A DNA stretch of 60,896 nucleotides. It comes from a virus (taxonomy: Duplodnaviria; Caudoviricetes). The notes under the pieces are model-generated. The model did not search any database and had not been told where the DNA came from. It saw only the letters and a list, made by a program, of their open reading frames with translations. The stretch lies in the IMG/VR virus record IMGVR_UViG_3300022723_000068, positions 1 through 60,896 of that record; one strand, given 5' to 3'. Positions 1-60,896 of this stretch are shown piece by piece. Numbering within the stretch: the stretch's first letter is position 1; each line of letters begins with the position of its first letter. The position numbers and the translations under genes are program-made.

Positions 1-126
1 CGGCCGAGGGGATTATCCACGACGCCTCGTTGAAGAAGTTGGCGATTATCTCAAGTGCTTCCTGCATGGCTGCTTCCCTATGTGTTGGCCGTAAAGTCGG
101 GCGATCTCCACTCCTGAGAATCTACG
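1..126. repeat. Terminal direct repeat, left copy (assembly overlap of a circular contig)
   Basis: 1-126 matches 60771-60896 except one base (T14 vs G60784). It joins the end of the tail-tip gene to the start of the 60457-60837 gene. Confidence 0.95.
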
Positions 127-2585
127 CCGTTGCGCACCGTCTTGAACAGCACGTAGTAGTCAGTGCCGTTCACTAGTCCGCTCAAGGCGATCGACGTACC
201 CGTCTCCGACCCTGAGTCTACCAGGGAGTCGTCGCTCACCTGTCTTACCTCGTAATTATACGACACTCCGGACTGCTGTGTGGTTACATCTACATCGTCT
301 TGGTCAGTGTCGAAGTCCTGGATCGCTGGGTTGCGACGCTTCCAAGACAAGGTGACTGGGATAGTCAGCGCTGTCCAGCCGTCGTCGTCGATGAAGAGTT
401 CGCCGTCGAGCTGAGGATCGGCCGGCGGAACGTCGCCGAGATATCTGTCTGTGATGGTTATGTTAAGAACAGAAGCCGACCCGATAGCCAGTGTCTCTCT
501 GGTCGTATAGGGCAGGATCTTGACGTTGACGGACGTCCCGGCGCCTACGGGGAAGGCTAAGTCCTCTGGCGTGGCCGTGCCCAGACCTCGACCGATGAAC
601 CACACCTCGGCGTCGTCTGAGTGGTCGGCGACGATGGTGTCGAACATGCCACGATGGACGTTCTCGAGCGTCACGGAGCCGTCTAGGTTGTCTGTGGCGC
701 TCTCGAACCACATGAGTTCCTCGTCCACAAGAACCAGCGTCGGGATCTCGGCGTTGTCTGCTATGGTCGTCGCCGACAGGGCCTCGATCGCCGCCGTAGT
801 GGCCCCAGAGAGGCCGTCGACCGTGAAGCCTGTCTCGTCGAGGTAAGGTGTCGTATCTCCCTGGTCACGGCCGTAGGCGCCCTGTAGGAGACCTGAGGGC
901 GTAAAGGCGGGGTTCGTGTTCGAGATCTCGTAGTTGGACCCGCCCGCGGGGTCGAGCCAGACCTCGTAGCCTTGGTGATTGCCTCCGTCTCTGGTCGCGA
1001 GAGTGGCGAGATGGCGAATTCCACCCGGGCTCAGCTGTAGCGGCACCTCCCACAGACGTTCTCTCAGAGCGGCCGCCGGGGTCGTCGATGGCGGCACCCA
1101 CTCGCTAGCTAGAGGATCGGCGTAGGCGGTATTCTGGATTGCGAAGACGTCCTCCACAAATTCGATCTTTATTCGGCCGTCCTCCATCGTCCCCGGGCGC
1201 ATCTGCGTGATTCTGCAGATCTGGTTCGAGATGCTGAGCTTCGGCCAGTTGAGAACGAAGGCCGAGCCTGGGTTGAGATCGTAGCCTACCCTGTCGACCG
1301 TGATCGTACCCTGCGCTCGAGGGATGGCTTCAGACCTTATCTCGCGCCACACGAGCGTGTTGGCGGTGTCGGCTCGCTTACAGCCGGGAAAAGCGATTGT
1401 TGAGGTCACCGGCTTTTGCTGGATCTGCTCGTTGGCCATGTCCTGCGCGAGAGCATGCCTAGTCGTGTACTCGGCCGCTCTGTCTTCGTAGCGGACCGCG
1501 AGATGGTTGACGGTCTGCGACCAGTCGGGTCTCGTGTAGTTCTCAAGTGACGCGATGTTCGTCTGATCGAACACGGGGAGCCCGGCGGTCGACTGCAGCT
1601 TGCGGATCAGTGTTATCTTTAAGAGGTTAGTTACCGGGTCGCGCCACAGAACGCCGTCGATATGTCGTAGGATCTCTTCTATGAGATCCTCGGCCGGCCG
1701 GCCCCTGTCCCACACCATGCTGAAGCCTAGGCCCTCGGTCTTCACTGTGGCGGCGGCGAGACCGAATGAATCATCCTCGGTTTTCGTGACGTCACCGACG
1801 AAGATCCTTGCTGCGGGTCTTCCGAAGCCGTAGTCATCGTTTCGCAGCACCTCGTACAGGATCGCAACCGGATTGGCGTCCTCCGAGTTGATGATGCTGT
1901 CGCCGCTGTCAGCAGGGTCGCCCTCGTCCCACAACTGGGTCGGGTACTTCTCGACTTCGAAGTGGAGAGGGTCGATCCTGGGTCTGTTGCCTATGTAGCC
2001 GCCCTTGAGGACGGCGTGCGCGGTGCCTCGGTAGGCGGGCGTGTCTACCGTGACGCCGTCTTGAACGTTCTGAAAGTCCTCGAGATACGACACGACTGAC
2101 TGGGTGAAACCACCCTGCCTGATCGCGAAGTCGCCGACAAAGCCGCCACCCTGAGAGGGGTCGTCGCCGCCGTAGAACTCGGGCTCGCTGACCGACAGAT
2201 CCGCCTCTGTTGTGTGGTCGCCGCTCCACAGAAGAACGTCCTCGGCCCATATCGAACGTATCGCATCGATGGTCCCGTGACATAGGGCGAACTGAACGCC
2301 GAGACTGTACTCGAACCCGGTCGTGACCCTGTCGCTGGAGAAGAGGCCCGTCTTGACCTTCTGGGTCTTGGGCTCGACGGCGAGATCACCCGACCAGATG
2401 ATGTTTGGTGCGCGAAGTCGTACACGGCCCCAGCACAGAGGGATTGGGCGGCCCTCGCCAACCGTCGGGAAGTTGAAGTCTCCGAGCCCCGCCGGGCGCG
2501 CGTCCTCGATGTCGGGCTTGGGTCTGAACACCTCGTAGACGAGCGTTGTGACGATCCATGAAATAAGAGCTCCCCAGAATCCCAT
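78..2585 (-). CDS. Tail tip / central tail protein (GTA-like host-specificity type)
   Basis: 835 aa. N-terminal FNFPTVGEGRPIPLCWG, ANP motif and GMFDT motif typical of this tail-tip family; last gene of the tail operon. Confidence 0.8.
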   Translation of the reverse strand: MGFWGALISWIVTTLVYEVFRPKPDIEDARPAGLGDFNFPTVGEGRPIPLCWGRVRLRAPNIIWSGDLAVEPKTQKVKTGLFSSDRVTTGFEYSLGVQFALCHGTIDAIRSIWAEDVLLWSGDHTTEADLSVSEPEFYGGDDPSQGGGFVGDFAIRQGGFTQSVVSYLEDFQNVQDGVTVDTPAYRGTAHAVLKGGYIGNRPRIDPLHFEVEKYPTQLWDEGDPADSGDSIINSEDANPVAILYEVLRNDDYGFGRPAARIFVGDVTKTEDDSFGLAAATVKTEGLGFSMVWDRGRPAEDLIEEILRHIDGVLWRDPVTNLLKITLIRKLQSTAGLPVFDQTNIASLENYTRPDWSQTVNHLAVRYEDRAAEYTTRHALAQDMANEQIQQKPVTSTIAFPGCKRADTANTLVWREIRSEAIPRAQGTITVDRVGYDLNPGSAFVLNWPKLSISNQICRITQMRPGTMEDGRIKIEFVEDVFAIQNTAYADPLASEWVPPSTTPAAALRERLWEVPLQLSPGGIRHLATLATRDGGNHQGYEVWLDPAGGSNYEISNTNPAFTPSGLLQGAYGRDQGDTTPYLDETGFTVDGLSGATTAAIEALSATTIADNAEIPTLVLVDEELMWFESATDNLDGSVTLENVHRGMFDTIVADHSDDAEVWFIGRGLGTATPEDLAFPVGAGTSVNVKILPYTTRETLAIGSASVLNITITDRYLGDVPPADPQLDGELFIDDDGWTALTIPVTLSWKRRNPAIQDFDTDQDDVDVTTQQSGVSYNYEVRQVSDDSLVDSGSETGTSIALSGLVNGTDYYVLFKTVRNGVDSQEWRSPDFTANT

Positions 2586-2589
2586 AGCG

Positions 2590-3414
2590 CTACCTGTTTA
2601 TGTCCGAGGTCGACGGGTTTCGCGTAGGAACAAAGGCGAAACCGCCGAAATTGATTGCGTTAGAGAACTTCTGGTGGCAGGTCTTGAGCGAGTGGTCGCA
2701 TCCTTGATAGACCCTCACCGAGGCCCCCGCCGCGACGTCTGCCGGGAATGGTAGCATCACGGTGGCCACGTCGCCGGACTGAGCGACGATGGTCCTAAAC
2801 TCGTCCGCCGACAACACCTCGATATATCCGCCGACGAAAAAGGCGGGGTCCGCTCCCGAAGCTGCAGAGAGACCAGTGATGGTGATCTCATCATCTGAGA
2901 TCGAGGCGATCGAGAGAGTGCTTGAGAAAGAGGTGCTCGAGAGTCCGCAACGTTGGTCGTAGAGTATGTGATTGCACGGTCCCTGAAACTTGCGACGAGG
3001 GATCTCTTGCGCCAGGTCAGACAAGATAGAACGACACTTCATGGTCGCCATGCCGTCAGGACCGAAACTAACAGACACGACGGCGCCTTCCCAAAATATA
3101 CGCGATTCGTTGGCGAAATCTGTACGGTGGATGTTCTTGATCGTTACTTGAATCTTAGACGACGGCACGACGCCTATATGTCTCTGAGGGATGGCGTTGG
3201 TGCGGGGCAGAGAGATGTCGATGTCTTCCGCGTCGTCGCCGTAGGTTCTGCGAGGTTCTGAGTGGCGAATAGTCTCGGACGTGTACGTATTGCCAGAAAA
3301 CTCGACATCTCGCTCCGCGTTCGTAAATCGACTTACCACCCCGTCCATGAAGAACTCGTAGAGTACGACTGGGTGGCCGTCGCGTTGACTGGTTTCTTGT
3401 GCGTCGAACGTCAT
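2590..3414 (-). CDS. Tail assembly protein, DUF2163/BR0599 family
   Basis: C-x3-LYD-x2-C and C-terminal GCDH-x4-C-x2-KF-x-NAINFGGF Cys motifs. Confidence 0.85.
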   Translation of the reverse strand: MTFDAQETSQRDGHPVVLYEFFMDGVVSRFTNAERDVEFSGNTYTSETIRHSEPRRTYGDDAEDIDISLPRTNAIPQRHIGVVPSSKIQVTIKNIHRTDFANESRIFWEGAVVSVSFGPDGMATMKCRSILSDLAQEIPRRKFQGPCNHILYDQRCGLSSTSFSSTLSIASISDDEITITGLSAASGADPAFFVGGYIEVLSADEFRTIVAQSGDVATVMLPFPADVAAGASVRVYQGCDHSLKTCHQKFSNAINFGGFAFVPTRNPSTSDINR

Positions 3415-5177
3415 GCTCTCACCGTCTTGACCGGAAAGCTCAAGGTGGCCGCGCCTGGCTGCCTGTGCACGACGTTCGCCTGGTCGCCGTCCATCCGGCA
3501 GAGCAAAAGATACTCTACTCTGTCTATGTCGGCCACGGCGACGTCCTGCCCAAGCGCCGAGTCGATGCTAATCCTGTCGATAGGCCCCGCTATTTCAGAA
3601 GACCCTGTGATATCGCGCAAGAACACAGTGCCGTCGTTCAGTACGATGCGGATGGCATCCAGCGGCGCTCTGTTGTCCACGAAGTTCGTGTAGCCGTTGC
3701 CGACGAAGTCGATCGTCGTAGAGGCGGAAGTGATGTCTACCGCAACCGAAAAGTCCTCGGCGAACGTCGGCAGATAAAAGACCCCCTGCGAGCCCTTAAG
3801 CTGCTGGAGCCACGATTTCTTCTCCCATAGCAACGCCTTGGTCAAAGGGGCGAAGGTCTTCTCAAAGACAATAGACGAGCGGTCGTCCCGAGCTTCTTGA
3901 TAGAGCTTCAACTTGGCGAACTCTGTGCGAGCGAATCGCGTGTTCCATACCAGAGAGAGCAGAGATCCGTTCGTGACTGCGTTGGGGTCGTCGAATATCG
4001 GTAGGCCGTTGTACGTGGACGCGAAGGCGATCTCCTCGATCGGATCGTTGTCGATCGCCGTAAACTCGAACACGAACTCGTCCGCATTGACGAGGTACTG
4101 GCCTGCAGATATGCGCTGACCTGCGTAGCACAGACGGACTGGTGCCACAACCGACCGCGCCGAATACGAGCCTACCAGATCTGTGCTCGTAGTTATCGAT
4201 GTCGCGTTGAAGGACGATATCTCAAAGATCTCGAAGTTGTCTTCGTCTTGGTAGATGATGCCGAGCCCCGTAGCCTTCCAGTCGGCGGCGGCTGTGACGG
4301 CGTTTATCGTAGTAGACGCCGCAGAGACCGCCGCCGTCACCGACGACGCTTCAAACCATAGAGGCACGCCGAAGATGCTCGCCTGCCAGTCAAATATGAG
4401 GTTCTTGATCTTGCCGCGCGTGGTCGGGTCATCTGCGGCCACCTTGTACGTAAGCACCTGCCGAAAAGTGTTACGCAGCGCACGGCGCTGCTCAGAGTTG
4501 TCCTCCGACGGAATAATGTCCGTGCTGAACTCGAGCCGCTCCTGCACAGGGATCTCAGGCACAAACTGGAAGGCGGTGACGCGCTGGCCAGAAACCTCAA
4601 TTTCGAAGACAGCGAAGGACGTCGTCACGTCGATCGAGCCCGAGACTACGGGCGGACCTGTAGTGTCGGCCGTGACTGTAAACTGGACGTCGGACTGCTC
4701 TGCGAGATCCACCGGTGGCGAGATGCCGCTTACGGCGATCCCGCCATTGACGTTGTTGGCCACTGAGGATACGGTCAAGTTCGCGTTAAATTGCGCATTC
4801 CATATCGTGATCTGCCGGACCTGGGCAGAGAGAACGTTACCCAAGTCTAGACTCGGCGGGATCACGTGGGCCTTACCATATAGAGCCTCTTGCCCTACGG
4901 GGTCGACGAAGGCTGCGCTGCCGCTGCTCAGACCTCTGTTGAACGACACAGGCGCCACGCGTGTGCGACCCCCACTGTCTGCGAAGATCGGCCAGATGGA
5001 ATTGGCGGCCCATCCGGCGGCTGGGGCTCCTACCCTTTCCGGTGGGTTAGGGTTGTTGTCGACCAGGTTGTCGAGCGATGAGCTGAGACCCAGCGGCTGT
5101 AGAACATTCGCAGCCGTGGCCGGCCCGTCGTAGAGAAAGATAGCCGGATAGAGCCCCGTCGCCATTACCCTAGACAT
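3411..5177 (-). CDS. Virion structural protein (distal tail / baseplate hub)
   Basis: 588 aa with an Ig-like N-terminal half and EQRRALR motif; lies between tape measure and tail tip. Confidence 0.7.
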   Translation of the reverse strand: MSRVMATGLYPAIFLYDGPATAANVLQPLGLSSSLDNLVDNNPNPPERVGAPAAGWAANSIWPIFADSGGRTRVAPVSFNRGLSSGSAAFVDPVGQEALYGKAHVIPPSLDLGNVLSAQVRQITIWNAQFNANLTVSSVANNVNGGIAVSGISPPVDLAEQSDVQFTVTADTTGPPVVSGSIDVTTSFAVFEIEVSGQRVTAFQFVPEIPVQERLEFSTDIIPSEDNSEQRRALRNTFRQVLTYKVAADDPTTRGKIKNLIFDWQASIFGVPLWFEASSVTAAVSAASTTINAVTAAADWKATGLGIIYQDEDNFEIFEISSFNATSITTSTDLVGSYSARSVVAPVRLCYAGQRISAGQYLVNADEFVFEFTAIDNDPIEEIAFASTYNGLPIFDDPNAVTNGSLLSLVWNTRFARTEFAKLKLYQEARDDRSSIVFEKTFAPLTKALLWEKKSWLQQLKGSQGVFYLPTFAEDFSVAVDITSASTTIDFVGNGYTNFVDNRAPLDAIRIVLNDGTVFLRDITGSSEIAGPIDRISIDSALGQDVAVADIDRVEYLLLCRMDGDQANVVHRQPGAATLSFPVKTVRA

Positions 5178-5180
5178 ACG

Positions 5181-6179
5181 CTAGAGGTCTCGATTGATCG
5201 CGAAGCCCAGACGGAACATGTTGGGCTGCGTTGCGGTGGTGGAGTTGTCGGTCTTTCGACCTCGAGAAAAGATGAGATAGTCGTCCGCACCCACCACCTC
5301 GACCTCGCCGTTGTCGAAGTTCTTCATGTTAATCTCAAAGATGTTGCGTACACGGCCGGCGATGCTATACGTCGGCGGCGTGTCGCCGTTCGTGATCGGG
5401 CGTCCGATGTAGCAGCATATCGGATTAAACGGCCAGAACGTCGAATAGGAGGCCTTTACCGTGTGGTTTCCGAAAAAGAGCGCCGGGAATGCGTTGAATC
5501 CGCTGATCGGGGTTGACACCGTCGACCACGTCATCTTGAAACCCGAATTATTAGGTGAGTGGTTGGGCGCCGTGACGTTCTTCTGACCGAGCCAATCTTC
5601 GGACGCCTGCCCGTCTAGACCACCGACACGCACGACGCCGTGGTCGACGAAGGAGCCCGAGGTGTATTGACCGAAGAGGCCTCCTCTAAGAGTAGCGCCT
5701 GAAGAGGTGCCGGTTACAGCCTGATAGGCGTCGTGGCTCACGTACTGCCCACCGTCGTAGGTGCCGAACTTCTCGAGCGTTCCGAAACTAAACATGCGGA
5801 AGACATCCGGGTCCTGCTCAACGACGACGGTGACCTGGTCGCCGTCCGGCGCCGCCTCATCCAGGAAAAAGTGGTAGGCCGTATAGGACCCTGTCATGAC
5901 GTGCATGCGTCCGGACCAGCTGTTATTAAGCGCGGCAGACCCGGGCTGCTCGTCTACGAGTTCGCCAGTATCGAAGCCCGTGTTGGGGTAGAGAAAGATG
6001 TCGTCCGCCGCCGTGTCGAACGAGATGTAGAAGGACGCACCGTCGTTAAGATAGCGTTCGATCGTGTCGCCGGCCCCCGCCGACTTGTCCTGCGTCCACG
6101 AACCCGTCGTAGTCAAGAAGGTCGCGAGCTTGGCGACCAGATCCGCCGGCCCCGTAGCTGTACCTGTCTCATAAGCCAT
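5181..6179 (-). CDS. Virion structural protein (tail)
   Basis: MAYETGTAT start typical of YuA-like minor tail proteins; operon context. Confidence 0.65.
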   Translation of the reverse strand: MAYETGTATGPADLVAKLATFLTTTGSWTQDKSAGAGDTIERYLNDGASFYISFDTAADDIFLYPNTGFDTGELVDEQPGSAALNNSWSGRMHVMTGSYTAYHFFLDEAAPDGDQVTVVVEQDPDVFRMFSFGTLEKFGTYDGGQYVSHDAYQAVTGTSSGATLRGGLFGQYTSGSFVDHGVVRVGGLDGQASEDWLGQKNVTAPNHSPNNSGFKMTWSTVSTPISGFNAFPALFFGNHTVKASYSTFWPFNPICCYIGRPITNGDTPPTYSIAGRVRNIFEINMKNFDNGEVEVVGADDYLIFSRGRKTDNSTTATQPNMFRLGFAINRDL

Positions 6180-6182
6180 GCT

Positions 6183-7415
6183 CTAGACCTCCTCGATCGC
6201 GATGAACTGGTCGACACTTGTTCTGAAGCCGTTCTGAAAGACGCGGTATTTCGTACCGTTCACTGTGATCTCATCCTCTGCAGCGAGACTGAACCCAGGG
6301 ACGAAGTACGTGCGATCAAGCTGCATGATGTAGCCAACAAACTGCTCCTCGTTCCAGGCGACTATCGGGATGAGAGGGTACTCTCCGCCGTTGTCTCGGA
6401 GCTTTGTCAGCCAGTCTAGAGAGGATATGAACGTACCCTGCGACCAGGACGGATCGCTCTCACCTATGCTCAAGCTACTCCACTGGTTGTCGTGCGGAAA
6501 CATATTAGGGTTGTCTGTCTCTGTATTGTCGACAGGGTAGTTGCTGCCGTCTACCCAACGAAAGAACCCAGATCTCCCGTCGGGGTCGAGAGCGCCGGAG
6601 AGCGCGGTAGTCGTCACAGAGTAGCGCACGGAATTTCCCCCTTGCGCCATACCCGACCAGAAAAGAGGGTACGGATACAGACTTAGGGGTCCGAACGGGA
6701 GTCCGAAACCTGCGTAGCCGTGTTGATACGTGGCGGCGGGTCTCATAATGACAGAGATTCTCTGCTTGTTTACGTAGAACCAGTACGGAAGCGTCGTGTT
6801 CCAGGCAGGGACGTCCACCGACGGAAGTCCGCTCGAGAAGTAGACGTCGGCGTCGGAACCCGGCTGCGCGTCCCAGTCGAGAGCTCCGTTGTAGCCCGTG
6901 GCACCGACGATCTCCCAGTTGTAGACATCCGCCGGCACGTCTCGATATGTGCGTATGCCGAAGTAGATGTTCTGAGCGTCGTCGAGCCCGGGAGCTTGCA
7001 GGAAGCACTCGCGTTCGGTCGTGTCATACACCTGGTCCAGCTCGACGACGTAGCCGAGAGAATCCACCGTGGCGTCGATCGTAAGCCCCGTGCCGGAGGA
7101 AGGGGAGACGGCTGCAGTGGCGCCGCCCGTGGCCGTGGGGTCCGCTGAGTAGGCGCCCATCGAGGCGATCTCTATAGCCGTGACTGCACCTGAGGATACG
7201 GCCGTGACCTTTCCGACGGCCTTGAGACCCTGCGCCTCCGTCCCGGTGTCGAGCTCGAAGTAGTCATCCACAGCCCAGCCGGACCCGCCGGCGTTTACGG
7301 CCATGGTCGCGACGTAGTTGTTGTCCTCGTCCACGAAGGCGATGAGCTTCTGAAGCGCATCGACGTAGTCCGTCGCCTGTGTTCCGTAGTCCGGGTTTCC
7401 TATGCAGAAGGGCAT
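6183..7415 (-). CDS. Virion structural protein (tail) with inserted GSG-type beta domain
   Basis: 410 aa directly after tape measure; YPYPL motif; NAGGSGWAVDD insert. Confidence 0.65.
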   Translation of the reverse strand: MPFCIGNPDYGTQATDYVDALQKLIAFVDEDNNYVATMAVNAGGSGWAVDDYFELDTGTEAQGLKAVGKVTAVSSGAVTAIEIASMGAYSADPTATGGATAAVSPSSGTGLTIDATVDSLGYVVELDQVYDTTERECFLQAPGLDDAQNIYFGIRTYRDVPADVYNWEIVGATGYNGALDWDAQPGSDADVYFSSGLPSVDVPAWNTTLPYWFYVNKQRISVIMRPAATYQHGYAGFGLPFGPLSLYPYPLFWSGMAQGGNSVRYSVTTTALSGALDPDGRSGFFRWVDGSNYPVDNTETDNPNMFPHDNQWSSLSIGESDPSWSQGTFISSLDWLTKLRDNGGEYPLIPIVAWNEEQFVGYIMQLDRTYFVPGFSLAAEDEITVNGTKYRVFQNGFRTSVDQFIAIEEV

Positions 7416-7419
7416 GTGT

Positions 7420-9684
7420 CTACCTCAAGGCCGCCGTGATCTGGGTCTTGTTCTTTCGAATGGTATTGACTATAGCACGTTCGCCGGCGTCGCTGGAGAG
7501 GGCGGCCGCGATCTCGTCGGGGTCCGTTACGTTGATAATCTTCACCGGCACCTCCACGTTGGGGGCCTGAGGTGCTCTGTCGAAGCCCAGGCCTCCCGAA
7601 GATCCCGGCGGGGCCTGGTTGGGCGGGGTCACCGTGACCGTCTCTCTAGGGGTGACTCTCATGGCCACCAGTTGACTGTCCGCCCCGCCAGAGCCGGGCA
7701 CCTGGAACTGGCCGCCCGTGGCGAAGCTGCCGGCGAAGAAGCCGGCGATAGAACCTAGGATATCGCTCGAGCCCGGACCGCCGCCGATGCTGCCCAAGAG
7801 ACGGAAGATCTCGCTGGCAAGAAATTGACTGGCGAGATCCAGCAGCACCTTCGCGAACCTCTGTGGAAGATCTTCGAGACCTCCGCCGAATAGATCTGAG
7901 AGGGCGTCGCCTAGGATGTCCTGAGCGTTCTCTCGAGCTCTGCGGAGGAAGTCCGTGATGTTGTCTTGCGCATTCGAGAGCTGATCCTGCAGCCGTTCGT
8001 TGGCCCGTGTGAGATCCAACGCTCGCTGCAGCCCCTCGGGGTTATTGGCGAACTCCTTGGCGATCGCCATCTCTTCAAGCACCTGGTTGACCTCACGACC
8101 AGTGCGCACCGCCACCTCGAGAGCAGCGTTCTCTTCGATGAGACCCTGCAGGAACTCAGTGTTGTCCTGCTGCTGCTGAAGCTCTCGCAGACGTTCGCGG
8201 GCCTCGTTGATGCTGTTGGCCAGCGCCCCCGTCCCGGCCTCTACGCCGACGACGTTGGTCTCGAGCCTCTCCAGCACGACGGCGTACTCTTCGCCAGTGG
8301 CCGCAGCGGCCCTGAACGCCGCCTCTTCCAAGAGAAGTGACTCGAGAAGATCCTGTTGCTTGTCGATAAGCTTCTCCGTCGCCTTGTCGAGTCTCTCGGT
8401 CCCGCCGCTTACGTCGAATCCGCCGACTAGATTCTGAAGTAAAGAGCTGTCAACCTGCGCCACGCGCTCTGCGGTAGCTCGCGTGAGCTCTTCTTCCTGC
8501 AGAATGGCGTTGTTGACCAAGAGCGCTCTCTCCTCTAGAATCTGACGCTCGGCCGCCGCTATCTGCTGTTCGAGCTGGAGGCGAGCCTGTATATTCTCAG
8601 CCACGGCCTCATCGCGACCGAGGATGGTGTTGATGGTCCCCTGTATAGAGTTGCCAAACTTCTGAACCTGTAGCAGCGAGCGCTGCGCAAACGCAGTGAT
8701 CTCAATTGTGGCGATGCGCACGACGGTGGCGATGTTCTCAGGGATGCGCACTATCGCCTTACCGAGAAAGTCAAGAACCTCCCCTGTCGAAGTGCCCAAA
8801 TCCTGGAAGATGGAGGCGAAACCTGATGAGACCTGCGACGCCACGGAGCCGAAAGATTCTGCGAATCTGATCACGCCTCGAGTGAGATCGGTCGCCACGA
8901 ATTCTGCAATGTCAAGGATCGTTCGCGCCAGTCCCTCGCCGGCGCCAGTGGAGCCCGACAAGGCGCCCACGAGCACGATAGACGCGTTCTTAAGAACCAC
9001 CAGAGAAGACTCAATCGTCGGCGTGATGCGAGAAAACAATTGATCAATCTCGCTTCCGAAATTAGTGAAGGCGTCATTGACGACCGCCGACGTGATCTTG
9101 CCTTCTTCACCGAAACGCTTTAGCTCTCCACGAGATGTACGCAGTTGCTTCGCGATGACATCGGCCACGAACGGCAGCTGCTCAAGCACAGACAAGAGTT
9201 CTTGTCCGCGGAGCTGGCCCTGACCAAGGCCCTGCGACAACTGCCTAAGAGCGCCTGTCGCCTCAGCCGCCGTGGCGCCCGAGATGATGACGGCCTTGTT
9301 AATCCTCTCTGTTAGAGTAAGAACCTGCTCCTGTGAGAGGCCCAGGTTCTTGGTCGTCGCCGCGAACCTATTGTAGAGATCTGCGTTGGCGGCGAACGAC
9401 GTCCTCGTCTGATTGCTGATCGAAAGCAGACGGTCTTGGACGGCGTTGAGCTCCTCTGTAGAACTCGTCACTAGCCGCAGACGGTTGCGTATGTTGATGT
9501 AGGCGTCGGCCTGCCGCGTAAGACCGCGGATCAGAAGCGCCCCGCCCAAAAGACCGAGTGAGCGGCGGAGGAGTGACACCGCTCCCTCGGCCTGCTTGGC
9601 ACCTCGGCCGATGCCTTGGATGTTGCGCTTGACAACGCGGGCGCCTCGCTCGTTGACGACGATGACGAGATTTTCGGTGGCCAC
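7420..9684 (-). CDS. Tape measure protein
   Basis: 754 aa, Ala/Leu-rich and helical; QLSQGLGQGQLRGQEL tape-measure domain motif; C-terminal FATGGQF. Confidence 0.92.
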   Translation of the reverse strand: MATENLVIVVNERGARVVKRNIQGIGRGAKQAEGAVSLLRRSLGLLGGALLIRGLTRQADAYINIRNRLRLVTSSTEELNAVQDRLLSISNQTRTSFAANADLYNRFAATTKNLGLSQEQVLTLTERINKAVIISGATAAEATGALRQLSQGLGQGQLRGQELLSVLEQLPFVADVIAKQLRTSRGELKRFGEEGKITSAVVNDAFTNFGSEIDQLFSRITPTIESSLVVLKNASIVLVGALSGSTGAGEGLARTILDIAEFVATDLTRGVIRFAESFGSVASQVSSGFASIFQDLGTSTGEVLDFLGKAIVRIPENIATVVRIATIEITAFAQRSLLQVQKFGNSIQGTINTILGRDEAVAENIQARLQLEQQIAAAERQILEERALLVNNAILQEEELTRATAERVAQVDSSLLQNLVGGFDVSGGTERLDKATEKLIDKQQDLLESLLLEEAAFRAAAATGEEYAVVLERLETNVVGVEAGTGALANSINEARERLRELQQQQDNTEFLQGLIEENAALEVAVRTGREVNQVLEEMAIAKEFANNPEGLQRALDLTRANERLQDQLSNAQDNITDFLRRARENAQDILGDALSDLFGGGLEDLPQRFAKVLLDLASQFLASEIFRLLGSIGGGPGSSDILGSIAGFFAGSFATGGQFQVPGSGGADSQLVAMRVTPRETVTVTPPNQAPPGSSGGLGFDRAPQAPNVEVPVKIINVTDPDEIAAALSSDAGERAIVNTIRKNKTQITAALR

Positions 9685-10112
9685 TACCTAACACCTCCGA
9701 GAACTCGTGCACGACGGAATACATCGAGCCCCGCCTGGACGGCGAGCGCCGAAATGCCGTTCGGCGCCTGGGCCGAAGAGCCCTGATCCAAGAACGTGAT
9801 GTAGCGGACGTTGTTGCTGATGTAGATAGGGGCGTCGCCGATCTTCCAGGTAGAGGCTACGGCGGCGCCCTCGGCGGCCGTCACGGACCCGTCAGGGTCG
9901 AAATCGTCTTCGTCGGCGTCGACGTTGGGGGCTCCAATCTGCACGCGCCAGTTGCCGCGAGCGCGACCGGTATCGACAGGGGTGGTCTGGACGGCAACTT
10001 GGTCGACGACTACCGCCGCCTTTACCACCGTCTTCTCTATGTTCGCATCTAGGGACCTCGCGACTGCGCGCATCCTCTTAGCGAAATTTCCCAGCCCTAT
10101 ACTCGTGGCCAC
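9684..10112 (-). CDS. HK97 gp10-like tail completion / neck protein
   Basis: TPVDTGRARGNW and SNNVRYI...GSSAQAP motifs. Confidence 0.85.
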   Translation of the reverse strand: MATSIGLGNFAKRMRAVARSLDANIEKTVVKAAVVVDQVAVQTTPVDTGRARGNWRVQIGAPNVDADEDDFDPDGSVTAAEGAAVASTWKIGDAPIYISNNVRYITFLDQGSSAQAPNGISALAVQAGLDVFRRARVLGGVR

Positions 10113-10116
10113 GCTA

Positions 10117-10449
10117 CTACTCCCTCTTGGACAACTGATGCTTTATGAAGGCGTCGTCCATCTTCCCTACTATCGCGAAGAGTGACTCGGTCTGCTCAGC
10201 GTCAAAGCCGTAGACCTCAGAGTACTCTTTCGTCACATTCCAGGGAATCGCGGCCACGCCAAAAGACCCCGGTCTGCATGTCGAGAGATCGAAGAACGCG
10301 TCCCAGTAGAGGCCGCTGCCCATCAAGAGCTGCGGTGCGTTCTGCATCCTCTCCGGCAGCTCCCTGCCGTCCGACAGGCACTGCTTGATAATCATCTGCT
10401 CGATCGGCGCCTGCTCCAGAGTATAGAGCAGACACTCAATCAGTTTCCC
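10117..10449 (-). CDS. Tail assembly chaperone, -1 frameshift extension (gpT-like)
   Basis: Open frame from the slippery site GGGAAAC (10449-10443) through the 92-aa ORF ending at 10117. Confidence 0.75.
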   Translation of the reverse strand, partial: GKLIECLLYTLEQAPIEQMIIKQCLSDGRELPERMQNAPQLLMGSGLYWDAFFDLSTCRPGSFGVAAIPWNVTKEYSEVYGFDAEQTESLFAIVGKMDDAFIKHQLSKRE

Positions 10450-10883
10450 GCTCGAATCTCGTCGATCGATGCGCGAAACAACGTCCCCTTCTGGGCCTGA
10501 TCACGAAGATCCGCCCAAAGGTCGCCAAGCTCAGGGTGGGAGATCACCTTGAGGACCTCGTCGGGCGAGAACTCCAGAACCTCACCAGACTCGGGGTCCT
10601 CGATGCCCCTCACCCACTGGCCTTCTTCATCTCCCGGGAGCTCCCAGTTGACGATGATAGTCTCGGCGAAGGCCTCGCGAAGAAGTCGTTGAGCGACCTT
10701 CTCGCTCATGGTCTCCGTCTGAATGGCGCGGAGATACGGCTTCGTCTTCTTCTCGATGCACTTGTCGAACGCCTTGTTGGTGCCGCCTGCGCGGCTGATC
10801 GTGACTCTGAAGTCTCCGTAGTCCAGTATCACACCCTTAGACTCAAGATCGGTATCGACCCTGAACTTGTCATATGCACCCAT
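10440..10883 (-). CDS. Tail assembly chaperone (gpG-like)
   Basis: 147 aa between tail tube and tape measure; ends GCG GGA AAC TGA. Confidence 0.85.
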   Translation of the reverse strand: MGAYDKFRVDTDLESKGVILDYGDFRVTISRAGGTNKAFDKCIEKKTKPYLRAIQTETMSEKVAQRLLREAFAETIIVNWELPGDEEGQWVRGIEDPESGEVLEFSPDEVLKVISHPELGDLWADLRDQAQKGTLFRASIDEIRAGN

Positions 10884-10909
10884 GTTGCACTCCTCTGCTA
10901 GGGTGGGTA

Positions 10910-12712
10910 TTACACGTCGGCCGCATCCGGCAGATAGTCGTAGAAGACCATCATCAGGGTGTGGTCGAGCGCGGTGTCGAGCTTGGCGGCAGTGGCGGCC
11001 TCTAGGGAGAGCGGCAGCGTGATGGGCTGATCCTTCTCCACGTTGAGCCGGCCTTCGCCGAGAGCGATCAGCGGCACGTCGATAGAGATGCCGCCGTTAG
11101 CCTTAACGAGATGCATGTCGAGCGTCACGTCCGAGTTGTTGCGCACGGCCTGGACCGAGGCGACGTCGGCGAAGTACGCCGTGACGTTGCCGTTGACCAC
11201 GAAGTCGCCCGCCGTCACCTCGAAGGCGCCGAGCACACCGACCGCCTTGTTGGGCGTCACGCCGTTGTTGATTGTCAGCGTGAGCTCAGTCACGTAGGCG
11301 AACAGCGCATCGGGATTCTCAGCCGTGAGACTGTGAACCGACATCTTGATGCGGCTGAAGTCGGACGACGTGTTGAAGGCGTCGGCGTCCTGCAGCGTCG
11401 GCCGCGAACCCGTCTTGAGAGCCGTGGCTGCATCTATCTGCGTGTTGTTGATCGCCACGAATGAGAGGTCGCAGACGAGCTTGTCGGCGGTCGGGACCTG
11501 GAAGCTGAACTCGTTCGCCACGGCGCCTACCAGATACTCCGCCTGGATGTCTGACGGAGACGCCGTGTCGGGGGCGCCGAGCGTCCGCTCGAGCTGCAGG
11601 GTCCGACGGACCTGATTAGTCGCGTCCGACTCGTTCTTGAGAACGCGACCGAACCAGAAACGCACCGTACGAGATCCGGAACTGGTCTCGGCGATCATCG
11701 TGGTCGCAGACTTGTCGACGACCAAGGCGTTAGCGCTGACGCTTCGAACACGCTTGAAACCGTTGTTCTGGCTGTTGCTAAACCCCTGTAGACCCGTATC
11801 GCCGCCGACGTAGATCCACTCGCCCGGGATAAGACCCAGCGTCGTGAAATCGAGCGCCGTCGACGTATACGTCGCGTAGTTGCCGGATACCGAGACGTCG
11901 ATGTCGTCCGCCGTGGCCTGGTGACCTACACGGACTGCGCGGGCGTCGGTGTCGCCGGCCAGCGTTTCATCGGCGAGATCTGTGGTCACGTTGAGCTCGA
12001 CGTTCGTCGCGAGCTCATCGGAGTCGACCAGATGCAGACCGTTGTTGCCGGTCTCGGTGACGAAACCGGTCACGTAGACGATGTCGTTCTCCTGCCAGTC
12101 CTCGGCGATATTGGTGAGCGTGAGATCAGCCGTCGCGGACGAACCTGAACCCGTCGCCGTCACGAGCGCGTTGGCCGTAGTCGTGGGGTCGGTGTTGTAG
12201 GCGCCACCGTAGATGATGTCGAGGCCAGTGATGCCTCCGGAGCCGTCGACGCTGGTGACCTGGAAAGTCGCCGTCTCGGCGCCCGTGCCGGTGGCCGTGA
12301 CGAAGTCGCCGACGGCGTATCCCGAGCCCGCCGCGTTGACGGCTACCGCAGAGACCGTGCGGTTGTGGAGCTCGAAGTGTTCGCCCGTGCCGTCGGCCGA
12401 GTCGATGTAGGCCTCGTCCTTGCGCCGGAAGAGCGCGAAGCAGAACGACTGCAGAAGATCCTGCATGTTGTCCTGGGTGAGGTCTGTGCCGAAGCCGCCG
12501 GACGCGTCGAGGTCCGTCACTACACCCTTCTTGCGCTGACGACCGGCGTTGATCGGGGCGCGGGCGACGGTCGTGAGCTGGCCGCCGAACTCCTGGTAGC
12601 CGTTCGGCTCCAGAGCGTTCCATATCGGGCTCGGCGGGAGTACACCGATAGCCGTCTCTACGGCGTATCGGAGGCCCGAGACGTTGCTGTCGATCTTCTG
12701 TAGCTGAGCCAT
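10910..12712 (-). CDS. Major tail tube protein with inserted domain
   Basis: 600 aa; RQRKKGVVTDLDASGG motif of YuA-like tubes; strong RBS AAGGAGAG; precedes the chaperones. Confidence 0.85.
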   Translation of the reverse strand: MAQLQKIDSNVSGLRYAVETAIGVLPPSPIWNALEPNGYQEFGGQLTTVARAPINAGRQRKKGVVTDLDASGGFGTDLTQDNMQDLLQSFCFALFRRKDEAYIDSADGTGEHFELHNRTVSAVAVNAAGSGYAVGDFVTATGTGAETATFQVTSVDGSGGITGLDIIYGGAYNTDPTTTANALVTATGSGSSATADLTLTNIAEDWQENDIVYVTGFVTETGNNGLHLVDSDELATNVELNVTTDLADETLAGDTDARAVRVGHQATADDIDVSVSGNYATYTSTALDFTTLGLIPGEWIYVGGDTGLQGFSNSQNNGFKRVRSVSANALVVDKSATTMIAETSSGSRTVRFWFGRVLKNESDATNQVRRTLQLERTLGAPDTASPSDIQAEYLVGAVANEFSFQVPTADKLVCDLSFVAINNTQIDAATALKTGSRPTLQDADAFNTSSDFSRIKMSVHSLTAENPDALFAYVTELTLTINNGVTPNKAVGVLGAFEVTAGDFVVNGNVTAYFADVASVQAVRNNSDVTLDMHLVKANGGISIDVPLIALGEGRLNVEKDQPITLPLSLEAATAAKLDTALDHTLMMVFYDYLPDAADV

Positions 12713-12753
12713 TCTGGTGCTCTCCTTAAGTTGAGACGAGTCCGAACTTTGGG

Positions 12754-12768
12754 CTCCATGGCTCTATC
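12754..12768 (-). promoter_or_regulatory. Conserved leader motif GATAGAGCCATGGAG (copy 1)
   Basis: Identical 15-mer at 21495-21509; both lie at the 3' end of a stem-loop upstream of a major virion gene. Confidence 0.55.
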
Positions 12769-12803
12769 GCTCGGGTGTGGGCGCCAGACCCACCGAGTGG
12801 AGC

Positions 12804-13262
12804 CTATCTTACCTCGTCGTACTCGAAATCTACAAGTACATTAACCTGTGTGTAGTCCCCATCCGTACCGATCTCGGCGGGCCTTATGTTGCTAAAGGTG
12901 ATCTGCCCAGGGTCCGTCCGCACCCCCTCGAACGCTCGCATGGCGACCAGGGTCATGGCGTCGAGAGTCGTGAACCCGTCACCCTTAGGCGCGAAGAGGC
13001 CAACTGTGGCCACACCGAAACGTCTGTAGCGCCGCCTACCATCCTCAGAGGTGCCCAGAGCCACTTGCCCTCCGGCGCCCGGGTTGTGGCGGATGGTGAG
13101 ACGAGCCCAGGGTAGCGGCCTGCTCGATGTCTTCTCAGGCGTGTCGCCCTGAGCGACGTCCTCGTACTTGACGAAGTAGTCTTGAGTGCCTGAGTCAGCC
13201 AACCAGGCGATTCTGAACGTCGCCTGGATCTCGTCGCGAGCCTGCGCAACTGTGGCGGTCAT
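12804..13262 (-). CDS. Tail terminator protein
   Basis: 152 aa directly upstream of the tube gene; PWARLTIRH and F-x-YDE C-terminus. Confidence 0.75.
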   Translation of the reverse strand: MTATVAQARDEIQATFRIAWLADSGTQDYFVKYEDVAQGDTPEKTSSRPLPWARLTIRHNPGAGGQVALGTSEDGRRRYRRFGVATVGLFAPKGDGFTTLDAMTLVAMRAFEGVRTDPGQITFSNIRPAEIGTDGDYTQVNVLVDFEYDEVR

Positions 13263-13645
13263 CGCCTAATCCCCACGAAGTAGAGGAGCGTTACGCCGGC
13301 TGGCTTCAGGACCTCGACGCCCTCGATGTTGTAGCGCACTCCGTCGAACAAAACTTCGTCGTAGCCTCTGACGTCCGTCTCTACTGCGGCGATCAAGATC
13401 GCCTCCGAACGCTTGACGAAGCCCTCCTTGGCGACGCGCAGACCCAGGCGAGTCGAAGACTCAGGTTCTACGCGTACCGCACTACCCAAGACCTCGGTCT
13501 CATCCGACGAGGGATCTGCAGCGCCTCGCCACGGTTGTGAGACGTCCGCGGGCGTCGCGTTGAGCTGGTAGAACGTGCAAGCGGCGCCGTTGGCTGCGAC
13601 TAAAGTCGCGGCTCTCGTTCTCAACGCCTCGTAGTCGATCGCCAC
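13259..13645 (-). CDS. Head closure / stopper protein
   Basis: 128 aa; position after the adaptor; EVLKPAGVTLLY motif. Confidence 0.7.
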   Translation of the reverse strand: MAIDYEALRTRAATLVAANGAACTFYQLNATPADVSQPWRGAADPSSDETEVLGSAVRVEPESSTRLGLRVAKEGFVKRSEAILIAAVETDVRGYDEVLFDGVRYNIEGVEVLKPAGVTLLYFVGIRR

Positions 13646-14502
13646 TAGCGAATAACCCCGCCGCCCTGGACCAAGAGGTCCGTGAGATATGCATCCGCCT
13701 TCGGATACGCTCGAATCTCAACATCGGCCGTCGACGAATACTCGATCTCGTCCTCGATCGGCCCCACCTTCGTCCTCGTGCGTACGACCTCTCGGCCGCT
13801 GTCGGGGTAGGTGGGGTCTGGGTCGAGATCCGTACCACAGAGAATTCTGTAGGCGTACTCTGCGATCGCGTGCTTGAGCTGCAGCGGAATGAAGTCAAGA
13901 GAGTTTCCGTAGCGGTCGATCAGAAACGCACGCGGGAACTCAAGCGGCTGCGGTATGAAGGCGTCGTAGCCACCGGACAGAGTCGCGAAGTTGAACGAGA
14001 GTACGGAGCTTGACTCGGTGCTTTCGTGGACGTTGCCCGGTGTCCCGGCAGCGAGCGAGTAGAACACGGCCCTGTCGCCGGTGAAGGTGACACCCTCGAG
14101 CTCCGTGCTAGCGGCGTAGCCGGCCCCGCCGTTAACGGCGCTGACCAGGTTGGACACGCTGGCGGAGGCGGAGACCCCGATCTCGACGTCGTAGTCCACC
14201 GCCGCCGTTGTTCTAAATGTGTACGTGTTGCTACCCAAGGTTACCGTGTCACCGTCAGACGGGACGCCGGTCGCCGTGAGAGTGGCTCGAGCGAAACGAA
14301 GATCAGAGTACCGCTTGACCCCCTTGAACAGACGCCCGAAACGACGATCGACGTAGTCGGTGGCTCTGATGATAGACTGCTCGACCGAGCCGTCGTACTC
14401 CAGGGGATTGCCTCGAGCAGCGTGGTACTGCTTGAATTCGTTCGCCGTGATGTAGGCGTTCGCCGAGGCGATCCCTGAGCCGTCTTCTACGATGAGAGTC
14501 AC
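13645..14502 (-). CDS. Head-tail adaptor (DnaT-like family) with internal insertion
   Basis: LIVEDGSG..ANAY, ATDYVD, QPLEFPR and KVGPIE motifs. Confidence 0.8.
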   Translation of the reverse strand: MTLIVEDGSGIASANAYITANEFKQYHAARGNPLEYDGSVEQSIIRATDYVDRRFGRLFKGVKRYSDLRFARATLTATGVPSDGDTVTLGSNTYTFRTTAAVDYDVEIGVSASASVSNLVSAVNGGAGYAASTELEGVTFTGDRAVFYSLAAGTPGNVHESTESSSVLSFNFATLSGGYDAFIPQPLEFPRAFLIDRYGNSLDFIPLQLKHAIAEYAYRILCGTDLDPDPTYPDSGREVVRTRTKVGPIEDEIEYSSTADVEIRAYPKADAYLTDLLVQGGGVIR

Positions 14503-14870
14503 TTGGTGATGTCCTGTTGAAACGTATACTTGTTCTTGGCGATCGTCTTCTTGAGACCTCCGGCGTCGGTTTGCTCTATATCGTACCAGTACTGGCCGAC
14601 GGCCTGGTCCGCCTCAGAACCTGCGTTCCACCGAACCTCGATCTCCCCGGCCGCGGCGTCGGTGATCACGCCTGCGATCTGGACGAGCTCCGTACCAATA
14701 GAGAGGTCCGGGTCTGGGTCCTTGTGCGTATTGATCGTGAACACGAAGGCGAAGCTCGTGACGTCCCGGGCGTCTCCGTTCTCGTCCAGGATGGTGAATC
14801 TGTCCGGCGCCGTGTCTCCTCGCTTACGGACGATCGCGGAGCCGAGAAGTTCGTTGGTCAGATCAGCCAT
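14499..14870 (-). CDS. BppU-like virion protein
   Basis: KRGDT N-terminus and GQYWYDIE motif. Confidence 0.55.
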   Translation of the reverse strand: MADLTNELLGSAIVRKRGDTAPDRFTILDENGDARDVTSFAFVFTINTHKDPDPDLSIGTELVQIAGVITDAAAGEIEVRWNAGSEADQAVGQYWYDIEQTDAGGLKKTIAKNKYTFQQDITK

Positions 14871-17133
14871 CGAGGTTCTGCCTGCTGTTGTAGTCGGGCG
14901 CTGTCAACGATTGTACCGCGTTGAAGAGACTCACGAGGATCTGCTGAGTACTGTTCGGTATCCTCTCGGCGGAGGCGTCGAAGATCGTGGCCAGTACGCT
15001 CGACTGAAGCGCCACTGTGGCCAAGAGCCCTCCACGAGCAAGAAGCACGGCCGCGACAGACGACTGCATCTGCACAGAAGAGGCGATCCCGCCTCCCGAC
15101 GTAATGTCGGCCGTAATCGACGACACTGTCGGGACCACTGCGTCGGTGCGACCAAGAAGACGGCCGTCCGCCGTGACGTCGAAACCCGAGTTGATCGTAC
15201 TCTGGAGAGCCCCTTCGGCCTCGAGATCTCCAGCGACATCAAATACGATGGCCGGTGTGGCCGCCAGCGCGCCCGTGGCGGATAGCTCAGACACGATGGA
15301 GAAGGCCGTAGCGACCGCGGCGTTGAGACCACCGTCGCCGACGAAGCTAAGATCGGGCACGACTGATAGCGCCGCGCTGATCGAGCCCTCTGCGTCGCCC
15401 ATAGCAGAGAGCGCAGCGGAAAGAGAAACAGCGATTGCCAGATCGGCGGAGAGCTCCCCTCTGGCGGAGAGCTCACCGGAGAGACTGGTTACGGCAGCGG
15501 CGGCGCCTTGGAGATCGCCCGAGGCTCTGAGATCCGCCGCCACAGAGATCGCGAGAGCTATCGCCGCGTCGAGCTCGCCCTGCGCTATTAGATCCGCCAC
15601 TACGTCGGCCACGATAGGCAGAGAAGCGGTGATCGAGGCGTTGCTGGCGTTGGTCAAGGTACCGCTGGCATTGGCGAGCACAGAGGCTACGGCGGCTACG
15701 TCTCCGAGAGCTGTCAAGTCTGCCGCCAGAGATAACTGAGAAGCCGCCTCCGCAGAAAGACTTCCCACGGCGTCCAAGTCGGCGACGAGAGCGCTAGTGA
15801 TCGCTAGAGCCGCCTCCAGATCTCCCTGAGAGGCGAGAGTCGCGGCGACAGCCGTCACGATAGACAAGGCGCCGTCCAGATCACCAGAAGCGGAGAGATC
15901 TGCTGCGACAGAGATCGCGGTCGACAGGTCGCCGGCCAGAGCGCCTGAGGCGTCGAGATCTGCAGCCACCGTTACGGCCGCGTCGACAGTAGCGGCGATG
16001 TCCCCGCCGTCCTCTGGTGCGGGGTTTAGTACGATCGCGCCGATTGATGAGTAAGACTCAACCGCCATATCAACTGTCGTCGATCCAGCGTCAGCATCAA
16101 ACGCAACAACTTCAAAACGATGACTGTTGATCGACTGATCATCTTCTAGTGTGTTGTCGTCGGGCGTGATCGAGATTGAAGATCCACTGAACCGCTGCGC
16201 GTAGGCGAGTCCGACCTGCCCCGTTGACGACGTCAATGTCAATTGCATTGCATCGCCGCCACCCGACGCGTTATTCAGGTCAACGTCAGAGTCCCCGACA
16301 AGTGCTGCAATACTAGAGACATCAAAGTCGTTGTTAAGGTAGACTGCGATAATTTCGCCGCCTTCGTCCGGCGCGGTGTCGCTCCAAGCCCACGCCAGCG
16401 ACACAGTGCCGATTGACGGACTTAGTAGAGCACCGATACCAACATGAGCGCCGTAAGTTGTCGTTGCTTGATTTTGTAAGGGCGCGGTGAAATCTACCGA
16501 ATCACCATCAATGGTTACGGAGGTAACATCATCACCCGGGCCACCGTCCCACATGCCGGTGAAAACAATAATTGCTGCCGTGCCGGACGGCACGGTAATG
16601 TTCGCTGAACTACTTGCCGCCCCACTTGCATCAACGACCTCAGAGCCGAGAATACTGTCTACTGCATCGGCCATTACGCCGCCCCCAGCTGTCGATGATT
16701 CCCACGTAACAACAAGATTTGTAATAGCCCCTGGGATTGCTTGGGGCTCGCCATCAATGAAATACGTCGCCACGCCGCTATGCTGACTTTCCTCGTCGGC
16801 GCTGTTGAACGCCGTTGCGACGAAGCGACATTCGGTATTGTCTGGAAGGCTCTGCCAGACATAGCTATCGGCCGCTGACGGCAGATTCTGAACCGTGCGT
16901 GGGTAGCCTGACTCCGATCCGCACTCGGCGTACAGATTGTACCCGGCCAGATCGGTGAGCAGCGTGCCGTCTTCGTTGTGCGTAGGCGCGCTCCAACTCA
17001 GTGTTGCTTCGCCTGCGAGCGACGCTGCCGTGCAGATCGTTAGTACGAGGGTCGATGCCGCACACAGGGCGATGCGCCGCACCCTCTGCCAGAGGGTAGT
17101 CGCACAGGAATGTGCGGCACCGACGCGCCACAT
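14863..17133 (-). CDS. Large chimeric protein: signal peptide, Fn3-like domain, beta domain and Ala-rich ~19-aa repeats
   Basis: ATG at 17133 overlaps the upstream TGA; ATLSWSAPTHNEDG..LAGYNLY Fn3 signature; repeats like AADLxAxGxLxA. The track start at 17508 lies inside the upstream gene. Confidence 0.7.
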   Translation of the reverse strand: MWRVGAAHSCATTLWQRVRRIALCAASTLVLTICTAASLAGEATLSWSAPTHNEDGTLLTDLAGYNLYAECGSESGYPRTVQNLPSAADSYVWQSLPDNTECRFVATAFNSADEESQHSGVATYFIDGEPQAIPGAITNLVVTWESSTAGGGVMADAVDSILGSEVVDASGAASSSANITVPSGTAAIIVFTGMWDGGPGDDVTSVTIDGDSVDFTAPLQNQATTTYGAHVGIGALLSPSIGTVSLAWAWSDTAPDEGGEIIAVYLNNDFDVSSIAALVGDSDVDLNNASGGGDAMQLTLTSSTGQVGLAYAQRFSGSSISITPDDNTLEDDQSINSHRFEVVAFDADAGSTTVDMAVESYSSIGAIVLNPAPEDGGDIAATVDAAVTVAADLDASGALAGDLSTAISVAADLSASGDLDGALSIVTAVAATLASQGDLEAALAITSALVADLDAVGSLSAEAASQLSLAADLTALGDVAAVASVLANASGTLTNASNASITASLPIVADVVADLIAQGELDAAIALAISVAADLRASGDLQGAAAAVTSLSGELSARGELSADLAIAVSLSAALSAMGDAEGSISAALSVVPDLSFVGDGGLNAAVATAFSIVSELSATGALAATPAIVFDVAGDLEAEGALQSTINSGFDVTADGRLLGRTDAVVPTVSSITADITSGGGIASSVQMQSSVAAVLLARGGLLATVALQSSVLATIFDASAERIPNSTQQILVSLFNAVQSLTAPDYNSRQNLDG

Positions 17134-17546
17134 CAGTTGACCACTACGCTGACGCTGCACCCGCCTGATGGGCAGTCGACCGTAATGCTCAGATTTTCGA
17201 TCACACCCGGTAGCGGCAGGTCGGCGACGGTGACTGTTGCGACCGGGCCGGGATCTGGCTGCTCGCCCGTCGCGTTGAAGGCTCTTACACAAACCTCGTA
17301 GCTGCCGTCGACCGGGAATGCGCTTGTGAACGAATCGCCGCTGTTGACGCTCGCGAACGCCGGCCCGGTGCTCCCTGTCGCAGCGCAGTCGTCGATGTAC
17401 AGGTTGTAGCCGTCCGGCGCGCCGCCAGTGGTCGGGTCGTCGAAGGTGATCAGTGTGATGTCGTAGGGTGCTCCGGCGTTGGCTGCAGGCCCTACGAGCA
17501 GCAGACACAAGGCCGTGGAGGCCAGAAAATAGAAGATCTTACGCAT
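17133..17546 (-). CDS. Secreted Fn3-like protein
   Basis: MRKIFYFLASTALCLLLVGPAANA signal peptide; DGYNLY..YEVCVRAFNATGE. Confidence 0.75.
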   Translation of the reverse strand: MRKIFYFLASTALCLLLVGPAANAGAPYDITLITFDDPTTGGAPDGYNLYIDDCAATGSTGPAFASVNSGDSFTSAFPVDGSYEVCVRAFNATGEQPDPGPVATVTVADLPLPGVIENLSITVDCPSGGCSVSVVVN

Positions 17547-17559
17547 GGGTTTTTCTCCG

Positions 17560-18048
17560 TTAGTGAAGGTTGAGACGATAGTTGTCTTCGGCGTTGGTCA
17601 ACGTCCCCGTGACCACCATCCTCTTGCTCGAGTCGCCCGCCCAGGCCTTGGCGGCGCGAGCGGCCTGTCTCAGCCAAGCGTGGTAGACAAGACCGTCAGA
17701 CCAGTGCATGGCTACGCTCTCGTTGTCGAAGCAGATTCTGATAAGCGTCCCCTCGTACTTCGTCGCCCACTCCTCGAGAGTAGGGATTAGACGAGATCGG
17801 CGAAAAGTCCTGTTCGCCCGCGGAGGCTCTTGCGCCTCCGTAATCTCGATGATCTCAGAGATCTCCGCCCAATTCTTGACTGGTTCCCGCTCGAGACGCA
17901 TGGCCTCCTTGCACGCCATGCGCAGATGTCTGGCGATGTCCAGGGCCGTCTGATACGGCACGGCCACTTTCAAGTGACCGAACCGCATGTTGACGAAGTC
18001 GAGCTCCGCCTCGGCCGAACAGGCCTCACGAAGGAGGATGTCGACCAC
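17560..18048 (-). CDS. Hypothetical protein with internal two-fold repeat
   Basis: 162 aa; the halves share A(V/M)xxxxAL/GL-x4-(H/W)LRxA(C/A)(K/R)xA. Confidence 0.6.
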   Translation of the reverse strand: MVDILLREACSAEAELDFVNMRFGHLKVAVPYQTALDIARHLRMACKEAMRLEREPVKNWAEISEIIEITEAQEPPRANRTFRRSRLIPTLEEWATKYEGTLIRICFDNESVAMHWSDGLVYHAWLRQAARAAKAWAGDSSKRMVVTGTLTNAEDNYRLNLH

Positions 18049-18051
18049 GAC

Positions 18052-18501
18052 TTAGTCGAGCGAGATGTCGAGGGCGCCGGCGGCGAACTCGGGCGTGATG
18101 CCGTTGTTGACCACCAGATCCGACGTCAGCTGTCCCCACGCGTCGAGATAGCCCGCGCCGCTGCTGGCGAAGCCGATGCCGACGTCCGTCTCCGTCTCAG
18201 GCCCCGAAGTCGAGGCGCCGAACGTGATCGCGGCGTCGTTGTCGGCGACGCCCGAGGCGATAGTCCAGTTCGACACCGAGCGGCCGACCGAGACGCGGCC
18301 GTAGCCGGTGTACGCGGCCTCGTTCGAGGTCTGCGACGTATCGGCGTCGGTGAGTGCGTCGCCCGTGTGCAGCGAGATGTTGAGACTCCCCGCACCCGAG
18401 GAGGGCTGAAGGCCCGAGGCGTCGCCGATGTTGGGCGCTGCGACGTTCGTCACATACAGGTCGAGGATGTCATCCTCGCGCTGGTTGGTAAAGCCGGCCA
18501 T
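18052..18501 (-). CDS. Virion / minor tail-type protein
   Basis: ISLHTGD..EAAYTGYGRVSV..N..AITF motif common in phage structural proteins. Confidence 0.7.
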   Translation of the reverse strand: MAGFTNQREDDILDLYVTNVAAPNIGDASGLQPSSGAGSLNISLHTGDALTDADTSQTSNEAAYTGYGRVSVGRSVSNWTIASGVADNDAAITFGASTSGPETETDVGIGFASSGAGYLDAWGQLTSDLVVNNGITPEFAAGALDISLD

Positions 18502-18776
18502 TAGTCAGTCTCCTGTTCCGTGGAGTCGTCGAAGGCGGCTGCGCCCCCGGCGGCGTCGTTCAGCGCCTGATCGATCTGCGCTACCTTGACCGCGCGAGCA
18601 GCCTGCCGCTCTGCAGTCTGCTTGGCCTTGATTCGGACCTGTTCAGGTTGGGCGGCGTACTTCTCAGAGTAGCCCTCCCTACCCTTCGCAGCCAGACGAG
18701 CCAGCTGGGCCTGCTTGCGAGCTGCACGTACGGCGGGATCTCGTCGAGCGATCTTCGCGTTGTTCAGGTTTGACAT
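18501..18776 (-). CDS. Hypothetical basic helical protein
   Basis: ATG at 18776 preceded by GGAGAG; stop abuts the next start. Confidence 0.6.
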   Translation of the reverse strand: MSNLNNAKIARRDPAVRAARKQAQLARLAAKGREGYSEKYAAQPEQVRIKAKQTAERQAARAVKVAQIDQALNDAAGGAAAFDDSTEQETD

Positions 18777-18813
18777 GTGTCTCTCCAAAAATCTCGTGGC
18801 TACTGTACCACGA

Positions 18814-19212
18814 CTACTTCGCCTCGAACCTGCCGAAGGCGACCTGCTGTCCAGAGGCGTCGAACCCGACCACCTCGAAGAACCCCGCCCCATCCGGCGT
18901 CGCTGTCTTTCTGATCTGCACAAGATCTCCTCTGGAGATCGCGCCGCCGGCGAGAGTCGCGGGGGCGGCGGGGATCGCGCCGCGACTGGAGCCGTTTACC
19001 AAAAGCTGAACGGTCAGAGCTCCGTACCCGGTGAGGCTCCACGTCGTCGCAGAGCCGAGGTCTCTGGTGGCGCGTCCCGCCGGGAGCGAACCAGACAGAG
19101 GAAGATCTACGGCGCCACCTCCGCCATCGAACGTCTGCAGACGCGGCCACTGCACGGGGAAGCGCGCTCGGCGACCAGTCCTTCTCAACGCTGTGTTGGA
19201 GGTAAGCGCCAC
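18814..19212 (-). CDS. Hypothetical virion-associated protein
   Basis: 132 aa in the head operon; fills the gap between neighbours. Confidence 0.55.
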   Translation of the reverse strand: MALTSNTALRRTGRRARFPVQWPRLQTFDGGGGAVDLPLSGSLPAGRATRDLGSATTWSLTGYGALTVQLLVNGSSRGAIPAAPATLAGGAISRGDLVQIRKTATPDGAGFFEVVGFDASGQQVAFGRFEAK

Positions 19213-19214
19213 AA

Positions 19215-19889
19215 CTAGTTCTTCGTGGCTCTCGGCGGCGGGCGTTCAGAACCTCGAGCCGGCTTACGCTTCGCCATCGCCTGATCGATCGGAGCCTTGC
19301 CAGTTCCTCTGATGATCTCGGCCACGCCAGACTCCTGCAGGAGCCTACGCTTGGCGGCCTTGTCCTGGTTGATGCTGTTCTGGTTGCGAATGTAGCGCAT
19401 GATCTCCGACTGATCGTAGTTCGACGGGGTGATCTGGTCGATGCGCTTGCCGATAGCGGAGATCTGATTCTCGATCACCCTGCGCTTCTCACGAAGCTTG
19501 GCCTCCTTCTTCGATACGCCCACCAGACGCTGCTCGAGCTCGGCTCGCTGAGCCTGAAGGATGTCCATCGGCGAGGGCTTGTTGGACTCTTCATCGCGGG
19601 CCTGCGCCGCTTCCCAATCTGCGAGTTGCTCCTGGAGAGTGAGCTCGCTGTCGGGGCTGTACGCACCCTCTGGCATATCGTCGATCGTGAGCTCGTCCGT
19701 GCCATCGAACGTCGCTGTCGCTGCCGCCGCCTCGCGATTGAAGTCCGGCGACGCGGCCGTCACGTCCGCTCGCTTGATCGATTCGTCTCCGACCAGAGCT
19801 TCGACGGCGTCCATGCGGGGCAAGCCGTCGCCCGTCCAGTGCTCGTCGTTCTTCGGATCGAGCTGCTTGAGTGCTTCCAAGATGTCCAT
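19215..19889 (-). CDS. Conserved phage protein (LDP-x-NDEHWT-x-DG-x-P motif, coiled coil)
   Basis: The motif is typical of proteins encoded just downstream of the capsid gene; RBS AGGAGA. Confidence 0.7.
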   Translation of the reverse strand: MDILEALKQLDPKNDEHWTGDGLPRMDAVEALVGDESIKRADVTAASPDFNREAAAATATFDGTDELTIDDMPEGAYSPDSELTLQEQLADWEAAQARDEESNKPSPMDILQAQRAELEQRLVGVSKKEAKLREKRRVIENQISAIGKRIDQITPSNYDQSEIMRYIRNQNSINQDKAAKRRLLQESGVAEIIRGTGKAPIDQAMAKRKPARGSERPPPRATKN

Positions 19890-19902
19890 GTGTCGTTCTC
19901 CT

Positions 19903-20292
19903 CTAGCCTATGAGATAGGCCGTCGTCGTGCCCGTGCCGTCGTCCGCCAAGGCGACACCTCCAGCCCCGTTGGCGGCGTCCGCCCTCGATGCGTGGAGCG
20001 TGTACTGATTGACGCCCGCCTCGGCCAAGAAGTAGTCGAGACCCTCTTCGAGAGCCGCTGGTAGAGCTCCGCCGGTGTTGTAGAAGACGACCTGAGCCCC
20101 CGCGGGAAGATCGTCGACAGTCGCCAGCGTAACCTCGTTGGCGGCGTTCTGGAAGGTCGCCACATAGATAGCGGCGATGGTGCGGCCGTCGAGACCTGCG
20201 TTGGCGATATCCGACTTTGTATGGTCCAGCCGACCTCGACGAAGGCCTTCGAAGCCGCGGTGCCGCGGGCGTCTGATGCGTGCTGCAGTCAT
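19903..20292 (-). CDS. Putative head decoration protein
   Basis: 129 aa directly after the MCP; TGGALPAAL..G.DYF beta motif. Confidence 0.55.
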   Translation of the reverse strand: MTAARIRRPRHRGFEGLRRGRLDHTKSDIANAGLDGRTIAAIYVATFQNAANEVTLATVDDLPAGAQVVFYNTGGALPAALEEGLDYFLAEAGVNQYTLHASRADAANGAGGVALADDGTGTTTAYLIG

Positions 20293-20352
20293 AGTAGTCT
20301 CCTGAGTGGATGAGAAGAGAGGCCCTTCCCTGGACCTCTCCGCCCGTTGCTA

Positions 20353-21444
20353 CTACGCCTCGCGACTTACCAGGCGTGCAAACTTGATCTGCTTGCGCTC
20401 CGGATACACCCGGTCGAACGCCGTGGCGACGTTCAGCTGAGCGTTAGTCGGGCCGCCCTTGGCCGTAGTGCCGCCGGTGTAGGCGTGGCCGGTCGGGTGG
20501 ATGCACCACTCGTTGCGAGAGAAGAGGATCTCCTGACCGCCGCCGTTGCCCGCCTGTTCCTCGCGCGTCACCGCGGTCGGGACCTTCGGCGAACCTACGC
20601 CGAGCTGCGCGGCGCCGGCTCCGAACAACCAGCTCTCGTAGATACCGGCCTCGCCCGCCGTACCGTCTGCGAGAACAACGTTCGTGCTGGACGGCATGCC
20701 GTCGTCGACGACGACCTCGCGACCGAGGAAAGTCGGAATCGTGACCTCACCTCGGGCGTCCGGGATGAAGTCGATGAGGTTGTTCTTCTGCATTCGGTTG
20801 TAGACGACCGAGTGGACCATCATGCCCGTAAGGTCCTCCATCGAGTCGCCCATGGTAAGGGCGGCGTCGAGAGCGGCCTCCGCGGAGAAGTTGGTCACCC
20901 CGTCGGCGAACGCCGTGCCTGAGATGTCGTTCACATAGTCACCAGAGTCGTTGACGCCGTTGTCCTTGCTGACGCCCTGCATCGTGGCGATGAAGATCGC
21001 CTGCAGCCGGCGAATCCAGTAGGCCGCGACACGAGCCGCGATGCTGGACATCGGATCTGCCCCAGCCACCTGAGCCGCGAGATCGGAGCTCGACCAGGAC
21101 TGATTACGGTTCAGGCGAACGGCGACTTCGGTGTCACCGGCCGTCTTCTTCGGCGTGGAGTCCGCGCGGTTGGCGTCCGTCGGCGTACCGTTCTCGAACG
21201 ACGCGTTCTGGATATCCGCAGCTTCCTGTCCGCTGACGTTGTCGGCGTCGTCGTCCAGATCGCGGAACGACGGGACACTGAAGCTAAGACCACCGCCTCC
21301 GAGCAGCTGGTCCAGAAGGGGGTTGCGCGCCAGAATGCCCGACTGCACGACGCGAGACTTCGTCTCGGTGAGCTGCTGGACATACGGCGTAAAAACTGAA
21401 GGCTCGACGATGTCGCTGAGCTGAGTGATAGGTCCCGTTGCCAT
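20353..21444 (-). CDS. Major capsid protein
   Basis: TQLSDIVEPSVFTPYV, GADPMSSIA.RVAAYW, MVHSVVY and RVYPERKQI motifs; strong RBS. Confidence 0.92.
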   Translation of the reverse strand: MATGPITQLSDIVEPSVFTPYVQQLTETKSRVVQSGILARNPLLDQLLGGGGLSFSVPSFRDLDDDADNVSGQEAADIQNASFENGTPTDANRADSTPKKTAGDTEVAVRLNRNQSWSSSDLAAQVAGADPMSSIAARVAAYWIRRLQAIFIATMQGVSKDNGVNDSGDYVNDISGTAFADGVTNFSAEAALDAALTMGDSMEDLTGMMVHSVVYNRMQKNNLIDFIPDARGEVTIPTFLGREVVVDDGMPSSTNVVLADGTAGEAGIYESWLFGAGAAQLGVGSPKVPTAVTREEQAGNGGGQEILFSRNEWCIHPTGHAYTGGTTAKGGPTNAQLNVATAFDRVYPERKQIKFARLVSREA

Positions 21445-21494
21445 GGATCTGTCTCCTGAAGAGTTGAATACGCAAAGATTCTCACCCGCGCGAA

Positions 21495-21509
21495 CTCCAT
21501 GGCTCTATC
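21495..21509 (-). promoter_or_regulatory. Conserved leader motif GATAGAGCCATGGAG (copy 2)
   Basis: Identical to 12754-12768; lies in the MCP leader. Confidence 0.55.
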
Positions 21510-21587
21510 CGGGTCGCCCGTACGCACATACGCCGGGCTCGATAGACGCCCCAGACTATACAAGATAATCTGGGGCGCCGTAAACAC

Positions 21588-22418
21588 CTACTTTGCAGGA
21601 GGCGCTATCGACCCGATAGACGAACCCGCCTGCTTGGCCAGAGCCTGCGCCTTCTCAGATCCGTGCTCACGGACCACCTGGCCCTGTTCGGTGACGTTCC
21701 AGTGGTCCTTCGACCACGGGTTCCTGCCGCCGTTGACGCCGAGATTGCCACCACCTCCGCCGCCTGCGCCCCCGCCCTGCGAGGGCGGCCACCAGTGCTG
21801 CCGGGTCTTCTGGATCTCGCTCAGCCAGTCCTTCGGCGTGATGCCTGGGGTGTAGCCGACCTGGTCCCGCATAACCACCTCACCGTCGTCCTCACGGACC
21901 TCGAACAGGCGCTCTGCGAGCATGAGCGCGTCCTCCTGGGCGCTGTCCAGAACCTTCGCCTCCACGAGAACAGGCCTGATGGCGTCCTCGATCTTACGCT
22001 TGTTCTCCTTGGTCTTGTACTCGCTGATTGAGGCGTCACGCTCCTCGATCTGCTGCTTGAGAGTAGTGTTCTCCCGCTCCACCGGCGCCAACCGCGTCTT
22101 GATGCGAGCCTCGACAAGATCGTTCAGCTTGTCCTCGTCCACCTTGCCGTCGGCCGCGGCCTCAAGCTCAGGGATGCGGTCGAGCTTCGTCTGCACCTCC
22201 TCGAACTCACCCAGGTTGCGCCAGGGCTCGAGCTTCTGCTTGGTCGCCTTGTGTTCGTCGCGCTCCTTCTGCAGACCTACCTGCATGCGTTCGATGTCGG
22301 CCTGGGTCTTCACGCCGTTGATGCCGGTCAGCTCGTACTGACCGTTTCGCTCGCTGTACAGATCGCGGTACTGCTCGGGGATGTCTTCCAGGTTTGAATG
22401 TATCGCTTCTAGAGCCAT
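21588..22418 (-). CDS. Capsid scaffolding protein
   Basis: Coiled coil, PPSQGGGAGG and NPW motif; directly upstream of the MCP. Confidence 0.85.
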   Translation of the reverse strand: MALEAIHSNLEDIPEQYRDLYSERNGQYELTGINGVKTQADIERMQVGLQKERDEHKATKQKLEPWRNLGEFEEVQTKLDRIPELEAAADGKVDEDKLNDLVEARIKTRLAPVERENTTLKQQIEERDASISEYKTKENKRKIEDAIRPVLVEAKVLDSAQEDALMLAERLFEVREDDGEVVMRDQVGYTPGITPKDWLSEIQKTRQHWWPPSQGGGAGGGGGGNLGVNGGRNPWSKDHWNVTEQGQVVREHGSEKAQALAKQAGSSIGSIAPPAK

Positions 22419-22440
22419 GCTCTTCTCCTCTTGTCGCGAC

Positions 22441-23673
22441 CTACTTAAAGTCGTCGGGGTCGAGACCGGCCGCGCGGAAAGCCTCCCCCTCTCTACGAGC
22501 CAACTGGGCGAGCGTGAGCTCGTCCCCTTGGCGATTTATGAATCTGTCTAGCGCGAGCTTCCCTCTTCGGAAGAGTCTCGCCTTAGTCACACCGAGCACG
22601 TCATCCTGGAATTCTCTGCTCTGGCGTCTCAAGAACGTCCCGTAGTCGAGCTTCGCCGGCACGGTGCCGGTGAGCTCTCGAATCCGTCCTCTAGCAAACG
22701 AATCGAAGGCGAGTCTGTGGCCTCTCGGCAGAGCCCCTCTCGACGTAACCGTCGGTAGCCCATTCTGTCTCGAGTACTCTCGCAGCAACATCCTCTGGGT
22801 GAAGCGCCTGGCCGGTCTTCGCCCCAACACCTCTCCGTCTATGACCGCCACTCTTAAAGAACGACAGTTGAAGTGCAGAGGAGGGATAGGCCCCACGCCT
22901 ACCTCGAAGCGCTTACCGTCGTTCGCTCTACACACGGGGGTCGTCCTCGCGTCGAGAGTCGCCACGTAGAGCTCCTCCTCGAAGACGTCCTTGTTCTCTT
23001 CGAAGAAAAGACGTCTCGACTGGTTGCTGTAGTGATTGACCATCGTTCTCGTGATGGCGGCCGCATTGTTCCTGGTGATCTGCGTCACGCCGTCCGAACC
23101 TCTCAGACGAACAATCCCCACGACCCTACGGGCGATCTCTATGGCGCCCTCGCCCTGTACCAGCCCGATGCGGACCTGATCTCTGATCCTGCGGACATCC
23201 GCCTCGGCGATGGTGCTCGCCCACTCTCTGAGAGTCCTACCTTCGAACGGCGACTCGCGAACCAGAGTCTCTAGAGTAGCCGCCGCCGGCAAGGCCAGAT
23301 CGAGCGTCACCGGCGAAACCGTGGCCAGCGCCTTCTGCGTGAACTCAGGCTCGGCCCTCGCCAAAGCCGTCATCTCGCGGACCCACACCTCCTCGACCTT
23401 CTCCCACGCCGTCGTGCGGATGGTGCGCAGCGCCTTCTCTAGGAGTCGCATGCGCGTCGCCGAGAAGCTACCGCCTGGTAGACCTCTGCGAAGCCGCCTC
23501 TCGATCTGGTCTCTCAGATCTTTCTCCGTCGCCTCTAGGATCTCGAAGACCTCGTTGCGGATCGAGCCCGACAGACGCATCAGCCCTATCTGATGGCGGA
23601 TCGCCGCGTCGAGAAACTGCTCGTTGATCGACAGATCTCCGCTCGGCAACTGCTTGTCTGGGTCCATGACCAT
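22441..23673 (-). CDS. Head morphogenesis protein (SPP1 gp7 / Mu F family)
   Basis: ATLDARTTPVC..DG and PPLHFNCRS motifs. Confidence 0.9.
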   Translation of the reverse strand: MVMDPDKQLPSGDLSINEQFLDAAIRHQIGLMRLSGSIRNEVFEILEATEKDLRDQIERRLRRGLPGGSFSATRMRLLEKALRTIRTTAWEKVEEVWVREMTALARAEPEFTQKALATVSPVTLDLALPAAATLETLVRESPFEGRTLREWASTIAEADVRRIRDQVRIGLVQGEGAIEIARRVVGIVRLRGSDGVTQITRNNAAAITRTMVNHYSNQSRRLFFEENKDVFEEELYVATLDARTTPVCRANDGKRFEVGVGPIPPLHFNCRSLRVAVIDGEVLGRRPARRFTQRMLLREYSRQNGLPTVTSRGALPRGHRLAFDSFARGRIRELTGTVPAKLDYGTFLRRQSREFQDDVLGVTKARLFRRGKLALDRFINRQGDELTLAQLARREGEAFRAAGLDPDDFK

Positions 23674-23679
23674 CTAGAG

Positions 23680-25152
23680 TTATTCTTCGGGGTCGTCCTC
23701 GAGACCTGAATCATCGACGATGGGCTCGACCAGAGGCCCCTCCTCACTGATGCGTTGGAGCTCGGTCTCTAGATCGAGCTCCGTGAGGCCCTTGTCCTGC
23801 ATGAGCTTGTGGATGGACTCGAGCGAGAGTGGAGCCCCGAGAGTCTTGGCCGTGATGTACTCGATCAAGCTCTTGCCGTCGAGACGATCGTCGACGAAGT
23901 CGAGATTGGGCTGGACTACCACCTCTTCGGGGTTGGCTCCGACCCATTCAGCCGCGATCCTCAGAATCTTCTGCAGAGCGAAGGCGCCGGTAATCGCCAC
24001 CTCGTTGAGCGTGGCCGTCCTGGCGCCGACCCTGATCTGCAGAGCGTCGCCGGACTCGACCCCTCGAGACGCGTTGTCCATGAGCTGACCCGCCATGGTC
24101 GCCGCGTCCTTCTTGTCGTTCTCTACCGCCTGTCGCTGCTCCTCTAGACCTGAGCTATCCACACCGATGAACTTGGCGTCGGCCTCGACGTTCTGGAGCG
24201 CAATCACCGCGTTGGCACCTGTCCTGTAGGTCTTCGCGTTACCATCTTGCGCTTGTCCGTCACCAATAACGACCAACGTGTCCTGGCCCTGCATGAAGAG
24301 CGACTGGCGATAGTCGGCCTCGCCGCGGTAGATGGCCAAGCACAAGCGGGCGAGCGACATCAGCGGCGGGTCATCGGGGTCCGGCACGATGTCCTTGGAG
24401 TTGACGAACACGAACGGGATCTTGTCGAGAGCGCGGCCTCTCACAGAGGGCGTCACTAACGCGGCCTCTGAGAAGTTGGCGTTCTTCTCGGTAAAGACAC
24501 CTACGCGGTAGATCTGACCGGATGAGGAGCCTTCGTTCTCTTGGGGGTCGCCAAGGATCAGCACGCGGTACTTGTCCTTCTTCTCCCACTCGAAATCCTC
24601 CTGGCGCTCATACTCAGACTCATCTAGAGATACGAAGTTGAGGTTCTGCAACACGATCTCTTCGCGACGCCCGTCGTCCCAGTTAAGCATCTGGTGCGCG
24701 TCGTAGGTGGCTATGTAGGGCAATAGGTTCTCAAGCGTCGGGGCCGACGGCAGATCTAGCAGAAGCCCGTAGCGACCCGTGACCAGCTGCGCCTCGTTGA
24801 CCCTACGCAGAAGCATCTCGAGCGACTCGCCCTGGGTCGTGGCGTTCTCCCGCATATCCTCTAGCGCCTGCGGGAGCTCGATCGTCGGCGGCTTGTGGTG
24901 CATGATACCAACTAGGGTCTTGACGGCTTCGGCGACCAGATTGTGATATATCGCGCGCTTGCGATAGGCGTCGTAGGCCTTCCAACCGACGGAGTTTACG
25001 GCGGGGTAGCCGTCTACGTACATGCCAGAAGTGGCGGGCAGATACTCCGTCCCCTGTTCTTTGATCGTCCTCTCCCCCGCATAGGCGTGCTTCATCGTCC
25101 GCCAGTCTGGCAGAGACAGTGTATAACGCGGGTGTTTGCTATCTACCGGCAT
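23680..25152 (-). CDS. Portal protein (DUF4055 type)
   Basis: 490 aa after TerL; IPFVF..PPL..LA and ESGDAL motifs. Confidence 0.9.
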   Translation of the reverse strand: MPVDSKHPRYTLSLPDWRTMKHAYAGERTIKEQGTEYLPATSGMYVDGYPAVNSVGWKAYDAYRKRAIYHNLVAEAVKTLVGIMHHKPPTIELPQALEDMRENATTQGESLEMLLRRVNEAQLVTGRYGLLLDLPSAPTLENLLPYIATYDAHQMLNWDDGRREEIVLQNLNFVSLDESEYERQEDFEWEKKDKYRVLILGDPQENEGSSSGQIYRVGVFTEKNANFSEAALVTPSVRGRALDKIPFVFVNSKDIVPDPDDPPLMSLARLCLAIYRGEADYRQSLFMQGQDTLVVIGDGQAQDGNAKTYRTGANAVIALQNVEADAKFIGVDSSGLEEQRQAVENDKKDAATMAGQLMDNASRGVESGDALQIRVGARTATLNEVAITGAFALQKILRIAAEWVGANPEEVVVQPNLDFVDDRLDGKSLIEYITAKTLGAPLSLESIHKLMQDKGLTELDLETELQRISEEGPLVEPIVDDSGLEDDPEE

Positions 25153-25167
25153 GGGGGCTTCTCCTAG

Positions 25168-26766
25168 TCAGAACATCCCGACGTGGCCGGATGGTGCGTC
25201 ACCAGCGTTCGGGTTGTAGGCTTGGGCGAACTGCATAAACGCGTCCGCTCCGTGGCAGTGTTTATTGTCGACAGGGTTCTTGGTGTACTGTTCGCGCTTC
25301 TCGTCGTAGTCATACCTGTAGTTCTCAAGAGACACGATCCCTGAGTGCTCGACCTCGCGCATTGATTCTGGCGGTATATACTTGCAACCTTCTTCCGAGA
25401 AATAACAAGTCGGCAGAGCCTGACGAGCGAGCTCGTGGGCCTCCTCCTTATCTTGAATACGCGGCACCGTAACGATGTTCCTCAGGCCCGCCCTCTCGGC
25501 GACCTGCTTCCTGGTGAGGTTCTCGGACTGAGTGAGATCCGTCACCTCGACATCGTGCGGCATATAGTGGGCGCCATACATGTACTGGCGCTCGTTGAGC
25601 AGGAGCCTCACGTAGTGCTGCATGTTGTGGCCTCGATCCTCTATGTAGTCGAAGAACCTGTTCTCAGGCCCCACGCGCTGGTGAAACCATATCACCATCG
25701 AGTCGTTGCGGCCAAGATCCCAGAACGTGTTTACCGGGATGCCAGGCTGGTAGGGGATGCTCTTAAGGATCTGGCGCTTCCGCCTGAGCTCCATCATCTG
25801 CTTACCGAAGATGGCGCCTTCAACCACGGCGCGGAACGCATCCTCGGGGATGCTGGGGTACTCCCGCCCCATGTGCATACCCTGCTCCTCCGACTTCTTC
25901 ACGAACCAGTTCTTCTGTTCGCGGTCCAGGGAGATCCCGTGCTCCTCCTGGAGCTCCTCAAAGTAGACGGCGAGCTCTGGCGGGACGGGTGCAGGCTTCT
26001 GCATCCTGAGCCTATACTCGTCTTGCGTGTACCACGGGTAGAAGAAAAATTTGTAGTCCATCTCAGAAAGTTCAACCCCTGCCAGCATCTTCTTCTCTGC
26101 GGTCCTCGCCATCTCGTAGAACTTGCCGTGAGCGCCCTCAGCCGTAGACTCAATAAAGACGAACTGACCAGGGACAACGGTATTGAGCGAGCCTGAGATA
26201 ATCTCCGTCGCGCGTTCTGGATACTTAGCACAGATCTTTCCGAACTCAGAGATGTGGAGGTACTGGAGCGTATCAGACCGCATCGACGTTCCTACACGGA
26301 TAGAGGACCCGTTCGAGAACTGGAGCTCACCCGCTCTGTCGGTCTTCGCCGCCAACTGCTCCTTGAGAGCTCCCGGCAATCTGTCGTAGGCGTACTTGAT
26401 CTTCCACTTGAAGAAGTTCTCGGCGTCGTCCTTATTGTGCGCTATGACGCCCGCCTTCACGTTGGGGTTGAAGAGGCACCTGTCAAGCATGAACAAATCA
26501 ATAACTGTGGTCACGCCCTTCTGCCTCGCCTTCAGAACGAGGTTCAGATACCACATGTTCTTATAGAGGTGCTCCTGCGTCTCGTTGGGGCGAAACAGGA
26601 ACTCGTTGGCCTTCTTGTCGACCTGATAGTAGAGCGAGTTGAGCCGTCTCCAGGGGGAACCCAGGATCTCGCACAATCCTTCTTTTACGCTAGTGCTTCG
26701 CTGTAGAACCTGGGTGCTCAAAACTGTCGCTCTCCGAAGGTAGGCCGGTAGACGGGCGGATCTCAT
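25168..26766 (-). CDS. terL: Terminase large subunit (start uncertain)
   Basis: Walker A LKARQKGVTT, Walker B LHISE, coupling motif ESTAEG, nuclease motifs WDLG..D and HGADAF. Confidence 0.93.
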   Translation of the reverse strand: MRSARLPAYLRRATVLSTQVLQRSTSVKEGLCEILGSPWRRLNSLYYQVDKKANEFLFRPNETQEHLYKNMWYLNLVLKARQKGVTTVIDLFMLDRCLFNPNVKAGVIAHNKDDAENFFKWKIKYAYDRLPGALKEQLAAKTDRAGELQFSNGSSIRVGTSMRSDTLQYLHISEFGKICAKYPERATEIISGSLNTVVPGQFVFIESTAEGAHGKFYEMARTAEKKMLAGVELSEMDYKFFFYPWYTQDEYRLRMQKPAPVPPELAVYFEELQEEHGISLDREQKNWFVKKSEEQGMHMGREYPSIPEDAFRAVVEGAIFGKQMMELRRKRQILKSIPYQPGIPVNTFWDLGRNDSMVIWFHQRVGPENRFFDYIEDRGHNMQHYVRLLLNERQYMYGAHYMPHDVEVTDLTQSENLTRKQVAERAGLRNIVTVPRIQDKEEAHELARQALPTCYFSEEGCKYIPPESMREVEHSGIVSLENYRYDYDEKREQYTKNPVDNKHCHGADAFMQFAQAYNPNAGDAPSGHVGMF

Positions 26767-27226
26767 CGAGAAGCTGCTCCAGACCCTGGACCTTCATATC
26801 CAATTGCTTCTTCTCGTTGTACTCAGGAATGTGGCGTCGAGCGTAGGCGAGAAGCAACGAATCAGAGTAGCGGCGGATGTAGGCGTGCTTCATCAGGGGC
26901 TTGCCGTCCTCGCCCATGATGGGCTCGCCGTCTTCGTCGAGCTCGTAGTCCATGACTGGTGAACCCTGATGAAAGCGCTTCTCATCCACACCGCTTATCG
27001 CGCGACGGTGGATCTCCGCCTCGATGCTGGCGCGGAACACGTCCATCGCCTCCTCCATCTCGGCGGCTAGTGCTTCATCGATCTTGCGTCGCTGATAGAT
27101 GTACGAAGTCGACACGCCGGCGACCTGACAGGCGTCGGCTATCCGACCTGTCTGCCCAAGCATCCGCATGAATGCTTTGCGTGACGGTCCGTCAAACTTG
27201 TAGGGATCTACGGGGATCTCATCCAC
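26690..27226 (-). CDS. terS: Terminase small subunit
   Basis: HTH (GRIADACQVAGVSTSYIY), E..RRA..G and YSDSLL motifs; probable GTG start at 27226. Confidence 0.85.
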   Translation of the reverse strand: MDEIPVDPYKFDGPSRKAFMRMLGQTGRIADACQVAGVSTSYIYQRRKIDEALAAEMEEAMDVFRASIEAEIHRRAISGVDEKRFHQGSPVMDYELDEDGEPIMGEDGKPLMKHAYIRRYSDSLLLAYARRHIPEYNEKKQLDMKVQGLEQLLDEIRPSTGLPSESDSFEHPGSTAKH

Positions 27227-27383
27227 GTGAGAGGGTCCTCGTTTGGTAGATGCGCCACATTGCGCAAGCGCGATCGTACTGCGACCAGGGAGCTCGTGGC
27301 CAGTTTTCGGCCTGAAGAATTGGGGAGTCTCAGGCCCAGACGATCGGAGTTCGGAGCCCAAGCCCAGACGGGGCGACTGGCCA

Positions 27384-27710
27384 TAGGTCGGGAAGGTCGG
27401 TCAAGGTCGGTCACGATAAGCTATTGATCTTGAAAGATATGACCTACCTTCCCTACCTTCCCTACCTAAAAGAGAGGATAGGAAAGATAGGCAGATCGGG
27501 GTCTCGAGAGAATTTCTAGACCGAACTTCCAAACAGGGCGGCCAGGTCGGCCAGGTCGGTCTTTACCTTGTGCATCATACACTTAGAGTGACCGACCTGC
27601 CTTTTCAAGGTCGGTCATTACGGGCTAGGTCGGTCATTTTAGGGTCGGTCATCTCCAACCCCGTAAAATGAAAAAGGGCGCCTAGAGGCGCCCTCTGGTG
27701 ACCGACCTTA
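27384..27710. repeat. Array of ~13 AGGTCGGTCA-like units in direct and inverted orientation
   Basis: Non-coding. Examples: 27394, 27404, ~27608, ~27627; inverted copies at ~27440-27467, ~27589, ~27699. Confidence 0.85.
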
Positions 27711-27814
27711 GTCCAAGACGTCCATCTGATGGACGCTCGTCTACTCGACTAACCGGGGTCTTCTCCGTTTCGGCGGGCCTTTTCTTTGCCCGACAGAGAG
27801 AAACACCCGCCCAC

Positions 27815-27838
27815 AAAAAAGCCGCCCGAAGGCGGCTT
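27815..27838 (-). terminator. Intrinsic terminator
   Basis: AAGCCGCC-CGAA-GGCGGCTT hairpin followed by a U run on the minus strand, after the last accessory gene. Confidence 0.8.
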
Positions 27839-27862
27839 ATCTGAGGCTCTTTGAGAGCTCTG

Positions 27863-28168
27863 TCAGGCGCTGAACACACCCTCTTCACTCTTCGCGATTT
27901 CGACCCCCTTCTTTTGAAGCTTCGAGATGATGTCGCGGGCGTAGGCCTTGCGAATGCTGAAGAGGGCCTGGATCTCGTCGACGGAGGCCCCGCCGGTCGT
28001 CAAGAGAGCCTTTACCAGGTTCTGCTTGGACGTCCGACCGATCGCCTTGATCGCCGTGTTCTTGTCCTTGAAGCGCTTGACCTTGGTCTCGTTGATAGCC
28101 GCCGAGATCTGGGCCAGTCGCGCGAGGGGCAGGCTGTGCAGCCCCGTGTTAGCCTTGCTTGTCGCCAT
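27863..28168 (-). CDS. Small basic DNA-binding protein (winged-HTH-like C-terminus)
   Basis: Lys-rich; GASVDEIQALF..ARDIISKLQKKG; RBS GAGGAG; has its own promoter. Confidence 0.6.
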   Translation of the reverse strand: MATSKANTGLHSLPLARLAQISAAINETKVKRFKDKNTAIKAIGRTSKQNLVKALLTTGGASVDEIQALFSIRKAYARDIISKLQKKGVEIAKSEEGVFSA

Positions 28169-28209
28169 GGTACTCACTCCTCTGTGATGTTGTGTTCGGT
28201 GACGCACCT

Positions 28210-28238
28210 ATACTCTCAGATGCTTGGCAAGATGTAAA
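28210..28238 (-). promoter_or_regulatory. sigma70-type promoter TTTACA-N17-GAGTAT
   Basis: Member of a six-copy promoter family. Confidence 0.7.
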
Positions 28239-28255
28239 CCCCTCGCGCGACTATT

Positions 28256-28807
28256 TTACGCGTTCTCGGCCCTCTTCTGGTGACCTCCCTTCTCCCCCTC
28301 CAGCACGCTCTTGTACCGCACTTCAAGCTTTGTCACGTTGGCGTCGAGCGCGTCCTGCAGATCTCGCCCATTCGCCTGGAGGATGTAGCCCACGTTTCTC
28401 ATGACCTGCCCCAGGTGGTGGAGCCAGGTCCTCTGCTCGTACTCCCGACCGTCTCTGATCCACTTCTTGACCATCTCGGAGACCTCTTTGGTCGCACTGA
28501 TTAGCCTTATACCCGACAGAGCTCTTGTCTGGTAGGGCAGCTTCCTAAACCCGATCTTCGCGTGGACGTCCGTGAACGTGAGCCCCTGCCAGTCGGCCAG
28601 TACGGTGAGGTAGTAGAGCACGTCCCCGCACTCATCTACCAAGAGCTCCGTATTGGAGGGCTGCTCGTCGAGGACCTCGCAGACCTCGCCGGCCTCGCCG
28701 ATGACACCGAGACCGGCGATCGAGACCCCGCGTTCGGTGTGCCCGTCTGGCTCTGACCAGATCTTGAGAACGAACTTGGGGTAGTAGCTGGGGTGGATTC
28801 GGCCCAT
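28256..28807 (-). CDS. MazG-like nucleotide pyrophosphohydrolase (tandem domains)
   Basis: GEAGEV..DECGDVLYY motif and C-terminal N..KL..RY; the second repeat is degenerate. Confidence 0.75.
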   Translation of the reverse strand: MGRIHPSYYPKFVLKIWSEPDGHTERGVSIAGLGVIGEAGEVCEVLDEQPSNTELLVDECGDVLYYLTVLADWQGLTFTDVHAKIGFRKLPYQTRALSGIRLISATKEVSEMVKKWIRDGREYEQRTWLHHLGQVMRNVGYILQANGRDLQDALDANVTKLEVRYKSVLEGEKGGHQKRAENA

Positions 28808-29127
28808 TAGTGCACCCCCGCCTGTCCTGGACCGCCGACGCCTCCCGCCGGGACGCCGACCGACCTCACGATCTTCGGCTCTTCCGCGTGCTCTACCTCG
28901 ACCAGGAGGCACACGTCGTGCTCGTTGGTCGTACGGACGTTCTCGACCAGAGCGGCGTACATGTCGTCGCCTACGGCCTCGCGGAAGTCCTCCGCCTTCA
29001 CAGTCTCTTCGTTCTGAAGAAGAACGAGTACGCCGATCAGTGCGATACGTTGAGCGGCGAACTGGTCCATCGGTAGCTGGGCGGCCAGGTTGGTCGCCTG
29101 TCTATACCTAGGCATGATTACTTGCAT
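28807..29127 (-). CDS. Hypothetical protein
   Basis: 106 aa with RBS GAGGAG; stop overlaps the next start. Confidence 0.55.
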   Translation of the reverse strand: MQVIMPRYRQATNLAAQLPMDQFAAQRIALIGVLVLLQNEETVKAEDFREAVGDDMYAALVENVRTTNEHDVCLLVEVEHAEEPKIVRSVGVPAGGVGGPGQAGVH

Positions 29128-29155
29128 TATGGTTCTCCTCTTGCTTGGGTTGGTG

Positions 29156-30421
29156 TTACAGTTCGACGATCTCGAGACCCTTGATCTCGGAGTCGGCTAC
29201 GAAGTTGCGGGCCTGCGACTTCGTCAGCTTGAGCGCGTGCTCGCGGCGGTTGCAGAACACCGGCAGCAGCCGGCCGGCCTTACAGACGCCTGAATCGATC
29301 GCCGTCAGATAGAAAAACGCGCCCTCGTACTCTTGGGCCACGATGCAGTTCTCCCGCCACAGCTTGATCTGGTGAGCTTCGACGACCACCGAAGGGTGCG
29401 CACGGAGAAACTCACGCATCCTACCGTAGCTCAGAACGGCCGCCTTCTCCTGCTCGTCGGCCCAGACCATATCGTCGAGTTTGTCTGACAACGTGTAGCC
29501 AAGCAGATACTGCTGCTGATCTGAGCGATAGATCCAGTAGCAGTCTTCCGTAGGCCCCGAGCCGATCACCGGCCACGGCCGCACGAACCCGCTGCTCTTC
29601 GGCATGGCGGCGACATACTTGTCGGCGTTTTCTTTCGGCATACGCAGGGCCTTATCTGGGTCTCGGGTCCAGGACGAGCCCGTCCCGCCAACCGTCTTCC
29701 CAAACTGGGCCAGGTACTCATCCGCGTTGTTCTGCACCACGTACTCTCGAGCCGTTGAGTAGGGTTGATTGGGTTCTTCAACCGACTTCTCGCCGGTCTC
29801 GAAAGACGGTGGCAGATCCGGATCTTCCACAAGCTTCTTGATGAGCTCGAGCATCTCTTCGTCTACGCTCGACGCCGCGTCTCCATCGATATCGACCTTC
29901 TGGTAGTAGACCTCTTTCTTCCGCACATGTACCTTCCATGGAAGCCCGTCGCCCTTGTGTTCGCGAGCCAGCCACCAGAGCACCTGCCTCGCGTCCGCCT
30001 CGCTATACCAGAAGGGCTCGACCTGCCAGACATTGCCGAACTCGTCTTCGGTGGGGTGGTGCCAGAGACCGCCGAGCTCGACAGCCTTCTCGACTTCGAG
30101 GTCTGCGTGGTCTTTGAGCCAGAAATAGAGCTCCGCCATCTTGTCCCAGATCTCGTGCGCGATGTGGAGCTCGCCCGACTCGTTGTCGTAGAGCCCGTTG
30201 AGATCGCCGGCGTGCTCGGCCTTCTTGCGGTCCATGTAGTGTCGGAAGCCGGCCTCTGCGTAGCGAGCGCCGCCATCCTCCAGGGTCTGGAAGTTCTTCG
30301 GTGCGTACTTGAAGGCGCCGAACGTCCCCACGAACACGGGGTGTTCGAGCGCCGACATGAAGTCCCCGAGCACGAGGTCGGGTCTCGGCTTGTTGCTGTC
30401 GTATTTGATGCCGTTACTCAT
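29156..30421 (-). CDS. DUF5664 (dATP/dGTP diphosphohydrolase-like) domain fused to repeated small domains
   Basis: GIKYDSNKPRPDL, FGAFKY..N, RH and DNESGELHIAH motifs. Confidence 0.75.
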   Translation of the reverse strand: MSNGIKYDSNKPRPDLVLGDFMSALEHPVFVGTFGAFKYAPKNFQTLEDGGARYAEAGFRHYMDRKKAEHAGDLNGLYDNESGELHIAHEIWDKMAELYFWLKDHADLEVEKAVELGGLWHHPTEDEFGNVWQVEPFWYSEADARQVLWWLAREHKGDGLPWKVHVRKKEVYYQKVDIDGDAASSVDEEMLELIKKLVEDPDLPPSFETGEKSVEEPNQPYSTAREYVVQNNADEYLAQFGKTVGGTGSSWTRDPDKALRMPKENADKYVAAMPKSSGFVRPWPVIGSGPTEDCYWIYRSDQQQYLLGYTLSDKLDDMVWADEQEKAAVLSYGRMREFLRAHPSVVVEAHQIKLWRENCIVAQEYEGAFFYLTAIDSGVCKAGRLLPVFCNRREHALKLTKSQARNFVADSEIKGLEIVEL

Positions 30422-30629
30422 CTTGATTCACTCCTCTTGCGTGATCCAGCGCCTGCATCAGTAGGAACGCAGCCTCGGCCCTGGACATGTGGCTTGAACG
30501 TACCACCAGTTCTCCGTGCTCGTAGCCGACGACGACTACGTCGGAGAGCTCGAAGTTCTGGGCGTCCGCCAGAGCCATCTCGGGCGTAAGATCGGTGCTC
30601 CCTGTGTACAGGTGCGTTACTTTAGACAA
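30414..30629 (-). CDS. Hypothetical protein
   Basis: 71 aa, overlapping the next gene in operon style. Confidence 0.55.
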   Translation of the reverse strand: MSKVTHLYTGSTDLTPEMALADAQNFELSDVVVVGYEHGELVVRSSHMSRAEAAFLLMQALDHARGVNQDE

Positions 30630-30675
30630 TCATATTCTCTGTTTCTAGAACTGGCGGGGCGCGGGGCCTCGCCTG

Positions 30676-30975
30676 TCAATTGTTAATCTTAGCACGAAGT
30701 CGCCCGATACCACAGGTGCAGGGGTGGCTCGCGCCCATCGTCCTGTCACAGGATGTTAGATGGTCGTCCTCGGGCGCGTTGTCTAAGAACCTGCGGACCT
30801 GGCTCAAACACGCCGCCATGTGCAACAAGCTCCGCAAGTCCAAGATTCTGTTGATCGCCGCCGACACGACCATGATAGTGAGCCCGCCGCCGACGGTCAC
30901 CGTCACGAACAGAGCGGCCATGGCGCCTGTGAACTGCAGCGCCCAGCTTATAATCTCCATCTGTATCCTCCTCAA
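30676..30975 (-). CDS. Hypothetical membrane protein with H-x3-C..CTCG metal motif
   Basis: N-terminal hydrophobic helix. Confidence 0.5.
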   Translation of the reverse strand: MRRIQMEIISWALQFTGAMAALFVTVTVGGGLTIMVVSAAINRILDLRSLLHMAACLSQVRRFLDNAPEDDHLTSCDRTMGASHPCTCGIGRLRAKINN

Positions 30976-31193
30976 TCTACGCCGACCGCCAGGGCCGACA
31001 CGGTTACGTTCAGTGCGCGGGCGATCTTGACCAGTCGAAACATCGTCGTGCAGCCTCGGCCCGTCTCTATGTAGGAGATCTGTCTGTTCAACATGTTGAC
31101 CTCCGCCGCTAGCTGGCGCTGGGTCATCCCCGCTTTCTTGCGCCAGTATCTGATGTTCTGGCCGACCTTGTCGGCGATCTCTTGGTCAGCCAC
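30972..31193 (-). CDS. XRE/Cro-CI family HTH regulator
   Basis: IRYWRKKAGMTQRQLA..ISYIETG..IARALNV. Confidence 0.85.
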   Translation of the reverse strand: MADQEIADKVGQNIRYWRKKAGMTQRQLAAEVNMLNRQISYIETGRGCTTMFRLVKIARALNVTVSALAVGVD

Positions 31194-31620
31194 CCCAGCT
31201 CTCCGGCAAGATGCAGACCCCGTCGAGGTGGTCGATCTCGTGCTGCAGGCAGGCCCCCAGAAGATCTCGAGCTCGTCTTATCTTCACTGGTCGCCAGTTG
31301 AGATCGAAGCCCTCGACCGTGACGATCTTGTGGCGCTCTACTACGACTATCTCGCCCGGGAAGGAGAGGCACCCCTCTCTGGACCTGTATATCTGAGAGC
31401 TCCTCTTGGTGATTACGGGGTTGATGATGGCGAACGACCAGCCCAGTTGCTCGCGGCCGCCTACGATGAGCCTTAAGGATTCTCCGACCTGGGGAGCGGC
31501 GAGACCTACGCCGTTCTCGGCCTGCATGGTCTCGAGCATACCGGTCGCCAGCCAGTAGAGATCCTCGCCGCGCTCTACGGGCTCGGCGGATCGGTACAGG
31601 ACGTCGCGCTTGAGTTTCAC
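31186..31620 (-). CDS. def: Peptide deformylase (short form)
   Basis: All three motifs present: GVGLAAPQVG, EGCLS, QHEIDHLDG. Confidence 0.95.
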   Translation of the reverse strand: MKLKRDVLYRSAEPVERGEDLYWLATGMLETMQAENGVGLAAPQVGESLRLIVGGREQLGWSFAIINPVITKRSSQIYRSREGCLSFPGEIVVVERHKIVTVEGFDLNWRPVKIRRARDLLGACLQHEIDHLDGVCILPESWGG

Positions 31621-31668
31621 CCTCTTCTCCTCATAAGGTTCTTGAGTCTCGCGTAGTGGTCGCGTTTC

Positions 31669-32073
31669 TCATTCATGGTGGTAGTCCCCGTACAAACAGT
31701 GCAGAACTTCGTGCCCGATTGTGTCCGACCATACGTCGTCGACCAGTCGAGGCCCGGCGGTAGTGATTGTGCAGACGACTCGCCCGTTCTCGTCCGGCGG
31801 CTCGACCCACGCCCAGCCCCACTCGTCGCCGAGCTCCTCGATCGGCACGAACTCGAACTGGACCACGACCTTCTTTGCTACGAACTCAGGCTCGACCCAC
31901 TGGTCTAGGGACTCGACAACGACCCCGCACTCACTCCGCCCGCAGACGACTCCGGCTCTCATTCTGCCGTCCTCGATGTCGCGAATCTGCGTCAGCTGCA
32001 CCACGACGATGAACAACATGGCCAGCACCAGGGTCGCGGCGGCTAAGTAGCCTAGTGCACGCGAAGTAGTCAT
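31669..32073 (-). CDS. Membrane-anchored HExxH zinc-metallopeptidase-like protein
   Basis: N-terminal TM helix; TIGHEVLHCLYGDYH. Confidence 0.65.
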   Translation of the reverse strand: MTTSRALGYLAAATLVLAMLFIVVVQLTQIRDIEDGRMRAGVVCGRSECGVVVESLDQWVEPEFVAKKVVVQFEFVPIEELGDEWGWAWVEPPDENGRVVCTITTAGPRLVDDVWSDTIGHEVLHCLYGDYHHE

Positions 32074-32279
32074 GAGAATCTCCTCCCTATATACTTGATG
32101 TCGAATCGGCCAGCGCGATGCGCTTCTATTGTTGGTCAGTCATTTCAGCGACTCCACAATTTCCTTGATGTGGCGTTTGTGGGCTGCGTTGCATTTTGGG
32201 CATCCTTTAGGGCGCTCCCATGAGAGCCACCGATACCCACAAACTACGCATGTCCAATAGTAAGTACTGTGATTGCGAA

Positions 32280-32585
32280 TCATTTCAGCGACTCCACGAA
32301 AGCGACGATGATGGCGCGGGGCAGGGACTTCGGCTTTACCATGTTGCTCCAGTTTCCTTGCGGATCTGCAAGTCTCCACGCCTCACGACGATCCCGGCAT
32401 CCGTCTAGCATCCGCTCAAGACACGCCCCGGCTACTCGCCAGTCACGACAAAAACGCTTTGCCGAGATAGGAATAAAGGGGTCTTGCGGTGGTAAGTAGT
32501 AGGGGAACTTAACAGTTCCGGCAAGCTCACCTATCCCCGCCTCAACCAGCGCATCGCATAGCTGTTCGTCTGTGTAGTTAGTCAT
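32280..32585 (-). CDS. Hypothetical protein
   Basis: 101 aa in the ATGA-coupled small-gene array. Confidence 0.55.
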   Translation of the reverse strand: MTNYTDEQLCDALVEAGIGELAGTVKFPYYLPPQDPFIPISAKRFCRDWRVAGACLERMLDGCRDRREAWRLADPQGNWSNMVKPKSLPRAIIVAFVESLK

Positions 32586-32784
32586 CGCTCTGCCCCTCGC
32601 GGGCGGGCTTCCACTTCCAGTCCGGCTGCCATTCCCACTCGACCAACGGGTCCGATTCGCCTATGAACCATGCCTCAAGGTCGCTATCTTCTACCGCCCT
32701 GATCTCGCATGGCTCGACACGCTCACCTTGGCGCCACCAGTAGTAACCGGGTTCGGTTGGTTTCTCCGCGCTCCAATCAGTCAT
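32578..32784 (-). CDS. Hypothetical Trp-rich protein
   Basis: WS.EKPTEPGYYWW motif seen in phage small proteins. Confidence 0.6.
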   Translation of the reverse strand: MTDWSAEKPTEPGYYWWRQGERVEPCEIRAVEDSDLEAWFIGESDPLVEWEWQPDWKWKPAREGQSDD

Positions 32785-33653
32785 TCGCCCTGCTCACCTT
32801 GAACAGTGAACTGACCAAGTTGCTCAAACGATACCCGGAAACCGGAAGCGTGCTTATGCCCGCCACCGCCGTACTGCTTTGCAATTTCTCCCACGTCAGC
32901 ACCATTATCTCGGCTGCGCAGGCTGAATACCCGCCCTTCTGGCGTATCCCAGTAGCACCCGGCAAACGGGTACTCATCGCCGCAGAGAAGGTGCCCGGCG
33001 TCGCTAGTGAGGGTATACGGAAGGTTCGCCATCGGGACGACGTGGCCCGCGATATTCATGGGCCGAGTAACGACACTGACCAGCTCGGCAATGTCCTTAT
33101 GGTGTTTCCGCTCGATGGCGGAGCCTTCCAACATTAATTCGCTCAATTCCGTGGCATACATTAGCCGTGTCCATACCTCGAAGTCGTAGGGATAGCTGAA
33201 TACCGCAGCCTGAATCTCTCGCGTGTGCGGCAGTTTGAAGCGCCATAGGTCGCGATCCTCGATATGATCGATCAACGGCGGTCGGGCAACGTTGTGGAAA
33301 AAGTCCCACGCAATACCGGCACCGCTGCGCTCCATGTCGAATACGGCGGCGAACGTCAATCCGCTTTCCAGCCAGTCCTCATATGACTCACCAGCCGACG
33401 GTAACCACTCTAGGTCCTCGGCGGCGGTTTTGTGGTGGTCCAGCACTAGCACGGACTTCGCCGTACCTACCATTTCTTCCAGAACTGGCCGCTTGTAGCT
33501 GAAATCAACCAAGATCACGTCCCGGTCGGCTGTGTCGGGCGGCTGGTCCTGATGCACGCCGGCATGGAACTCAATATCGCCAAGCGATTCGCGAACCGCC
33601 CACGCCGCGCCGAAGCCGTCAGCGCAATTCCCGTGATAGATGCAGATGGGCAT
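32781..33653 (-). CDS. DHH/DHHA1 family phosphoesterase
   Basis: YH..C.DG, VDF, LDHH, DRDLW, SLRS and GGGGH..ASG motifs. Confidence 0.9.
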   Translation of the reverse strand: MPICIYHGNCADGFGAAWAVRESLGDIEFHAGVHQDQPPDTADRDVILVDFSYKRPVLEEMVGTAKSVLVLDHHKTAAEDLEWLPSAGESYEDWLESGLTFAAVFDMERSGAGIAWDFFHNVARPPLIDHIEDRDLWRFKLPHTREIQAAVFSYPYDFEVWTRLMYATELSELMLEGSAIERKHHKDIAELVSVVTRPMNIAGHVVPMANLPYTLTSDAGHLLCGDEYPFAGCYWDTPEGRVFSLRSRDNGADVGEIAKQYGGGGHKHASGFRVSFEQLGQFTVQGEQGE

Positions 33654-33866
33654 AAAATTTCCTCCCGTTTCGATTGGTTAGAGCTGAGCAGCCTACGTGC
33701 AGCATCCACCGGGCCGTCCGGATCGTCACAGTTGTGTTCGCTGTGCTGCGTGTCTTCCAGAAGGTCGCCAAGAGCCTCACGCAGCCGCTCTATCTCGTCG
33801 GCTGCCTTTCGCATGTGATCGCCGCCGCAAATGCGACCCGGAATGCAGGTCCAGTCTTGCCATTTG

Positions 33867-34061
33867 TCAATCATCGTCTGTCCTCTCAGGTCGTAGTATT
33901 TTCAAGGTGTCCTCGCCGGAAAACAGCGGAGTGGTAATCATCCCCTTCCCGCTGCACCCGTGGCACGGGTGTGAAATACGGTTTGGTATTGATGTAGATG
34001 CCGTTGCGAACCGGTCGATCCCCGATCCCTCACAAATCGGGCATTTCTGCCACTCACTCAT
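33867..34061 (-). CDS. Small CxxCxGxG zinc-finger protein
   Basis: CPICEGSG and CHGCSGKG. Confidence 0.6.
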   Translation of the reverse strand: MSEWQKCPICEGSGIDRFATASTSIPNRISHPCHGCSGKGMITTPLFSGEDTLKILRPERTDDD

Positions 34062-34120
34062 CCTTCCTCTCCTGAAAGAACTGCACGCAGGCGCGCAGGG
34101 TGTTCATGGTGCGGTCGGTT

Positions 34121-34375
34121 TCAGTCATCGTCCGTCCTCTTAGAACTGAGTGCTTCGCGGGCGAGCGATACCTCGTCGCGGTGCGCCACCAGTTCGGGGC
34201 ATACACGCTCGCCACGCTCGACGATCCCCTCCAATAGACGCACGAGCCACATGGGTTGCCGACTGAGCGAATCCAGCCGTTTCAGCGCTGCCTGAGCATT
34301 CGCCTTCATGCCAATGCTGGACGCGAGGATCACGTTGCGGCGAAGGTACTCGTTTTCTTCGGTCATGTCAGTCAT
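34121..34375 (-). CDS. Hypothetical protein
   Basis: 84 aa, coupled to its neighbours. Confidence 0.5.
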   Translation of the reverse strand: MTDMTEENEYLRRNVILASSIGMKANAQAALKRLDSLSRQPMWLVRLLEGIVERGERVCPELVAHRDEVSLAREALSSKRTDDD

Positions 34376-34934
34376 TGCCCTGCCTCTCCTGAACAGAAAA
34401 CTCGATTACCCACACCCACGGGTTAGCGTCCCATCCGTAGCCGCGCTTGGCGTTGATGCTGTCCCATAGCATTCGGAACTCGGTGCGATTTCCACCTTGA
34501 AGTATTGGGGTTCCCTCAGAGGCAGCATCGGCCTCGCTAATATCCTGCACCCGCTCCACCCTCACCGACACGACCTCTAGCGTAATCCTGCTGGCCCATC
34601 TGGGCATGTGGATGGATGGCGTCCAACCACAAGGCGCGTCGGGTTCTGTTGCCCTATACACAATATGCCTGTCGCGGCCATCCTTGTAGCCAGCGGAAAA
34701 AACGTAGTGCGTCTCTCGCACCCACAGGCGGTCGCCGGGCTTGCCGTAGGGGCTCTTGTAATCTCGTTCCTCGTCGAAGAACCCGTAGCCGCCTTCGTCC
34801 AGTTCGTGGCATCGGATTGGCGACGGTGCAAACGTTGATGCCTGCGGCTTCATAACTCGCCTTGTCTGCGTCTTCGAACCGTCGAGAATCGATCGGACCA
34901 TTTCGCCGTTGAATAGTATTGGTCGCTCAGTCAT
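34368..34934 (-). CDS. ASCH/PUA-like phage protein
   Basis: ERPILFNGEMV..ILDGSKTQTRR, GDRLWVRE, PSIHMPRWASRI and NPWVWVIEF motifs. Confidence 0.85.
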   Translation of the reverse strand: MTERPILFNGEMVRSILDGSKTQTRRVMKPQASTFAPSPIRCHELDEGGYGFFDEERDYKSPYGKPGDRLWVRETHYVFSAGYKDGRDRHIVYRATEPDAPCGWTPSIHMPRWASRITLEVVSVRVERVQDISEADAASEGTPILQGGNRTEFRMLWDSINAKRGYGWDANPWVWVIEFSVQERQGND

Positions 34935-35148
34935 CGCTCTGCCTCTCCTGGGCGGCGTCCAACAGCAATTGTGAGATACGGTCGATCTCATCTAAAGCGC
35001 ACTGCATTTCGTGGCCGCCTGATACCAAGTTCAGGGCTTCATTGCGGTCAATGTCTTGGTCAGAGGGTAGCTTCCTCACCACCCGAAGCATGTCGCTTGC
35101 CGTTCGCACCGCAGCATTGTGCTGATCCCGCACATCTTCGATGTTCAT
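34927..35148 (-). CDS. Hypothetical protein
   Basis: 73 aa, ATGA-coupled. Confidence 0.5.
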   Translation of the reverse strand: MNIEDVRDQHNAAVRTASDMLRVVRKLPSDQDIDRNEALNLVSGGHEMQCALDEIDRISQLLLDAAQERQSDD

Positions 35149-35259
35149 TTCCGCTGATCCTTGGCAAAATCACGCCACCAGAACGCAACCTGATGGGTCG
35201 CGCCGCAGGCAACGTGATCGCCTTGATGCGTCGGCGGGCGCTTCGGCTTTAGGGTCACT

Positions 35260-36087
35260 TCATCCATCGCTCGCCCGCCCATCGCCGGCAGCGGAAAGCA
35301 GTTCGATAAGTTTGTCGGCCATATGTTTATACGCCGCGCTCCTCGCCGCGCTCTCCGCGCTCCACGCCGCGCTCTCCGCGCTCCTCGCCGCGCTCTCCGC
35401 GCTCCTCGCCGCGCACGCCGCGCTCTCCGCGCTCCTCGCCGCGCTCTCCGCGCTCCACGCCGCGCTCTCCGCGATCCTCGCCGCGCACGCCGCGCTCCTC
35501 GCCGCGCACGCCGCGCTCCTCGCCGCGCTCGCCGCACTCCTCGCCGCACTCTCTGCGCTCCTCGCCGCGCACGCCGCCGACTCACCAATAAACTGGCCAA
35601 GCGTCAATGGGACCAAGACCGCTGCACACTGCGATACAGCGTCTTTGACGAGTTCGTGCTGGAATTCACCGATGCCGCTTTCAGTCAGCAACCAGTGCAG
35701 GAACTGCCAGCCGACTCGCGACAGATCGACGCCCGGTTCGATGGCTGAAAGAAACCGCTCCGGCCACGCCTGCGACTCGCCGTTCGGCAAGCCCTCAAAA
35801 ATGGTGTCTTCGAGCATCGCCAGCATTTGCGGGATGCCTAGCTCTGTTTCGTAGCGAGCATGGTCGTAGACTTCGAGCGTGCAACCGATGGCGCAGCCTT
35901 TGCCGTTTTCCCATCCGATGCCTTTAATCAACTCGTCGGCGGCCCGGTGCGCGGCAACGCGGTCTAAGTACTTCTGCTTGATAGCAGGATCGTTGTGGAA
36001 TGCTCTCAATTTACTGTCCTCCGTCGATACGCGATTCGTTTTTCGACTGTCGTCGTGCGTCAGTAGTCCGAACGCCAAGGTTATCAT
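35260..36087 (-). CDS. Conserved phage protein with SAAxSAE repeats
   Basis: GCAIGC, ELGIP and TIFEGL core with an Ala/Ser repeat C-terminus; start uncertain. Confidence 0.7.
   Translation of the reverse strand: MITLAFGLLTHDDSRKTNRVSTEDSKLRAFHNDPAIKQKYLDRVAAHRAADELIKGIGWENGKGCAIGCTLEVYDHARYETELGIPQMLAMLEDTIFEGLPNGESQAWPERFLSAIEPGVDLSRVGWQFLHWLLTESGIGEFQHELVKDAVSQCAAVLVPLTLGQFIGESAACAARSAESAARSAASAARSAACAARSAACAARIAESAAWSAESAARSAESAACAARSAESAARSAESAAWSAESAARSAAYKHMADKLIELLSAAGDGRASDG
35332..35582. repeat. Tandem 9/12/21-nt GC-rich repeats (CGCCGCGCTCTCCGCGCTCCT-type)
   Basis: Directly visible; encodes SAARSAE/SAAWSAE/SAACAAR. Confidence 0.9.
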
Positions 36088-37277
36088 GATTTGTCTCCTC
36101 TCAGTCTCTCCGCCGTCGATATCAAGGCGTCGATGAACCAGTTCTGCATCTCCCTGGAACAGTCGCGAAGACCGTGATGGAGATGCACGAACTCCTCGAG
36201 AATCGTGCCGGCGACCATCGTCGCACCCATCGTCAGACAGCGCCTACTGATCCAGATCTCGCCGTCGTAGGCCTGTCCGAGCCTGTTGTCGTCGAGCCCG
36301 TCTGTGACGTTGATCTTGTAGGCGCCGACCTCGTAGCCGAGCACGCGAAGAAGACCCAAGGCCTCGTCGATCTTCCGACCTTCGTCTGTCTCAGGCTCGA
36401 TCCGTTCGGGGCGAATATTCTTTCCCTTCTGCTTTGAGTAGAGACGAAACAGGCTCGCGTTGTTTACCGTCTTGAAGTTGACGGTCTCGAGCGCCGCTAA
36501 GAGCGCCTTGCCCGGGGTTACGTCCGCGAAGCTCAGGATGTCCGCCTCGAAGGAGCCTTGGGGAGCCTCCAGGAGCTCCTTGATGAGCTGCTCGTCGTCC
36601 GTCTTCGCTAAGGAGTCGGCGACGAATGCGTTGAACATGTAGGGATACTTAAGCGTTCTGTCCTCCGTCAGATCGAGAGAGTAGGCGACGACGTTGTAGG
36701 TCAGCATCGCGCGCTTCTGCAGATCGAGCACCCTCACGCCGCGGTAGTAGCCGTGCGAGGATTCTTTGAAAGAGATCTCGACCCCGTCGGACAGCCACTT
36801 CGGCGACGACTGGAGCATGATGTTCTCGCGCGTGTTGTAGCACTCGACGAATGGAGCTCCCTGGATCTCGACGATCGTGCGACCAGGGTCGGGCTTCTCG
36901 ACGGGGCCTGAACTGACGAAGCCGCCTTCGTCGACAGCGTTGCACCAGAGCTCGCGGAAGGCCTGCCAGGCGTCCCAGTTCTTGCCGAGTTCGGTGGTGA
37001 AGGCGAGCTCTCGAATCTGGCCGTCTTCAGGCCCCTCCATGTGGATGATTTCGAACTCGTCGACGCGGATCTTGGTGGTCTTGGTGTGGAAGGTGTACTT
37101 CTCCTCCCCGCGGTAGAGCGTGACCTTGCAGCCGAGCCTCAAGGCTACGGCGATCGCGTATTTGAGACCCGTGCCGAAGTATCCGATAGGGCTCTTGGTC
37201 TCCTTCGACGAGGCGCCGAAGGTCGTCACACCTCTAAGATCGATCAGACCTTCGTTGCTGAACTGGACGTGTCGCAT
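36084..37277 (-). CDS. GHKL/HATPase-like ATPase with permuted motif order
   Basis: GASSK..IGYFGTGLKYA precedes AFRELWCNAVDE; C-terminal EEFVH. Confidence 0.7.
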   Translation of the reverse strand: MRHVQFSNEGLIDLRGVTTFGASSKETKSPIGYFGTGLKYAIAVALRLGCKVTLYRGEEKYTFHTKTTKIRVDEFEIIHMEGPEDGQIRELAFTTELGKNWDAWQAFRELWCNAVDEGGFVSSGPVEKPDPGRTIVEIQGAPFVECYNTRENIMLQSSPKWLSDGVEISFKESSHGYYRGVRVLDLQKRAMLTYNVVAYSLDLTEDRTLKYPYMFNAFVADSLAKTDDEQLIKELLEAPQGSFEADILSFADVTPGKALLAALETVNFKTVNNASLFRLYSKQKGKNIRPERIEPETDEGRKIDEALGLLRVLGYEVGAYKINVTDGLDDNRLGQAYDGEIWISRRCLTMGATMVAGTILEEFVHLHHGLRDCSREMQNWFIDALISTAERLRGDKS

Positions 37278-37424
37278 ATGTTTCTCCTTTTCTTGTGGGC
37301 GGCATGAGCCACCCGGCCTTGCGCGCCCGACCGTCGGACACGCCGTATATTCTCAACGCACCTTCGACCGGCGCGTCTTCGTGTTTCTGGTGGTCCACCA
37401 CCGTCCTGTCGAACGGGCGACTGC

Positions 37425-37595
37425 TCATCTGCGTTCCCGCCACATCTTGACGGCTGCTCGCGCGGTAATCGGCAGCCAGCCGACGACGACGACCAGGAAT
37501 ATCGGCAGCGAGTCCTTCTCAGGCCGGCTCGCCAACTTGGAGACGAACACGGCCCAGAAGAGCCCGATCAAGAGATAGCCGACGACCCACGTCAC
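37425..37595 (-). CDS. Small two-TM membrane protein
   Basis: GTG start overlaps the upstream stop; two hydrophobic helices. Confidence 0.5.
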   Translation of the reverse strand: MTWVVGYLLIGLFWAVFVSKLASRPEKDSLPIFLVVVVGWLPITARAAVKMWRERR

Positions 37596-37777
37596 CGCAG
37601 CGTCGTCCTTCTGGCGCGCTCGATGTCTCTCGCCATCCGCCACGATCTGTAGGTGTCCAGGTCCACGACGTTGTCGTCGTCTCCCTGAAAGACCTCCAAG
37701 ATCGGCAGCGTCCGCGTCGTGACCGTGTCGCCTTCGAGCACAACGTGCTCGCCCGTCTTGTCGATGTCTCTGTCCAT
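37592..37777 (-). CDS. Hypothetical protein (probably leaderless mRNA)
   Basis: ATG 9 nt after the promoter -10 box; NVVDL motif. Confidence 0.5.
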   Translation of the reverse strand: MDRDIDKTGEHVVLEGDTVTTRTLPILEVFQGDDDNVVDLDTYRSWRMARDIERARRTTLR

Positions 37778-37785
37778 AGTTCTGT

Positions 37786-37814
37786 ATACTAAGCCTTCTT
37801 CGCCCATCTGTAAA
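37786..37814 (-). promoter_or_regulatory. sigma70-type promoter TTTACA-N17-TAGTAT
   Basis: Promoter family member located just after a terminator. Confidence 0.7.
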
Positions 37815-37815
37815 C

Positions 37816-37842
37816 AAAAACGCCCGCTTATAGCGGGCGTTT
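37816..37842 (-). terminator. Intrinsic terminator
   Basis: AAACGCCCGCT-TAT-AGCGGGCGTTT with a U run on the minus strand. Confidence 0.8.
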
Positions 37843-37866
37843 CTGCCGTAAGAACGTGGGTTTTGG

Positions 37867-38460
37867 CTAGCTGTTGATCTCCTCGTTCAGTTCGTAGGCC
37901 GCGATGATGTCGTCCATCGGCCACTCGTTGATCACTTCACAGTCTTGCCCGACGTGCTTCTTAAGCGCTTCTTCGATGTCGGCGGTTGGGCGGCCGCGAA
38001 AGGCCGGCTGCGACTTCTTGTAGAGAACGATCTTCGACGTCGCCGACACGACTACGACGAAGTTGTTGCGCAGATCCTTCTTGATGTCGCGCTCGATAAG
38101 CCACCGAGTGACGAGATCGCTAACGACCGCTTCGAAGACCTGCGTCGCAGTCATAGAGTGCGTCTTGAACCAGTCGCCGGCGTACGGCCATTCGTGCTTC
38201 TCTTCGCGGTCGACTTCGTCGAAGCTGCGTACAGCGTTGGGGTTGACCCGCTTGGCGACGTTGAAGACCTGATCCATGAAGTCTGCACGACTAACATCCT
38301 TCTTGACTGGGTAGAGATTATCGCAGCCGCCGTGACCTTCGTTGGAGGCGATCGCGAAGCGCTCGCCGTCGACGTAGACGGTGGCCTGGAAGCAGTGCGT
38401 CTCCTGCGACGCGTGCGCTGCGTATTTGACGTTCTTGATCTCAATCCTAGGTTCTGACAT
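37867..38460 (-). CDS. Early hypothetical protein (SQET.CF.A.VYVDG..NEGHGG family)
   Basis: RBS AAAGGAGAA; has its own promoter. Confidence 0.75.
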   Translation of the reverse strand: MSEPRIEIKNVKYAAHASQETHCFQATVYVDGERFAIASNEGHGGCDNLYPVKKDVSRADFMDQVFNVAKRVNPNAVRSFDEVDREEKHEWPYAGDWFKTHSMTATQVFEAVVSDLVTRWLIERDIKKDLRNNFVVVVSATSKIVLYKKSQPAFRGRPTADIEEALKKHVGQDCEVINEWPMDDIIAAYELNEEINS

Positions 38461-38506
38461 GTTCGTTCTCCTTTTCTACTGGTCGGACCACCCGACCAGT
38501 GAGACT

Positions 38507-38535
38507 ATTTTCTCATGCAGTCGCGCAAATGTAAA
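38507..38535 (-). promoter_or_regulatory. Promoter TTTACA-N17-GAAAAT (leftward)
   Basis: Divergent pair 1; extended TG. Confidence 0.7.
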
Positions 38536-38574
38536 CAACTATTTTACGCAGAAACTGGTTAATAGTTTCATGAG

Positions 38575-38594
38575 AAACTAAAATTATTTGCGTT
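38575..38594. repeat. 20-bp inverted repeat, left copy AAACTAAAATTATTTGCGTT
   Basis: Exact reverse complement at 40426-40445. Confidence 0.85.
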
Positions 38595-38611
38595 ATTCCT
38601 ATCTATAGGGG

Positions 38612-38640
38612 TTTACATCCACTCACGTTCTTGAGAAAAT
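38612..38640 (+). promoter_or_regulatory. Promoter TTTACA-N17-GAAAAT (rightward)
   Basis: Divergent pair 1; extended TG. Confidence 0.7.
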
Positions 38641-38687
38641 ATCTACATGCTCGGGGAGAACCGGGCACCAAGAAATGGAGAACGAAA

Positions 38688-39332
38688 ATGCTTTCAATGT
38701 CAGAAATCGCAAGCGCCTCCGCCGCCAAAAATGAATACGCGGACTGCACCGTTTGCGCCATTGCTGCGGCGACTGGGGTTCACTACGACGAAGCTCACGA
38801 AGCCATGCGTCGCCAAGGTCGGAAAAATCGCAGAGGCTCTTCCGTCTGGGCGATGGAGCGGGCCTGCAGATCTTTGGGATTTGAGATGGTCAAAGTCGCC
38901 AACACCTTCGGCGCCACCATCCGTACCGCTCAACGTCGGCTGCCTCGCGGTCGCAAATTTATTCTTAATGTTAGAGGGCACGTGGCGGGCTGGGATGGCC
39001 GGCAGCTGCTAGATTGGGCAGACGGTCGTCTACACCGCATTGTCGATGTCTACGAAGTCGTCAGCCAAGACGACACGAACAACAACAAGTTCTTCGTCAA
39101 GATAGTGACGGCGAAGAAAGACCACGCTTTCCGACAGATGGCCAGATACAACCTGGTCACCCCGCCGGCCCGTGTCCATCGTGAGAAGTGGGCGCGTGAG
39201 AACGCCGCCACTATCTGCACCGACGGTACGATGGGCGTAATCGAGCTCAAGGGGGACGCCGCCGTCGCCTACCGCAAGGAGACCGGCGAACGCGGCCGCG
39301 TCTTCATGATCTTTGGATACAAGAGAGGATGA
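38688..39332 (+). CDS. Early protein with papain-like (C39-type) Cys/His motifs
   Basis: DCTVCAIAAATG..GHVAGWDG; RBS GGAG before ATG 38688. Confidence 0.6.
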   Translation: MLSMSEIASASAAKNEYADCTVCAIAAATGVHYDEAHEAMRRQGRKNRRGSSVWAMERACRSLGFEMVKVANTFGATIRTAQRRLPRGRKFILNVRGHVAGWDGRQLLDWADGRLHRIVDVYEVVSQDDTNNNKFFVKIVTAKKDHAFRQMARYNLVTPPARVHREKWARENAATICTDGTMGVIELKGDAAVAYRKETGERGRVFMIFGYKRG

Positions 39333-39333
39333 T

Positions 39334-39534
39334 ATGAACAACGGCATAGTGACAATTGACAGAGAACGTTGCTACAACCGCCGCCCTATGGGCGGCGGAG
39401 CCGCGTGGAACCGGCTATACACCGTGACAGTTCCGGGAGAGCCACGTCCGTTTGTTGGAACTGGAGTGGGCTGGGCGCGTTACATAGCGAAAAGAAAAGG
39501 CGGCGGCCGTCGCGTGGTGGAGACGTGGAGATGA
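39334..39534 (+). CDS. Hypothetical protein
   Basis: RBS GAGG; coupled to its neighbours. Confidence 0.55.
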   Translation: MNNGIVTIDRERCYNRRPMGGGAAWNRLYTVTVPGEPRPFVGTGVGWARYIAKRKGGGRRVVETWR

Positions 39535-39827
39535 GCACATCCTATTGGATCAAAGAAATGGACCACCAGTACGATCGCGACAACCTGGAAGAGGCCGTCC
39601 AGTCGGTCGGCGGTCGGCTGCAGGACTACAGCGAGCCGCCGTCGAACGTAGCGGCGAGACTCGACGACGACTTCGTCCACCTCTACTTCGTAAAGGGGCT
39701 GCTCGCCTCGTTCGACGTCTACGGGCGCAACGACCCTGAGTGGTTCATCGAGCTACTAGAGCTTGGCGGACTCAGCGTCATCAGCGAGCACGACGACGAG
39801 TTCGAAGCGTTTCTCCGCAACTCATAG
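39531..39827 (+). CDS. Hypothetical acidic protein
   Basis: ATGA overlap; YGRNDP..SEHD. Confidence 0.6.
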   Translation: MSTSYWIKEMDHQYDRDNLEEAVQSVGGRLQDYSEPPSNVAARLDDDFVHLYFVKGLLASFDVYGRNDPEWFIELLELGGLSVISEHDDEFEAFLRNS

Positions 39828-39861
39828 GTCTGTCTGGATCGACTAGCAAAGCCGGCCAGAT

Positions 39862-39894
39862 AAAAAGAAAGGCCCGCTAGCGCGGGCCTTTTTT
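39862..39894. terminator. Bidirectional intrinsic terminator
   Basis: AAAGGCCCGC-TAGC-GCGGGCCTTTTTT between convergent genes. Confidence 0.8.
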
Positions 39895-40059
39895 ATTCCT
39901 CCAAGCTCGATGGAGCATCTCCAGTTTGGCGATCGCCTCGTCGACCTCGTCCTCCTGGATCGCCTGTCTCACGAAGTCGGCGTCGAGTATCTGCCGCTTC
40001 GCTCCCTGGTCGTCTGTGCGCTTCTTGAGCGCGTCTCCGAAATTAAGTATCTTGGCCAT
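39877..40059 (-). CDS. Hypothetical protein
   Basis: 60 aa starting MAKILNF. Confidence 0.5.
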   Translation of the reverse strand: MAKILNFGDALKKRTDDQGAKRQILDADFVRQAIQEDEVDEAIAKLEMLHRAWRNKKGPR

Positions 40060-40120
40060 GTCCGTATGATGATATCAGAGCCCAAAACGGGGAGGGCTCT
40101 CACCCTCCCCTCGCCACTCC

Positions 40121-40324
40121 TCAAGTGACTGTGACCCACTTCATCGCGGTCCGTAGGAGGTTGTCGTAGTCCGAAGATTTCGCCTCGTCCAGAAATTTCT
40201 GGCACTCCTCCACCGAGACCTCCGCTTCGCGAAGAGCGCGGTTTACCGCGCCTATGATCGCGAAGGCGTTGCCGTCCTCACCTGTGAGTTGGACAACGAC
40301 TTCGGGGTACTTGGGTTCTGACAT
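40121..40324 (-). CDS. Conserved small phage protein (GEDGNAFAIIG..DYDNLL)
   Basis: Recognisable motif; RBS AAAGGAGAA. Confidence 0.8.
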   Translation of the reverse strand: MSEPKYPEVVVQLTGEDGNAFAIIGAVNRALREAEVSVEECQKFLDEAKSSDYDNLLRTAMKWVTVT

Positions 40325-40364
40325 CAGTTCTCCTTTTCTGCGCGGGGACGTCCCCCACGAGAGA

Positions 40365-40393
40365 ATTGTCTCAGATGCGCGATCAAATGTAAA
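40365..40393 (-). promoter_or_regulatory. Promoter TTTACA-N17-GACAAT (leftward)
   Basis: Divergent pair 2. Confidence 0.7.
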
Positions 40394-40425
40394 CAACTTC
40401 GCGCAATAAAAAACCCCGCCGAAGC

Positions 40426-40445
40426 AACGCAAATAATTTTAGTTT
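40426..40445. repeat. 20-bp inverted repeat, right copy
   Basis: AACGCAAATAATTTTAGTTT. Confidence 0.85.
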
Positions 40446-40497
40446 TATCTGTAACTAACACCTCGTCTGAAGCTGAGAAAAAAACACGCAAATAGGG

Positions 40498-40525
40498 TTT
40501 ACATTCTCACGCGGTCTGATACTAT
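40498..40525 (+). promoter_or_regulatory. Promoter TTTACA-N16-TACTAT (rightward)
   Basis: Divergent pair 2. Confidence 0.65.
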
Positions 40526-40571
40526 AGATTCATGCTCGGGGAGTCCCGAGCCTAGAAAAGGAGAATGAAAA

Positions 40572-40799
40572 ATGCTCACCGTGAAAATACCCGACCCCGA
40601 GTACGTGTCCGGCAAGTCTGAGATCGAGATCTATGGTAAGACGATCAAGGAGGTGCATACTAACCTTCTGCATCTCTGCCTGATCGAGACCGGCTATTCG
40701 CCCAGCGAGATCGGCTCACGCTACAACGTCTACGAGGACGGCGAGTGCATCGGTGTCTTGACGTGGAACGGTAAGTTCGAAGAGGGTTCAGAGGTCTAA
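40572..40799 (+). CDS. Early hypothetical protein
   Basis: RBS AAAGGAGAA; C-terminal WNGK. Confidence 0.65.
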   Translation: MLTVKIPDPEYVSGKSEIEIYGKTIKEVHTNLLHLCLIETGYSPSEIGSRYNVYEDGECIGVLTWNGKFEEGSEV

Positions 40800-41336
40800 C
40801 AGCCCGTTGTAGAAGTCGATCGCGAAGTCTACGCACGAGAGGTCTACACAGGCTTCTCGTGCGTTCTTTATTCTGTCGGCGGCGTCTATTAAACTCTCGT
40901 TCTTGGAAGATGTCATCCTCACGCGATCGATACTGAGAAAACTCTCGAGCGCCTTCTCGATGCGTCTATTCGCCCAGAATCCTACAGGTAGAAACAACGC
41001 CTTTTCCAACTTAGGCGCGTGGTGCATGAGCTCCATCCACCCTGCGGCGCAACCCTCGGCCGACATCCCCTTGCCTAGCTGACTTAAGAGAACGTCTCTC
41101 GGGTGGCGGACTGGTACGACAACGCGTCTCTGATAGAAGTTCTCGATCATCTTCCAGGGATGCGGACTCTGCCGCCTCGTCCCGTAGATCGTATGGAGTT
41201 GGCCGATGGCTCCGACGTCTCCTCGGATGTCCTCCATCACGGATCTCGGAGAAGAGACTCTGGCGTGCGCCGCGATAGTACGGGTCACATACATCGTCCC
41301 CGAGCCCGGGACCGAGTAGACTATGCACGACTTCAT
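40788..41336 (-). CDS. Sulfotransferase-like (P-loop) protein
   Basis: 5'-PSB-like SVPGSGT and 3'-PB-like VRHPRDVLLS motifs. Confidence 0.6.
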   Translation of the reverse strand: MKSCIVYSVPGSGTMYVTRTIAAHARVSSPRSVMEDIRGDVGAIGQLHTIYGTRRQSPHPWKMIENFYQRRVVVPVRHPRDVLLSQLGKGMSAEGCAAGWMELMHHAPKLEKALFLPVGFWANRRIEKALESFLSIDRVRMTSSKNESLIDAADRIKNAREACVDLSCVDFAIDFYNGLLDL

Positions 41337-43729
41337 CAGAAAGGTATCCCTGCGTTGGGTTCGTCGTCTTCATCTTCCGTAGCCGACCAGTTCTGTCGTC
41401 CGTACTTCTTGTCGAAGGCTTGTCTGCATTGCTCTAGGGTTGGGAAGATGTAGTGCGGCAGACGAGTCTTTGTCTCGATCTGATAGCCGTCCTCCGTGAT
41501 CGACCTTCTCGCCGCCATGAGCCGTCTACTCCTCGGCCAGTCTCCGCCAAGTTCCTTGTTGAGGAACATCCCGAGGATGGTCTCGGCGGCGCGTCTTCCG
41601 TGACCCACATCCCTCGAATGATTGACGTAGTCTTCATAGAGGTCTGCCTTCACGACCTTACCCGCCCAGGAGGTCTCGCCCGAGAGAAGCGCGCCCGCCT
41701 GCAGTCGCCCATACCACCATGAGGCTTCTGGTGAAAGACTCATGATCTTCTGCTCGCGAAGCGCCTGGGTCTGCGGAAAGGAGCGCACGTTGAAGCCCGA
41801 CAGGTCTCTGATCATGAGATGATGGAGTAGGGCCTCGTAGCCACCGTTCCGTAGCTGGTCGATGATCGCCTTGAAGTATCGGCTGTCCTGCTTGTGTTTT
41901 TCGTCCACGTCGAGCACGAAGTAGCGTCTCTCGTCGGCGCCCGCCGGCACGACCCACTCGTGGTTGGAGGCCATGATGATGTGCGTGTAGTTGGGGCTCA
42001 TCTCCACGTCTACGCCCTTGGCCTCGATCGCCAGCGTCTCCTCCGTCACCAAGGTCTTGAGTACGGATTCGTGCTTCTTGTCGCCGGCGTAGAAGGCCTC
42101 ATCGGCGAAGAGCACGGCGGCGTCGCGAAGATGCGCGTTGAAATTGCCTATGAGATGGCTCGAGTTGGAGATGTGTAGGAAATGGCGACCGAAGAGATAG
42201 CCAAAGGTCTTGGCGAATACACCCTTGCCCGTGCCCTGTCCGCCTCGAAGAACGATGGCGATCTGACCGGCGCTCGCCGGCTTCTGGACGGTCCTCGCCA
42301 TCCAGTTGACCAGATACCCGTAGTGCTCCTCGTCGCCTGAGCAGACGTTTTCGCGTACATGGTCGAGGAAGAGATCGCAGTCTCCCGGTCTGGCCTCGCA
42401 CCTGAACCCGCGCCACATGTTGTAGTGGGAGCCGGACTCGCCGCCGGGGTTGAAGATGATAGTGTGGTACTGCCTTCGAGCCGAGTGCTCGATCCACCAC
42501 TTGCCGGCCTGCATGAACTTCGGATTGCCGTTGCCGTCCTGCCCTATCTTCACTCGCCTGTTGCAGAATCGCTCCTTAAAAGCGGAGAAGGACATCTTAG
42601 AGAGCCTCGGGCGCCCGTAGGCCGCGTCGTCCAGCTCCTCTATAACCTTGGGCATGCCGCCGAAGTTCTCGATGACGGCGAACCTGTCGTTGAACTCCTG
42701 GAGCACAGGGTCGACAGCCTTCTCCTTGGCCTTCTTGATCTGCGATATCGCGTACTTCTCTGCGTTCGATTTATTGTCGAGCACGGATTCAGAGATCAGA
42801 AAGTCAGGGTCTGTGATTATCGAGTAGATGATCTCGTCGGGGACGCCGCAGCGTACCAGGTTGCAGACGACGTCCCAGAGCCACGCGCTTCTAGAGTTGT
42901 CCGTCTGTTTGGGGTTGAGCTCGTCCTTGCCCTGGACGATCACGACGCGGACCCTCTCCGGCACGTCCCACTCTTCGAGATCGTCAACTGAGTCGAGTCT
43001 CGCTACGTTACCAGACACCTCGACGCGCACAGCTTCGGGCGCCGTGCCTGCGGTATGTACAGACGGTATCTGCACGGCCTGCGCCTTAGTGAAGCTGTCC
43101 TCAAGAGCGTAGACGGTCTCGTTCTCCTCGACTAGGGCGGCCAGCTGTTCCACGCGCCCCTTATTGCGCTTCTTCTCGTCAGGGATGTTGATCGTCCCCG
43201 GCAGACGCATGATGCGGTCTATGTTGTGGCAGTTGTCGGCGCCGAACAGACGCTCGAGCTGGATGTTCCAGAGCTTGGCGTCCTCGGCCTTCTCGAGATC
43301 GCCATCTATACTGATCGGCTCCTCAAGTCGCCAGTGCGCCTGGTAGCCTCCGCCTGAGAAGACGACGAAGGTCGGCTTCGGCACGCCCGCCGGCAGCTTG
43401 GTCGTGACCAGTTCAAGCGCACGCTTCTGTTCTTCTTCTAAATCCTCTCCTGCTCGAGGGTCGACGTCGACGTGCAGATACCACACGCGTCTGACGTCGA
43501 TGCGCTCCATCTTCTTCGTGACCGGTCTTATAGGCTCGGCCTCTGAGAAGTAGATGTTGCGCTTCCCGTTCCATTTATCGATCCACTCGGTGAGTGGTTC
43601 GATCTGTTCGAGCGTGAATGTCTTTGTCTCGATGCCCTTCTTGCTGGGGTCTATCGAGGTAAGCACCCACGGCCCCTTCGGATAGAATTTCAGAAGAAAT
43701 TCTACCGCGGCGGCGGTATCCCCCTTCAC
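41336..43729 (-). CDS. Primase-helicase (RepB-like primase plus D5/SF3-like helicase)
   Basis: DVD, FSGGGYQAHW and RIMRLPG motifs; Walker A GGQGTGKG; FADE; ERRY. Confidence 0.88.
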   Translation of the reverse strand: MKGDTAAAVEFLLKFYPKGPWVLTSIDPSKKGIETKTFTLEQIEPLTEWIDKWNGKRNIYFSEAEPIRPVTKKMERIDVRRVWYLHVDVDPRAGEDLEEEQKRALELVTTKLPAGVPKPTFVVFSGGGYQAHWRLEEPISIDGDLEKAEDAKLWNIQLERLFGADNCHNIDRIMRLPGTINIPDEKKRNKGRVEQLAALVEENETVYALEDSFTKAQAVQIPSVHTAGTAPEAVRVEVSGNVARLDSVDDLEEWDVPERVRVVIVQGKDELNPKQTDNSRSAWLWDVVCNLVRCGVPDEIIYSIITDPDFLISESVLDNKSNAEKYAISQIKKAKEKAVDPVLQEFNDRFAVIENFGGMPKVIEELDDAAYGRPRLSKMSFSAFKERFCNRRVKIGQDGNGNPKFMQAGKWWIEHSARRQYHTIIFNPGGESGSHYNMWRGFRCEARPGDCDLFLDHVRENVCSGDEEHYGYLVNWMARTVQKPASAGQIAIVLRGGQGTGKGVFAKTFGYLFGRHFLHISNSSHLIGNFNAHLRDAAVLFADEAFYAGDKKHESVLKTLVTEETLAIEAKGVDVEMSPNYTHIIMASNHEWVVPAGADERRYFVLDVDEKHKQDSRYFKAIIDQLRNGGYEALLHHLMIRDLSGFNVRSFPQTQALREQKIMSLSPEASWWYGRLQAGALLSGETSWAGKVVKADLYEDYVNHSRDVGHGRRAAETILGMFLNKELGGDWPRSRRLMAARRSITEDGYQIETKTRLPHYIFPTLEQCRQAFDKKYGRQNWSATEDEDDEPNAGIPF

Positions 43730-43732
43730 AGG

Positions 43733-44056
43733 TTACTCCTGGTCAGCCCAGAAGTCGACTAGTCTTTGCGGCGAGGCGGACCCTCCCTCCATCTTGTTGA
43801 CCCAGATCCTGCTGACCCCAAGCTCTTCGGCGAGATCTTCCTGCGTCCAGCCTCTGCGTCTACGCTTGAGAATAAACTGCTCCAGAAGACCAGGCTTCAG
43901 ATTCGAGCTTACGTGCCTAGCTGGGATTTCGGTCTGCCCCGCTTCGTATGTCTGGTACTCCCAGCGCTTCATCTCTAGACGCGTCGCCATCTGCGCCTGT
44001 GTTAGACCCATTCGGCGGCGTTGAAGGTAAAGGTGCTCAGCCCTTGTGATACGCAT
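43733..44056 (-). CDS. Tandem XRE-HTH DNA-binding protein
   Basis: Two RRR.G.TQ..(M/L)A..L..E.G units. Confidence 0.8.
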   Translation of the reverse strand: MRITRAEHLYLQRRRMGLTQAQMATRLEMKRWEYQTYEAGQTEIPARHVSSNLKPGLLEQFILKRRRRGWTQEDLAEELGVSRIWVNKMEGGSASPQRLVDFWADQE

Positions 44057-44442
44057 TTCACTAACTCCTCGTCTTTTAGTCCGTTCGTAAATACTAGCTC
44101 TGCTGCGTCGAACAGCTCCTTGGCGGTCGCCTTATTGAATACCATCGCCGCTACGGCTCCGTCGAACAGCAACCATTGTTCGCGGACCTGTAGCAGCATC
44201 CAGCAGTCGCCGTCTACTCTTCTTCTCTTCACGGCGAAGACTCTTTGCTGCGGTGTGTAGTGATCGATCCTAACGACCGTGTCTTGTCTCGCCGGCCACC
44301 GTCTCAGCCACTTAAGCTCTATCCAACCGTCTGCGTAGTTTATGTCGGGCGTGCCTGGTCCAACGGAGTTTTCTACGGCCACTGCGTGAAGAGGCCGAAG
44401 GGCTTTGACTACCCTCGGCCTCATTGTATCGATCTCAGACAT
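44002..44442 (-). CDS. PD-(D/E)xK nuclease / Holliday junction resolvase
   Basis: VEN..GTPD..WIELK..Q. Confidence 0.8.
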   Translation of the reverse strand: MSEIDTMRPRVVKALRPLHAVAVENSVGPGTPDINYADGWIELKWLRRWPARQDTVVRIDHYTPQQRVFAVKRRRVDGDCWMLLQVREQWLLFDGAVAAMVFNKATAKELFDAAELVFTNGLKDEELVKCVSQGLSTFTFNAAEWV

Positions 44443-45475
44443 TGTAAACCTCTATGTCGTCTCTGTATACATGGACCTCTCTCGGGTCCAGGGTAGCGGG
44501 CTCCCAGGCCCTCTCGATCGCTCTTCTAGCCATGTCACCCATGTACTCGGCGACGGGTGGAAGAACGCCTCTGGCGATCTGGTTGTATCTCTTGCCCGTC
44601 GTGCCGTAGAACCTGTAGCCTTTGGGGAATCCAGACAGGGCGGCCGCCTCACCTACCGACAAGAACCTGTCCTCCTCCGGATGGAGAGTCTTGCAGTCGC
44701 CGGTGAACGTCTGGCAGACAGCGTCCGGGTCCGCCCGACGAAGAAGAAAGCTCCCCCGTCCGCATCTAGGGTGCCCGATCAGCTCAGGGTATTCACGGTC
44801 GAAAGCTTTTCTCACGTACTCGCCCGGCGCCACCTTGTCGACGATCTTGCCCCAGTTAAGATGTGACGGGATGGCGGTCTGGCTAGGATCTGGGTCTTTG
44901 TACAGCGAGCCCAGGACGTCCCCCACCATGGCGGAAGGGCTCTTGGTCGGCTGCCAAGAGATCTCGTATTGAGAGAACACCAGAAAGAAACGCCTACGCG
45001 ATTGAGGAAGACCGTGCTCGGGTCCGTCAGTCAACACGAAGTAGGCGCAGTAGCCCATTGTCTGGGCCTCCATGACGAACTCCATCACGAGACTCTTGCC
45101 CTTGTTGTAGAGACCGCGGACGGACTCTAGCATCCACACGCCCGGCTCGAGCTTACGCAACAGATCAAAACATTCGTGCTGACAGGACAGCCTGGGGTCG
45201 GCGTCCCAGCTATTGGCTCTCCCGGACGACGCCTGCGACCAGGGGGCGCACGGCGGGTTGCAGTAGACGAGATCGATCGGGTATTGATCCTGCGTAAAAC
45301 TCTCTACCGGCCACGGCTTCTGGTGCACGATGACGCCGAGGTTCTTCTCGCTGGTCTCCACACCGAAAGGCCCATCTTCGAAGTGTACACCACACTCGAA
45401 GTGTTCTCCGATACCTAGCGTGAACCCGCCGGCGTAGACGTGAGCTCCTAACGCTCTCAACTTTTGTCTAACCAT
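44435..45475 (-). CDS. C5-cytosine DNA methyltransferase homologue with degenerate SAM-binding motifs
   Basis: Motifs IV NPPC, VI ESV, VIII PQSRRR and IX R.LS..EAA.L.GFP present; motif I reads HVYAGG and motif X reads IARGV. Confidence 0.8.
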   Translation of the reverse strand: MVRQKLRALGAHVYAGGFTLGIGEHFECGVHFEDGPFGVETSEKNLGVIVHQKPWPVESFTQDQYPIDLVYCNPPCAPWSQASSGRANSWDADPRLSCQHECFDLLRKLEPGVWMLESVRGLYNKGKSLVMEFVMEAQTMGYCAYFVLTDGPEHGLPQSRRRFFLVFSQYEISWQPTKSPSAMVGDVLGSLYKDPDPSQTAIPSHLNWGKIVDKVAPGEYVRKAFDREYPELIGHPRCGRGSFLLRRADPDAVCQTFTGDCKTLHPEEDRFLSVGEAAALSGFPKGYRFYGTTGKRYNQIARGVLPPVAEYMGDMARRAIERAWEPATLDPREVHVYRDDIEVYNV

Positions 45476-45914
45476 GTTGGCCTACCTCCTCATACGCGAC
45501 CCCGACCTCTTCGAAGAACATCAAGGCTCGCTCAAACTCCTCGCCCCAGCGCTTGACGAGATCCTCGCTCGGCTTGGGGCACACGACCCTCGCCACGCCC
45601 GCCTGGATCACCATCTTGGCGCACTCGGCACAGGGTGGGATCGTGACGTACAGAGTGTAGCCAACGACGGGTTCGGGCGCAGTAAGAATGGCGTTGAGCT
45701 CGGCGTGCAGCGTCCTCTCATACTTGAGATCTCGATCTTGATAGAGCCAAGGAAGATCCTGAAACCCCTGCGGGAATCCGTTGTAGCCTGTTGAGCAGAT
45801 AGTGTTGTTCTGTCTCGCGACCACGGCGCCTACCTTTGTGCTGGGGTCTCTCGACCAATCGGCGATATGCTCGGCGAGCGCCAAGAAACGCTCGTCCCAC
45901 TTCTCACTCTCCAT
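45468..45914 (-). CDS. dCMP deaminase
   Basis: S.DPSTKVGA, GYNGFP, HAELNA and PCAEC motifs. Confidence 0.92.
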   Translation of the reverse strand: MESEKWDERFLALAEHIADWSRDPSTKVGAVVARQNNTICSTGYNGFPQGFQDLPWLYQDRDLKYERTLHAELNAILTAPEPVVGYTLYVTIPPCAECAKMVIQAGVARVVCPKPSEDLVKRWGEEFERALMFFEEVGVAYEEVGQHG

Positions 45915-46107
45915 GGTGGCTCTCCTTTACTATATGAAACTTCACGACCTTCGACCAAGGGAACCGGCCGGCGGTGGTGATGCAGAATTTACGATTCTTC
46001 TCTTCGAATCTGGTTACGTGGGCTGTGCCGTCTTTCAGAACGACGCGGACCCTCTTACCAGGTCTGCAGCTGTGGTGTCTGGGTCCCTTAGCTAAGGCCA
46101 CTGCCAC
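45904..46107 (-). CDS. Hypothetical basic protein
   Basis: 67 aa overlapping both neighbours. Confidence 0.55.
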   Translation of the reverse strand: MAVALAKGPRHHSCRPGKRVRVVLKDGTAHVTRFEEKNRKFCITTAGRFPWSKVVKFHIVKESHHGE

Positions 46108-46312
46108 CCTCCATGAACCGTCTCCATAGCGGCTCGAACTTGTCGAAGAGATCTTGCGCCCCGCAGGTACACTTCCACGGACGCTTCGACTTGGCCATGC
46201 TCGTGGCCGGACAGTCGCATTGGTGCACGGCCTCAGGGTGCGCGATATACGGTACGCCGGTCGTGTTCAAAAGATCTCGCATGCGATCCAATTCTTCGTC
46301 CGTCACCCACAC
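46088..46312 (-). CDS. Hypothetical protein with H-x-CDC..CTCG motif
   Basis: 74 aa after polA. Confidence 0.5.
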   Translation of the reverse strand: MWVTDEELDRMRDLLNTTGVPYIAHPEAVHQCDCPATSMAKSKRPWKCTCGAQDLFDKFEPLWRRFMEGGSGLS

Positions 46313-48273
46313 TCTCCCCAGTTCGCACCCATCTCAACGTCTACCTTGTGCGGTACGTTGCAGGGAACGGCGTCCCTCATACACTCGCCCAAGGCGAGCG
46401 CCTCTTCTTTGTTCTCGACTGTCTGGCAGAGCTCGTCGTGGACCTGCAGTTGCAGACGGAAGCCCGCCTCGTCGGCGTCCACCATGGCCTGCTTCATTTG
46501 ATCGCCCGAGCTCCCCTGGATGAGTCTGTTGAGCGCCTTGTGGACCCAGTCATAGTTGCCGAAGTCGTCCTGCGGAAAGTGACAGCGCCGTCCGAGCACG
46601 GTCACAACGAAGCCGTTCTTCGTCGCCTGTTTCTTGGCGATCTTGGCGAGCCCTCGCACGTAGGGTGCTCGCTGATCGAACTTATCTAGGAGCGCTTGCG
46701 CTTCTTCGCCCGCGACCTCCCAGATCTTTCCACCTGTGGCGCGTACACGCTCCACGGCCTCCGCCTTGTCGTCGAAGTAGAAGCGGCTTCTCTTCGTAGA
46801 TACAAGCCAGCGCGTGGGCAGATCCAGCTGAACTGCCAGCTTCTTACCGCCCATTCCGTAGCAGAGCCCTAGATAGATCGTCTTCGCAGGCTTTCGCGGG
46901 ATCTCGCAGAGATCCGCCATCATCTGATGGTTGTCGGTGGACGGGTCGTTGCGGTATCTCTCTGCGGCCTCTTTCGCCCGAGGTAGCTTGCAGATCTCGG
47001 CGAAGTGGGTCAGCCATCTAGGCTCCTGCTGCGAGTAGTCGTTGGAGGCCCAATAACCGCCCTCTTCCGGCAGATAGAGGCCCCTGATGAGACCTCCTAT
47101 CTCAGGGTCTCTTCCTGGCGAGGGCTGTTGCTGGAGATTCGGGTCCACGCAGCTTAGACGTCCGTAGGCGGCGCCCTGGGTGTCGTCTGAGCCGTCGTCT
47201 TTCGGTCGTTTCAACTGGTTGAAGGTGGCGTGTATCCTGCCGTCGACCTGGTAGCGCTCGATAGAGGCGATGAACGTCGTGCGGGCCTTGTTGATCTTGC
47301 GAGCCCTCAGCAAGAGCTCACCCACCTCTCCAGCGGACTTCATGACGGCCTCGTTGACGAGAGGGTGGCCGTTCTTGTCTGCTCCTAGGGCAATCCCCTG
47401 TCGCCTGAGAGGCTCAGCCATGGCCTCGGCCGACCAGACGTTGCCTACGCCTACCTGGAATCCCGTACGTTTGTGCACTTCATCTAGTAGGCGGGCCTCT
47501 TCGTCTAGCGTCCACATCTTCGCTCTCTCAAGGCCGTCCATGTCGATACCAACGCCTCGCCTGCGCATCTTGACCAGCACGGGCAGCACTCGAGACTCGA
47601 GATTGTATATCTGCCAGAGATCAGCATCGTCGATGCGCCGTTCTTGTTTCCTTAAGATCTCGAGCGGGAGCACGGCGTCTTCGGTGGCGTAGGGGCCGAC
47701 GTACTTGGAGTGCAGACGCCACATCTCGGATTTGGGGTCGATCCCGTAGGCGTTCGCGGCCTCGCGCAACAGATCCTCGTTCTTTCCAGGGAACCCATAC
47801 CTCTTTGATATTGCGTCGAGTGAATAGCTGTGGTACAGCTCGTTGATGAGAGGGTCGGCGATCTGGATGTCGCGGAAGAATCGAGCGTTGCGAAATACTA
47901 CGCGCTCTTCGGCGAGGTAGTCCGTGTCGTAGGACAGGTTCGCGCCGACGATGTCTCCGTCGAACACTTCGGCCTGATCCTGTAGATACTGAATCACGCG
48001 CTCAGGGTCTAGATTGCCGCCCGCCTCGTGGCGCATGGGCAGATAGAACGAGTCTCCGTCTTCGATGGCGAAGGACACGCCCGTGATATAGCCGCCCCGC
48101 CGCACCGACGGGCCGAGTTCCTTCAGATACGGATCGCGGGTCTCGATGTCCAGCCCGACGCGCTTGGCGCCAGCCCAAGACGGGAGATCATCGAGATTGG
48201 GCGGCGTCCAGTCCGATTCGGGCGCGAACATGATCTGCTGCCCCGGCGCCTTGATCGTTCTACTCCTCGCCAT
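46303..48273 (-). CDS. polA: DNA polymerase family A with 3'-5' exonuclease
   Basis: Exo DIET; GRLS..PNLQQ; motif A DYSQQEPR; motif B R..AKTIYLGLCYG; motif C VHDE. Confidence 0.95.
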   Translation of the reverse strand: MARSRTIKAPGQQIMFAPESDWTPPNLDDLPSWAGAKRVGLDIETRDPYLKELGPSVRRGGYITGVSFAIEDGDSFYLPMRHEAGGNLDPERVIQYLQDQAEVFDGDIVGANLSYDTDYLAEERVVFRNARFFRDIQIADPLINELYHSYSLDAISKRYGFPGKNEDLLREAANAYGIDPKSEMWRLHSKYVGPYATEDAVLPLEILRKQERRIDDADLWQIYNLESRVLPVLVKMRRRGVGIDMDGLERAKMWTLDEEARLLDEVHKRTGFQVGVGNVWSAEAMAEPLRRQGIALGADKNGHPLVNEAVMKSAGEVGELLLRARKINKARTTFIASIERYQVDGRIHATFNQLKRPKDDGSDDTQGAAYGRLSCVDPNLQQQPSPGRDPEIGGLIRGLYLPEEGGYWASNDYSQQEPRWLTHFAEICKLPRAKEAAERYRNDPSTDNHQMMADLCEIPRKPAKTIYLGLCYGMGGKKLAVQLDLPTRWLVSTKRSRFYFDDKAEAVERVRATGGKIWEVAGEEAQALLDKFDQRAPYVRGLAKIAKKQATKNGFVVTVLGRRCHFPQDDFGNYDWVHKALNRLIQGSSGDQMKQAMVDADEAGFRLQLQVHDELCQTVENKEEALALGECMRDAVPCNVPHKVDVEMGANWGECG

Positions 48274-48811
48274 AGTCTCCTCCAAACACGGCCCCGTTAT
48301 GACTAAAGACACGCGTCTCTGCAAACGAGCTGATGAACGCCTCTTCGACCTTTACTCCGAAAGGGTGCAGGGCCGAGCGAGATCCCCTAGTGAGTTCGTT
48401 ACGCATCTCTGTGCCCTCAACCAGACTCTCGAGTATGGTGACGAACTCGCGAGCCATTACCGCTTTCACTGTCCCCTTTTGAGCCATCTCCTCGATGGTG
48501 TCGTCGAAGTCGGTGGTCTCGACCAGCGCTTTCTCGACATCGTCAACTGTGTAGACGACGACCGTGTAGACCGAAACCGAGAACCCGTCCTTCGTGGTCA
48601 ACGTCTGCTCGACTTCCACCGACTGTCTTCTGGTCTCAAGCGTCACGACAGAGGTCGTTATCGGCCAATACCAATAGAGATGTCCAGGGCGGAGCAAGAC
48701 GATCCTGCCTCCCGGCTTGAATTTTACGCCGCCTTCTGTCGGGGTCAACAGTTCCATCTGCGGGAGCAGACTCCACAGGAAGTCGAAGATGTCGTTGAGC
48801 CAGTCGAACAC
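48260..48811 (-). CDS. SPFH / Band 7 domain protein
   Basis: GV.F..G..L.PG..W.WP, QTLTTKDG and FGVKVE motifs. Confidence 0.8.
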   Translation of the reverse strand: MFDWLNDIFDFLWSLLPQMELLTPTEGGVKFKPGGRIVLLRPGHLYWYWPITTSVVTLETRRQSVEVEQTLTTKDGFSVSVYTVVVYTVDDVEKALVETTDFDDTIEEMAQKGTVKAVMAREFVTILESLVEGTEMRNELTRGSRSALHPFGVKVEEAFISSFAETRVFSHNGAVFGGDYGEE

Positions 48812-49206
48812 TACGTCTCTCTAGAGCCTTTCTGAGCCTCGATCCCACCCCAACCACCGCCGACAAGTTCTATGTCGGCGCAGCGAGGGGCTCTGACCCA
48901 GAGAGAATAGGACACGCCCTTGAGAATGCTCTCAAGTCTGTGCGTAAATTCAGGTCGCACCATTCCGAACATGCCTGGTGCCCAGCGTTTGTAGCCGTTC
49001 CAGTCGTCTTCTTCGTAGATCTCCTCTAAGTAGCCGCCCCAGAGAATTATTCTCAAGGCGTACGCAGGGTGCGTGTGAAAGCACTCGTAGGCGTCCGCCT
49101 TAACAAACTTGTGCAGATCTATTCTCCACCCTCTGAAGTGGAACAGGTGCTTGATGTAGAACACAGGTTCTCCCGCGTGGTTCCCGATCCATCTGTCCCA
49201 GTTCAT
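48811..49206 (-). CDS. Cupin-like protein
   Basis: LH.F..D...HTHP..IL.GGY.E..HR. Confidence 0.6.
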   Translation of the reverse strand: MNWDRWIGNHAGEPVFYIKHLFHFRGWRIDLHKFVKADAYECFHTHPAYALRIILWGGYLEEIYEEDDWNGYKRWAPGMFGMVRPEFTHRLESILKGVSYSLWVRAPRCADIELVGGGWGGIEAQKGSRET

Positions 49207-49451
49207 CGTCTCTCCACTCCCATGCACCCTTCCCATGCGCGGTTCGGTGGCCAGTACTCCTCGCGTTCTTGGTCCCACTCATCCTCATTGCGGTCTCTGA
49301 GAAGATGCCCGCAGACTAGCGGACGTTCGACCCAGGTCGGAGACTCAGATTCGCCGATATCTCCGGTCGGTAGACTAGAAGGTTCGAACGCGCACTGCCA
49401 CCCAACAGTCAGAAATATTAAAAACGCGAATAGTTTGAGAACCCGACTCAT
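49203..49451 (-). CDS. Small exported or membrane protein
   Basis: N-terminal hydrophobic segment; ATGA-coupled. Confidence 0.5.
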   Translation of the reverse strand: MSRVLKLFAFLIFLTVGWQCAFEPSSLPTGDIGESESPTWVERPLVCGHLLRDRNEDEWDQEREEYWPPNRAWEGCMGVERR

Positions 49452-49672
49452 CTGTATCTCCCCGTTACATGCAGCCAGTTGAAGAGTCTACGCACAAAGT
49501 AAGACCTTACGACAGACACGGTCGTAAAGAGTATCGTGATGCTAACGTGCGCCCCAATGTCGACATAGATGCCAAAGAGCGGGAAAACAAGCAACTGAGT
49601 ACAGAGCGCCACTGCGAAACCGATGGCGATCGAGAGACAAACCTCTATGAGGCTCACTATCTTGCGTTGCAC
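49448..49672 (-). CDS. Small two-TM protein (S..E...IG...RSY.VRR.FN family)
   Basis: Recognisable motif; GTG start just after the TS stop. Confidence 0.65.
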   Translation of the reverse strand: MQRKIVSLIEVCLSIAIGFAVALCTQLLVFPLFGIYVDIGAHVSITILFTTVSVVRSYFVRRLFNWLHVTGRYR

Positions 49673-49673
49673 G

Positions 49674-50753
49674 TCAGACTTCCTGTACGTCGGCGACTTC
49701 ACTCTGCTTGGCGAGATAGCGCTCTTTGCGTCTTCGTAACCACATCTCGCATAAGGCTCGCCAGTCGTAGGCGCGGACCTCCTGAATGATCTCGAGCGCC
49801 TCGTCGTATCGATCGGCGTTGCCTGACTTGAAGACCTTGTGCGCACGTATCATAGGCAACGCCACACGGCGAAAGAACCAGGACGTATAGCCGAGCGCCT
49901 CGTCCTCCTCGTCCATGAACATCTGCAGATCAGCCTCCCAGCGATCGAGAGGTTCGCCGGCCTGGATGAGATGCGGGGCCGATAGTCTTTCTTGCGCCTC
50001 GTAGGGTGATCTCACGCGCCGCTCCTCATAGTAGGGGGCTGGCGCGTACATTTCGAGTGATCTGATCTTCTCGAGCGTATCGACGTAGGCGTGCCAGTTG
50101 TCGCTGACCTGCCAGTAGCGACCAGGCTCGACCCCAAGGGCGCCGGCCATGTAGGAGAGGAGCATCCCGAAGTGAGGCGCGTCGGCGCCGTAGGTTCCCC
50201 ACACGAGATCGTTCGATCTGTTGAACACCGTCATGTCGAGCATGCCGTAGGGTGACATCTGGAAATGCACGGTCGTGTTGCAGGGCACGTCTTTACCGGG
50301 GAGCACAAGATCGGTCGACGCGTCCCAGATCTGGAGGATCTGCCTACGGCAGTTAGGATTCTCCGCGAGGTTCTTCTGTATCCACGCGAGCTGGTCGAGC
50401 GGGACTCCTCGCGGCGACTGCCATCGTCTGCGCCATCTCTCACCGTAGGCCCCGTGCAGAGTCTCACCGTCGTCGCTGAACTCCCGCATGCGGGCGATGA
50501 AGCGGGCGGGATAGTCGACGTCGTTGCGGCCGGCCAGCATCCATAAGCCCTCAAAAAGAGTCGCGAACGGATTGATGTCGCGCTCCTCCCAGAAGCAGCA
50601 CATCTCGAGCGGCGCCTGGTAGCAGGTCGTCACCGGGTGAGGCGCGACGAGCACCCTCCCCGCTCTGGAATCCGACTCGACGCCGTTGTGCAGGATGTAG
50701 CGTACCGCCATCGGCAGCGCGTCGTGGACGTTCCTTGCGTTTATCACGTGCAT
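49674..50753 (-). CDS. Thymidylate-synthase-family dNMP (hydroxy)methylase, dCMP-type Asp
   Basis: GAYG.RWR, catalytic DVPCN, RSNDLVWGTYGAD and NWHAY motifs; start ATG 50753. Confidence 0.88.
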   Translation of the reverse strand: MHVINARNVHDALPMAVRYILHNGVESDSRAGRVLVAPHPVTTCYQAPLEMCCFWEERDINPFATLFEGLWMLAGRNDVDYPARFIARMREFSDDGETLHGAYGERWRRRWQSPRGVPLDQLAWIQKNLAENPNCRRQILQIWDASTDLVLPGKDVPCNTTVHFQMSPYGMLDMTVFNRSNDLVWGTYGADAPHFGMLLSYMAGALGVEPGRYWQVSDNWHAYVDTLEKIRSLEMYAPAPYYEERRVRSPYEAQERLSAPHLIQAGEPLDRWEADLQMFMDEEDEALGYTSWFFRRVALPMIRAHKVFKSGNADRYDEALEIIQEVRAYDWRALCEMWLRRRKERYLAKQSEVADVQEV

Positions 50754-50980
50754 ATTGGCACCTCTATCTTTACCACAATCTGGAGCCTGTCCGAGTAGCA
50801 GCCCGGGCAGACGTAAAACCATCTCTTTACGAATTCTTGCCGGTCCTCGTCCCACTCCTTGACAGGGCCGGACGTATCGAGCTGCGACGTATGCCACTCG
50901 CACTCACAGCACTCACAGACGACGTAGTCGTTAGCTGTTGGCACCAATGAACTCCTCTCCATGTCTGCACGATCCCACAC
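50744..50980 (-). CDS. Small zinc-finger protein
   Basis: CECC..CPGC. Confidence 0.5.
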   Translation of the reverse strand: MWDRADMERSSLVPTANDYVVCECCECEWHTSQLDTSGPVKEWDEDRQEFVKRWFYVCPGCYSDRLQIVVKIEVPICT

Positions 50981-51006
50981 ACGTATTCTCCTTTTCTATC
51001 AACAGT

Positions 51007-51495
51007 TTACAATCCTACTGCATGAACAGACCTTTGTAGACCGGCTATGAACTCTCCCCACCACTGAGTCGCCTGCACCAGGTTCTCAGGTCGGTTGTAC
51101 CAGTGATTTCGACCAGAGGTGTGGGGGACGCAGACGAAACGGTAGCCGTGGACCCTGTTGACGTTGAGCTCAAAGAACGGTAGCGACTTGTTGCAGTATC
51201 CGAAGGCTCGAGAGACGTTTCGCCCGACGAAGATTATCGTGCGTTCTCTGGCCATCCTTTCGACGACTTGCGCGGCGATCTTCGCCTTTGCGACTGGAAA
51301 CGAGTCTCCGTTCTGAATGGCTCCAGGGAACTTCTGCAATAGGTTTACACGTTCAAACGTCCGTTCGTACTCCTCCAAGGTCAGTCCAGTCATTTGTTGT
51401 AGTCTATGGCCCGCAGAGTTTCGTATTCGAGCACAGAGGGGGCGCATGGGGTCCGTGTCCGGCCCTGGCGCTTGACCTACGAGAAGCGGCTTCAC
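51007..51495 (-). CDS. Uracil-DNA glycosylase superfamily protein
   Basis: LLVGQAPG motif A and PHTSGRN motif B. Confidence 0.75.
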   Translation of the reverse strand: MKPLLVGQAPGPDTDPMRPLCARIRNSAGHRLQQMTGLTLEEYERTFERVNLLQKFPGAIQNGDSFPVAKAKIAAQVVERMARERTIIFVGRNVSRAFGYCNKSLPFFELNVNRVHGYRFVCVPHTSGRNHWYNRPENLVQATQWWGEFIAGLQRSVHAVGL

Positions 51496-51677
51496 TTCTT
51501 CCGTCCGAAATTCGACAAGCTGGTTTCGTTAAACTTTCTACCATTCTCCTGATAGGGCGGTCTTACACCTGTGCCCGCCTCCCATCGTTCTCGCCAGCAG
51601 TCACCGATGCTCTGCAGCGGGAACACGAGCAGTTGCTTTCTGCGGTTGTCCTTCTTTGGTGGCGGTATCTCTTCCAT
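51492..51677 (-). CDS. Hypothetical protein
   Basis: 61 aa, coupled to its neighbours. Confidence 0.4.
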   Translation of the reverse strand: MEEIPPPKKDNRRKQLLVFPLQSIGDCWRERWEAGTGVRPPYQENGRKFNETSLSNFGRKK

Positions 51678-51678
51678 G

Positions 51679-51876
51679 CTACTTCTCCCGACAGTAGAGG
51701 CGCGTGAGCACTTCGAGGTCTCGGTCGACGATGTCGTCGCCCTTGACCTTACACATGCGATTCGCTAATGCACGCACTTGTCTCTTGTTCAATTTAGGCA
51801 GAGCGCTAGTCTCCAAGAACTGATTGATGCGTGTTGTGTATCTGTCCCGCTTCGCTTTGTCTATCGCACCAGACAT
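51679..51876 (-). CDS. Hypothetical protein
   Basis: ATG 51876 overlapping the helicase end. Confidence 0.45.
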   Translation of the reverse strand: MSGAIDKAKRDRYTTRINQFLETSALPKLNKRQVRALANRMCKVKGDDIVDRDLEVLTRLYCREK

Positions 51877-53066
51877 ACTTCTTCTCCCGCTCTGGTAACA
51901 GCCGTGTAGAGCCATCTGTAGTAGTCGTCGCCGCGCATCATCCGCTCGTCGAACACGAGCACCTTCGGCCACTCACTGCCCTGGCTCTTGTGGCAGGTCA
52001 GTGTGTAGCCGTAGTCGAAGTGGGTAGCCTGGTCCATCTCCCATAGCGTCGGCTTCTCTCCTTGGAAATAGTGGCGGTGGACAGCCAGCTGCTGGACCTG
52101 CCCGCCATCTTCGGGTTCGAGACCAAGCAGAAGATCGCAACCGTCGACGTCTACGAACTCGTCGTCGTCCACTTCCTGCATAGTCTCTCTCACACACCAG
52201 ATGGCGCCGTTTAAGAGACCCACGTCATGTTCATTCTTGAGACACACAAGTCTGTCGCCCACGACAGGCATGCCGCCGTTCTCTCGGCCTAGGAGGCTCC
52301 TGATCCTGTGGTTCCAGCGCTGTCGGGTCTTGTTCTTGCCCACGATGACCTGGTTGACGCTCAAGACGTCTTCTGAGGTGATCTCTTGACGACGGATAAC
52401 GCGGCTCTCTCCGTACTGGCCGGCGTGAGGGATCTCCTTGTTACGGATCGAGGTGGCGAGTCTGATGATCGGGTTGTCGGCGGCCTGCCGATGAATATGC
52501 TCGAGCATGAAGTCGGGCTCGGCGTCGATGAAGTAGCCGGCGCCGTAGACGGGCGGCAGCTGGGCCGGGTCGCCCAGGACCAGGATCTTGCAGCCGAAGG
52601 ACTCAAGATCGCGGCCCATCTCCTCGTTGACCATCGAGACCTCGTCCACGACCAATAGATCTGTCTCTCTTAGATCAGAGTCGAGGTTCAGCGTGAACAT
52701 CGGCCGCTTGGCGTTCTCCTCTTCTAAGGTGATCTCGTGTTTCGTCTTCGCGTAGAAAGGGTCTTTCTCGTCCATATCTTCGAGCTTCTTCTTGAGCTCA
52801 AGGAGACGACTCCTGGACCGTGACGTCGGGACGTACGCGAGGCTGTGTAGCGTTCTTGCAGGGCAGCCCTTCTTCTGCAACACGTGGGCGGCCTTGCCTG
52901 TGTAGGCCCCGAAGAGGACGTTGCCCACGCCCTCCGCGAGGTGTTTAGCCAACGTGGTCTTGCCCGTGCCGGCGTAGCCGAAGAGACGAAAGACCTGTTG
53001 GTCGGAACTCTCCAGCCAGCGTTGCACTGACTGGAGAGCCCGGTTCTGCTCCTCTGAGAACCGCAC
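51861..53066 (-). CDS. SF1B helicase (RecD/Dda-like)
   Basis: GYAGTGKT, VDEVSM, GDPAQLPPV, HKSQGSEW and YTAVTRA motifs. Confidence 0.92.
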   Translation of the reverse strand: MRFSEEQNRALQSVQRWLESSDQQVFRLFGYAGTGKTTLAKHLAEGVGNVLFGAYTGKAAHVLQKKGCPARTLHSLAYVPTSRSRSRLLELKKKLEDMDEKDPFYAKTKHEITLEEENAKRPMFTLNLDSDLRETDLLVVDEVSMVNEEMGRDLESFGCKILVLGDPAQLPPVYGAGYFIDAEPDFMLEHIHRQAADNPIIRLATSIRNKEIPHAGQYGESRVIRRQEITSEDVLSVNQVIVGKNKTRQRWNHRIRSLLGRENGGMPVVGDRLVCLKNEHDVGLLNGAIWCVRETMQEVDDDEFVDVDGCDLLLGLEPEDGGQVQQLAVHRHYFQGEKPTLWEMDQATHFDYGYTLTCHKSQGSEWPKVLVFDERMMRGDDYYRWLYTAVTRAGEEVCLVR

Positions 53067-53075
53067 GACGACGCT

Positions 53076-53894
53076 CTAGAACGGGATATCGTCGTCGCCG
53101 GCCTCTTCTCCGTCGAGCGACTCGTGAGCCGCTCGCGCCTCGCCCGACTTGACCATCTCAGCGACCTGCTTGGCCGACTCCAGGGCGGGAGATCCCGGCT
53201 CGAGGAGTGATTCCTTGATGGTGCCGTTCGCAGGCGACAGAGTGAAGTTGAAGAAGTCACCCTCGGAGTTCGATTCGCCCTTCGTGCCCAGGCGCACAGT
53301 GTGTGCGTAGATGGGCGGACGGATCTTGCGCTCGCCGACCTTCATGGTAAACATGCGAAGACTGGTGTTCCAGCGCTTGTAAACCTTGATCTTGGTCGAC
53401 GTGAAGGCCACGACCGCCATGCCGACAGGCTCGAGATCCTCGTCCACGACGGAGAAGTAGACGTAGAACGTTTCGACAAGATCGTTCTGGCCGCCTCCCT
53501 CGCGCGGGCACTTGAGTCTGCCGAACTCTTCCGAGTTCTCCTTCGCCTCGGTCACGACTTCGGAGTTAATCGGGTGGAGCCCGACGAAGCCTCCGCCTTC
53601 CTTGCGCGGAACCCACTCGACGTAGATGTGCTCGGTGTGAGCGGGGACCAGGATCAGCCCCTCCTTCGGATCGATGAGCTCGTTCGTCACCGTGTTGAAG
53701 AGCATGCCCGGCTTGGCGCCTTCGACTTCGCCCTTCGCCACCTGGGGCGAGAGCCCTTGGAGACAGGAGATAAACGGGATAGCGATGTCGTCGCGGGTCT
53801 GGTTGTCGAAACCGCCGCCAGTGTCTTCACCGTAGTCGTACATCGCGGCAGCCGTGTTCTTCGGCTTTGCGACTTCCTTCTTACTTTCAGCCAT
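53076..53894 (-). CDS. Putative ssDNA-binding protein
   Basis: IPF...LQ.LSPQ, YVEW.PR..GGG; acidic tail DDDIPF; RBS AAGGAGG. Confidence 0.75.
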   Translation of the reverse strand: MAESKKEVAKPKNTAAAMYDYGEDTGGGFDNQTRDDIAIPFISCLQGLSPQVAKGEVEGAKPGMLFNTVTNELIDPKEGLILVPAHTEHIYVEWVPRKEGGGFVGLHPINSEVVTEAKENSEEFGRLKCPREGGGQNDLVETFYVYFSVVDEDLEPVGMAVVAFTSTKIKVYKRWNTSLRMFTMKVGERKIRPPIYAHTVRLGTKGESNSEGDFFNFTLSPANGTIKESLLEPGSPALESAKQVAEMVKSGEARAAHESLDGEEAGDDDIPF

Positions 53895-54009
53895 GGTTAG
53901 GCCTCCTTACTTAATTGCGCGGCCGTATTCATTTAGAGTCCCCGGGCACAGAGTGGGACTGTCGGCCTCTCACCGCGTCACGCCACTAGAGCAGGCGTTC
54001 TCTAATTCG

Positions 54010-54370
54010 GAGGAGAGCCCGACTGAAGTCGGACTCCCACTACGACTTTCTGTTGCCAGGCCGCCGCGGCCCCGCTACTGGCTATGCGGCCAGCGGCAGA
54101 TCGGCTTCATCGAAGCCAAAGTTATCGTCGTTTGCGATTACTTTATTAGTGATTGCGTCACCACTCGAGCTGTCTATCACGCTTCCGCACGCCATGTCGA
54201 ATCCTGTTCAGCCCCGTCAGAAGCGCCCCAAGCATTCCTCAGCGGATTTCAAGGAGGCACCTGCCTTTTGGGTGTCGATCACACACCCTAGAGACGCTTC
54301 TGGTGGAGCTGGCGGGAATCGAACCCGCGTCCACAACGCCTACTAACGCAACTTCATACAGCCATAACTT
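54010..54370 (-). ncRNA. ssrA: Circularly permuted (two-piece) tmRNA
   Basis: Acceptor piece ends GGTTCGATTCCCGCCAGCTCCACCA at 54301; 85-nt spacer; coding piece starts GGGGCTGAACAGGATTCGAC at 54215; tag frame 54135-54082 reads ANDDNFGFDEADLPLAA*. Outer ends approximate. Confidence 0.92.
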
Positions 54371-54379
54371 GCCAACGAA

Positions 54380-54943
54380 CTATTTGATCTTTGCAACTCT
54401 CTGGCGAAAGATCGGAAAGAGATCTTCGGGCAGCTCCTCACCGGCCTCGGTCTTTTCCTTGACGAACTTGACCAGGGTCGGGTTAGCGATCGTCTCCGTG
54501 TCGTCCATCTCGAGATCGGGCATTGCCTCTAGGTTCAGATTCTTGAACCTGTCGGCAAGCTCCTCTTCGCCCATTGCAAACTGCGCGGACAGCTTGCGCT
54601 TGATAAGTTTCTCGTGCCCGTGTTCGCGAAGCCAGGCGAAAGCTGCCGCCCGCTTCGCCGTTGGGATCGAGCAGCGCACGTTCTCCTTGATGTCGATCAC
54701 GAGACCGGCCTTCGTCGTAAACTTCTCCAGCTCGATATCGTCCATGATCTCGGGGATCTCCTTCTCCTCGATCTCTCGCAACCGAGTCTGGGCCTTCGCC
54801 AATTGCGCAGCCAGCTTGGCGACCTCCTCAGTCGCCTCGTGCCAGTTTTCAGCCAGCACGTTAAGCATATCGAGCTTATCGCTCGGGGGCTGATCGTCGT
54901 CGCGATAGTCCGCGTAGGGGTCTTGCTCAGCAGTCATATTCAC
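54380..54943 (-). CDS. Conserved replication-module protein (coiled coil)
   Basis: EIPEIM..F....G and AFAWLRE.GH..LIK motifs typical of genes next to phage SSBs. Confidence 0.7.
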   Translation of the reverse strand: MNMTAEQDPYADYRDDDQPPSDKLDMLNVLAENWHEATEEVAKLAAQLAKAQTRLREIEEKEIPEIMDDIELEKFTTKAGLVIDIKENVRCSIPTAKRAAAFAWLREHGHEKLIKRKLSAQFAMGEEELADRFKNLNLEAMPDLEMDDTETIANPTLVKFVKEKTEAGEELPEDLFPIFRQRVAKIK

Positions 54944-55283
54944 TCTCCAGTTCTAGGTCCGCGCATATAGCGATGTACTCTCGTCTCTTCCCGGACCATT
55001 GAAGACACGAGACTCTGCCCTCCGCCATCTCGGAGGCGATGGCCACAGCCCATCCGATCAGGACAGGGTTGCCGATCAGCAGAAGATAATCTGATTCTGT
55101 AAACGATGCCAGCTTTTCTCTCATCTCCGGGACGATGTTCTCCGGCGCGAAGGGGTTGGCGGTAGGCCCGAGAACAAACTCGAGTTCTCCGAACTTCTCA
55201 GCGGGCGTCAGATCGAACCTGGGCACGAGCTCGTTGAGCTCCTTGTCCAGGCTGTGCTGGTTTTGTACTACGTAGACAGTCAT
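54927..55283 (-). CDS. Conserved hypothetical protein
   Basis: VYVVQ..A..FG..DYLLLIGNP..LQW. Confidence 0.7.
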   Translation of the reverse strand: MTVYVVQNQHSLDKELNELVPRFDLTPAEKFGELEFVLGPTANPFAPENIVPEMREKLASFTESDYLLLIGNPVLIGWAVAIASEMAEGRVSCLQWSGKRREYIAICADLELESEYDC

Positions 55284-56815
55284 ATCCAATCCCTCGTGTC
55301 GTCCCCCGTCACCTGCTCAGAGATCCGCATCTTGCGTCTCAAGTTGGCGATGATCGCCTTGTCGACCGGCCCTCCGATGAGATCGATGTACAGCGCGTCG
55401 TGCTTGAGCCCCGCCCTGTGCACGCGGTCCTCGGACTGCACACGGTCGACGTAGTTGAATGAATTGTTGTAGTAGTAGGAGGCCTCGGCCTCCGTGTAGG
55501 TGTGCCCCTTGGACATGGCCGCTTGGTTGGCGACGATCCACTGGACCTTGCGGTCGTTCTTGAAGCGGTGCTTGTTCTCCGCCTTTTGGTCGGACGAGAT
55601 CGTGCCGTCGTAGCGCACTGCGCTCTTACCGAGAGCTCGACAGATCAGATCGACGTCCATGATGAAGTTGGTCCATACAATCGCCTTGCCAGACTGCCGA
55701 GACGCCTCCTCCACCATGAGATCGAGCCTCGGGTTGGTCTTGCCCAGAAGAGAGACAGGTTCGCCGTCGTCTGTGGGGACATAGCCCGACAGGATCTGCC
55801 GGCATCTCAGCAATTGGACGATCGGCAAGGCCGCCGTCACGAGACCGCCGTCCTCTAAGAAGGTCATGCACTCCTCTTCGATCTCTTGATAGGCCTTCCG
55901 TTGCTGCGGGTTCATCTCGAAGTATCGCTTGCTGAAGAGCTTCGGCGGGAGATCGAGTACGTCTTTCTTGAGTACTCTCGAGCGATGCGGTTCGAGGATT
56001 TCACGAAGCTCGTCCAGCCTTCGAAAGCCAACCAGGTCGCCCAGATCCCAGGCCGGCCCCTCTTCAGACGTCTTCCCTCCCTTGCGCTTGCCAACTCGCC
56101 ACACACCGAAGTGCACCTTGAACTCGGTCAAAGTCCCGAAGCCGTTCTTCTTCCAGAACCCTGGATCTAGAAACTGCATCTGCTTATAGACGTCGAACGG
56201 CCCCGTCGCGATCGGCGTGCCGTTCAGTATTCTCGTGTACGCGGCGTAGACGCCCGAGGGCACGATCGACTTAGTGACGGTCGCCCCCGGTGACTTAATG
56301 GCGATCGACTCGTCGAGAACATAGAGGACGCGACGGAACTTGAGAATTCGCTTCATGTAGTTCTTGCCGCCCATCCACTTGTGCGTGCCAGAATTACGCC
56401 CCGTCTTCACCGGACCCGTCATGAACGCGTCGTAGGACATCGTCAGCCACAGAAGCTTGTCTGTGGCCTTGAGAGCCCGCATCGCGCGACGTTCGTGCTC
56501 GAGATTCTGGTGCTTGCTCGAGTCGTACATGAAGCGGATGGAGCTCTCTTGGATCGACTCCGGTATGTGGATCGGGATCTCGTCGTCGTTCCAGTTGCGA
56601 TGCACGCCGTTGGGCGCGACCACGACCACGCAGTCTATGAGCCCCCGACACCACAACCAGGCCGCCGTGTCGATGATGAGCTTCGTCTTCCCCGTGCCCT
56701 GCTCCCACCATACGGCGTATGCCGGGCGCTCACGGGTCTTCTCCCACACCTCCGCCTGGTGGGCGAAGGGCGGGAGTCTAAAGTCGAATTCGTCGGATGT
56801 GATTATCTGCGCCAT
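55280..56815 (-). CDS. SF2 (SNF2-like) helicase
   Basis: EQGTGKT, LDES, LNGTP and QSEDRVHR.G motifs. Confidence 0.9.
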   Translation of the reverse strand: MAQIITSDEFDFRLPPFAHQAEVWEKTRERPAYAVWWEQGTGKTKLIIDTAAWLWCRGLIDCVVVVAPNGVHRNWNDDEIPIHIPESIQESSIRFMYDSSKHQNLEHERRAMRALKATDKLLWLTMSYDAFMTGPVKTGRNSGTHKWMGGKNYMKRILKFRRVLYVLDESIAIKSPGATVTKSIVPSGVYAAYTRILNGTPIATGPFDVYKQMQFLDPGFWKKNGFGTLTEFKVHFGVWRVGKRKGGKTSEEGPAWDLGDLVGFRRLDELREILEPHRSRVLKKDVLDLPPKLFSKRYFEMNPQQRKAYQEIEEECMTFLEDGGLVTAALPIVQLLRCRQILSGYVPTDDGEPVSLLGKTNPRLDLMVEEASRQSGKAIVWTNFIMDVDLICRALGKSAVRYDGTISSDQKAENKHRFKNDRKVQWIVANQAAMSKGHTYTEAEASYYYNNSFNYVDRVQSEDRVHRAGLKHDALYIDLIGGPVDKAIIANLRRKMRISEQVTGDDTRDWI

Positions 56816-57372
56816 CCCTTCTCCGTCCAGTCCATCACGATCTTGAGCATCTCTTTCTTCGGGATCGCGAACTCGTAGGTGTCGTCGTATACCTCAACCA
56901 ACACAGCGGCCTCGTTCTCTGTAGCCGTAGCCGCATTCGCAGAGTGGGTTGATTCGACAGACGGCGCCACCGTCTCTTGAGCAGCGCGTGGCGGCAGTGA
57001 AGATCTCCTGCCTACTCTCTTCGGACTCTCCCGCTCGTGCTCGTCCGGTATCTTGATGATGAGACGCGAACCCTCGACCTGATAGACCGTGTTGGTCATG
57101 CGAAAGTGTTGCCCGATGCGGGTCACTCCCATAATAACGAGACCGCGACAGGCCAGGTTGATGCGGGACGTGCCCGGACTGCTGAAATGTCTGCTCCACG
57201 TCGTCATCTCTGTGGGTATCGTGTCGATGACGAGATGCGACTGGTCCTTTAGATGGCAATGAGCGATCGTCGCCGGGAACTTGACGCTTTTGGGGATTGT
57301 CAATCGCAGAGCGTCGTTCGACTGGTTGTAAGCTATGCGGATAAATTTTTCATAGTCTCTTTGATTACTCAT
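56803..57372 (-). CDS. Hypothetical protein, first gene of the replication operon
   Basis: RBS AAAGGAGA before ATG 57372. Confidence 0.65.
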   Translation of the reverse strand: MSNQRDYEKFIRIAYNQSNDALRLTIPKSVKFPATIAHCHLKDQSHLVIDTIPTEMTTWSRHFSSPGTSRINLACRGLVIMGVTRIGQHFRMTNTVYQVEGSRLIIKIPDEHERESPKRVGRRSSLPPRAAQETVAPSVESTHSANAATATENEAAVLVEVYDDTYEFAIPKKEMLKIVMDWTEKGWRR

Positions 57373-57416
57373 GTAGGTATCTCCTTTTCTATGCGCCGAC
57401 ACACGCCAGCAATGTG

Positions 57417-57455
57417 ATTATACCACAGTTTCTTCTTTTGTATATAACTTGTCAA
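57417..57455 (-). promoter_or_regulatory. Strong sigma70 promoter region for the replication operon
   Basis: Extended -10 TGTGGTATAAT; TATACA 16 bp upstream; TTGACA further upstream; AT-rich gap. Confidence 0.7.
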
Positions 57456-57574
57456 CGAGGTCGAAATATAGACAGAGCGTCGTTTCTATTCACGCAAGAG
57501 CACTGCATCTGACCGCCTCGCTCAACACAGTACACATCGCCTCGTCCTCGAGCTCCTCCAGGCTCGGGGCGCAG

Positions 57575-58147
57575 CTAGCTATGAAGACCGACGCGATGAT
57601 CCAGCCAGCCGAAGAGAAACTTCTCATCTTTCTCTCTCCTCTCTACGAGAGTGATATAGAACGCCCCCTGGAGACAGTCGAGCGCCTTGAACAGCACGAG
57701 CTCGCCTCGCTTGTTGCGAACTACGCCGTACTGCTCGAGAGCCCCCAACGTACGCCGGCCCATGATCCCGTCGACGACGAGATCGTCGTAGTCCCGACCT
57801 CTTCTGTTGAGACCGTTGAGCGACCGTTGGAGAAACCTGGCGGCTCGTTCGTGACCAACGTTGTAGGCGGTGTCGAACATCTCGGCGGCCACCAGAGGAA
57901 ATATCGCCTCGACGCCGTCGAGAAGCATCTTGTCCCAGAACTCTTCTTTGGCGATCTGCGTAGCCTTATTCTTCGGGAGTCTGCGCATCGAGCCCTCGTA
58001 GCCGTACTGCCTCGCCAGCTGCTCGGTCACACCGTATCTCGTCGCCCCGCCCGAGTCGTGGGGGTCGTCAACGTAGCCGCCCTCGATGTCCGCGACTCTC
58101 CACCAATTCTTCTCGAAACTCACTTGGCTCTCCAGGCGTTGTTCCAC
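57575..58147 (-). CDS. Endolysin, glycoside hydrolase family 108 with PG-binding domain
   Basis: EGGYVDDPHDSGGATRYGVT, FDTAYNVG, VDGIMG..T and GW motifs. Confidence 0.93.
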   Translation of the reverse strand: MEQRLESQVSFEKNWWRVADIEGGYVDDPHDSGGATRYGVTEQLARQYGYEGSMRRLPKNKATQIAKEEFWDKMLLDGVEAIFPLVAAEMFDTAYNVGHERAARFLQRSLNGLNRRGRDYDDLVVDGIMGRRTLGALEQYGVVRNKRGELVLFKALDCLQGAFYITLVERREKDEKFLFGWLDHRVGLHS

Positions 58148-59790
58148 ATGGTGACGATCGCGCGCTTACCGTTGGTGTACGTCAAGATGTGTGAGTGGGA
58201 ACTCGAACTCGGACCTCTCGCGTAGCTCGGATTCAGCACACACGTGCCGGCGGTGTAGACACCGTCGATGATGCCTGTCTTGTGGGTGTGGCCTGTATTC
58301 GCCTTGCGACCCATCTTGGCGAATGAGGCGGGGCTGCCTCTAGCACCGTCGATTCCGAGATGCCCGTGTATGTCGAACTTGATCCCCTTGAGCACGAGGT
58401 CCTCATCTTCTCTCAGCCACCTGATGTTGTCTCGACAACCGAGCTCCTTGGCCGCCCATTCTAGAATATAAAATCCGTCGTCCTGCTCGGCGATCGCCTC
58501 GTACTTACGCTTCTGCAGCGTCAGAAAGTAGAGAGCGTTGACGTGATCCTTGCGGTAGTCCGCCTCTCTCAGCCAACGCTCGAGAGCGTTGTCGTGATTC
58601 GAGTTGACGATAACAGTCGTGCAGAAGTTTCGGTAACTCTCTGCGTTCAAGAACGCCACCAGATTCTCGACCTCTTGTTGTACGCTCTCACGCCCCTGGA
58701 TGAAGAGCTCGAACATCTTGTGACAGTCTTTTCTGTCGTGGTGGTTGCGTCTTCCAAAGTTGAGCGCGTCGTGCATAAATTGATATCTAGGTCTCAACGT
58801 GTCTATCATGCCGCCCGGAGCCCAGGCGAGATCGCGGACTTCCTCGTCCATCTCGTCTTCATGGACGTCGCCCCAATTGATCGCTAGGCAGTAGTCCCCT
58901 TCTGCCACCTTGCCGCCCTTCGCTCTCACGTTAAGATCATAGATGGTCGATTGCCTGTCCGCGTTGAGCTGGCGAACCCACCAGCCACCCTTGTCGTCGA
59001 CTTCTACCAAGAGACCTCCGTAGCAGTGGTGCTCCTCCGCTTTCTGGCCAGCCTTGCGTTGGATATACGACATCTGCGTGACAGTACCTGTCGTATAGTT
59101 GAACTTCGTATCCTCGTTTTTACCCGATGCGATAGACTCGAGCGCGAGCTTGTTGTGCGGAGCGATCATGGAGCTTCGGCCAGTGTAGGTCTCGAGACCT
59201 GAGAGGGGTCGAACAGCTGTTGGCATGATATTAAGTTCGCCACAGAACAAGAGCCCTGGGGCGAGCTCGACGCGCTCGTCGCATACATAGTCTTCTATGG
59301 TGGGGTCGTACCAGAGCGGATCCGCGATGTTCTGACCGACGGCCGCCGCCTTCTTGGTGTTCTCGTCGTAGCCGGCGCGTCCACCTTTCACAGCTCCTGG
59401 CTTGGCTGGCTGTGTGGAGTAAGAGGAGATATTGTACGTGATCCTGGAGCACAGGATCTCGGCGTCGTAGAACTTGGCGAGCGCCTCGAGATTTTTCAGA
59501 ACCTTGTCGTGCACGAGCGTGTTGTTCTGCGCGCACGTAGCTATATAGCGCTTGACCTTTCCAGGTTTGGGGAGATCCTTGGCCACGGTCTTAATGTGGC
59601 CGGTCTTCGACCCCGCGGCGACCGGCTTCTTAACACCGGCCCTGTCGAGATGCTGATGAATACTCGCGCGACCTACATTGAGCTGTCTGGCGGCCTCGGC
59701 GATGTTGCCGCCGGCGACGTAGTAGGCCTCTACAGCCTCTTCAGTCGTTATCTTTTGATGTTTCGGTAACTTCTTCTTCGAGGTGGTCAT
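58120..59790 (-). CDS. HTH plus calcineurin-like metallophosphoesterase
   Basis: GNIAEAARQL HTH; GDVH, HD, SNHD, HGH and GHTH motifs. Confidence 0.8.
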   Translation of the reverse strand: MTTSKKKLPKHQKITTEEAVEAYYVAGGNIAEAARQLNVGRASIHQHLDRAGVKKPVAAGSKTGHIKTVAKDLPKPGKVKRYIATCAQNNTLVHDKVLKNLEALAKFYDAEILCSRITYNISSYSTQPAKPGAVKGGRAGYDENTKKAAAVGQNIADPLWYDPTIEDYVCDERVELAPGLLFCGELNIMPTAVRPLSGLETYTGRSSMIAPHNKLALESIASGKNEDTKFNYTTGTVTQMSYIQRKAGQKAEEHHCYGGLLVEVDDKGGWWVRQLNADRQSTIYDLNVRAKGGKVAEGDYCLAINWGDVHEDEMDEEVRDLAWAPGGMIDTLRPRYQFMHDALNFGRRNHHDRKDCHKMFELFIQGRESVQQEVENLVAFLNAESYRNFCTTVIVNSNHDNALERWLREADYRKDHVNALYFLTLQKRKYEAIAEQDDGFYILEWAAKELGCRDNIRWLREDEDLVLKGIKFDIHGHLGIDGARGSPASFAKMGRKANTGHTHKTGIIDGVYTAGTCVLNPSYARGPSSSSHSHILTYTNGKRAIVTMWNNAWRAK

Positions 59791-60025
59791 TCAGATCCTC
59801 CTCCAGGTCGTCGATCTTTTCGCGAAGTTGGGACGTCTTGGCGATGTGGTACACGCCGGCCGTGACTCCGGCGAATATCGCCACCAGCCCCGCGATTATC
59901 GAGATGACGGCGTCGATGTGCGTCAGAGCCACGGTCGCGGATACGCCTGACGTCGCCGCCAAGACGCCCGCGCCATGGTCCGAGATCTGCTCCAGCATGT
60001 GGAGCTTTAGCTTCGTGTCAGGCAC
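59741..60025 (-). CDS. Holin-like membrane protein
   Basis: Hydrophobic helices with a charged C-terminus; lysis context. Confidence 0.5.
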   Translation of the reverse strand: MPDTKLKLHMLEQISDHGAGVLAATSGVSATVALTHIDAVISIIAGLVAIFAGVTAGVYHIAKTSQLREKIDDLEEDLNDHLEEEVTETSKDND

Positions 60026-60029
60026 GCTG

Positions 60030-60467
60030 CTAGATTGTCTGCGCCGCTTCGACTACCCAGCGAGCAATCTTCTGCGTCGTGATCTTGAGATCCGCTGGAA
60101 TGAAGTCTTCGCATTCGTTCAGATTGGCTTCGTCGTCGCAGACCAGAGCCTTCAACTGATACTTGACCTCGATGAGAAGCGCCTCTACCAGTAGCGCGTC
60201 GGCCTCATCTAGCTTATCCCATCTGATCTCCGCTCTCACAAACGAGATCAGCGCCTCTACCGTACTCGGGGTGGAATTGTCGACGAACCTCAGAACCTCG
60301 CTCGCGACGTCTTCAACGCGGTCGGCTCTTGCAGGGTCCCCCTTGATCACCTTGAGCGTCGCGTACTTGGTTACAAGTTCGGCTTGCGATTCACGCTCCT
60401 CCACGAACGAGCACCCTGCGCACAGGGTGAGGGCCAGTAAGGCCGCCATAATTGTCTTACGCATCAT
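60030..60467 (-). CDS. Lipoprotein
   Basis: MMRKTIMAALLALTLCAGC signal peptide with lipobox. Confidence 0.7.
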   Translation of the reverse strand: MMRKTIMAALLALTLCAGCSFVEERESQAELVTKYATLKVIKGDPARADRVEDVASEVLRFVDNSTPSTVEALISFVRAEIRWDKLDEADALLVEALLIEVKYQLKALVCDDEANLNECEDFIPADLKITTQKIARWVVEAAQTI

Positions 60468-60837
60468 CGTCTCCTTGTGACTTCTTGGACTGGTAGCTGT
60501 AGGCTTTGGTGATCGATTCGGGCAGCTTCGCGTAGACGTAGGGTACAACGGCGTTGATCACCAGCGCCACCATGGCGGCCAGCACGAAGTTGGGGAGCTC
60601 GAACACAGCCTCGTTGATCGTCTGCCACGCCCAACGCGCCAGGACGAAGGTCGAGATCCCGATGAAGGTCGACAACAGCCAGATTACTGCGTCGCGGCGC
60701 TCGGTGGTCCAGGCGGTCGGCAGCAGAGCCTTCGTGCGGTCTGTGACTGTGATCTGCACAGCGACGGACACGGCCGAGGGGATGATCCACGACGCCTCGT
60801 TGAAGAAGTTGGCGATTATCTCAAGTGCTTCCTGCAT
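60457..60837 (-). CDS. Three-TM holin-like protein
   Basis: Three hydrophobic segments; first gene after the tail tip across the junction. Confidence 0.55.
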   Translation of the reverse strand: MQEALEIIANFFNEASWIIPSAVSVAVQITVTDRTKALLPTAWTTERRDAVIWLLSTFIGISTFVLARWAWQTINEAVFELPNFVLAAMVALVINAVVPYVYAKLPESITKAYSYQSKKSQGDDDA

Positions 60838-60896
60838 GGCTGCTTCCCTATGTGTTGGCCGTAAAGTCGGGCGATCTCCACTCCTGAGAATCTACG
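60771..60896. repeat. Terminal direct repeat, right copy
   Basis: Matches 1-126 with one mismatch. Confidence 0.95.

What the first reader, a model, noticed from the sequence alone, without database searches (positions are those of the whole stretch)
44435..50753. Candidate new cytosine hypermodification pathway: dCMP-type hydroxymethylase plus SAM-less C5-MTase homologue
Seen: one operon holds a TS-family enzyme with Asp at the base-specificity position, a C5-MTase homologue with intact catalytic Cys/Glu/Arg but broken SAM motifs, dCMP deaminase and a cupin. A UDG-like gene and a sulfotransferase-like gene flank it. I recognise no glycosyltransferase, and none of the aGPT-Pplase or 5hmU-kinase genes used by YuA/M6-type thymidine hypermodifiers. 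Established: Asp at this site specifies dCMP (T4 gp42). In vitro, C5-MTases lacking SAM can activate 5hmC and couple nucleophiles to it or remove the hydroxymethyl group. Inference: the phage makes 5hmdC (or 5mdC) before replication, which would make a normal MTase pointless. The MTase fold may therefore be repurposed as a post-replicative 5hmC transferase or editor.
Basis: partly seen in the sequence, partly recalled or inferred. Interest (0 to 1): 0.9.

Follow-up and report, generated by a model that had tools for sequence, protein, structure and literature searches.

The report
Phage hydroxymethylcytosine genes with methylase look-alike
A phage whose relatives decorate thymine has instead an enzyme predicted to make hydroxymethylcytosine, paired with a cytosine-methylase look-alike with a rebuilt cofactor pocket that accompanies such enzymes in many uncultured viruses and whose chemistry is unknown.

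Summary
The thymidylate-synthase homologue (49674-50753, minus strand) has the active-site signature of T4 dCMP hydroxymethylase: Asp at ThyA position 177, Asp at 143, Asp kept at 169. Its closest relatives are YuA/M6-type dUMP hydroxymethylases at 45-48% identity, and they have Asn at 177.

The C5-methyltransferase homologue (44435-45475) belongs to a large family seen here only in viral and metagenomic sequence. In 375 distinct sequences the Cys, Glu and both Arg are near-invariant. The first motif I glycine is never kept and the motif X Asn is always Arg, Lys or Gln.

97 of 100 loci with enough flank carry a TS-family gene next to the homologue. All 109 scorable ones have the dCMP-hydroxymethylase signature. 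Family members are fused to T4-BGT-like glycosyltransferases, MazG, UDG or PolA.

"SAM-less" is not shown: the ribose-binding Glu is kept, and the Arg mirrors the Cx-SAM enzyme CmoX. The cupin and sulfotransferase-like genes are not conserved partners, and a MazG gene was missed. The chemistry of the homologue stays open. Earlier notes of this scan recorded the same family in hmC phages on other DNA. My four literature searches found no paper describing it.

The parts
49674..50753 (-). Thymidylate-synthase-family enzyme, predicted dCMP hydroxymethylase (5hmdCMP synthase). Signature at ThyA positions 143/146/169/177 is D/C/D/D.
   Evidence: Diagnostic residues are from PMC13326640, sections 24 and 28.
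44435..45475 (-). C5-cytosine-methyltransferase-fold protein of a family seen here only in viral and metagenomic sequence. Catalytic Cys76, Glu117, Arg160 and Arg162 are kept. Motif I has Tyr14 in place of the first Gly, and motif X has Arg302 in place of Asn.
45468..45914 (-). dCMP deaminase. It overlaps the start of the MTase-like gene by 8 bases.
   Evidence: PF00383, 5.4e-22. Homologous to LKO4 deoxycytidylate deaminase at 1e-39.
46303..48324 (-). Family A DNA polymerase of the same operon, expected to incorporate the modified dCTP.
   Evidence: PF00476, 1.3e-44. (LKO4 polymerase, 1.8e-222).
28256..28912 (-). MazG-like NTP pyrophosphohydrolase, a candidate dCTPase. Its substrate is not known.
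   Evidence: PF03819, 5.4e-08, 33.4 bits against a cut-off of 22. (phrog_229, 4.8e-20).
51007..51495 (-). UDG-like protein. It is shared with Asn-type YuA-like phages, so it is not specific to the cytosine pathway.
   Evidence: phrog_12275, 4.3e-44. (LKO4_007.2 'uracil-DNA glycosylase', 3e-42).
40788..41336 (-). Sulfotransferase-fold-like protein at the end of the replication operon. Its link to the pathway is speculative and it is not conserved in related loci.
   Evidence: Atlas. (0 of 160 loci). Searches gave no family hit.

Best explanation
The window is a complete phage record of about 61 kb with a YuA/M6-like replication operon. It has lost that lineage's thymidine-hypermodification cluster and turned its TS-family enzyme into a dCMP hydroxymethylase.

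Inferred pathway: dCMP is converted to 5hm-dCMP, phosphorylated by a kinase not identified here, and incorporated by the phage PolA. The dCMP deaminase feeds dUMP to the host ThyA, and a MazG-like enzyme may deplete dCTP.

The MTase-fold protein inserted between the deaminase gene and the next replication gene is a tailoring enzyme of this hydroxymethylcytosine pathway. It flips a (hydroxymethyl)cytosine out of phage DNA and attacks C6 with its invariant cysteine. It then exchanges or extends the 5-substituent, using a co-substrate held in a rebuilt cofactor pocket (Phe/Tyr for the first motif I Gly; Arg/Lys/Gln for the motif X Asn).

What is shown: the residue signatures, the fold, and the genetic coupling.
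What is inferred: the presence of 5hmC in virion DNA, post-replicative action, the substrate and the product.

My odds: TS is a dCMP hydroxymethylase, about 0.8. The MTase-like protein works in the hmC pathway, about 0.85. It specifically derivatises 5hmC rather than residual C, about 0.35.
For: TS signature
- The signature is D143/C146/D169/D177, identical to T4 gp42. LKO4 has D/C/D/N (alignment).
- Meaning of the positions comes from PMC13326640, sections 24 and 28: N177D gives dCMP specificity, L143D/E gives a hydroxymethyl product, D169N marks 5-hydroxy-dCMP synthases.

Lineage switch
- The closest TS relatives are M6/YuA-type phages at 45-48% identity.
- Lee et al. 2018 list LKO4 among 5-HMUDK phages and predict 5-NedU in it (PMC5889632, passages).
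- The window has no homologue of the 8 LKO4 cluster genes.

Coupling of the two genes
- 160 loci were fetched with MTase-like patterns. 97 of the 100 with at least 4 kb downstream hold a TS-family gene.
- All 112 TS genes found lie on the same strand as the MTase-like gene, at a median distance of 1985 bp.
- 109 of the 112 TS genes have the D/E-C-D-D signature. The other 3 are truncated or unaligned.
- After collapsing MTase-like proteins at 50% identity, 24 of 25 informative clusters keep the TS.
- The Asp-type partners fall in three separate TS clades: YuA-like, a large marine clade and a gp42-like clade.
- In the YuA-like clade, 77 Asn-type loci have no MTase-like gene.

Pathway context in other loci
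- The gene order is UvrD helicase, MTase-like, MazG, a 348-aa protein, dNMP kinase, TS(Asp), dCMP deaminase, PolA.
- The 348-aa protein models at pLDDT 85 and its best Foldseek matches are T4 beta-glucosyltransferase.
- The MTase-like domain is fused to this GT in 6 proteins, to MazG in 2, to PolA in 1, and to UDG plus GT in 1.

Family conservation in 375 distinct sequences
- Cys76 374, Glu117 375, Arg160 375, Arg162 375.
- Position 14 is Phe or Tyr in 371 and never Gly.
- Position 302 is Arg 231, Lys 78, Gln 57 and never Asn.

Fold and chemical precedent
- The model has pLDDT 94.2 and the DNA C5-MTase fold.
- C5-MTases couple thiols to 5hmC, add formaldehyde to C, form covalent complexes with 5hmC DNA and remove the hydroxymethyl group (PMC7176277 and PMC11347137, passages read).
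Against: - There is no chemical data on the DNA of this or any related virus.
- No dNMP kinase was recognised in the window. Supply of 5hm-dCTP therefore rests on a host enzyme or an unrecognised one.
- T4 and the complete contig behind L241 have Asp-type TS without the MTase-like gene. It is an add-on, not a requirement.
- The motif II Glu is kept in 365 of 375 sequences and an aromatic residue at the motif I Phe position in most. This argues that an adenosyl cofactor still binds, which fits a transfer onto unmodified C5 as well as 5hmC chemistry.
- Arg302 aligns with CmoX Arg350.
- Glu and Arg conservation only shows that a cytosine ring is bound. Only the Cys speaks for covalent catalysis.
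- All loci were retrieved through the MTase-like gene, so they measure P(TS-Asp given MTase-like) only.
Confidence: 0.5

Rival explanations
1. The MTase-like protein is a CmoX-type alkyltransferase. It uses carboxy-SAM from the host CmoA, or another extended SAM analogue, to modify C5 of cytosines that stayed unmodified, or the hydroxyl of 5hmC.
For: - Arg302 aligns with SpCmoX Arg350, and NPPCA resembles the CmoX motif SPPCS.
- Position 302 is Arg or Lys in 309 of 375 family sequences.
- PMC12783734 (sections 10 and 13, and passages) reports that Arg350 binds the carboxymethyl group, and that this mirrors the engineered M.MpeI N374K.
- The motif II Glu is retained.
- The CmoX structure 8yf3 is found at E 2.8e-25 by the family profile.
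Against: - No CmoA or CmoY homologue occurs in any of the 160 loci or in the window. In the paper, 4257 CmoA sequences were found in the contigs of the 5615 CmoX candidates.
- The family has NPPC, not the SPPC motif used to define CmoX.
- 57 of 375 members have Gln at position 302.
- Identity to SpCmoX is about 20%, and 8yf3 is only rank 10 in the fold search.
- If C is fully replaced by 5hmC, C5 is not free.
Confidence: 0.2
2. The MTase-like protein is a fill-in enzyme. It converts residual unmodified cytosines in newly made phage DNA to 5hmC using a one-carbon donor other than SAM, or to 5mC, so that replacement is complete. This would matter most where dCTP exclusion is leaky.
For: - M.HhaI can hydroxymethylate its target cytosines ('atypical reactivity'; PMC7176277 passage).
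- One family member is fused to PolA, which fits work at the replication fork.
- The region between motifs VIII and IX carries conserved motifs across the family, which suggests little sequence specificity.
- Fusion to a BGT-like GT would let freshly made 5hmC be glycosylated.
Against: - Most loci already hold MazG, a kinase and TS(Asp), which should give near-complete replacement as in T4.
- No folate-type or aldehyde-binding feature was identified.
- The conserved motif II Glu points to an adenosyl ligand.
Confidence: 0.15
3. The MTase-like protein is an ordinary SAM-dependent C5-methyltransferase with a divergent pocket. It serves anti-restriction or regulation and merely travels with the replication and nucleotide-metabolism operon.
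For: The Pfam PF00145 hit is well above its cut-off (85 bits against 22). The fold is that of DNA C5-MTases. The motif II Glu and the catalytic residues are kept.
Against: - The first motif I Gly is never kept and the motif X Asn is absent in all 375 sequences.
- NCBIfam dcm scores 63.1 against a cut-off of 100.65.
- A C5-methylase is least useful in DNA whose C5 is already substituted, yet the gene sits almost only beside dCMP hydroxymethylases: 97 of 100 loci across three TS clades.
- No close family member occurs in 50,697 GenBank phage records. The best hit is 26.5% identical.
Confidence: 0.07
4. The TS homologue still makes 5hmdUMP or dTMP despite the Asp, and the phage DNA carries no modified cytosine.
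For: Its nearest relatives are dUMP hydroxymethyltransferases. A dCMP deaminase that supplies dUMP is kept. No dNMP kinase was found.
Against: - Asp177 is the established dCMP determinant (PMC13326640, section 24).
- All 8 genes of the LKO4 downstream thymidine-hypermodification cluster are absent.
- The same signature sits in T4-style MazG, kinase and BGT-like modules elsewhere.
- T4 also keeps a dCMP deaminase (my own knowledge).
Confidence: 0.08

Closest known systems
T-even phage hydroxymethylcytosine pathway (T4 gp42 dCMP hydroxymethylase, gp56 dCTPase, gp1 dNMP kinase, Cd deaminase, alpha/beta-glucosyltransferases)
   Same: The TS-family enzyme has the identical D/C/D/D active-site signature. 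A dCMP deaminase and a MazG-like pyrophosphatase are present. Related loci add a dNMP kinase and a T4-BGT-like transferase.
   Different: The TS is only 21% identical to gp42 and belongs to the YuA-like clade. No dNMP kinase or glycosyltransferase was found in the window. T4 has no C5-MTase-fold partner.
M6/YuA-type thymidine hypermodification (dUMP hydroxymethyltransferase, 5-HMUDK, PLP and radical-SAM enzymes; Lee et al. 2018, PMC5889632)
   Same: The replication operon has the same order: TS, PolA, dCMP deaminase, phrog_2165 protein, repressor, primase. TS identity is 45-48%.
   Different: Asp replaces Asn at position 177. All 8 LKO4 cluster genes and the HD phosphohydrolase are missing. 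The MTase-like gene is inserted after the deaminase gene.
CmoX DNA cytosine C5-carboxymethyltransferase of Synechococcus phage S-B43 (PDB 8YF3; PMC12783734)
   Same: It is a phage C5-MTase homologue with a changed cofactor. It has a PPC motif followed by a small residue, and Arg at the HhaI Asn304 position.
   Different: Identity is about 20%. The family has NPPC rather than SPPC and an altered motif I. No CmoA or CmoY lies nearby. The partner gene is a dCMP hydroxymethylase.
Canonical DNA C5-methyltransferases (M.HhaI, M.HaeIII; PF00145)
   Same: The fold and the motif IV Cys, motif VI Glu and motif VIII Arg-x-Arg are shared.
   Different: The first motif I Gly is replaced by Phe or Tyr. The motif III Asp-Ile region is replaced by a conserved Trp-Pro. 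The motif X Asn is replaced by Arg, Lys or Gln. ENV reads ESV.
5-hydroxy-dCMP synthases of RB69 and DLP3 (PMC13326640)
   Same: These are TS homologues with N177D and an acidic residue at position 143.
   Different: Their diagnostic D169N is absent. The window enzyme keeps Asp169.

Membership tests
dCMP hydroxymethylase (T4 gp42-type function within the TS superfamily) | TS fold with catalytic Cys146 | tested here: met
   PF00303 at 5.1e-20. Cys is aligned in the motif KDVPC.
dCMP hydroxymethylase (T4 gp42-type function within the TS superfamily) | Asp at ThyA position 177 (dCMP specificity) | tested here: met
   The rule is from PMC13326640, section 24.
dCMP hydroxymethylase (T4 gp42-type function within the TS superfamily) | Acidic residue at ThyA position 143 (hydroxymethyl rather than methyl product) | tested here: met
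   Asp in KDVPC. The rule is from PMC13326640, section 24.
dCMP hydroxymethylase (T4 gp42-type function within the TS superfamily) | Formation of 5hm-dCMP from dCMP and methylene-THF | not testable with these tools
   This needs an enzyme assay or LC-MS.
5-hydroxy-dCMP synthase (RB69 gp48 type) | Asn at ThyA position 169 (D169N) | tested here: not met
   Asp is retained in RSNDLVW. The rule is from PMC13326640, section 28.
M6/YuA dUMP hydroxymethyltransferase system | Asn at ThyA position 177 | tested here: not met
   The window has Asp. LKO4, FP1 and L006 have Asn.
M6/YuA dUMP hydroxymethyltransferase system | Co-association with 5-HMUDK and the PLP and radical-SAM genes | tested here: not met
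   0 of 8 LKO4 cluster proteins have a window homologue. The association rule is from PMC5889632 passages.
SAM-dependent DNA C5-methyltransferase (PF00145 / TIGR00675) | Family model score above the curated cut-off | tested here: inconclusive
   Pfam gives 85 bits against a cut-off of 22, which is met. NCBIfam dcm gives 63.1 against 100.65, which is not met.
SAM-dependent DNA C5-methyltransferase (PF00145 / TIGR00675) | Catalytic motif IV Pro-Cys, motif VI Glu, motif VIII Arg-x-Arg | tested here: met
   Cys76, Glu117, Arg160 and Arg162 are conserved in 374-375 of 375 sequences.
SAM-dependent DNA C5-methyltransferase (PF00145 / TIGR00675) | Motif I F-x-G-x-G and motif X Gly-Asn, which line the AdoMet pocket | tested here: not met
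   Position 14 is Phe or Tyr in 371 of 375 and never Gly. Position 302 is Arg, Lys or Gln in 366 of 375 and never Asn. That these motifs line the pocket is partly recalled and partly from PMC12783734, section 10.
SAM-dependent DNA C5-methyltransferase (PF00145 / TIGR00675) | Binds SAM and transfers methyl to C5 of cytosine | not testable with these tools
   This needs biochemistry.
CmoX C5-carboxymethyltransferase | SPPC motif | tested here: not met
   NPPC occurs in 373 of 375 sequences. The criterion is from PMC12783734, section 13.
CmoX C5-carboxymethyltransferase | Arg at the position of SpCmoX Arg350 | tested here: met
   Window Arg302 aligns with it. The family has Arg 231, Lys 78 and Gln 57.
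CmoX C5-carboxymethyltransferase | Phage CmoA (Cx-SAM synthase) in the neighbourhood | tested here: not met
   phmmer with SpCmoA found no hit in the 160 loci at E <= 1e-3 or in the window at E <= 10.

The most novel reading that the evidence does not exclude
The MTase-fold family is a natural DNA 5-hydroxymethylcytosine transferase. Its cysteine adds to C6 of 5hmC in phage DNA and water leaves. A co-substrate held in the rebuilt, positively charged former SAM pocket then adds to the exocyclic methylene. The product would be a cytosine hypermodification not yet described, present in this YuA-like phage and in many ocean and soil viruses.
Probability: 0.3. Interest if true: 0.9.

Novelty: new variant of a known kind. 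Interest (0 to 1): 0.72.

Why it matters
If the reading holds, a phage lineage known only for thymidine hypermodification has moved to cytosine through a single specificity-residue switch.

A large, uncharacterised enzyme family seen here only in viral and metagenomic sequence also emerges. It has at least 296 clusters at 50% identity with E <= 1e-30. It would be a new tailoring step of hydroxymethylcytosine DNA. That would add a new base or a new enzymatic route to phage anti-restriction biology.

It would also give a natural counterpart to the laboratory use of C5-methyltransferases for labelling 5hmC. The question is directly testable with LC-MS and one recombinant protein.

Tried and rejected
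- Exact-peptide searches of IMG/VR with the single proteins found no MTase-like relative and one TS relative. Alignments were needed.
The contexts of the closest homologues, P0003 to P0008 at 54-73% identity, could therefore not be read. Only L087 (58% identity, 4.6 kb) was recovered, and it shows the same order: deaminase, MTase-like, phrog_2165.
- Alignment A7 of diverse Asp-type TS was too divergent for a scan. P(MTase-like given TS-Asp) was therefore measured only inside the YuA-like clade.
- HMMs of the marine BGT-like, MazG and dNMP-kinase families found nothing in the window at E <= 10. Pfam later found a MazG domain at 28256-28912. Those negative HMM results are therefore weak, including the one for the kinase.
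- 5-hydroxy-dCMP synthase was rejected because Asp169 is kept.
- A CmoA/CmoX/CmoY system was considered, and the neighbourhood test failed.
- TET/JBP-type routes: no such family was among the 25 commonest Pfam families listed for 136 neighbour proteins from 24 loci (one search found 46 families and lists only the first 25).
- The AlphaFold model of the MTase-like protein and Foldseek gave the generic C5-MTase fold. They did not separate CmoX from canonical enzymes. No coordinates were available to inspect the pocket.
- NCBIfam gave nothing for the 155-, 162- and 182-aa proteins.
- Supplements of the papers were not opened. Supplementary alignments of PMC13326640 and PMC12783734 may bear on the residue rules used here.
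- The statement that the family is undescribed rests on four full-text searches. A reference list of one paper (PMC5889632) cites Aravind and coworkers' computational survey, which I did not read.

Full report
WHAT IS THERE

The window is a whole virus record of 60,896 bases. Almost all of its genes lie on the minus strand. Between 53.9 kb and 40.8 kb they form one tightly packed replication and nucleotide-metabolism operon, in this order:
- a Pam3_gp34-like protein
- a RecD/PIF1-like helicase
- a UDG-like protein (51007-51495)
- the TS homologue (49674-50753)
- DUF7220
- a 155-aa protein with a weak 'cysteine dioxygenase' PHROG hit
- an SPFH/Band7 protein
- PolA
- two small ORFs
- dCMP deaminase (45468-45914)
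- the C5-MTase homologue (44435-45475)
- a phrog_2165 protein
- an HTH repressor
- the primase
- a 182-aa protein (40788-41336)

The order TS, PolA, deaminase, phrog_2165, repressor, primase is that of Pseudomonas phage LKO4 and Bordetella phage FP1. Seven of 19 LKO4 proteins from that region have clear window homologues.

THE TS HOMOLOGUE

Its best matches among 50,697 GenBank phage records are YuA/M6-like Pseudomonas and Bordetella phages at 45-48% identity. Next come SPO1-like and ViI-like phages at about 30%. These are the groups that make 5hmdU. Lee et al. 2018 list LKO4 among the 5-HMUDK phages and predict 5-NedU in it (PMC5889632, passages).

In the alignment, LKO4, FP1, CampHawk and heyday have Asn where E. 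coli ThyA has Asn177. The window enzyme and T4 gp42 have Asp.

A 2026 paper gives three diagnostic positions (PMC13326640, sections 24 and 28 read):
- N177D marks dCMP as substrate.
- An acidic residue at L143 marks a hydroxymethyl rather than a methyl product.
- D169N marks 5-hydroxy-dCMP synthases.

The window enzyme reads D143, C146, D169, D177, exactly as T4 gp42. LKO4 reads D, C, D, N. I therefore read it as a dCMP hydroxymethylase and not as a 5hodCMP synthase.

None of the eight genes of the LKO4 thymidine-hypermodification cluster, nor its HD phosphohydrolase, has a homologue in the window.

THE MTASE HOMOLOGUE

It scores 85 bits on PF00145 but only 63 bits against the 100.65 cut-off of NCBIfam dcm. 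No GenBank phage record holds a close relative.

In the large protein collections it has many relatives. There are 119 at E <= 0.001 in the word-indexed search, the closest at 73% identity. Among 50%-identity representatives there are 296 at E <= 1e-30.

I aligned 375 distinct family sequences to a family profile:
- Retained: Cys76 in 374, Glu117 in 375, Arg160 and Arg162 in 375, and Asn73-Pro-Pro-Cys in nearly all.
- Changed: the position of the first glycine of motif I is Phe (315) or Tyr (56) and never Gly.
- Changed: the position of M.HhaI Asn304 is Arg (231), Lys (78) or Gln (57) and never Asn.
- A Trp-Pro pair replaces the motif III region (369 and 332 of 375).
- Retained: the motif II Glu, in 365.
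- Motif I Phe position: mostly Tyr (273) or His (52).

Register was checked against M.HaeIII with a profile alignment, and against SpCmoX and a canonical phage Dcm. The AlphaFold model is confident (pLDDT 94.2) and has the DNA C5-MTase fold.

'SAM-less' goes beyond the data.

CO-OCCURRENCE

I fetched 80 IMG/VR and 80 metagenome loci through patterns of the MTase-like family. Some are the same contig seen twice.

- Of the 100 loci with at least 4 kb downstream of the gene, 97 hold a TS-family gene. The exceptions are L017, L054 and L116.
- Of the 79 loci with 4 kb on both sides, 78 do.
- The other 45 loci without a TS are cut off less than 4 kb downstream.
- All 112 TS genes lie on the same strand as the MTase-like gene, at a median of 1985 bp.
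- 109 of the 112 read D/E-C-D-D. Three (L028, L125, L134) are truncated or unaligned.
- After collapsing the MTase-like proteins, 34 of 36 informative clusters at 90% identity keep the TS, and 24 of 25 at 50% identity.

For scale, 746 of 50,697 GenBank phage records hold any homologue of this TS.

The Asp-type partners fall into three separate parts of a TS tree. These are the YuA-like/ViI/SPO1 clade (window, L016, L088), a large clade of marine and soil contigs, and a gp42-like clade.

Inside the YuA-like clade I took the best 80 of at least 591 IMG/VR matches:
- 77 are Asn-type and none of them has the MTase-like gene in the locus.
- One is Asp-type with the gene. This is L177, the same contig as L016.
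- One is Asp-type without it (L241).
- One was unreadable (L172).

The complete Asn-type contig behind L006 has no copy. The complete contig behind L241 has none either. The association is thus very strong from the MTase-like side but not obligatory from the TS side. T4 also lacks it.

WHAT THE PARTNERS SAY

In the low-GC marine loci the order is UvrD helicase, MTase-like, MazG, a 348-aa protein, dNMP kinase, TS(Asp), dCMP deaminase, PolA. The 348-aa protein models well (pLDDT 85.1). Its best structural matches are T4 beta-glucosyltransferase entries (1qkj at E 1.9e-6). This is a complete T4-style glycosyl-hmC module, which strengthens the reading of the Asp-type TS.

The MTase-like domain occurs in several fusions:
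- with this GT in six proteins (P0244, L065, P0173, P0178, P0168, P0227)
- with MazG in two (P0203, P0219)
- with PolA in one (P0182)
- with a class I methyltransferase domain in one (P0121)
- with a UDG domain in one (P0178, which also carries the GT)

MazG and kinase HMM hits accompany most of 35 representative loci. The GT occurs in a subset.

The window and L016 lack the marine-type MazG, kinase and GT by HMM. Pfam does find a MazG domain at window 28256-28912 and a dATP/dGTP-diphosphohydrolase-like N-domain at 29156-30421. No glycosyltransferase family appeared in the 73 window ORFs scanned.

- The 155-aa 'cupin', the 182-aa protein, Band7 and the small ORFs have no homologue in any of the 160 loci.
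- The UDG-like protein is shared with Asn-type LKO4.
- The 182-aa protein does look sulfotransferase-like in the ESM Atlas. That is only a lead.

HOW IT MOST LIKELY WORKS

Shown: the signatures, the fold, the family conservation, the linkage and the fusions.

Inferred: the phage makes 5hm-dCMP and incorporates 5hmdC. The MTase-fold enzyme then acts on that DNA.

A C5-methylase should be least useful where C5 is already substituted. Yet this family sits almost only beside dCMP hydroxymethylases and is fused to hmC glycosyltransferases. The simplest reading is that 5hmC DNA is its substrate or its working context.

The invariant Cys argues for covalent C6 chemistry. C5-MTases are known to couple thiols to 5hmC, to add formaldehyde to C, to form covalent complexes with 5hmC DNA and to remove the hydroxymethyl group (PMC7176277 and PMC11347137, passages).

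Against a cofactor-free mechanism stands the retained ribose-binding Glu. The Arg/Lys at the Asn304 position matches the determinant of Cx-SAM use in CmoX (PMC12783734, sections 10 and 13). However, no CmoA or CmoY gene is present in any of the 160 loci or in the window.

I therefore commit to a 'hmC-pathway tailoring enzyme with a changed co-substrate'. My odds are about 0.85 for the pathway link and about 0.35 for direct derivatisation of 5hmC. The rivals are a CmoX-like transfer (0.2), a fill-in modification of residual C (0.15), an ordinary methylase (0.07), and a TS that still uses dUMP (0.08).

COMPARISON AND NOVELTY

The system works like the T4 hmC pathway, set in a YuA-like siphophage backbone. 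It adds a partner that no described pathway uses.

My four full-text searches found papers on T4 dCMP hydroxymethylase, TET-dependent hmC phages, 5hoC and CmoX. None described this family or its link to dCMP hydroxymethylases.

Earlier AI notes of this scan recorded the same family in hmC phages on other DNA: e1-5741900, e1-5921962, e1-6073971, e1-5345601 and e1-5806048. My fusion and linkage results were obtained independently of them and agree with them.

New for this window are the Asn-to-Asp switch inside a thymidine-modifying lineage and the minimal form of the module, with no glycosyltransferase or recognisable kinase.

LIMITS

- No chemistry was done.
- The loci were sampled through the MTase-like gene.
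- Negative HMM searches proved fallible for MazG.

Noticed in passing
window 53991-54393 (-): ARAGORN calls a permuted tmRNA with tag peptide ANDDNFGFDEADLPLAA.
   Followed up: partly
window 29156-30421 (-): A 421-aa protein whose first 100 residues match the dATP/dGTP diphosphohydrolase N-terminal domain (PF18909, 1.1e-14). The remaining 300 or so residues have no family hit. It is a second nucleotide pyrophosphatase-like gene next to the MazG gene.
   Followed up: no
window 31186-31620 (-) and 32781-33653 (-): A phage-encoded peptide deformylase (PF01327, 8e-36) and a DHH-family phosphoesterase (phrog_4771, 9e-101).
   Followed up: no
L241 (complete 58,821-bp IMG/VR contig): A YuA-like phage with an Asp-type TS (RSNDVVWGCYGSD). 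The whole contig has no MTase-like gene. Within the 10 kb fetched on each side there is no dCMP deaminase and no thymidine-hypermodification cluster. It may be a plain 5hmC relative of the window phage.
   Followed up: partly
P0182, P0178, P0121 (metagenomic proteins): Three fusions of the MTase-like domain: one to a complete PolA (exonuclease plus polymerase), one to UDG plus a BGT-like glycosyltransferase, and one to a class I methyltransferase domain.
   Followed up: partly
24 diverse MTase-like loci (alignment A6): One neighbour protein carries the 5-hmdU DNA kinase helical domain (PF18723, 4.3e-23). Two carry Methyltransf_23. Some hmC-type modules may therefore also hold kinase-type activation genes.
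   Followed up: no
window 53076-53894 (-) and 54927-55289 (-): The Pam3_gp34-like and Pam3_gp32-like proteins have homologues in 90 and 74 of the 160 MTase-like loci. In L012 the gp34-like match lies just upstream of the primase. They appear to be conserved replication-module proteins of unknown function.
   Followed up: no

What the first reader, a model, noticed from the sequence alone, without database searches (positions are those of the whole stretch)
50161..50290. Asn-to-Asp specificity switch in the thymidylate-synthase homologue
The motif reads RSNDLVWGTYGAD (GAC codon at 50183-50181). dUMP-using enzymes have Asn here (E. coli ThyA N177; YuA-type hydroxymethylases read ..YGAN as I recall), whereas T4 dCMP hydroxymethylase has Asp. 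This suggests a lineage known for thymidine modification has switched to cytosine by a point change.
Basis: partly seen in the sequence, partly recalled or inferred. Interest (0 to 1): 0.8.

Follow-up and report, generated by a model that had tools for sequence, protein, structure and literature searches.

The report
Cytosine-type hydroxymethylase in an M6-like phage
A phage enzyme from the group that normally makes hydroxymethyl-uracil for DNA carries the one residue change, and the genome context, that point to cytosine as its substrate; this is a sensible, testable prediction but not a new principle.

Summary
Window 49674-50753 (-) encodes a 359-aa thymidylate-synthase homologue. It is 47% identical over its full length to the phage M6 dUMP hydroxymethylase. 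Codon 50183-50181 is GAC (Asp191) where M6 has Asn.

Profile alignments place Asp191 opposite E. coli ThyA Asn177 and MilA Asp186, the cytosine-reading residue. The other published diagnostic positions fit a deoxycytidylate hydroxymethylase: Asp155 at L143, Asp182 at D169, and Ser180/Arg136 for deoxyribose.

Asp is a conserved minority state: 11 of 120 close homologues and 9 of 150 cluster representatives.

Genome context agrees. In 28 virus records, the 5-hmdU DNA kinase occurs in 25 of 25 Asn-type and 0 of 3 Asp-type records. A MazZ-like dNTP diphosphohydrolase domain shows the reverse pattern, 0 of 25 versus 3 of 3. The window lacks the whole M6 thymidine-hypermodification cassette.

"A point change" is too simple, because second-shell residues and gene content changed as well. 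The direction of the switch is unresolved. The same virus family already includes Xp12, whose DNA carries 5-methylcytosine, with a different Asp-type enzyme.

The Asn/Asp rule is published, including for phage metagenomes. Best reading: a dCMP hydroxymethylase, a new member of a known kind. No biochemistry exists.

The parts
49674..50753 (-). Gene for the 359-aa thymidylate-synthase homologue (P0001). It has a TS core plus a C-terminal helical domain as in MilA.
   Evidence: ORF and translation. Pfam PF00303 3.4e-20. phrog_5131 1.2e-113. 47% identity to M6 gp58. AlphaFold2 model with pLDDT 96.3. Best Foldseek matches are MilA chains, TM 0.61-0.82 over 344-350 columns.
50181..50183 (-). GAC codon for Asp191, the residue at the E. 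coli ThyA Asn177 / MilA Asp186 position.
   Evidence: Sequence. Alignments. It is the only column that separates the 11 Asp-type from the 108 Asn-type sequences without overlap.
50280..50291 (-). Asp155-Val-Pro-Cys158. Cys158 is the catalytic nucleophile (E. coli Cys146). Asp155 is at the E. coli Leu143 position, which is acidic in hydroxymethylases.
   Evidence: Sequence. D155 and C158 are invariant in A1 and A2. Aligned to MilA D152/C155. The 143 rule is quoted from PMC13326640 section 24.
50208..50219 (-). Arg179-Ser180-Asn181-Asp182 (E. coli R166-S167-C168-D169). Ser180 marks deoxyribose-type enzymes. Asp182 excludes the D169N 5-hydroxy-dCMP synthase signature.
   Evidence: Sequence. Invariant in A1 and A2. 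MilA Ala176 aligns with Ser180. Rules taken from PMC5175136 and PMC13326640 section 28.
29156..30421 (-). 421-aa ORF whose N-terminal ~100 residues are a dGTP_diPhyd_N (MazZ-like) dNTP diphosphohydrolase domain (30113-30412). Inferred candidate dCTP to dCMP enzyme. The remaining ~320 aa are unknown.
   Evidence: Pfam PF18909 1.1e-14. Genome scan 4.0e-17. The family is present in 3 of 3 Asp-type and 0 of 25 Asn-type virus records. 34-36% identical to the domain proteins next to the Asp-type gene in L013 and L067. The Atlas gave nothing usable for the C-terminal part.
28256..28912 (-). 218-aa MazG / PRA-PH type nucleotide pyrophosphohydrolase. Second candidate for hydrolysis of the canonical dNTP.
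   Evidence: Pfam PF03819 5.4e-08 and PF01503 1.2e-04. Genome scan. No M6 counterpart by tblastn. PF01503 co-occurs with TS domains in cytosine-modified contigs according to PMC8670742.
45468..45914 (-). dCMP deaminase, homologue of M6 gp65. Inferred supplier of dUMP for host thymidylate synthesis, or a deaminase of the modified dCMP.
   Evidence: Pfam PF00383 5.4e-22 and PF14437 1.2e-12. 51% identity to M6 gp65. Present in 13 of 25 Asn-type records and only the window among 3 Asp-type records.
44435..45475 (-). Divergent Dcm-type C5-cytosine DNA methyltransferase homologue. Its link to the pathway is unexplained.
   Evidence: Pfam PF00145 8.5e-24. Translation shows PCA and ESV where the canonical motifs, as I recall them, read PCQ and ENV. 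Found in 2 of 3 Asp-type and 0 of 25 Asn-type records.

Best explanation
The gene encodes a folate-dependent deoxycytidylate 5-hydroxymethylase. It works like T4 gp42 but has the M6/MilA architecture. Cys158 attacks C6 of dCMP, and the one-carbon unit of 5,10-methylene-tetrahydrofolate is added at C5. Water then attacks the exocyclic methylene, which Asp155 at the Leu143 position permits, giving 5-hydroxymethyl-dCMP. Asp191 reads N3 and the 4-amino group of cytosine in the way Asn reads uracil in the M6 enzyme. Ser180 and Arg136 select the deoxyribose form. A MazZ/MazG-like pyrophosphohydrolase probably converts dCTP to dCMP, which both feeds the enzyme and depletes dCTP. Host or unrecognised phage kinases would then make the triphosphate, and the phage A-family polymerase would build 5-hydroxymethylcytosine into phage DNA. 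Shown here: the sequence, the residue equivalences, the fold, the conservation of Asp, and the gene-content partition. Inferred: the substrate, the product, the role of the pyrophosphohydrolase, and incorporation into DNA.
For: (1) Family and fold: PF00303, phrog_5131 1e-113, 47% identity to M6 gp58, a confident model and MilA as the best structural match. (2) Residue mapping: Asp191 aligns with E. coli Asn177 and with MilA Asp186. Ser180 aligns with MilA Ala176, Arg136 with MilA Lys133 and Asp155 with MilA Asp152. The profile of Asp-type sequences hits MilA at 6e-25, against 1.7e-16 for the best classical TS. (3) Published rules. N177D gives dCMP preference, an acidic residue at 143 goes with hydroxymethyl products, and D169N marks 5-hydroxy-dCMP synthases (PMC13326640 sections 24 and 28). 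Ser and Arg go with deoxyribose, and Asp186 with cytosine (PMC5175136 passages). Position 177 is the top residue separating cytosine-modified from unmodified phage contigs (PMC8670742 section 11). (4) Asp is conserved in two well-supported clades of 8 and 5 rows, while all catalytic residues are kept. (5) Context. The M6 cassette gp49-57 and HD gp59 are absent from the window. HMUDK_hel is in 0 of 3 Asp-type and 25 of 25 Asn-type records. PF18909 is in 3 of 3 versus 0 of 25, and lies directly downstream of the Asp-type gene in the two other Asp-type records. One Asp-type record has ThyX next to the gene. No Asp-type record has DHFR, whereas the methylating phage Xp12 does. (6) TS plus PRA-PH pyrophosphohydrolase plus dCMP/MafB19 deaminase domains is the co-occurrence pattern reported for cytosine-modified contigs (PMC8670742 passage). 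The window has all three.
Against: There is no enzyme assay and no analysis of virion DNA. The model's coordinates could not be read, so the position of Asp191 rests on sequence and profile alignments that need a one-residue insertion (TYGA versus LPF). The hhalign alignment to T4 gp42 ends ungapped at this point, placing Ala190 opposite T4 Asp179. No dNMP kinase, glycosyltransferase, carbamoyltransferase or TET was recognised, so the steps after 5hm-dCMP are unsupported. A Dcm-type methyltransferase would have no substrate if all cytosine were replaced. The phage keeps a dCMP deaminase and has no thymidylate synthase of its own. That also fits an Xp12-like scheme with a methyl product. The 143 rule is a correlation: the Xp12 enzyme has Asn there, not a bulky hydrophobic residue. 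The context statistics rest on only three Asp-type genomes, and the other two belong to the second Asp clade, not the window's.
Confidence: 0.65

Rival explanations
1. The enzyme is a dCMP methyltransferase that makes 5-methyl-dCMP, as in Xanthomonas phage Xp12. 5-methylcytosine would replace cytosine. The phage dCMP deaminase would then make dTMP by deaminating 5-methyl-dCMP, and the Dcm-type enzyme would methylate any leftover cytosines.
For: Xp12 is in the same virus family (PMC11946847 Table 1). Its TS homologue has Asp at the 177 position and sits next to a dCMP deaminase. That homologue is closer to the M6-like profile than E. coli ThyA is (3e-22 versus 3.8e-13). The window has a dCMP deaminase, no other ThyA and no ThyX. 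It has a C5 DNA methyltransferase homologue. That Xp12-infected cells make thymidylate by deamination of the methylated nucleotide is recalled; only the reference titles were seen.
Against: Asp155 at the 143 position is invariant in the whole M6-like family, both Asn and Asp forms, as in T4 gp42 and MilA. The Xp12 enzyme is 289 aa without the MilA-type C-terminal domain and has Asn at that position. Xp12 carries a DHFR beside the gene, while none of the three Asp-type records has one. Xp12 has neither PF18909 nor Dcm.
Confidence: 0.12
2. The enzyme is still a dUMP hydroxymethylase. Asp191 is tolerated, and the phage makes unmodified 5-hydroxymethyluracil DNA without further hypermodification.
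For: Full-length homology and synteny with the M6 replication module. A dCMP deaminase that could supply dUMP is kept. Every catalytic residue other than 191 is shared with the Asn-type enzymes.
Against: Asn is present in 108 of 108 non-Asp sequences of A2, so the position is under strong constraint. Asp is itself conserved across clades that are 45-66% identical. Published mutagenesis links this residue to pyrimidine choice (cited in PMC8670742 section 11). The 5-hmdU DNA kinase accompanies 25 of 25 Asn-type enzymes but is missing from all 3 Asp-type records. One Asp-type phage carries ThyX next to the gene, which makes little sense if thymine is being replaced.
Confidence: 0.08
3. The enzyme acts on cytosine nucleotides but gives another outcome. 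Examples are CMP hydroxymethylation as in MilA, or a C5 product that unrecognised phage genes (the cupin, the Dcm-like protein, or the unknown part of the 421-aa protein) convert into a new base.
For: MilA is the closest solved structure and the best PDB sequence match of the Asp-type profile. Several window ORFs near the gene have no assigned function. The Dcm-like gene is found only in Asp-type records.
Against: Ser180 and Arg136 are the residues of deoxyribose-specific enzymes, whereas MilA has Ala and Lys. Asp182 argues against the flavin-type 5-hydroxylase. The gene lies in a phage DNA-replication module. Nothing links the unknown ORFs to DNA modification.
Confidence: 0.1

Closest known systems
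Pseudomonas phage M6 gp58 (YuA/M6-type dUMP hydroxymethylase, Yuavirus)
   Same: 47% identity over the full length, including the C-terminal helical domain. Same PHROG. Same place in a syntenic replication module between the Dda helicase and the DNA polymerase. All catalytic residues other than 191 are shared.
   Different: M6 has Asn where the window has Asp191. M6 has R51, F64, H65 and S196; the window has M, A, T and G. M6 sits beside the 5-hmdU DNA kinase, ADDT, PLP and radical-SAM genes and an HD hydrolase. All of these are missing from the window.
Bacteriophage T4 gp42, dCMP hydroxymethylase
   Same: Predicted reaction and diagnostic residues: Asp at 177, an acidic residue at 143, RSND, and catalytic Cys. 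A phage pre-replicative pathway with a dCTP-hydrolysing enzyme and a dCMP deaminase; the T4 enzymes gp56 and Cd are recalled, not checked here.
   Different: T4 gp42 is 246 aa without the C-terminal helical domain. The profile match is weak (hhalign probability 91.9, 93 columns). T4 has glucosyltransferases and its own Td and dNMP kinase; none was recognised in the window.
MilA, CMP 5-hydroxymethylase of mildiomycin biosynthesis (PDB 5jnh, 5b6d)
   Same: Best structural match (TM 0.61-0.82 over 344-350 columns) and best PDB sequence match of the Asp-type profile (6e-25). Same extra C-terminal helical domain (PMC5175136). Asp at both the 177 and 143 positions.
   Different: MilA has Ala176 and Lys133, which favour ribose; the window has Ser180 and Arg136. 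MilA is a bacterial secondary-metabolism enzyme, not a phage replication gene. Identity is about 20%.
Xanthomonas phage Xp12 thymidylate-synthase homologue (presumed dCMP methyltransferase; Bosavirus, Mesyanzhinovviridae)
   Same: Same virus family as M6. Asp at the 177 position. Related to the M6-like profile (hhalign 99.5%). A dCMP deaminase is present in the genome.
   Different: 289 aa with no MilA-type tail. No one-residue insertion before the Asp. Asn at the 143 position. DHFR and deaminase are adjacent. The product in DNA is 5-methylcytosine (reference title seen). The window shares fewer and weaker gene matches with Xp12 than with M6.
RB69 gp48 / DLP3 gp80 5-hydroxy-dCMP synthases
   Same: TS homologues with Asp at 177 and an acidic residue at 143 that act on dCMP (PMC13326640 section 24).
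   Different: Their diagnostic D169N change (section 28) is not present. The window has Asp182, which is invariant in the family.

Membership tests
Folate-dependent thymidylate synthase superfamily (Pfam PF00303) | Profile match above the curated cut-off | tested here: met
   72.7 bits against a cut-off of 24.3, E 3.4e-20. Genome scan 6.3e-22.
Folate-dependent thymidylate synthase superfamily (Pfam PF00303) | Catalytic Cys, phosphate-binding Args, Glu58, and His207/Tyr209 equivalents | tested here: met
   C158, R30, R136/R137, R179, E68, H221 and Y223 are present in the window protein and in every Asp-type row listed. C158, R30, R136/R137, R179, H221 and Y223 are invariant across the 119-row alignment; E68 is nearly invariant there. 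Aligned to E. coli ThyA.
Folate-dependent thymidylate synthase superfamily (Pfam PF00303) | TS fold | tested here: met
   Model pLDDT 96.3. 396 PDB chains at E <= 0.001; all those listed are TS or MilA entries.
dCMP 5-hydroxymethylase (T4 gp42 / MilA functional type) | Asp at the E. coli Asn177 position | tested here: met
   Asp191 aligns with N177 and with MilA Asp186. The alignment to T4 itself is uninformative at this spot.
dCMP 5-hydroxymethylase (T4 gp42 / MilA functional type) | Acidic residue at the E. coli Leu143 position | tested here: met
   Asp155, three residues before Cys158. Rule from PMC13326640 section 24.
dCMP 5-hydroxymethylase (T4 gp42 / MilA functional type) | Ser and Arg at the MilA Ala176/Lys133 positions (deoxyribose preference) | tested here: met
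   Ser180 and Arg136. Rule from PMC5175136.
dCMP 5-hydroxymethylase (T4 gp42 / MilA functional type) | Conversion of dCMP plus methylene-THF to 5hm-dCMP; 5hmC in virion DNA | not testable with these tools
   Uncultured virus record.
M6/YuA-type dUMP hydroxymethylase with 5-hmdU hypermodification pathway | Full-length homology to M6 gp58 (phrog_5131) | tested here: met
   1.2e-113. 47% identity over 356 columns.
M6/YuA-type dUMP hydroxymethylase with 5-hmdU hypermodification pathway | Asn at the pyrimidine-reading position | tested here: not met
   Asp191. Asn is found in 109 of 120 homologues.
M6/YuA-type dUMP hydroxymethylase with 5-hmdU hypermodification pathway | Co-occurrence with the 5-hmdU DNA kinase (stated in PMC5889632) | tested here: not met
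   PF18723 is absent from the window record, which is 96% complete. It is present in 25 of 25 Asn-type records.
5-hydroxy-dCMP synthase (RB69 gp48 type) | Asn at the E. coli Asp169 position | tested here: not met
   Asp182 in RSND. Rule.
Xp12-type dCMP methyltransferase | Classical-length TS homologue with Asp177, paired with DHFR and dCMP deaminase | tested here: not met
   Asp is present, but the protein has a MilA-type tail. No DHFR is in the record. The deaminase is 3.8 kb away, beyond the polymerase gene.

The most novel reading that the evidence does not exclude
Asp-type members of the M6-like hydroxymethylase family, together with a MazZ-like dNTP diphosphohydrolase, form a compact two-gene cytosine-replacement module. 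This module has displaced the 5-hmdU kinase pathway in some Mesyanzhinovviridae-like siphoviruses. In the window phage its product is processed further by the Dcm-like protein, the deaminase or an unknown ORF into a cytosine derivative not yet described.
Probability: 0.12. Interest if true: 0.75.

Novelty: new member of a known kind. Interest (0 to 1): 0.45.

Why it matters
Base replacement decides which restriction, CRISPR and other nuclease defences a phage escapes. It also affects how phage DNA behaves in sequencing and cloning.

This case shows, inside one enzyme family with otherwise syntenic genomes, both specificities side by side. Their partner genes separate cleanly: the 5-hmdU DNA kinase goes with Asn, and a MazZ-like pyrophosphohydrolase goes with Asp. 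That gives a simple annotation rule. These genes are currently labelled "thymidylate synthase" or "dUMP hydroxymethyltransferase".

It also offers a natural pair of enzymes for studying how pyrimidine choice is rewired, and a prediction that gene synthesis and an established E. coli LC-MS assay could test. It does not change the known principle that Asn or Asp at this position sets pyrimidine specificity.

Tried and rejected
5-hydroxy-dCMP synthase: rejected, because the D169N signature is absent.

CMP (ribose) specificity as in MilA: judged unlikely from Ser180 and Arg136.

TET/JBP route to 5hmC: PF12851 was not found in four records, but the control genomes did not ring either, so this is weak.

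Carbamoyltransferase and GT1/GT2 glycosyltransferases: not found in the three Asp-type records. Other glycosyltransferase families were not searched.

T4 gp42 profile alignment: it ends ungapped at the key loop, so it could not be used for the residue equivalence.

The search for related loci with the single protein returned only one locus. The alignment query was needed.

The context of that clade therefore rests on the window alone. The contigs of P0002, P0005 and P0015 come from a source that only look-up of encoding contigs could fetch.

Atlas search on residues 105-421 of the 421-aa protein gave no usable hit.

In one search I first scanned the wrong ORF downstream of the L067 gene (11048-11662, HTH hits). 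The PF18909 match lies at L067 10981-11253.

Tree questions. Three free trees separate two Asp clades. The AU test does not reject one clade, and the constrained tree scored 74.9 log-likelihood units better than the quick free search. I therefore make no claim about the number of origins or the direction of the switch. Rows used were all 120 listed homologues plus M6 gp58. Searches added the two locus-derived Asp proteins, and alone also added T4 gp42 and E. coli ThyA as outgroups. P0117, a 544-aa fusion, was left out of A2 only.

Supplementary files of the papers were not opened. The supplements of PMC8670742 and PMC13326640 may list enzymes of this clade.
Full report
OBSERVATION. The minus strand of the window carries an ORF at 49674-50753 with ATG at 50753. 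It encodes 359 residues (P0001). The window is an entire virus record of 60,896 bp, estimated 96% complete, and holds a single thymidylate-synthase homologue.

WHAT THE GENE IS. The protein matches Pfam Thymidylat_synt (3.4e-20). It matches PHROG 5131 over its whole length (1.2e-113). It stays far below the cut-offs of all NCBIfam thymidylate-synthase equivalogs. In the phage collection the best 40 records listed are Pseudomonas phages of the M6/YuA type at 47-48% identity. They are annotated as thymidylate synthase or deoxyuridylate hydroxymethyltransferase.

BLASTP to M6 gp58 gives 47% identity over 356 columns, with GADAPHF opposite GANAVHF. An AlphaFold2 model built on 119 homologues is confident (pLDDT 96.3, pTM 0.94). 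Its best matches among solved structures are the chains of MilA, a CMP 5-hydroxymethylase, with TM 0.61-0.82 over 344-350 columns. Classical thymidylate synthases cover only about 230-290 columns. So the M6-like family shares the extra C-terminal helical domain that the MilA paper describes (PMC5175136 passages).

WHICH RESIDUE IS ASP191. HMMER alignments to five solved thymidylate synthases and an hhalign profile alignment to E. coli ThyA (probability 97.9) agree. Both place Asp191 opposite Asn177, with a one-residue insertion just before it (G-T-Y-G-A-D versus G-L-P-F-N). On either side the alignment is ungapped: RSND-to-G upstream, and 20 residues to the next conserved Gly downstream.

A profile of the 11 Asp-type sequences finds MilA as its best PDB hit (6e-25, against 1.7e-16 for the best TS). 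It aligns Asp191 with MilA Asp186, Ser180 with Ala176, Arg136 with Lys133, and Asp155 with Asp152. The MilA paper states that Asp186 is conserved in enzymes that use cytosine. It also states that Ala176 and Lys133 give ribose preference, while deoxyribose enzymes have Ser and Arg.

The profile alignment to T4 gp42 is short. It ends without a gap at this loop, so it is uninformative there. I could not read model coordinates, so the geometry of Asp191 was not measured.

PUBLISHED RULES APPLIED. PMC13326640 (sections 24 and 28 read) summarises three rules. Asp at position 177 gives dCMP preference. A bulky hydrophobic residue at 143 goes with methyl products and Asp or Glu with hydroxymethyl products. 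D169N marks flavin-dependent 5-hydroxy-dCMP synthases. PMC8670742 (section 11 read) shows that position 177 is the top residue separating thymidylate-synthase domains of cytosine-modified and unmodified phage contigs. The window enzyme has Asp191, Asp155 and Asp182. This is the signature of a dCMP hydroxymethylase, with Ser180 and Arg136 pointing to the deoxy form.

HOW COMMON AND HOW CONSERVED.
- Of 1095 database proteins at E <= 1e-20, the best 120 were listed. Of those, 109 have Asn and 11 have Asp at this column.
- Of 81 IMG/VR loci, 79 have Asn and 2 have Asp.
- Of 80 metagenome loci, 76 have Asn and 4 have Asp.
- Of the best 150 cluster representatives found with the Asp-type profile, 139 have Asn, 9 have Asp, and 2 are odd rows that also lack the Cys.

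Column 191 is the only one that separates the two groups without overlap. In the window's subclade, four residues that are almost invariant in Asn-type enzymes also differ. These are R51 (107 of 108), F64 (105 of 108), H65 (108 of 108) and S196 (106 of 108). In the second Asp group, His194 is replaced instead. All catalytic residues are retained.

Three free trees show two supported Asp clades: 8 rows with support 95-98, and 3-5 rows with support 91-94. They are separated by very short, weakly supported backbone branches. An AU test does not reject a single Asp clade (p 0.908), and the constrained tree scored better than the quick free search. Rooting with T4 gp42 and E. coli ThyA, both on very long branches, puts the root next to the second Asp group with weak support. 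I therefore cannot say how often, or in which direction, the change happened. No record in the phage collection exceeds 48% identity to either Asp group among the rows listed.

GENOME CONTEXT. tblastn in both directions shows that the window is syntenic with M6 in both the structural and the replication modules. The M6 homologues found are helicase gp41, gp42-45, gp48, gp58, polymerase gp62, deaminase gp65, gp66-68 and gp71, at 24-58% identity. The ribonucleotide reductase gp46, the whole block gp49-57 and the HD hydrolase gp59 have no counterpart.

Pfam identifies that block as containing the 5-hmdU DNA kinase (gp54 P-loop part, gp55 helical domain), the amino-acid:DNA transferase gp51 and Nmad5 gp56. 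PMC5889632 notes that this kinase co-associates with the dUMP hydroxymethyltransferase (passage).

Among loci of at least 10 kb, a gp55 homologue is present in 101 of 106 Asn-type and 0 of 4 Asp-type loci. Some loci are duplicates between the two collections, and L101 is nearly the same phage as L013.

I then scanned 28 whole virus records: the three Asp-type ones, and the 25 of 79 Asn-type IMG/VR loci whose contigs were at least 53 kb.
- HMUDK_hel: 0 of 3 Asp-type versus 25 of 25 Asn-type.
- dGTP_diPhyd_N, a MazZ-like dNTP diphosphohydrolase domain: 3 of 3 versus 0 of 25.
- C5 DNA methylase: 2 of 3 versus 0 of 25.
- ThyX: 1 of 3 versus 0 of 25.
- dCMP deaminase: 1 of 3 (the window only) versus 13 of 25.

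In the other two Asp-type records the diphosphohydrolase gene lies directly downstream of the Asp-type gene. In one of them ThyX lies directly upstream. In the window the domain is the N-terminus of a 421-aa ORF at 29156-30421, next to a MazG/PRA-PH protein at 28256-28912. The three domain sequences are 34-36% identical.

The MetaGPA study reports that thymidylate-synthase domains co-occur with PRA-PH pyrophosphohydrolase, dCMP-deaminase and MafB19-deaminase domains, often specifically in cytosine-modified contigs (passage). The window has all three.

No DHFR, TET/JBP, carbamoyltransferase, or GT1/GT2 glycosyltransferase was found in the Asp-type records. In the window, 33 ORFs were scanned with Pfam and 11 with PHROGs. 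Several remain without any match.

THE XP12 COMPLICATION. A paper on phage Lydia lists Xanthomonas phage Xp12 as a member of the same family as M6, Mesyanzhinovviridae (PMC11946847 Table 1). Xp12 DNA has 5-methylcytosine in place of cytosine; I saw only the title of the cited paper.

Xp12's 289-aa thymidylate-synthase homologue reads RSSDLFVGLPYD, with Asp at the 177 position and Asn at the 143 position. It has no MilA-type tail. It lies next to a dCMP deaminase and a DHFR. It is closer to the M6-like profile than E. coli ThyA is (3e-22). The Lydia paper argues that the family holds two separate lineages of this enzyme (passage).

So cytosine modification is already known in this virus family, through a different enzyme lineage and with a methyl product. 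The window shares fewer and weaker matches with Xp12 than with M6.

MECHANISM PROPOSED. A MazZ/MazG-like enzyme would convert dCTP to dCMP. The Asp191 enzyme, with methylene-THF and water, would convert dCMP to 5hm-dCMP. Kinases would then give the triphosphate, which would be incorporated into DNA.

Shown here: gene, fold, residue equivalences, conservation, and gene-content partition. Inferred: substrate, product, the pyrophosphohydrolase's substrate, the kinases, and incorporation. I put about 0.85 on cytosine rather than uracil as the base, and 0.65 on the full statement with a hydroxymethyl product.

The main rival is an Xp12-like methyl product (0.12). The retained deaminase, the absence of any phage thymidylate synthase and the Dcm-like gene favour it. 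The invariant Asp155, the MilA-type architecture and the missing DHFR count against it.

NOVELTY AND VERDICT. The Asn/Asp rule dates from mutagenesis work cited and has already been applied to metagenomic phage enzymes. Calling this protein a dCMP hydroxymethylase is therefore an application of known knowledge.

Two points appear to be unreported in the papers I searched (searches; passages). First, the Asp form occurs inside the M6/YuA-type family that is otherwise tied to 5-hmdU. Second, the two forms partition cleanly with different partner genes. The supplements of those papers were not available and may already list such enzymes.

I rate it a new member of a known kind, of moderate interest and directly testable.

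LIMITS. There are only three Asp-type genomes. The window is the sole genome of its own Asp clade.

Noticed in passing
window 44435-45475 (-): Dcm-type C5 DNA methyltransferase homologue with unusual motifs (PCA and ESV where the canonical motifs, as I recall them, read PCQ and ENV, and a shortened glycine loop). It is inserted between the deaminase and the gp66 homologue relative to M6. The family is found in 2 of 3 Asp-type and 0 of 25 Asn-type virus records. Its role is unexplained if cytosine is fully replaced.
   Followed up: partly
window 48260-49672 (-): Between the hydroxymethylase gene and the DNA polymerase, M6 has an HD hydrolase plus gp60-61. The window instead has a 74-aa DUF7220 membrane protein, a 155-aa small cupin (phrog_4786, 'cysteine dioxygenase') and an SPFH/Band-7 protein. 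The SPFH protein also occurs in G001.
   Followed up: partly
window 50744-50980 (-): 78-aa Cys-rich ORF with CxxC-type pairs. Its stop codon overlaps the start of the hydroxymethylase gene, which suggests translational coupling. No Pfam match.
   Followed up: no
window 29156-30421 (-): Only the first ~100 residues of this 421-aa protein match the MazZ-like domain. The remaining ~320 residues have no Pfam, PHROG or usable Atlas match.
   Followed up: partly
L067 9186-9827 and 14179-14673: In a complete Asp-type phage record (direct terminal repeats), ThyX lies immediately upstream of the Asp-type gene, and a dCTP-deaminase/dUTPase-like protein lies 3 kb downstream. This layout is reminiscent of T4, which has both Td and gp42.
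   Followed up: partly
L180 45326-46195 (Xp12): The Xp12 thymidylate-synthase homologue, presumed to make 5-methyl-dCMP, has Asn rather than a bulky hydrophobic residue at the E. coli Leu143 position. The published 143 rule for methyl versus hydroxymethyl products may therefore not be strict.
   Followed up: partly
P0117; also P0140, P0157, P0191, P0221: P0117 is an Nmad5 domain fused to an Asn-type enzyme (544 aa). Four representatives of 546-661 aa match the profile in two stretches, which may mean insertions such as inteins or homing elements. These were not examined.
   Followed up: no
L111 and L112: One 197,896-bp metagenome contig carries two matches to the enzyme about 130 kb apart, with identical scores. 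This may be a concatemer or an assembly artefact of a ~60-kb phage.
   Followed up: no
window 51007-51495 (-): Homologue of M6 gp48 (46% identity) with no Pfam match. Its N-terminal GQAPG motif reminded me of uracil-DNA glycosylases (recalled, not tested).
   Followed up: no
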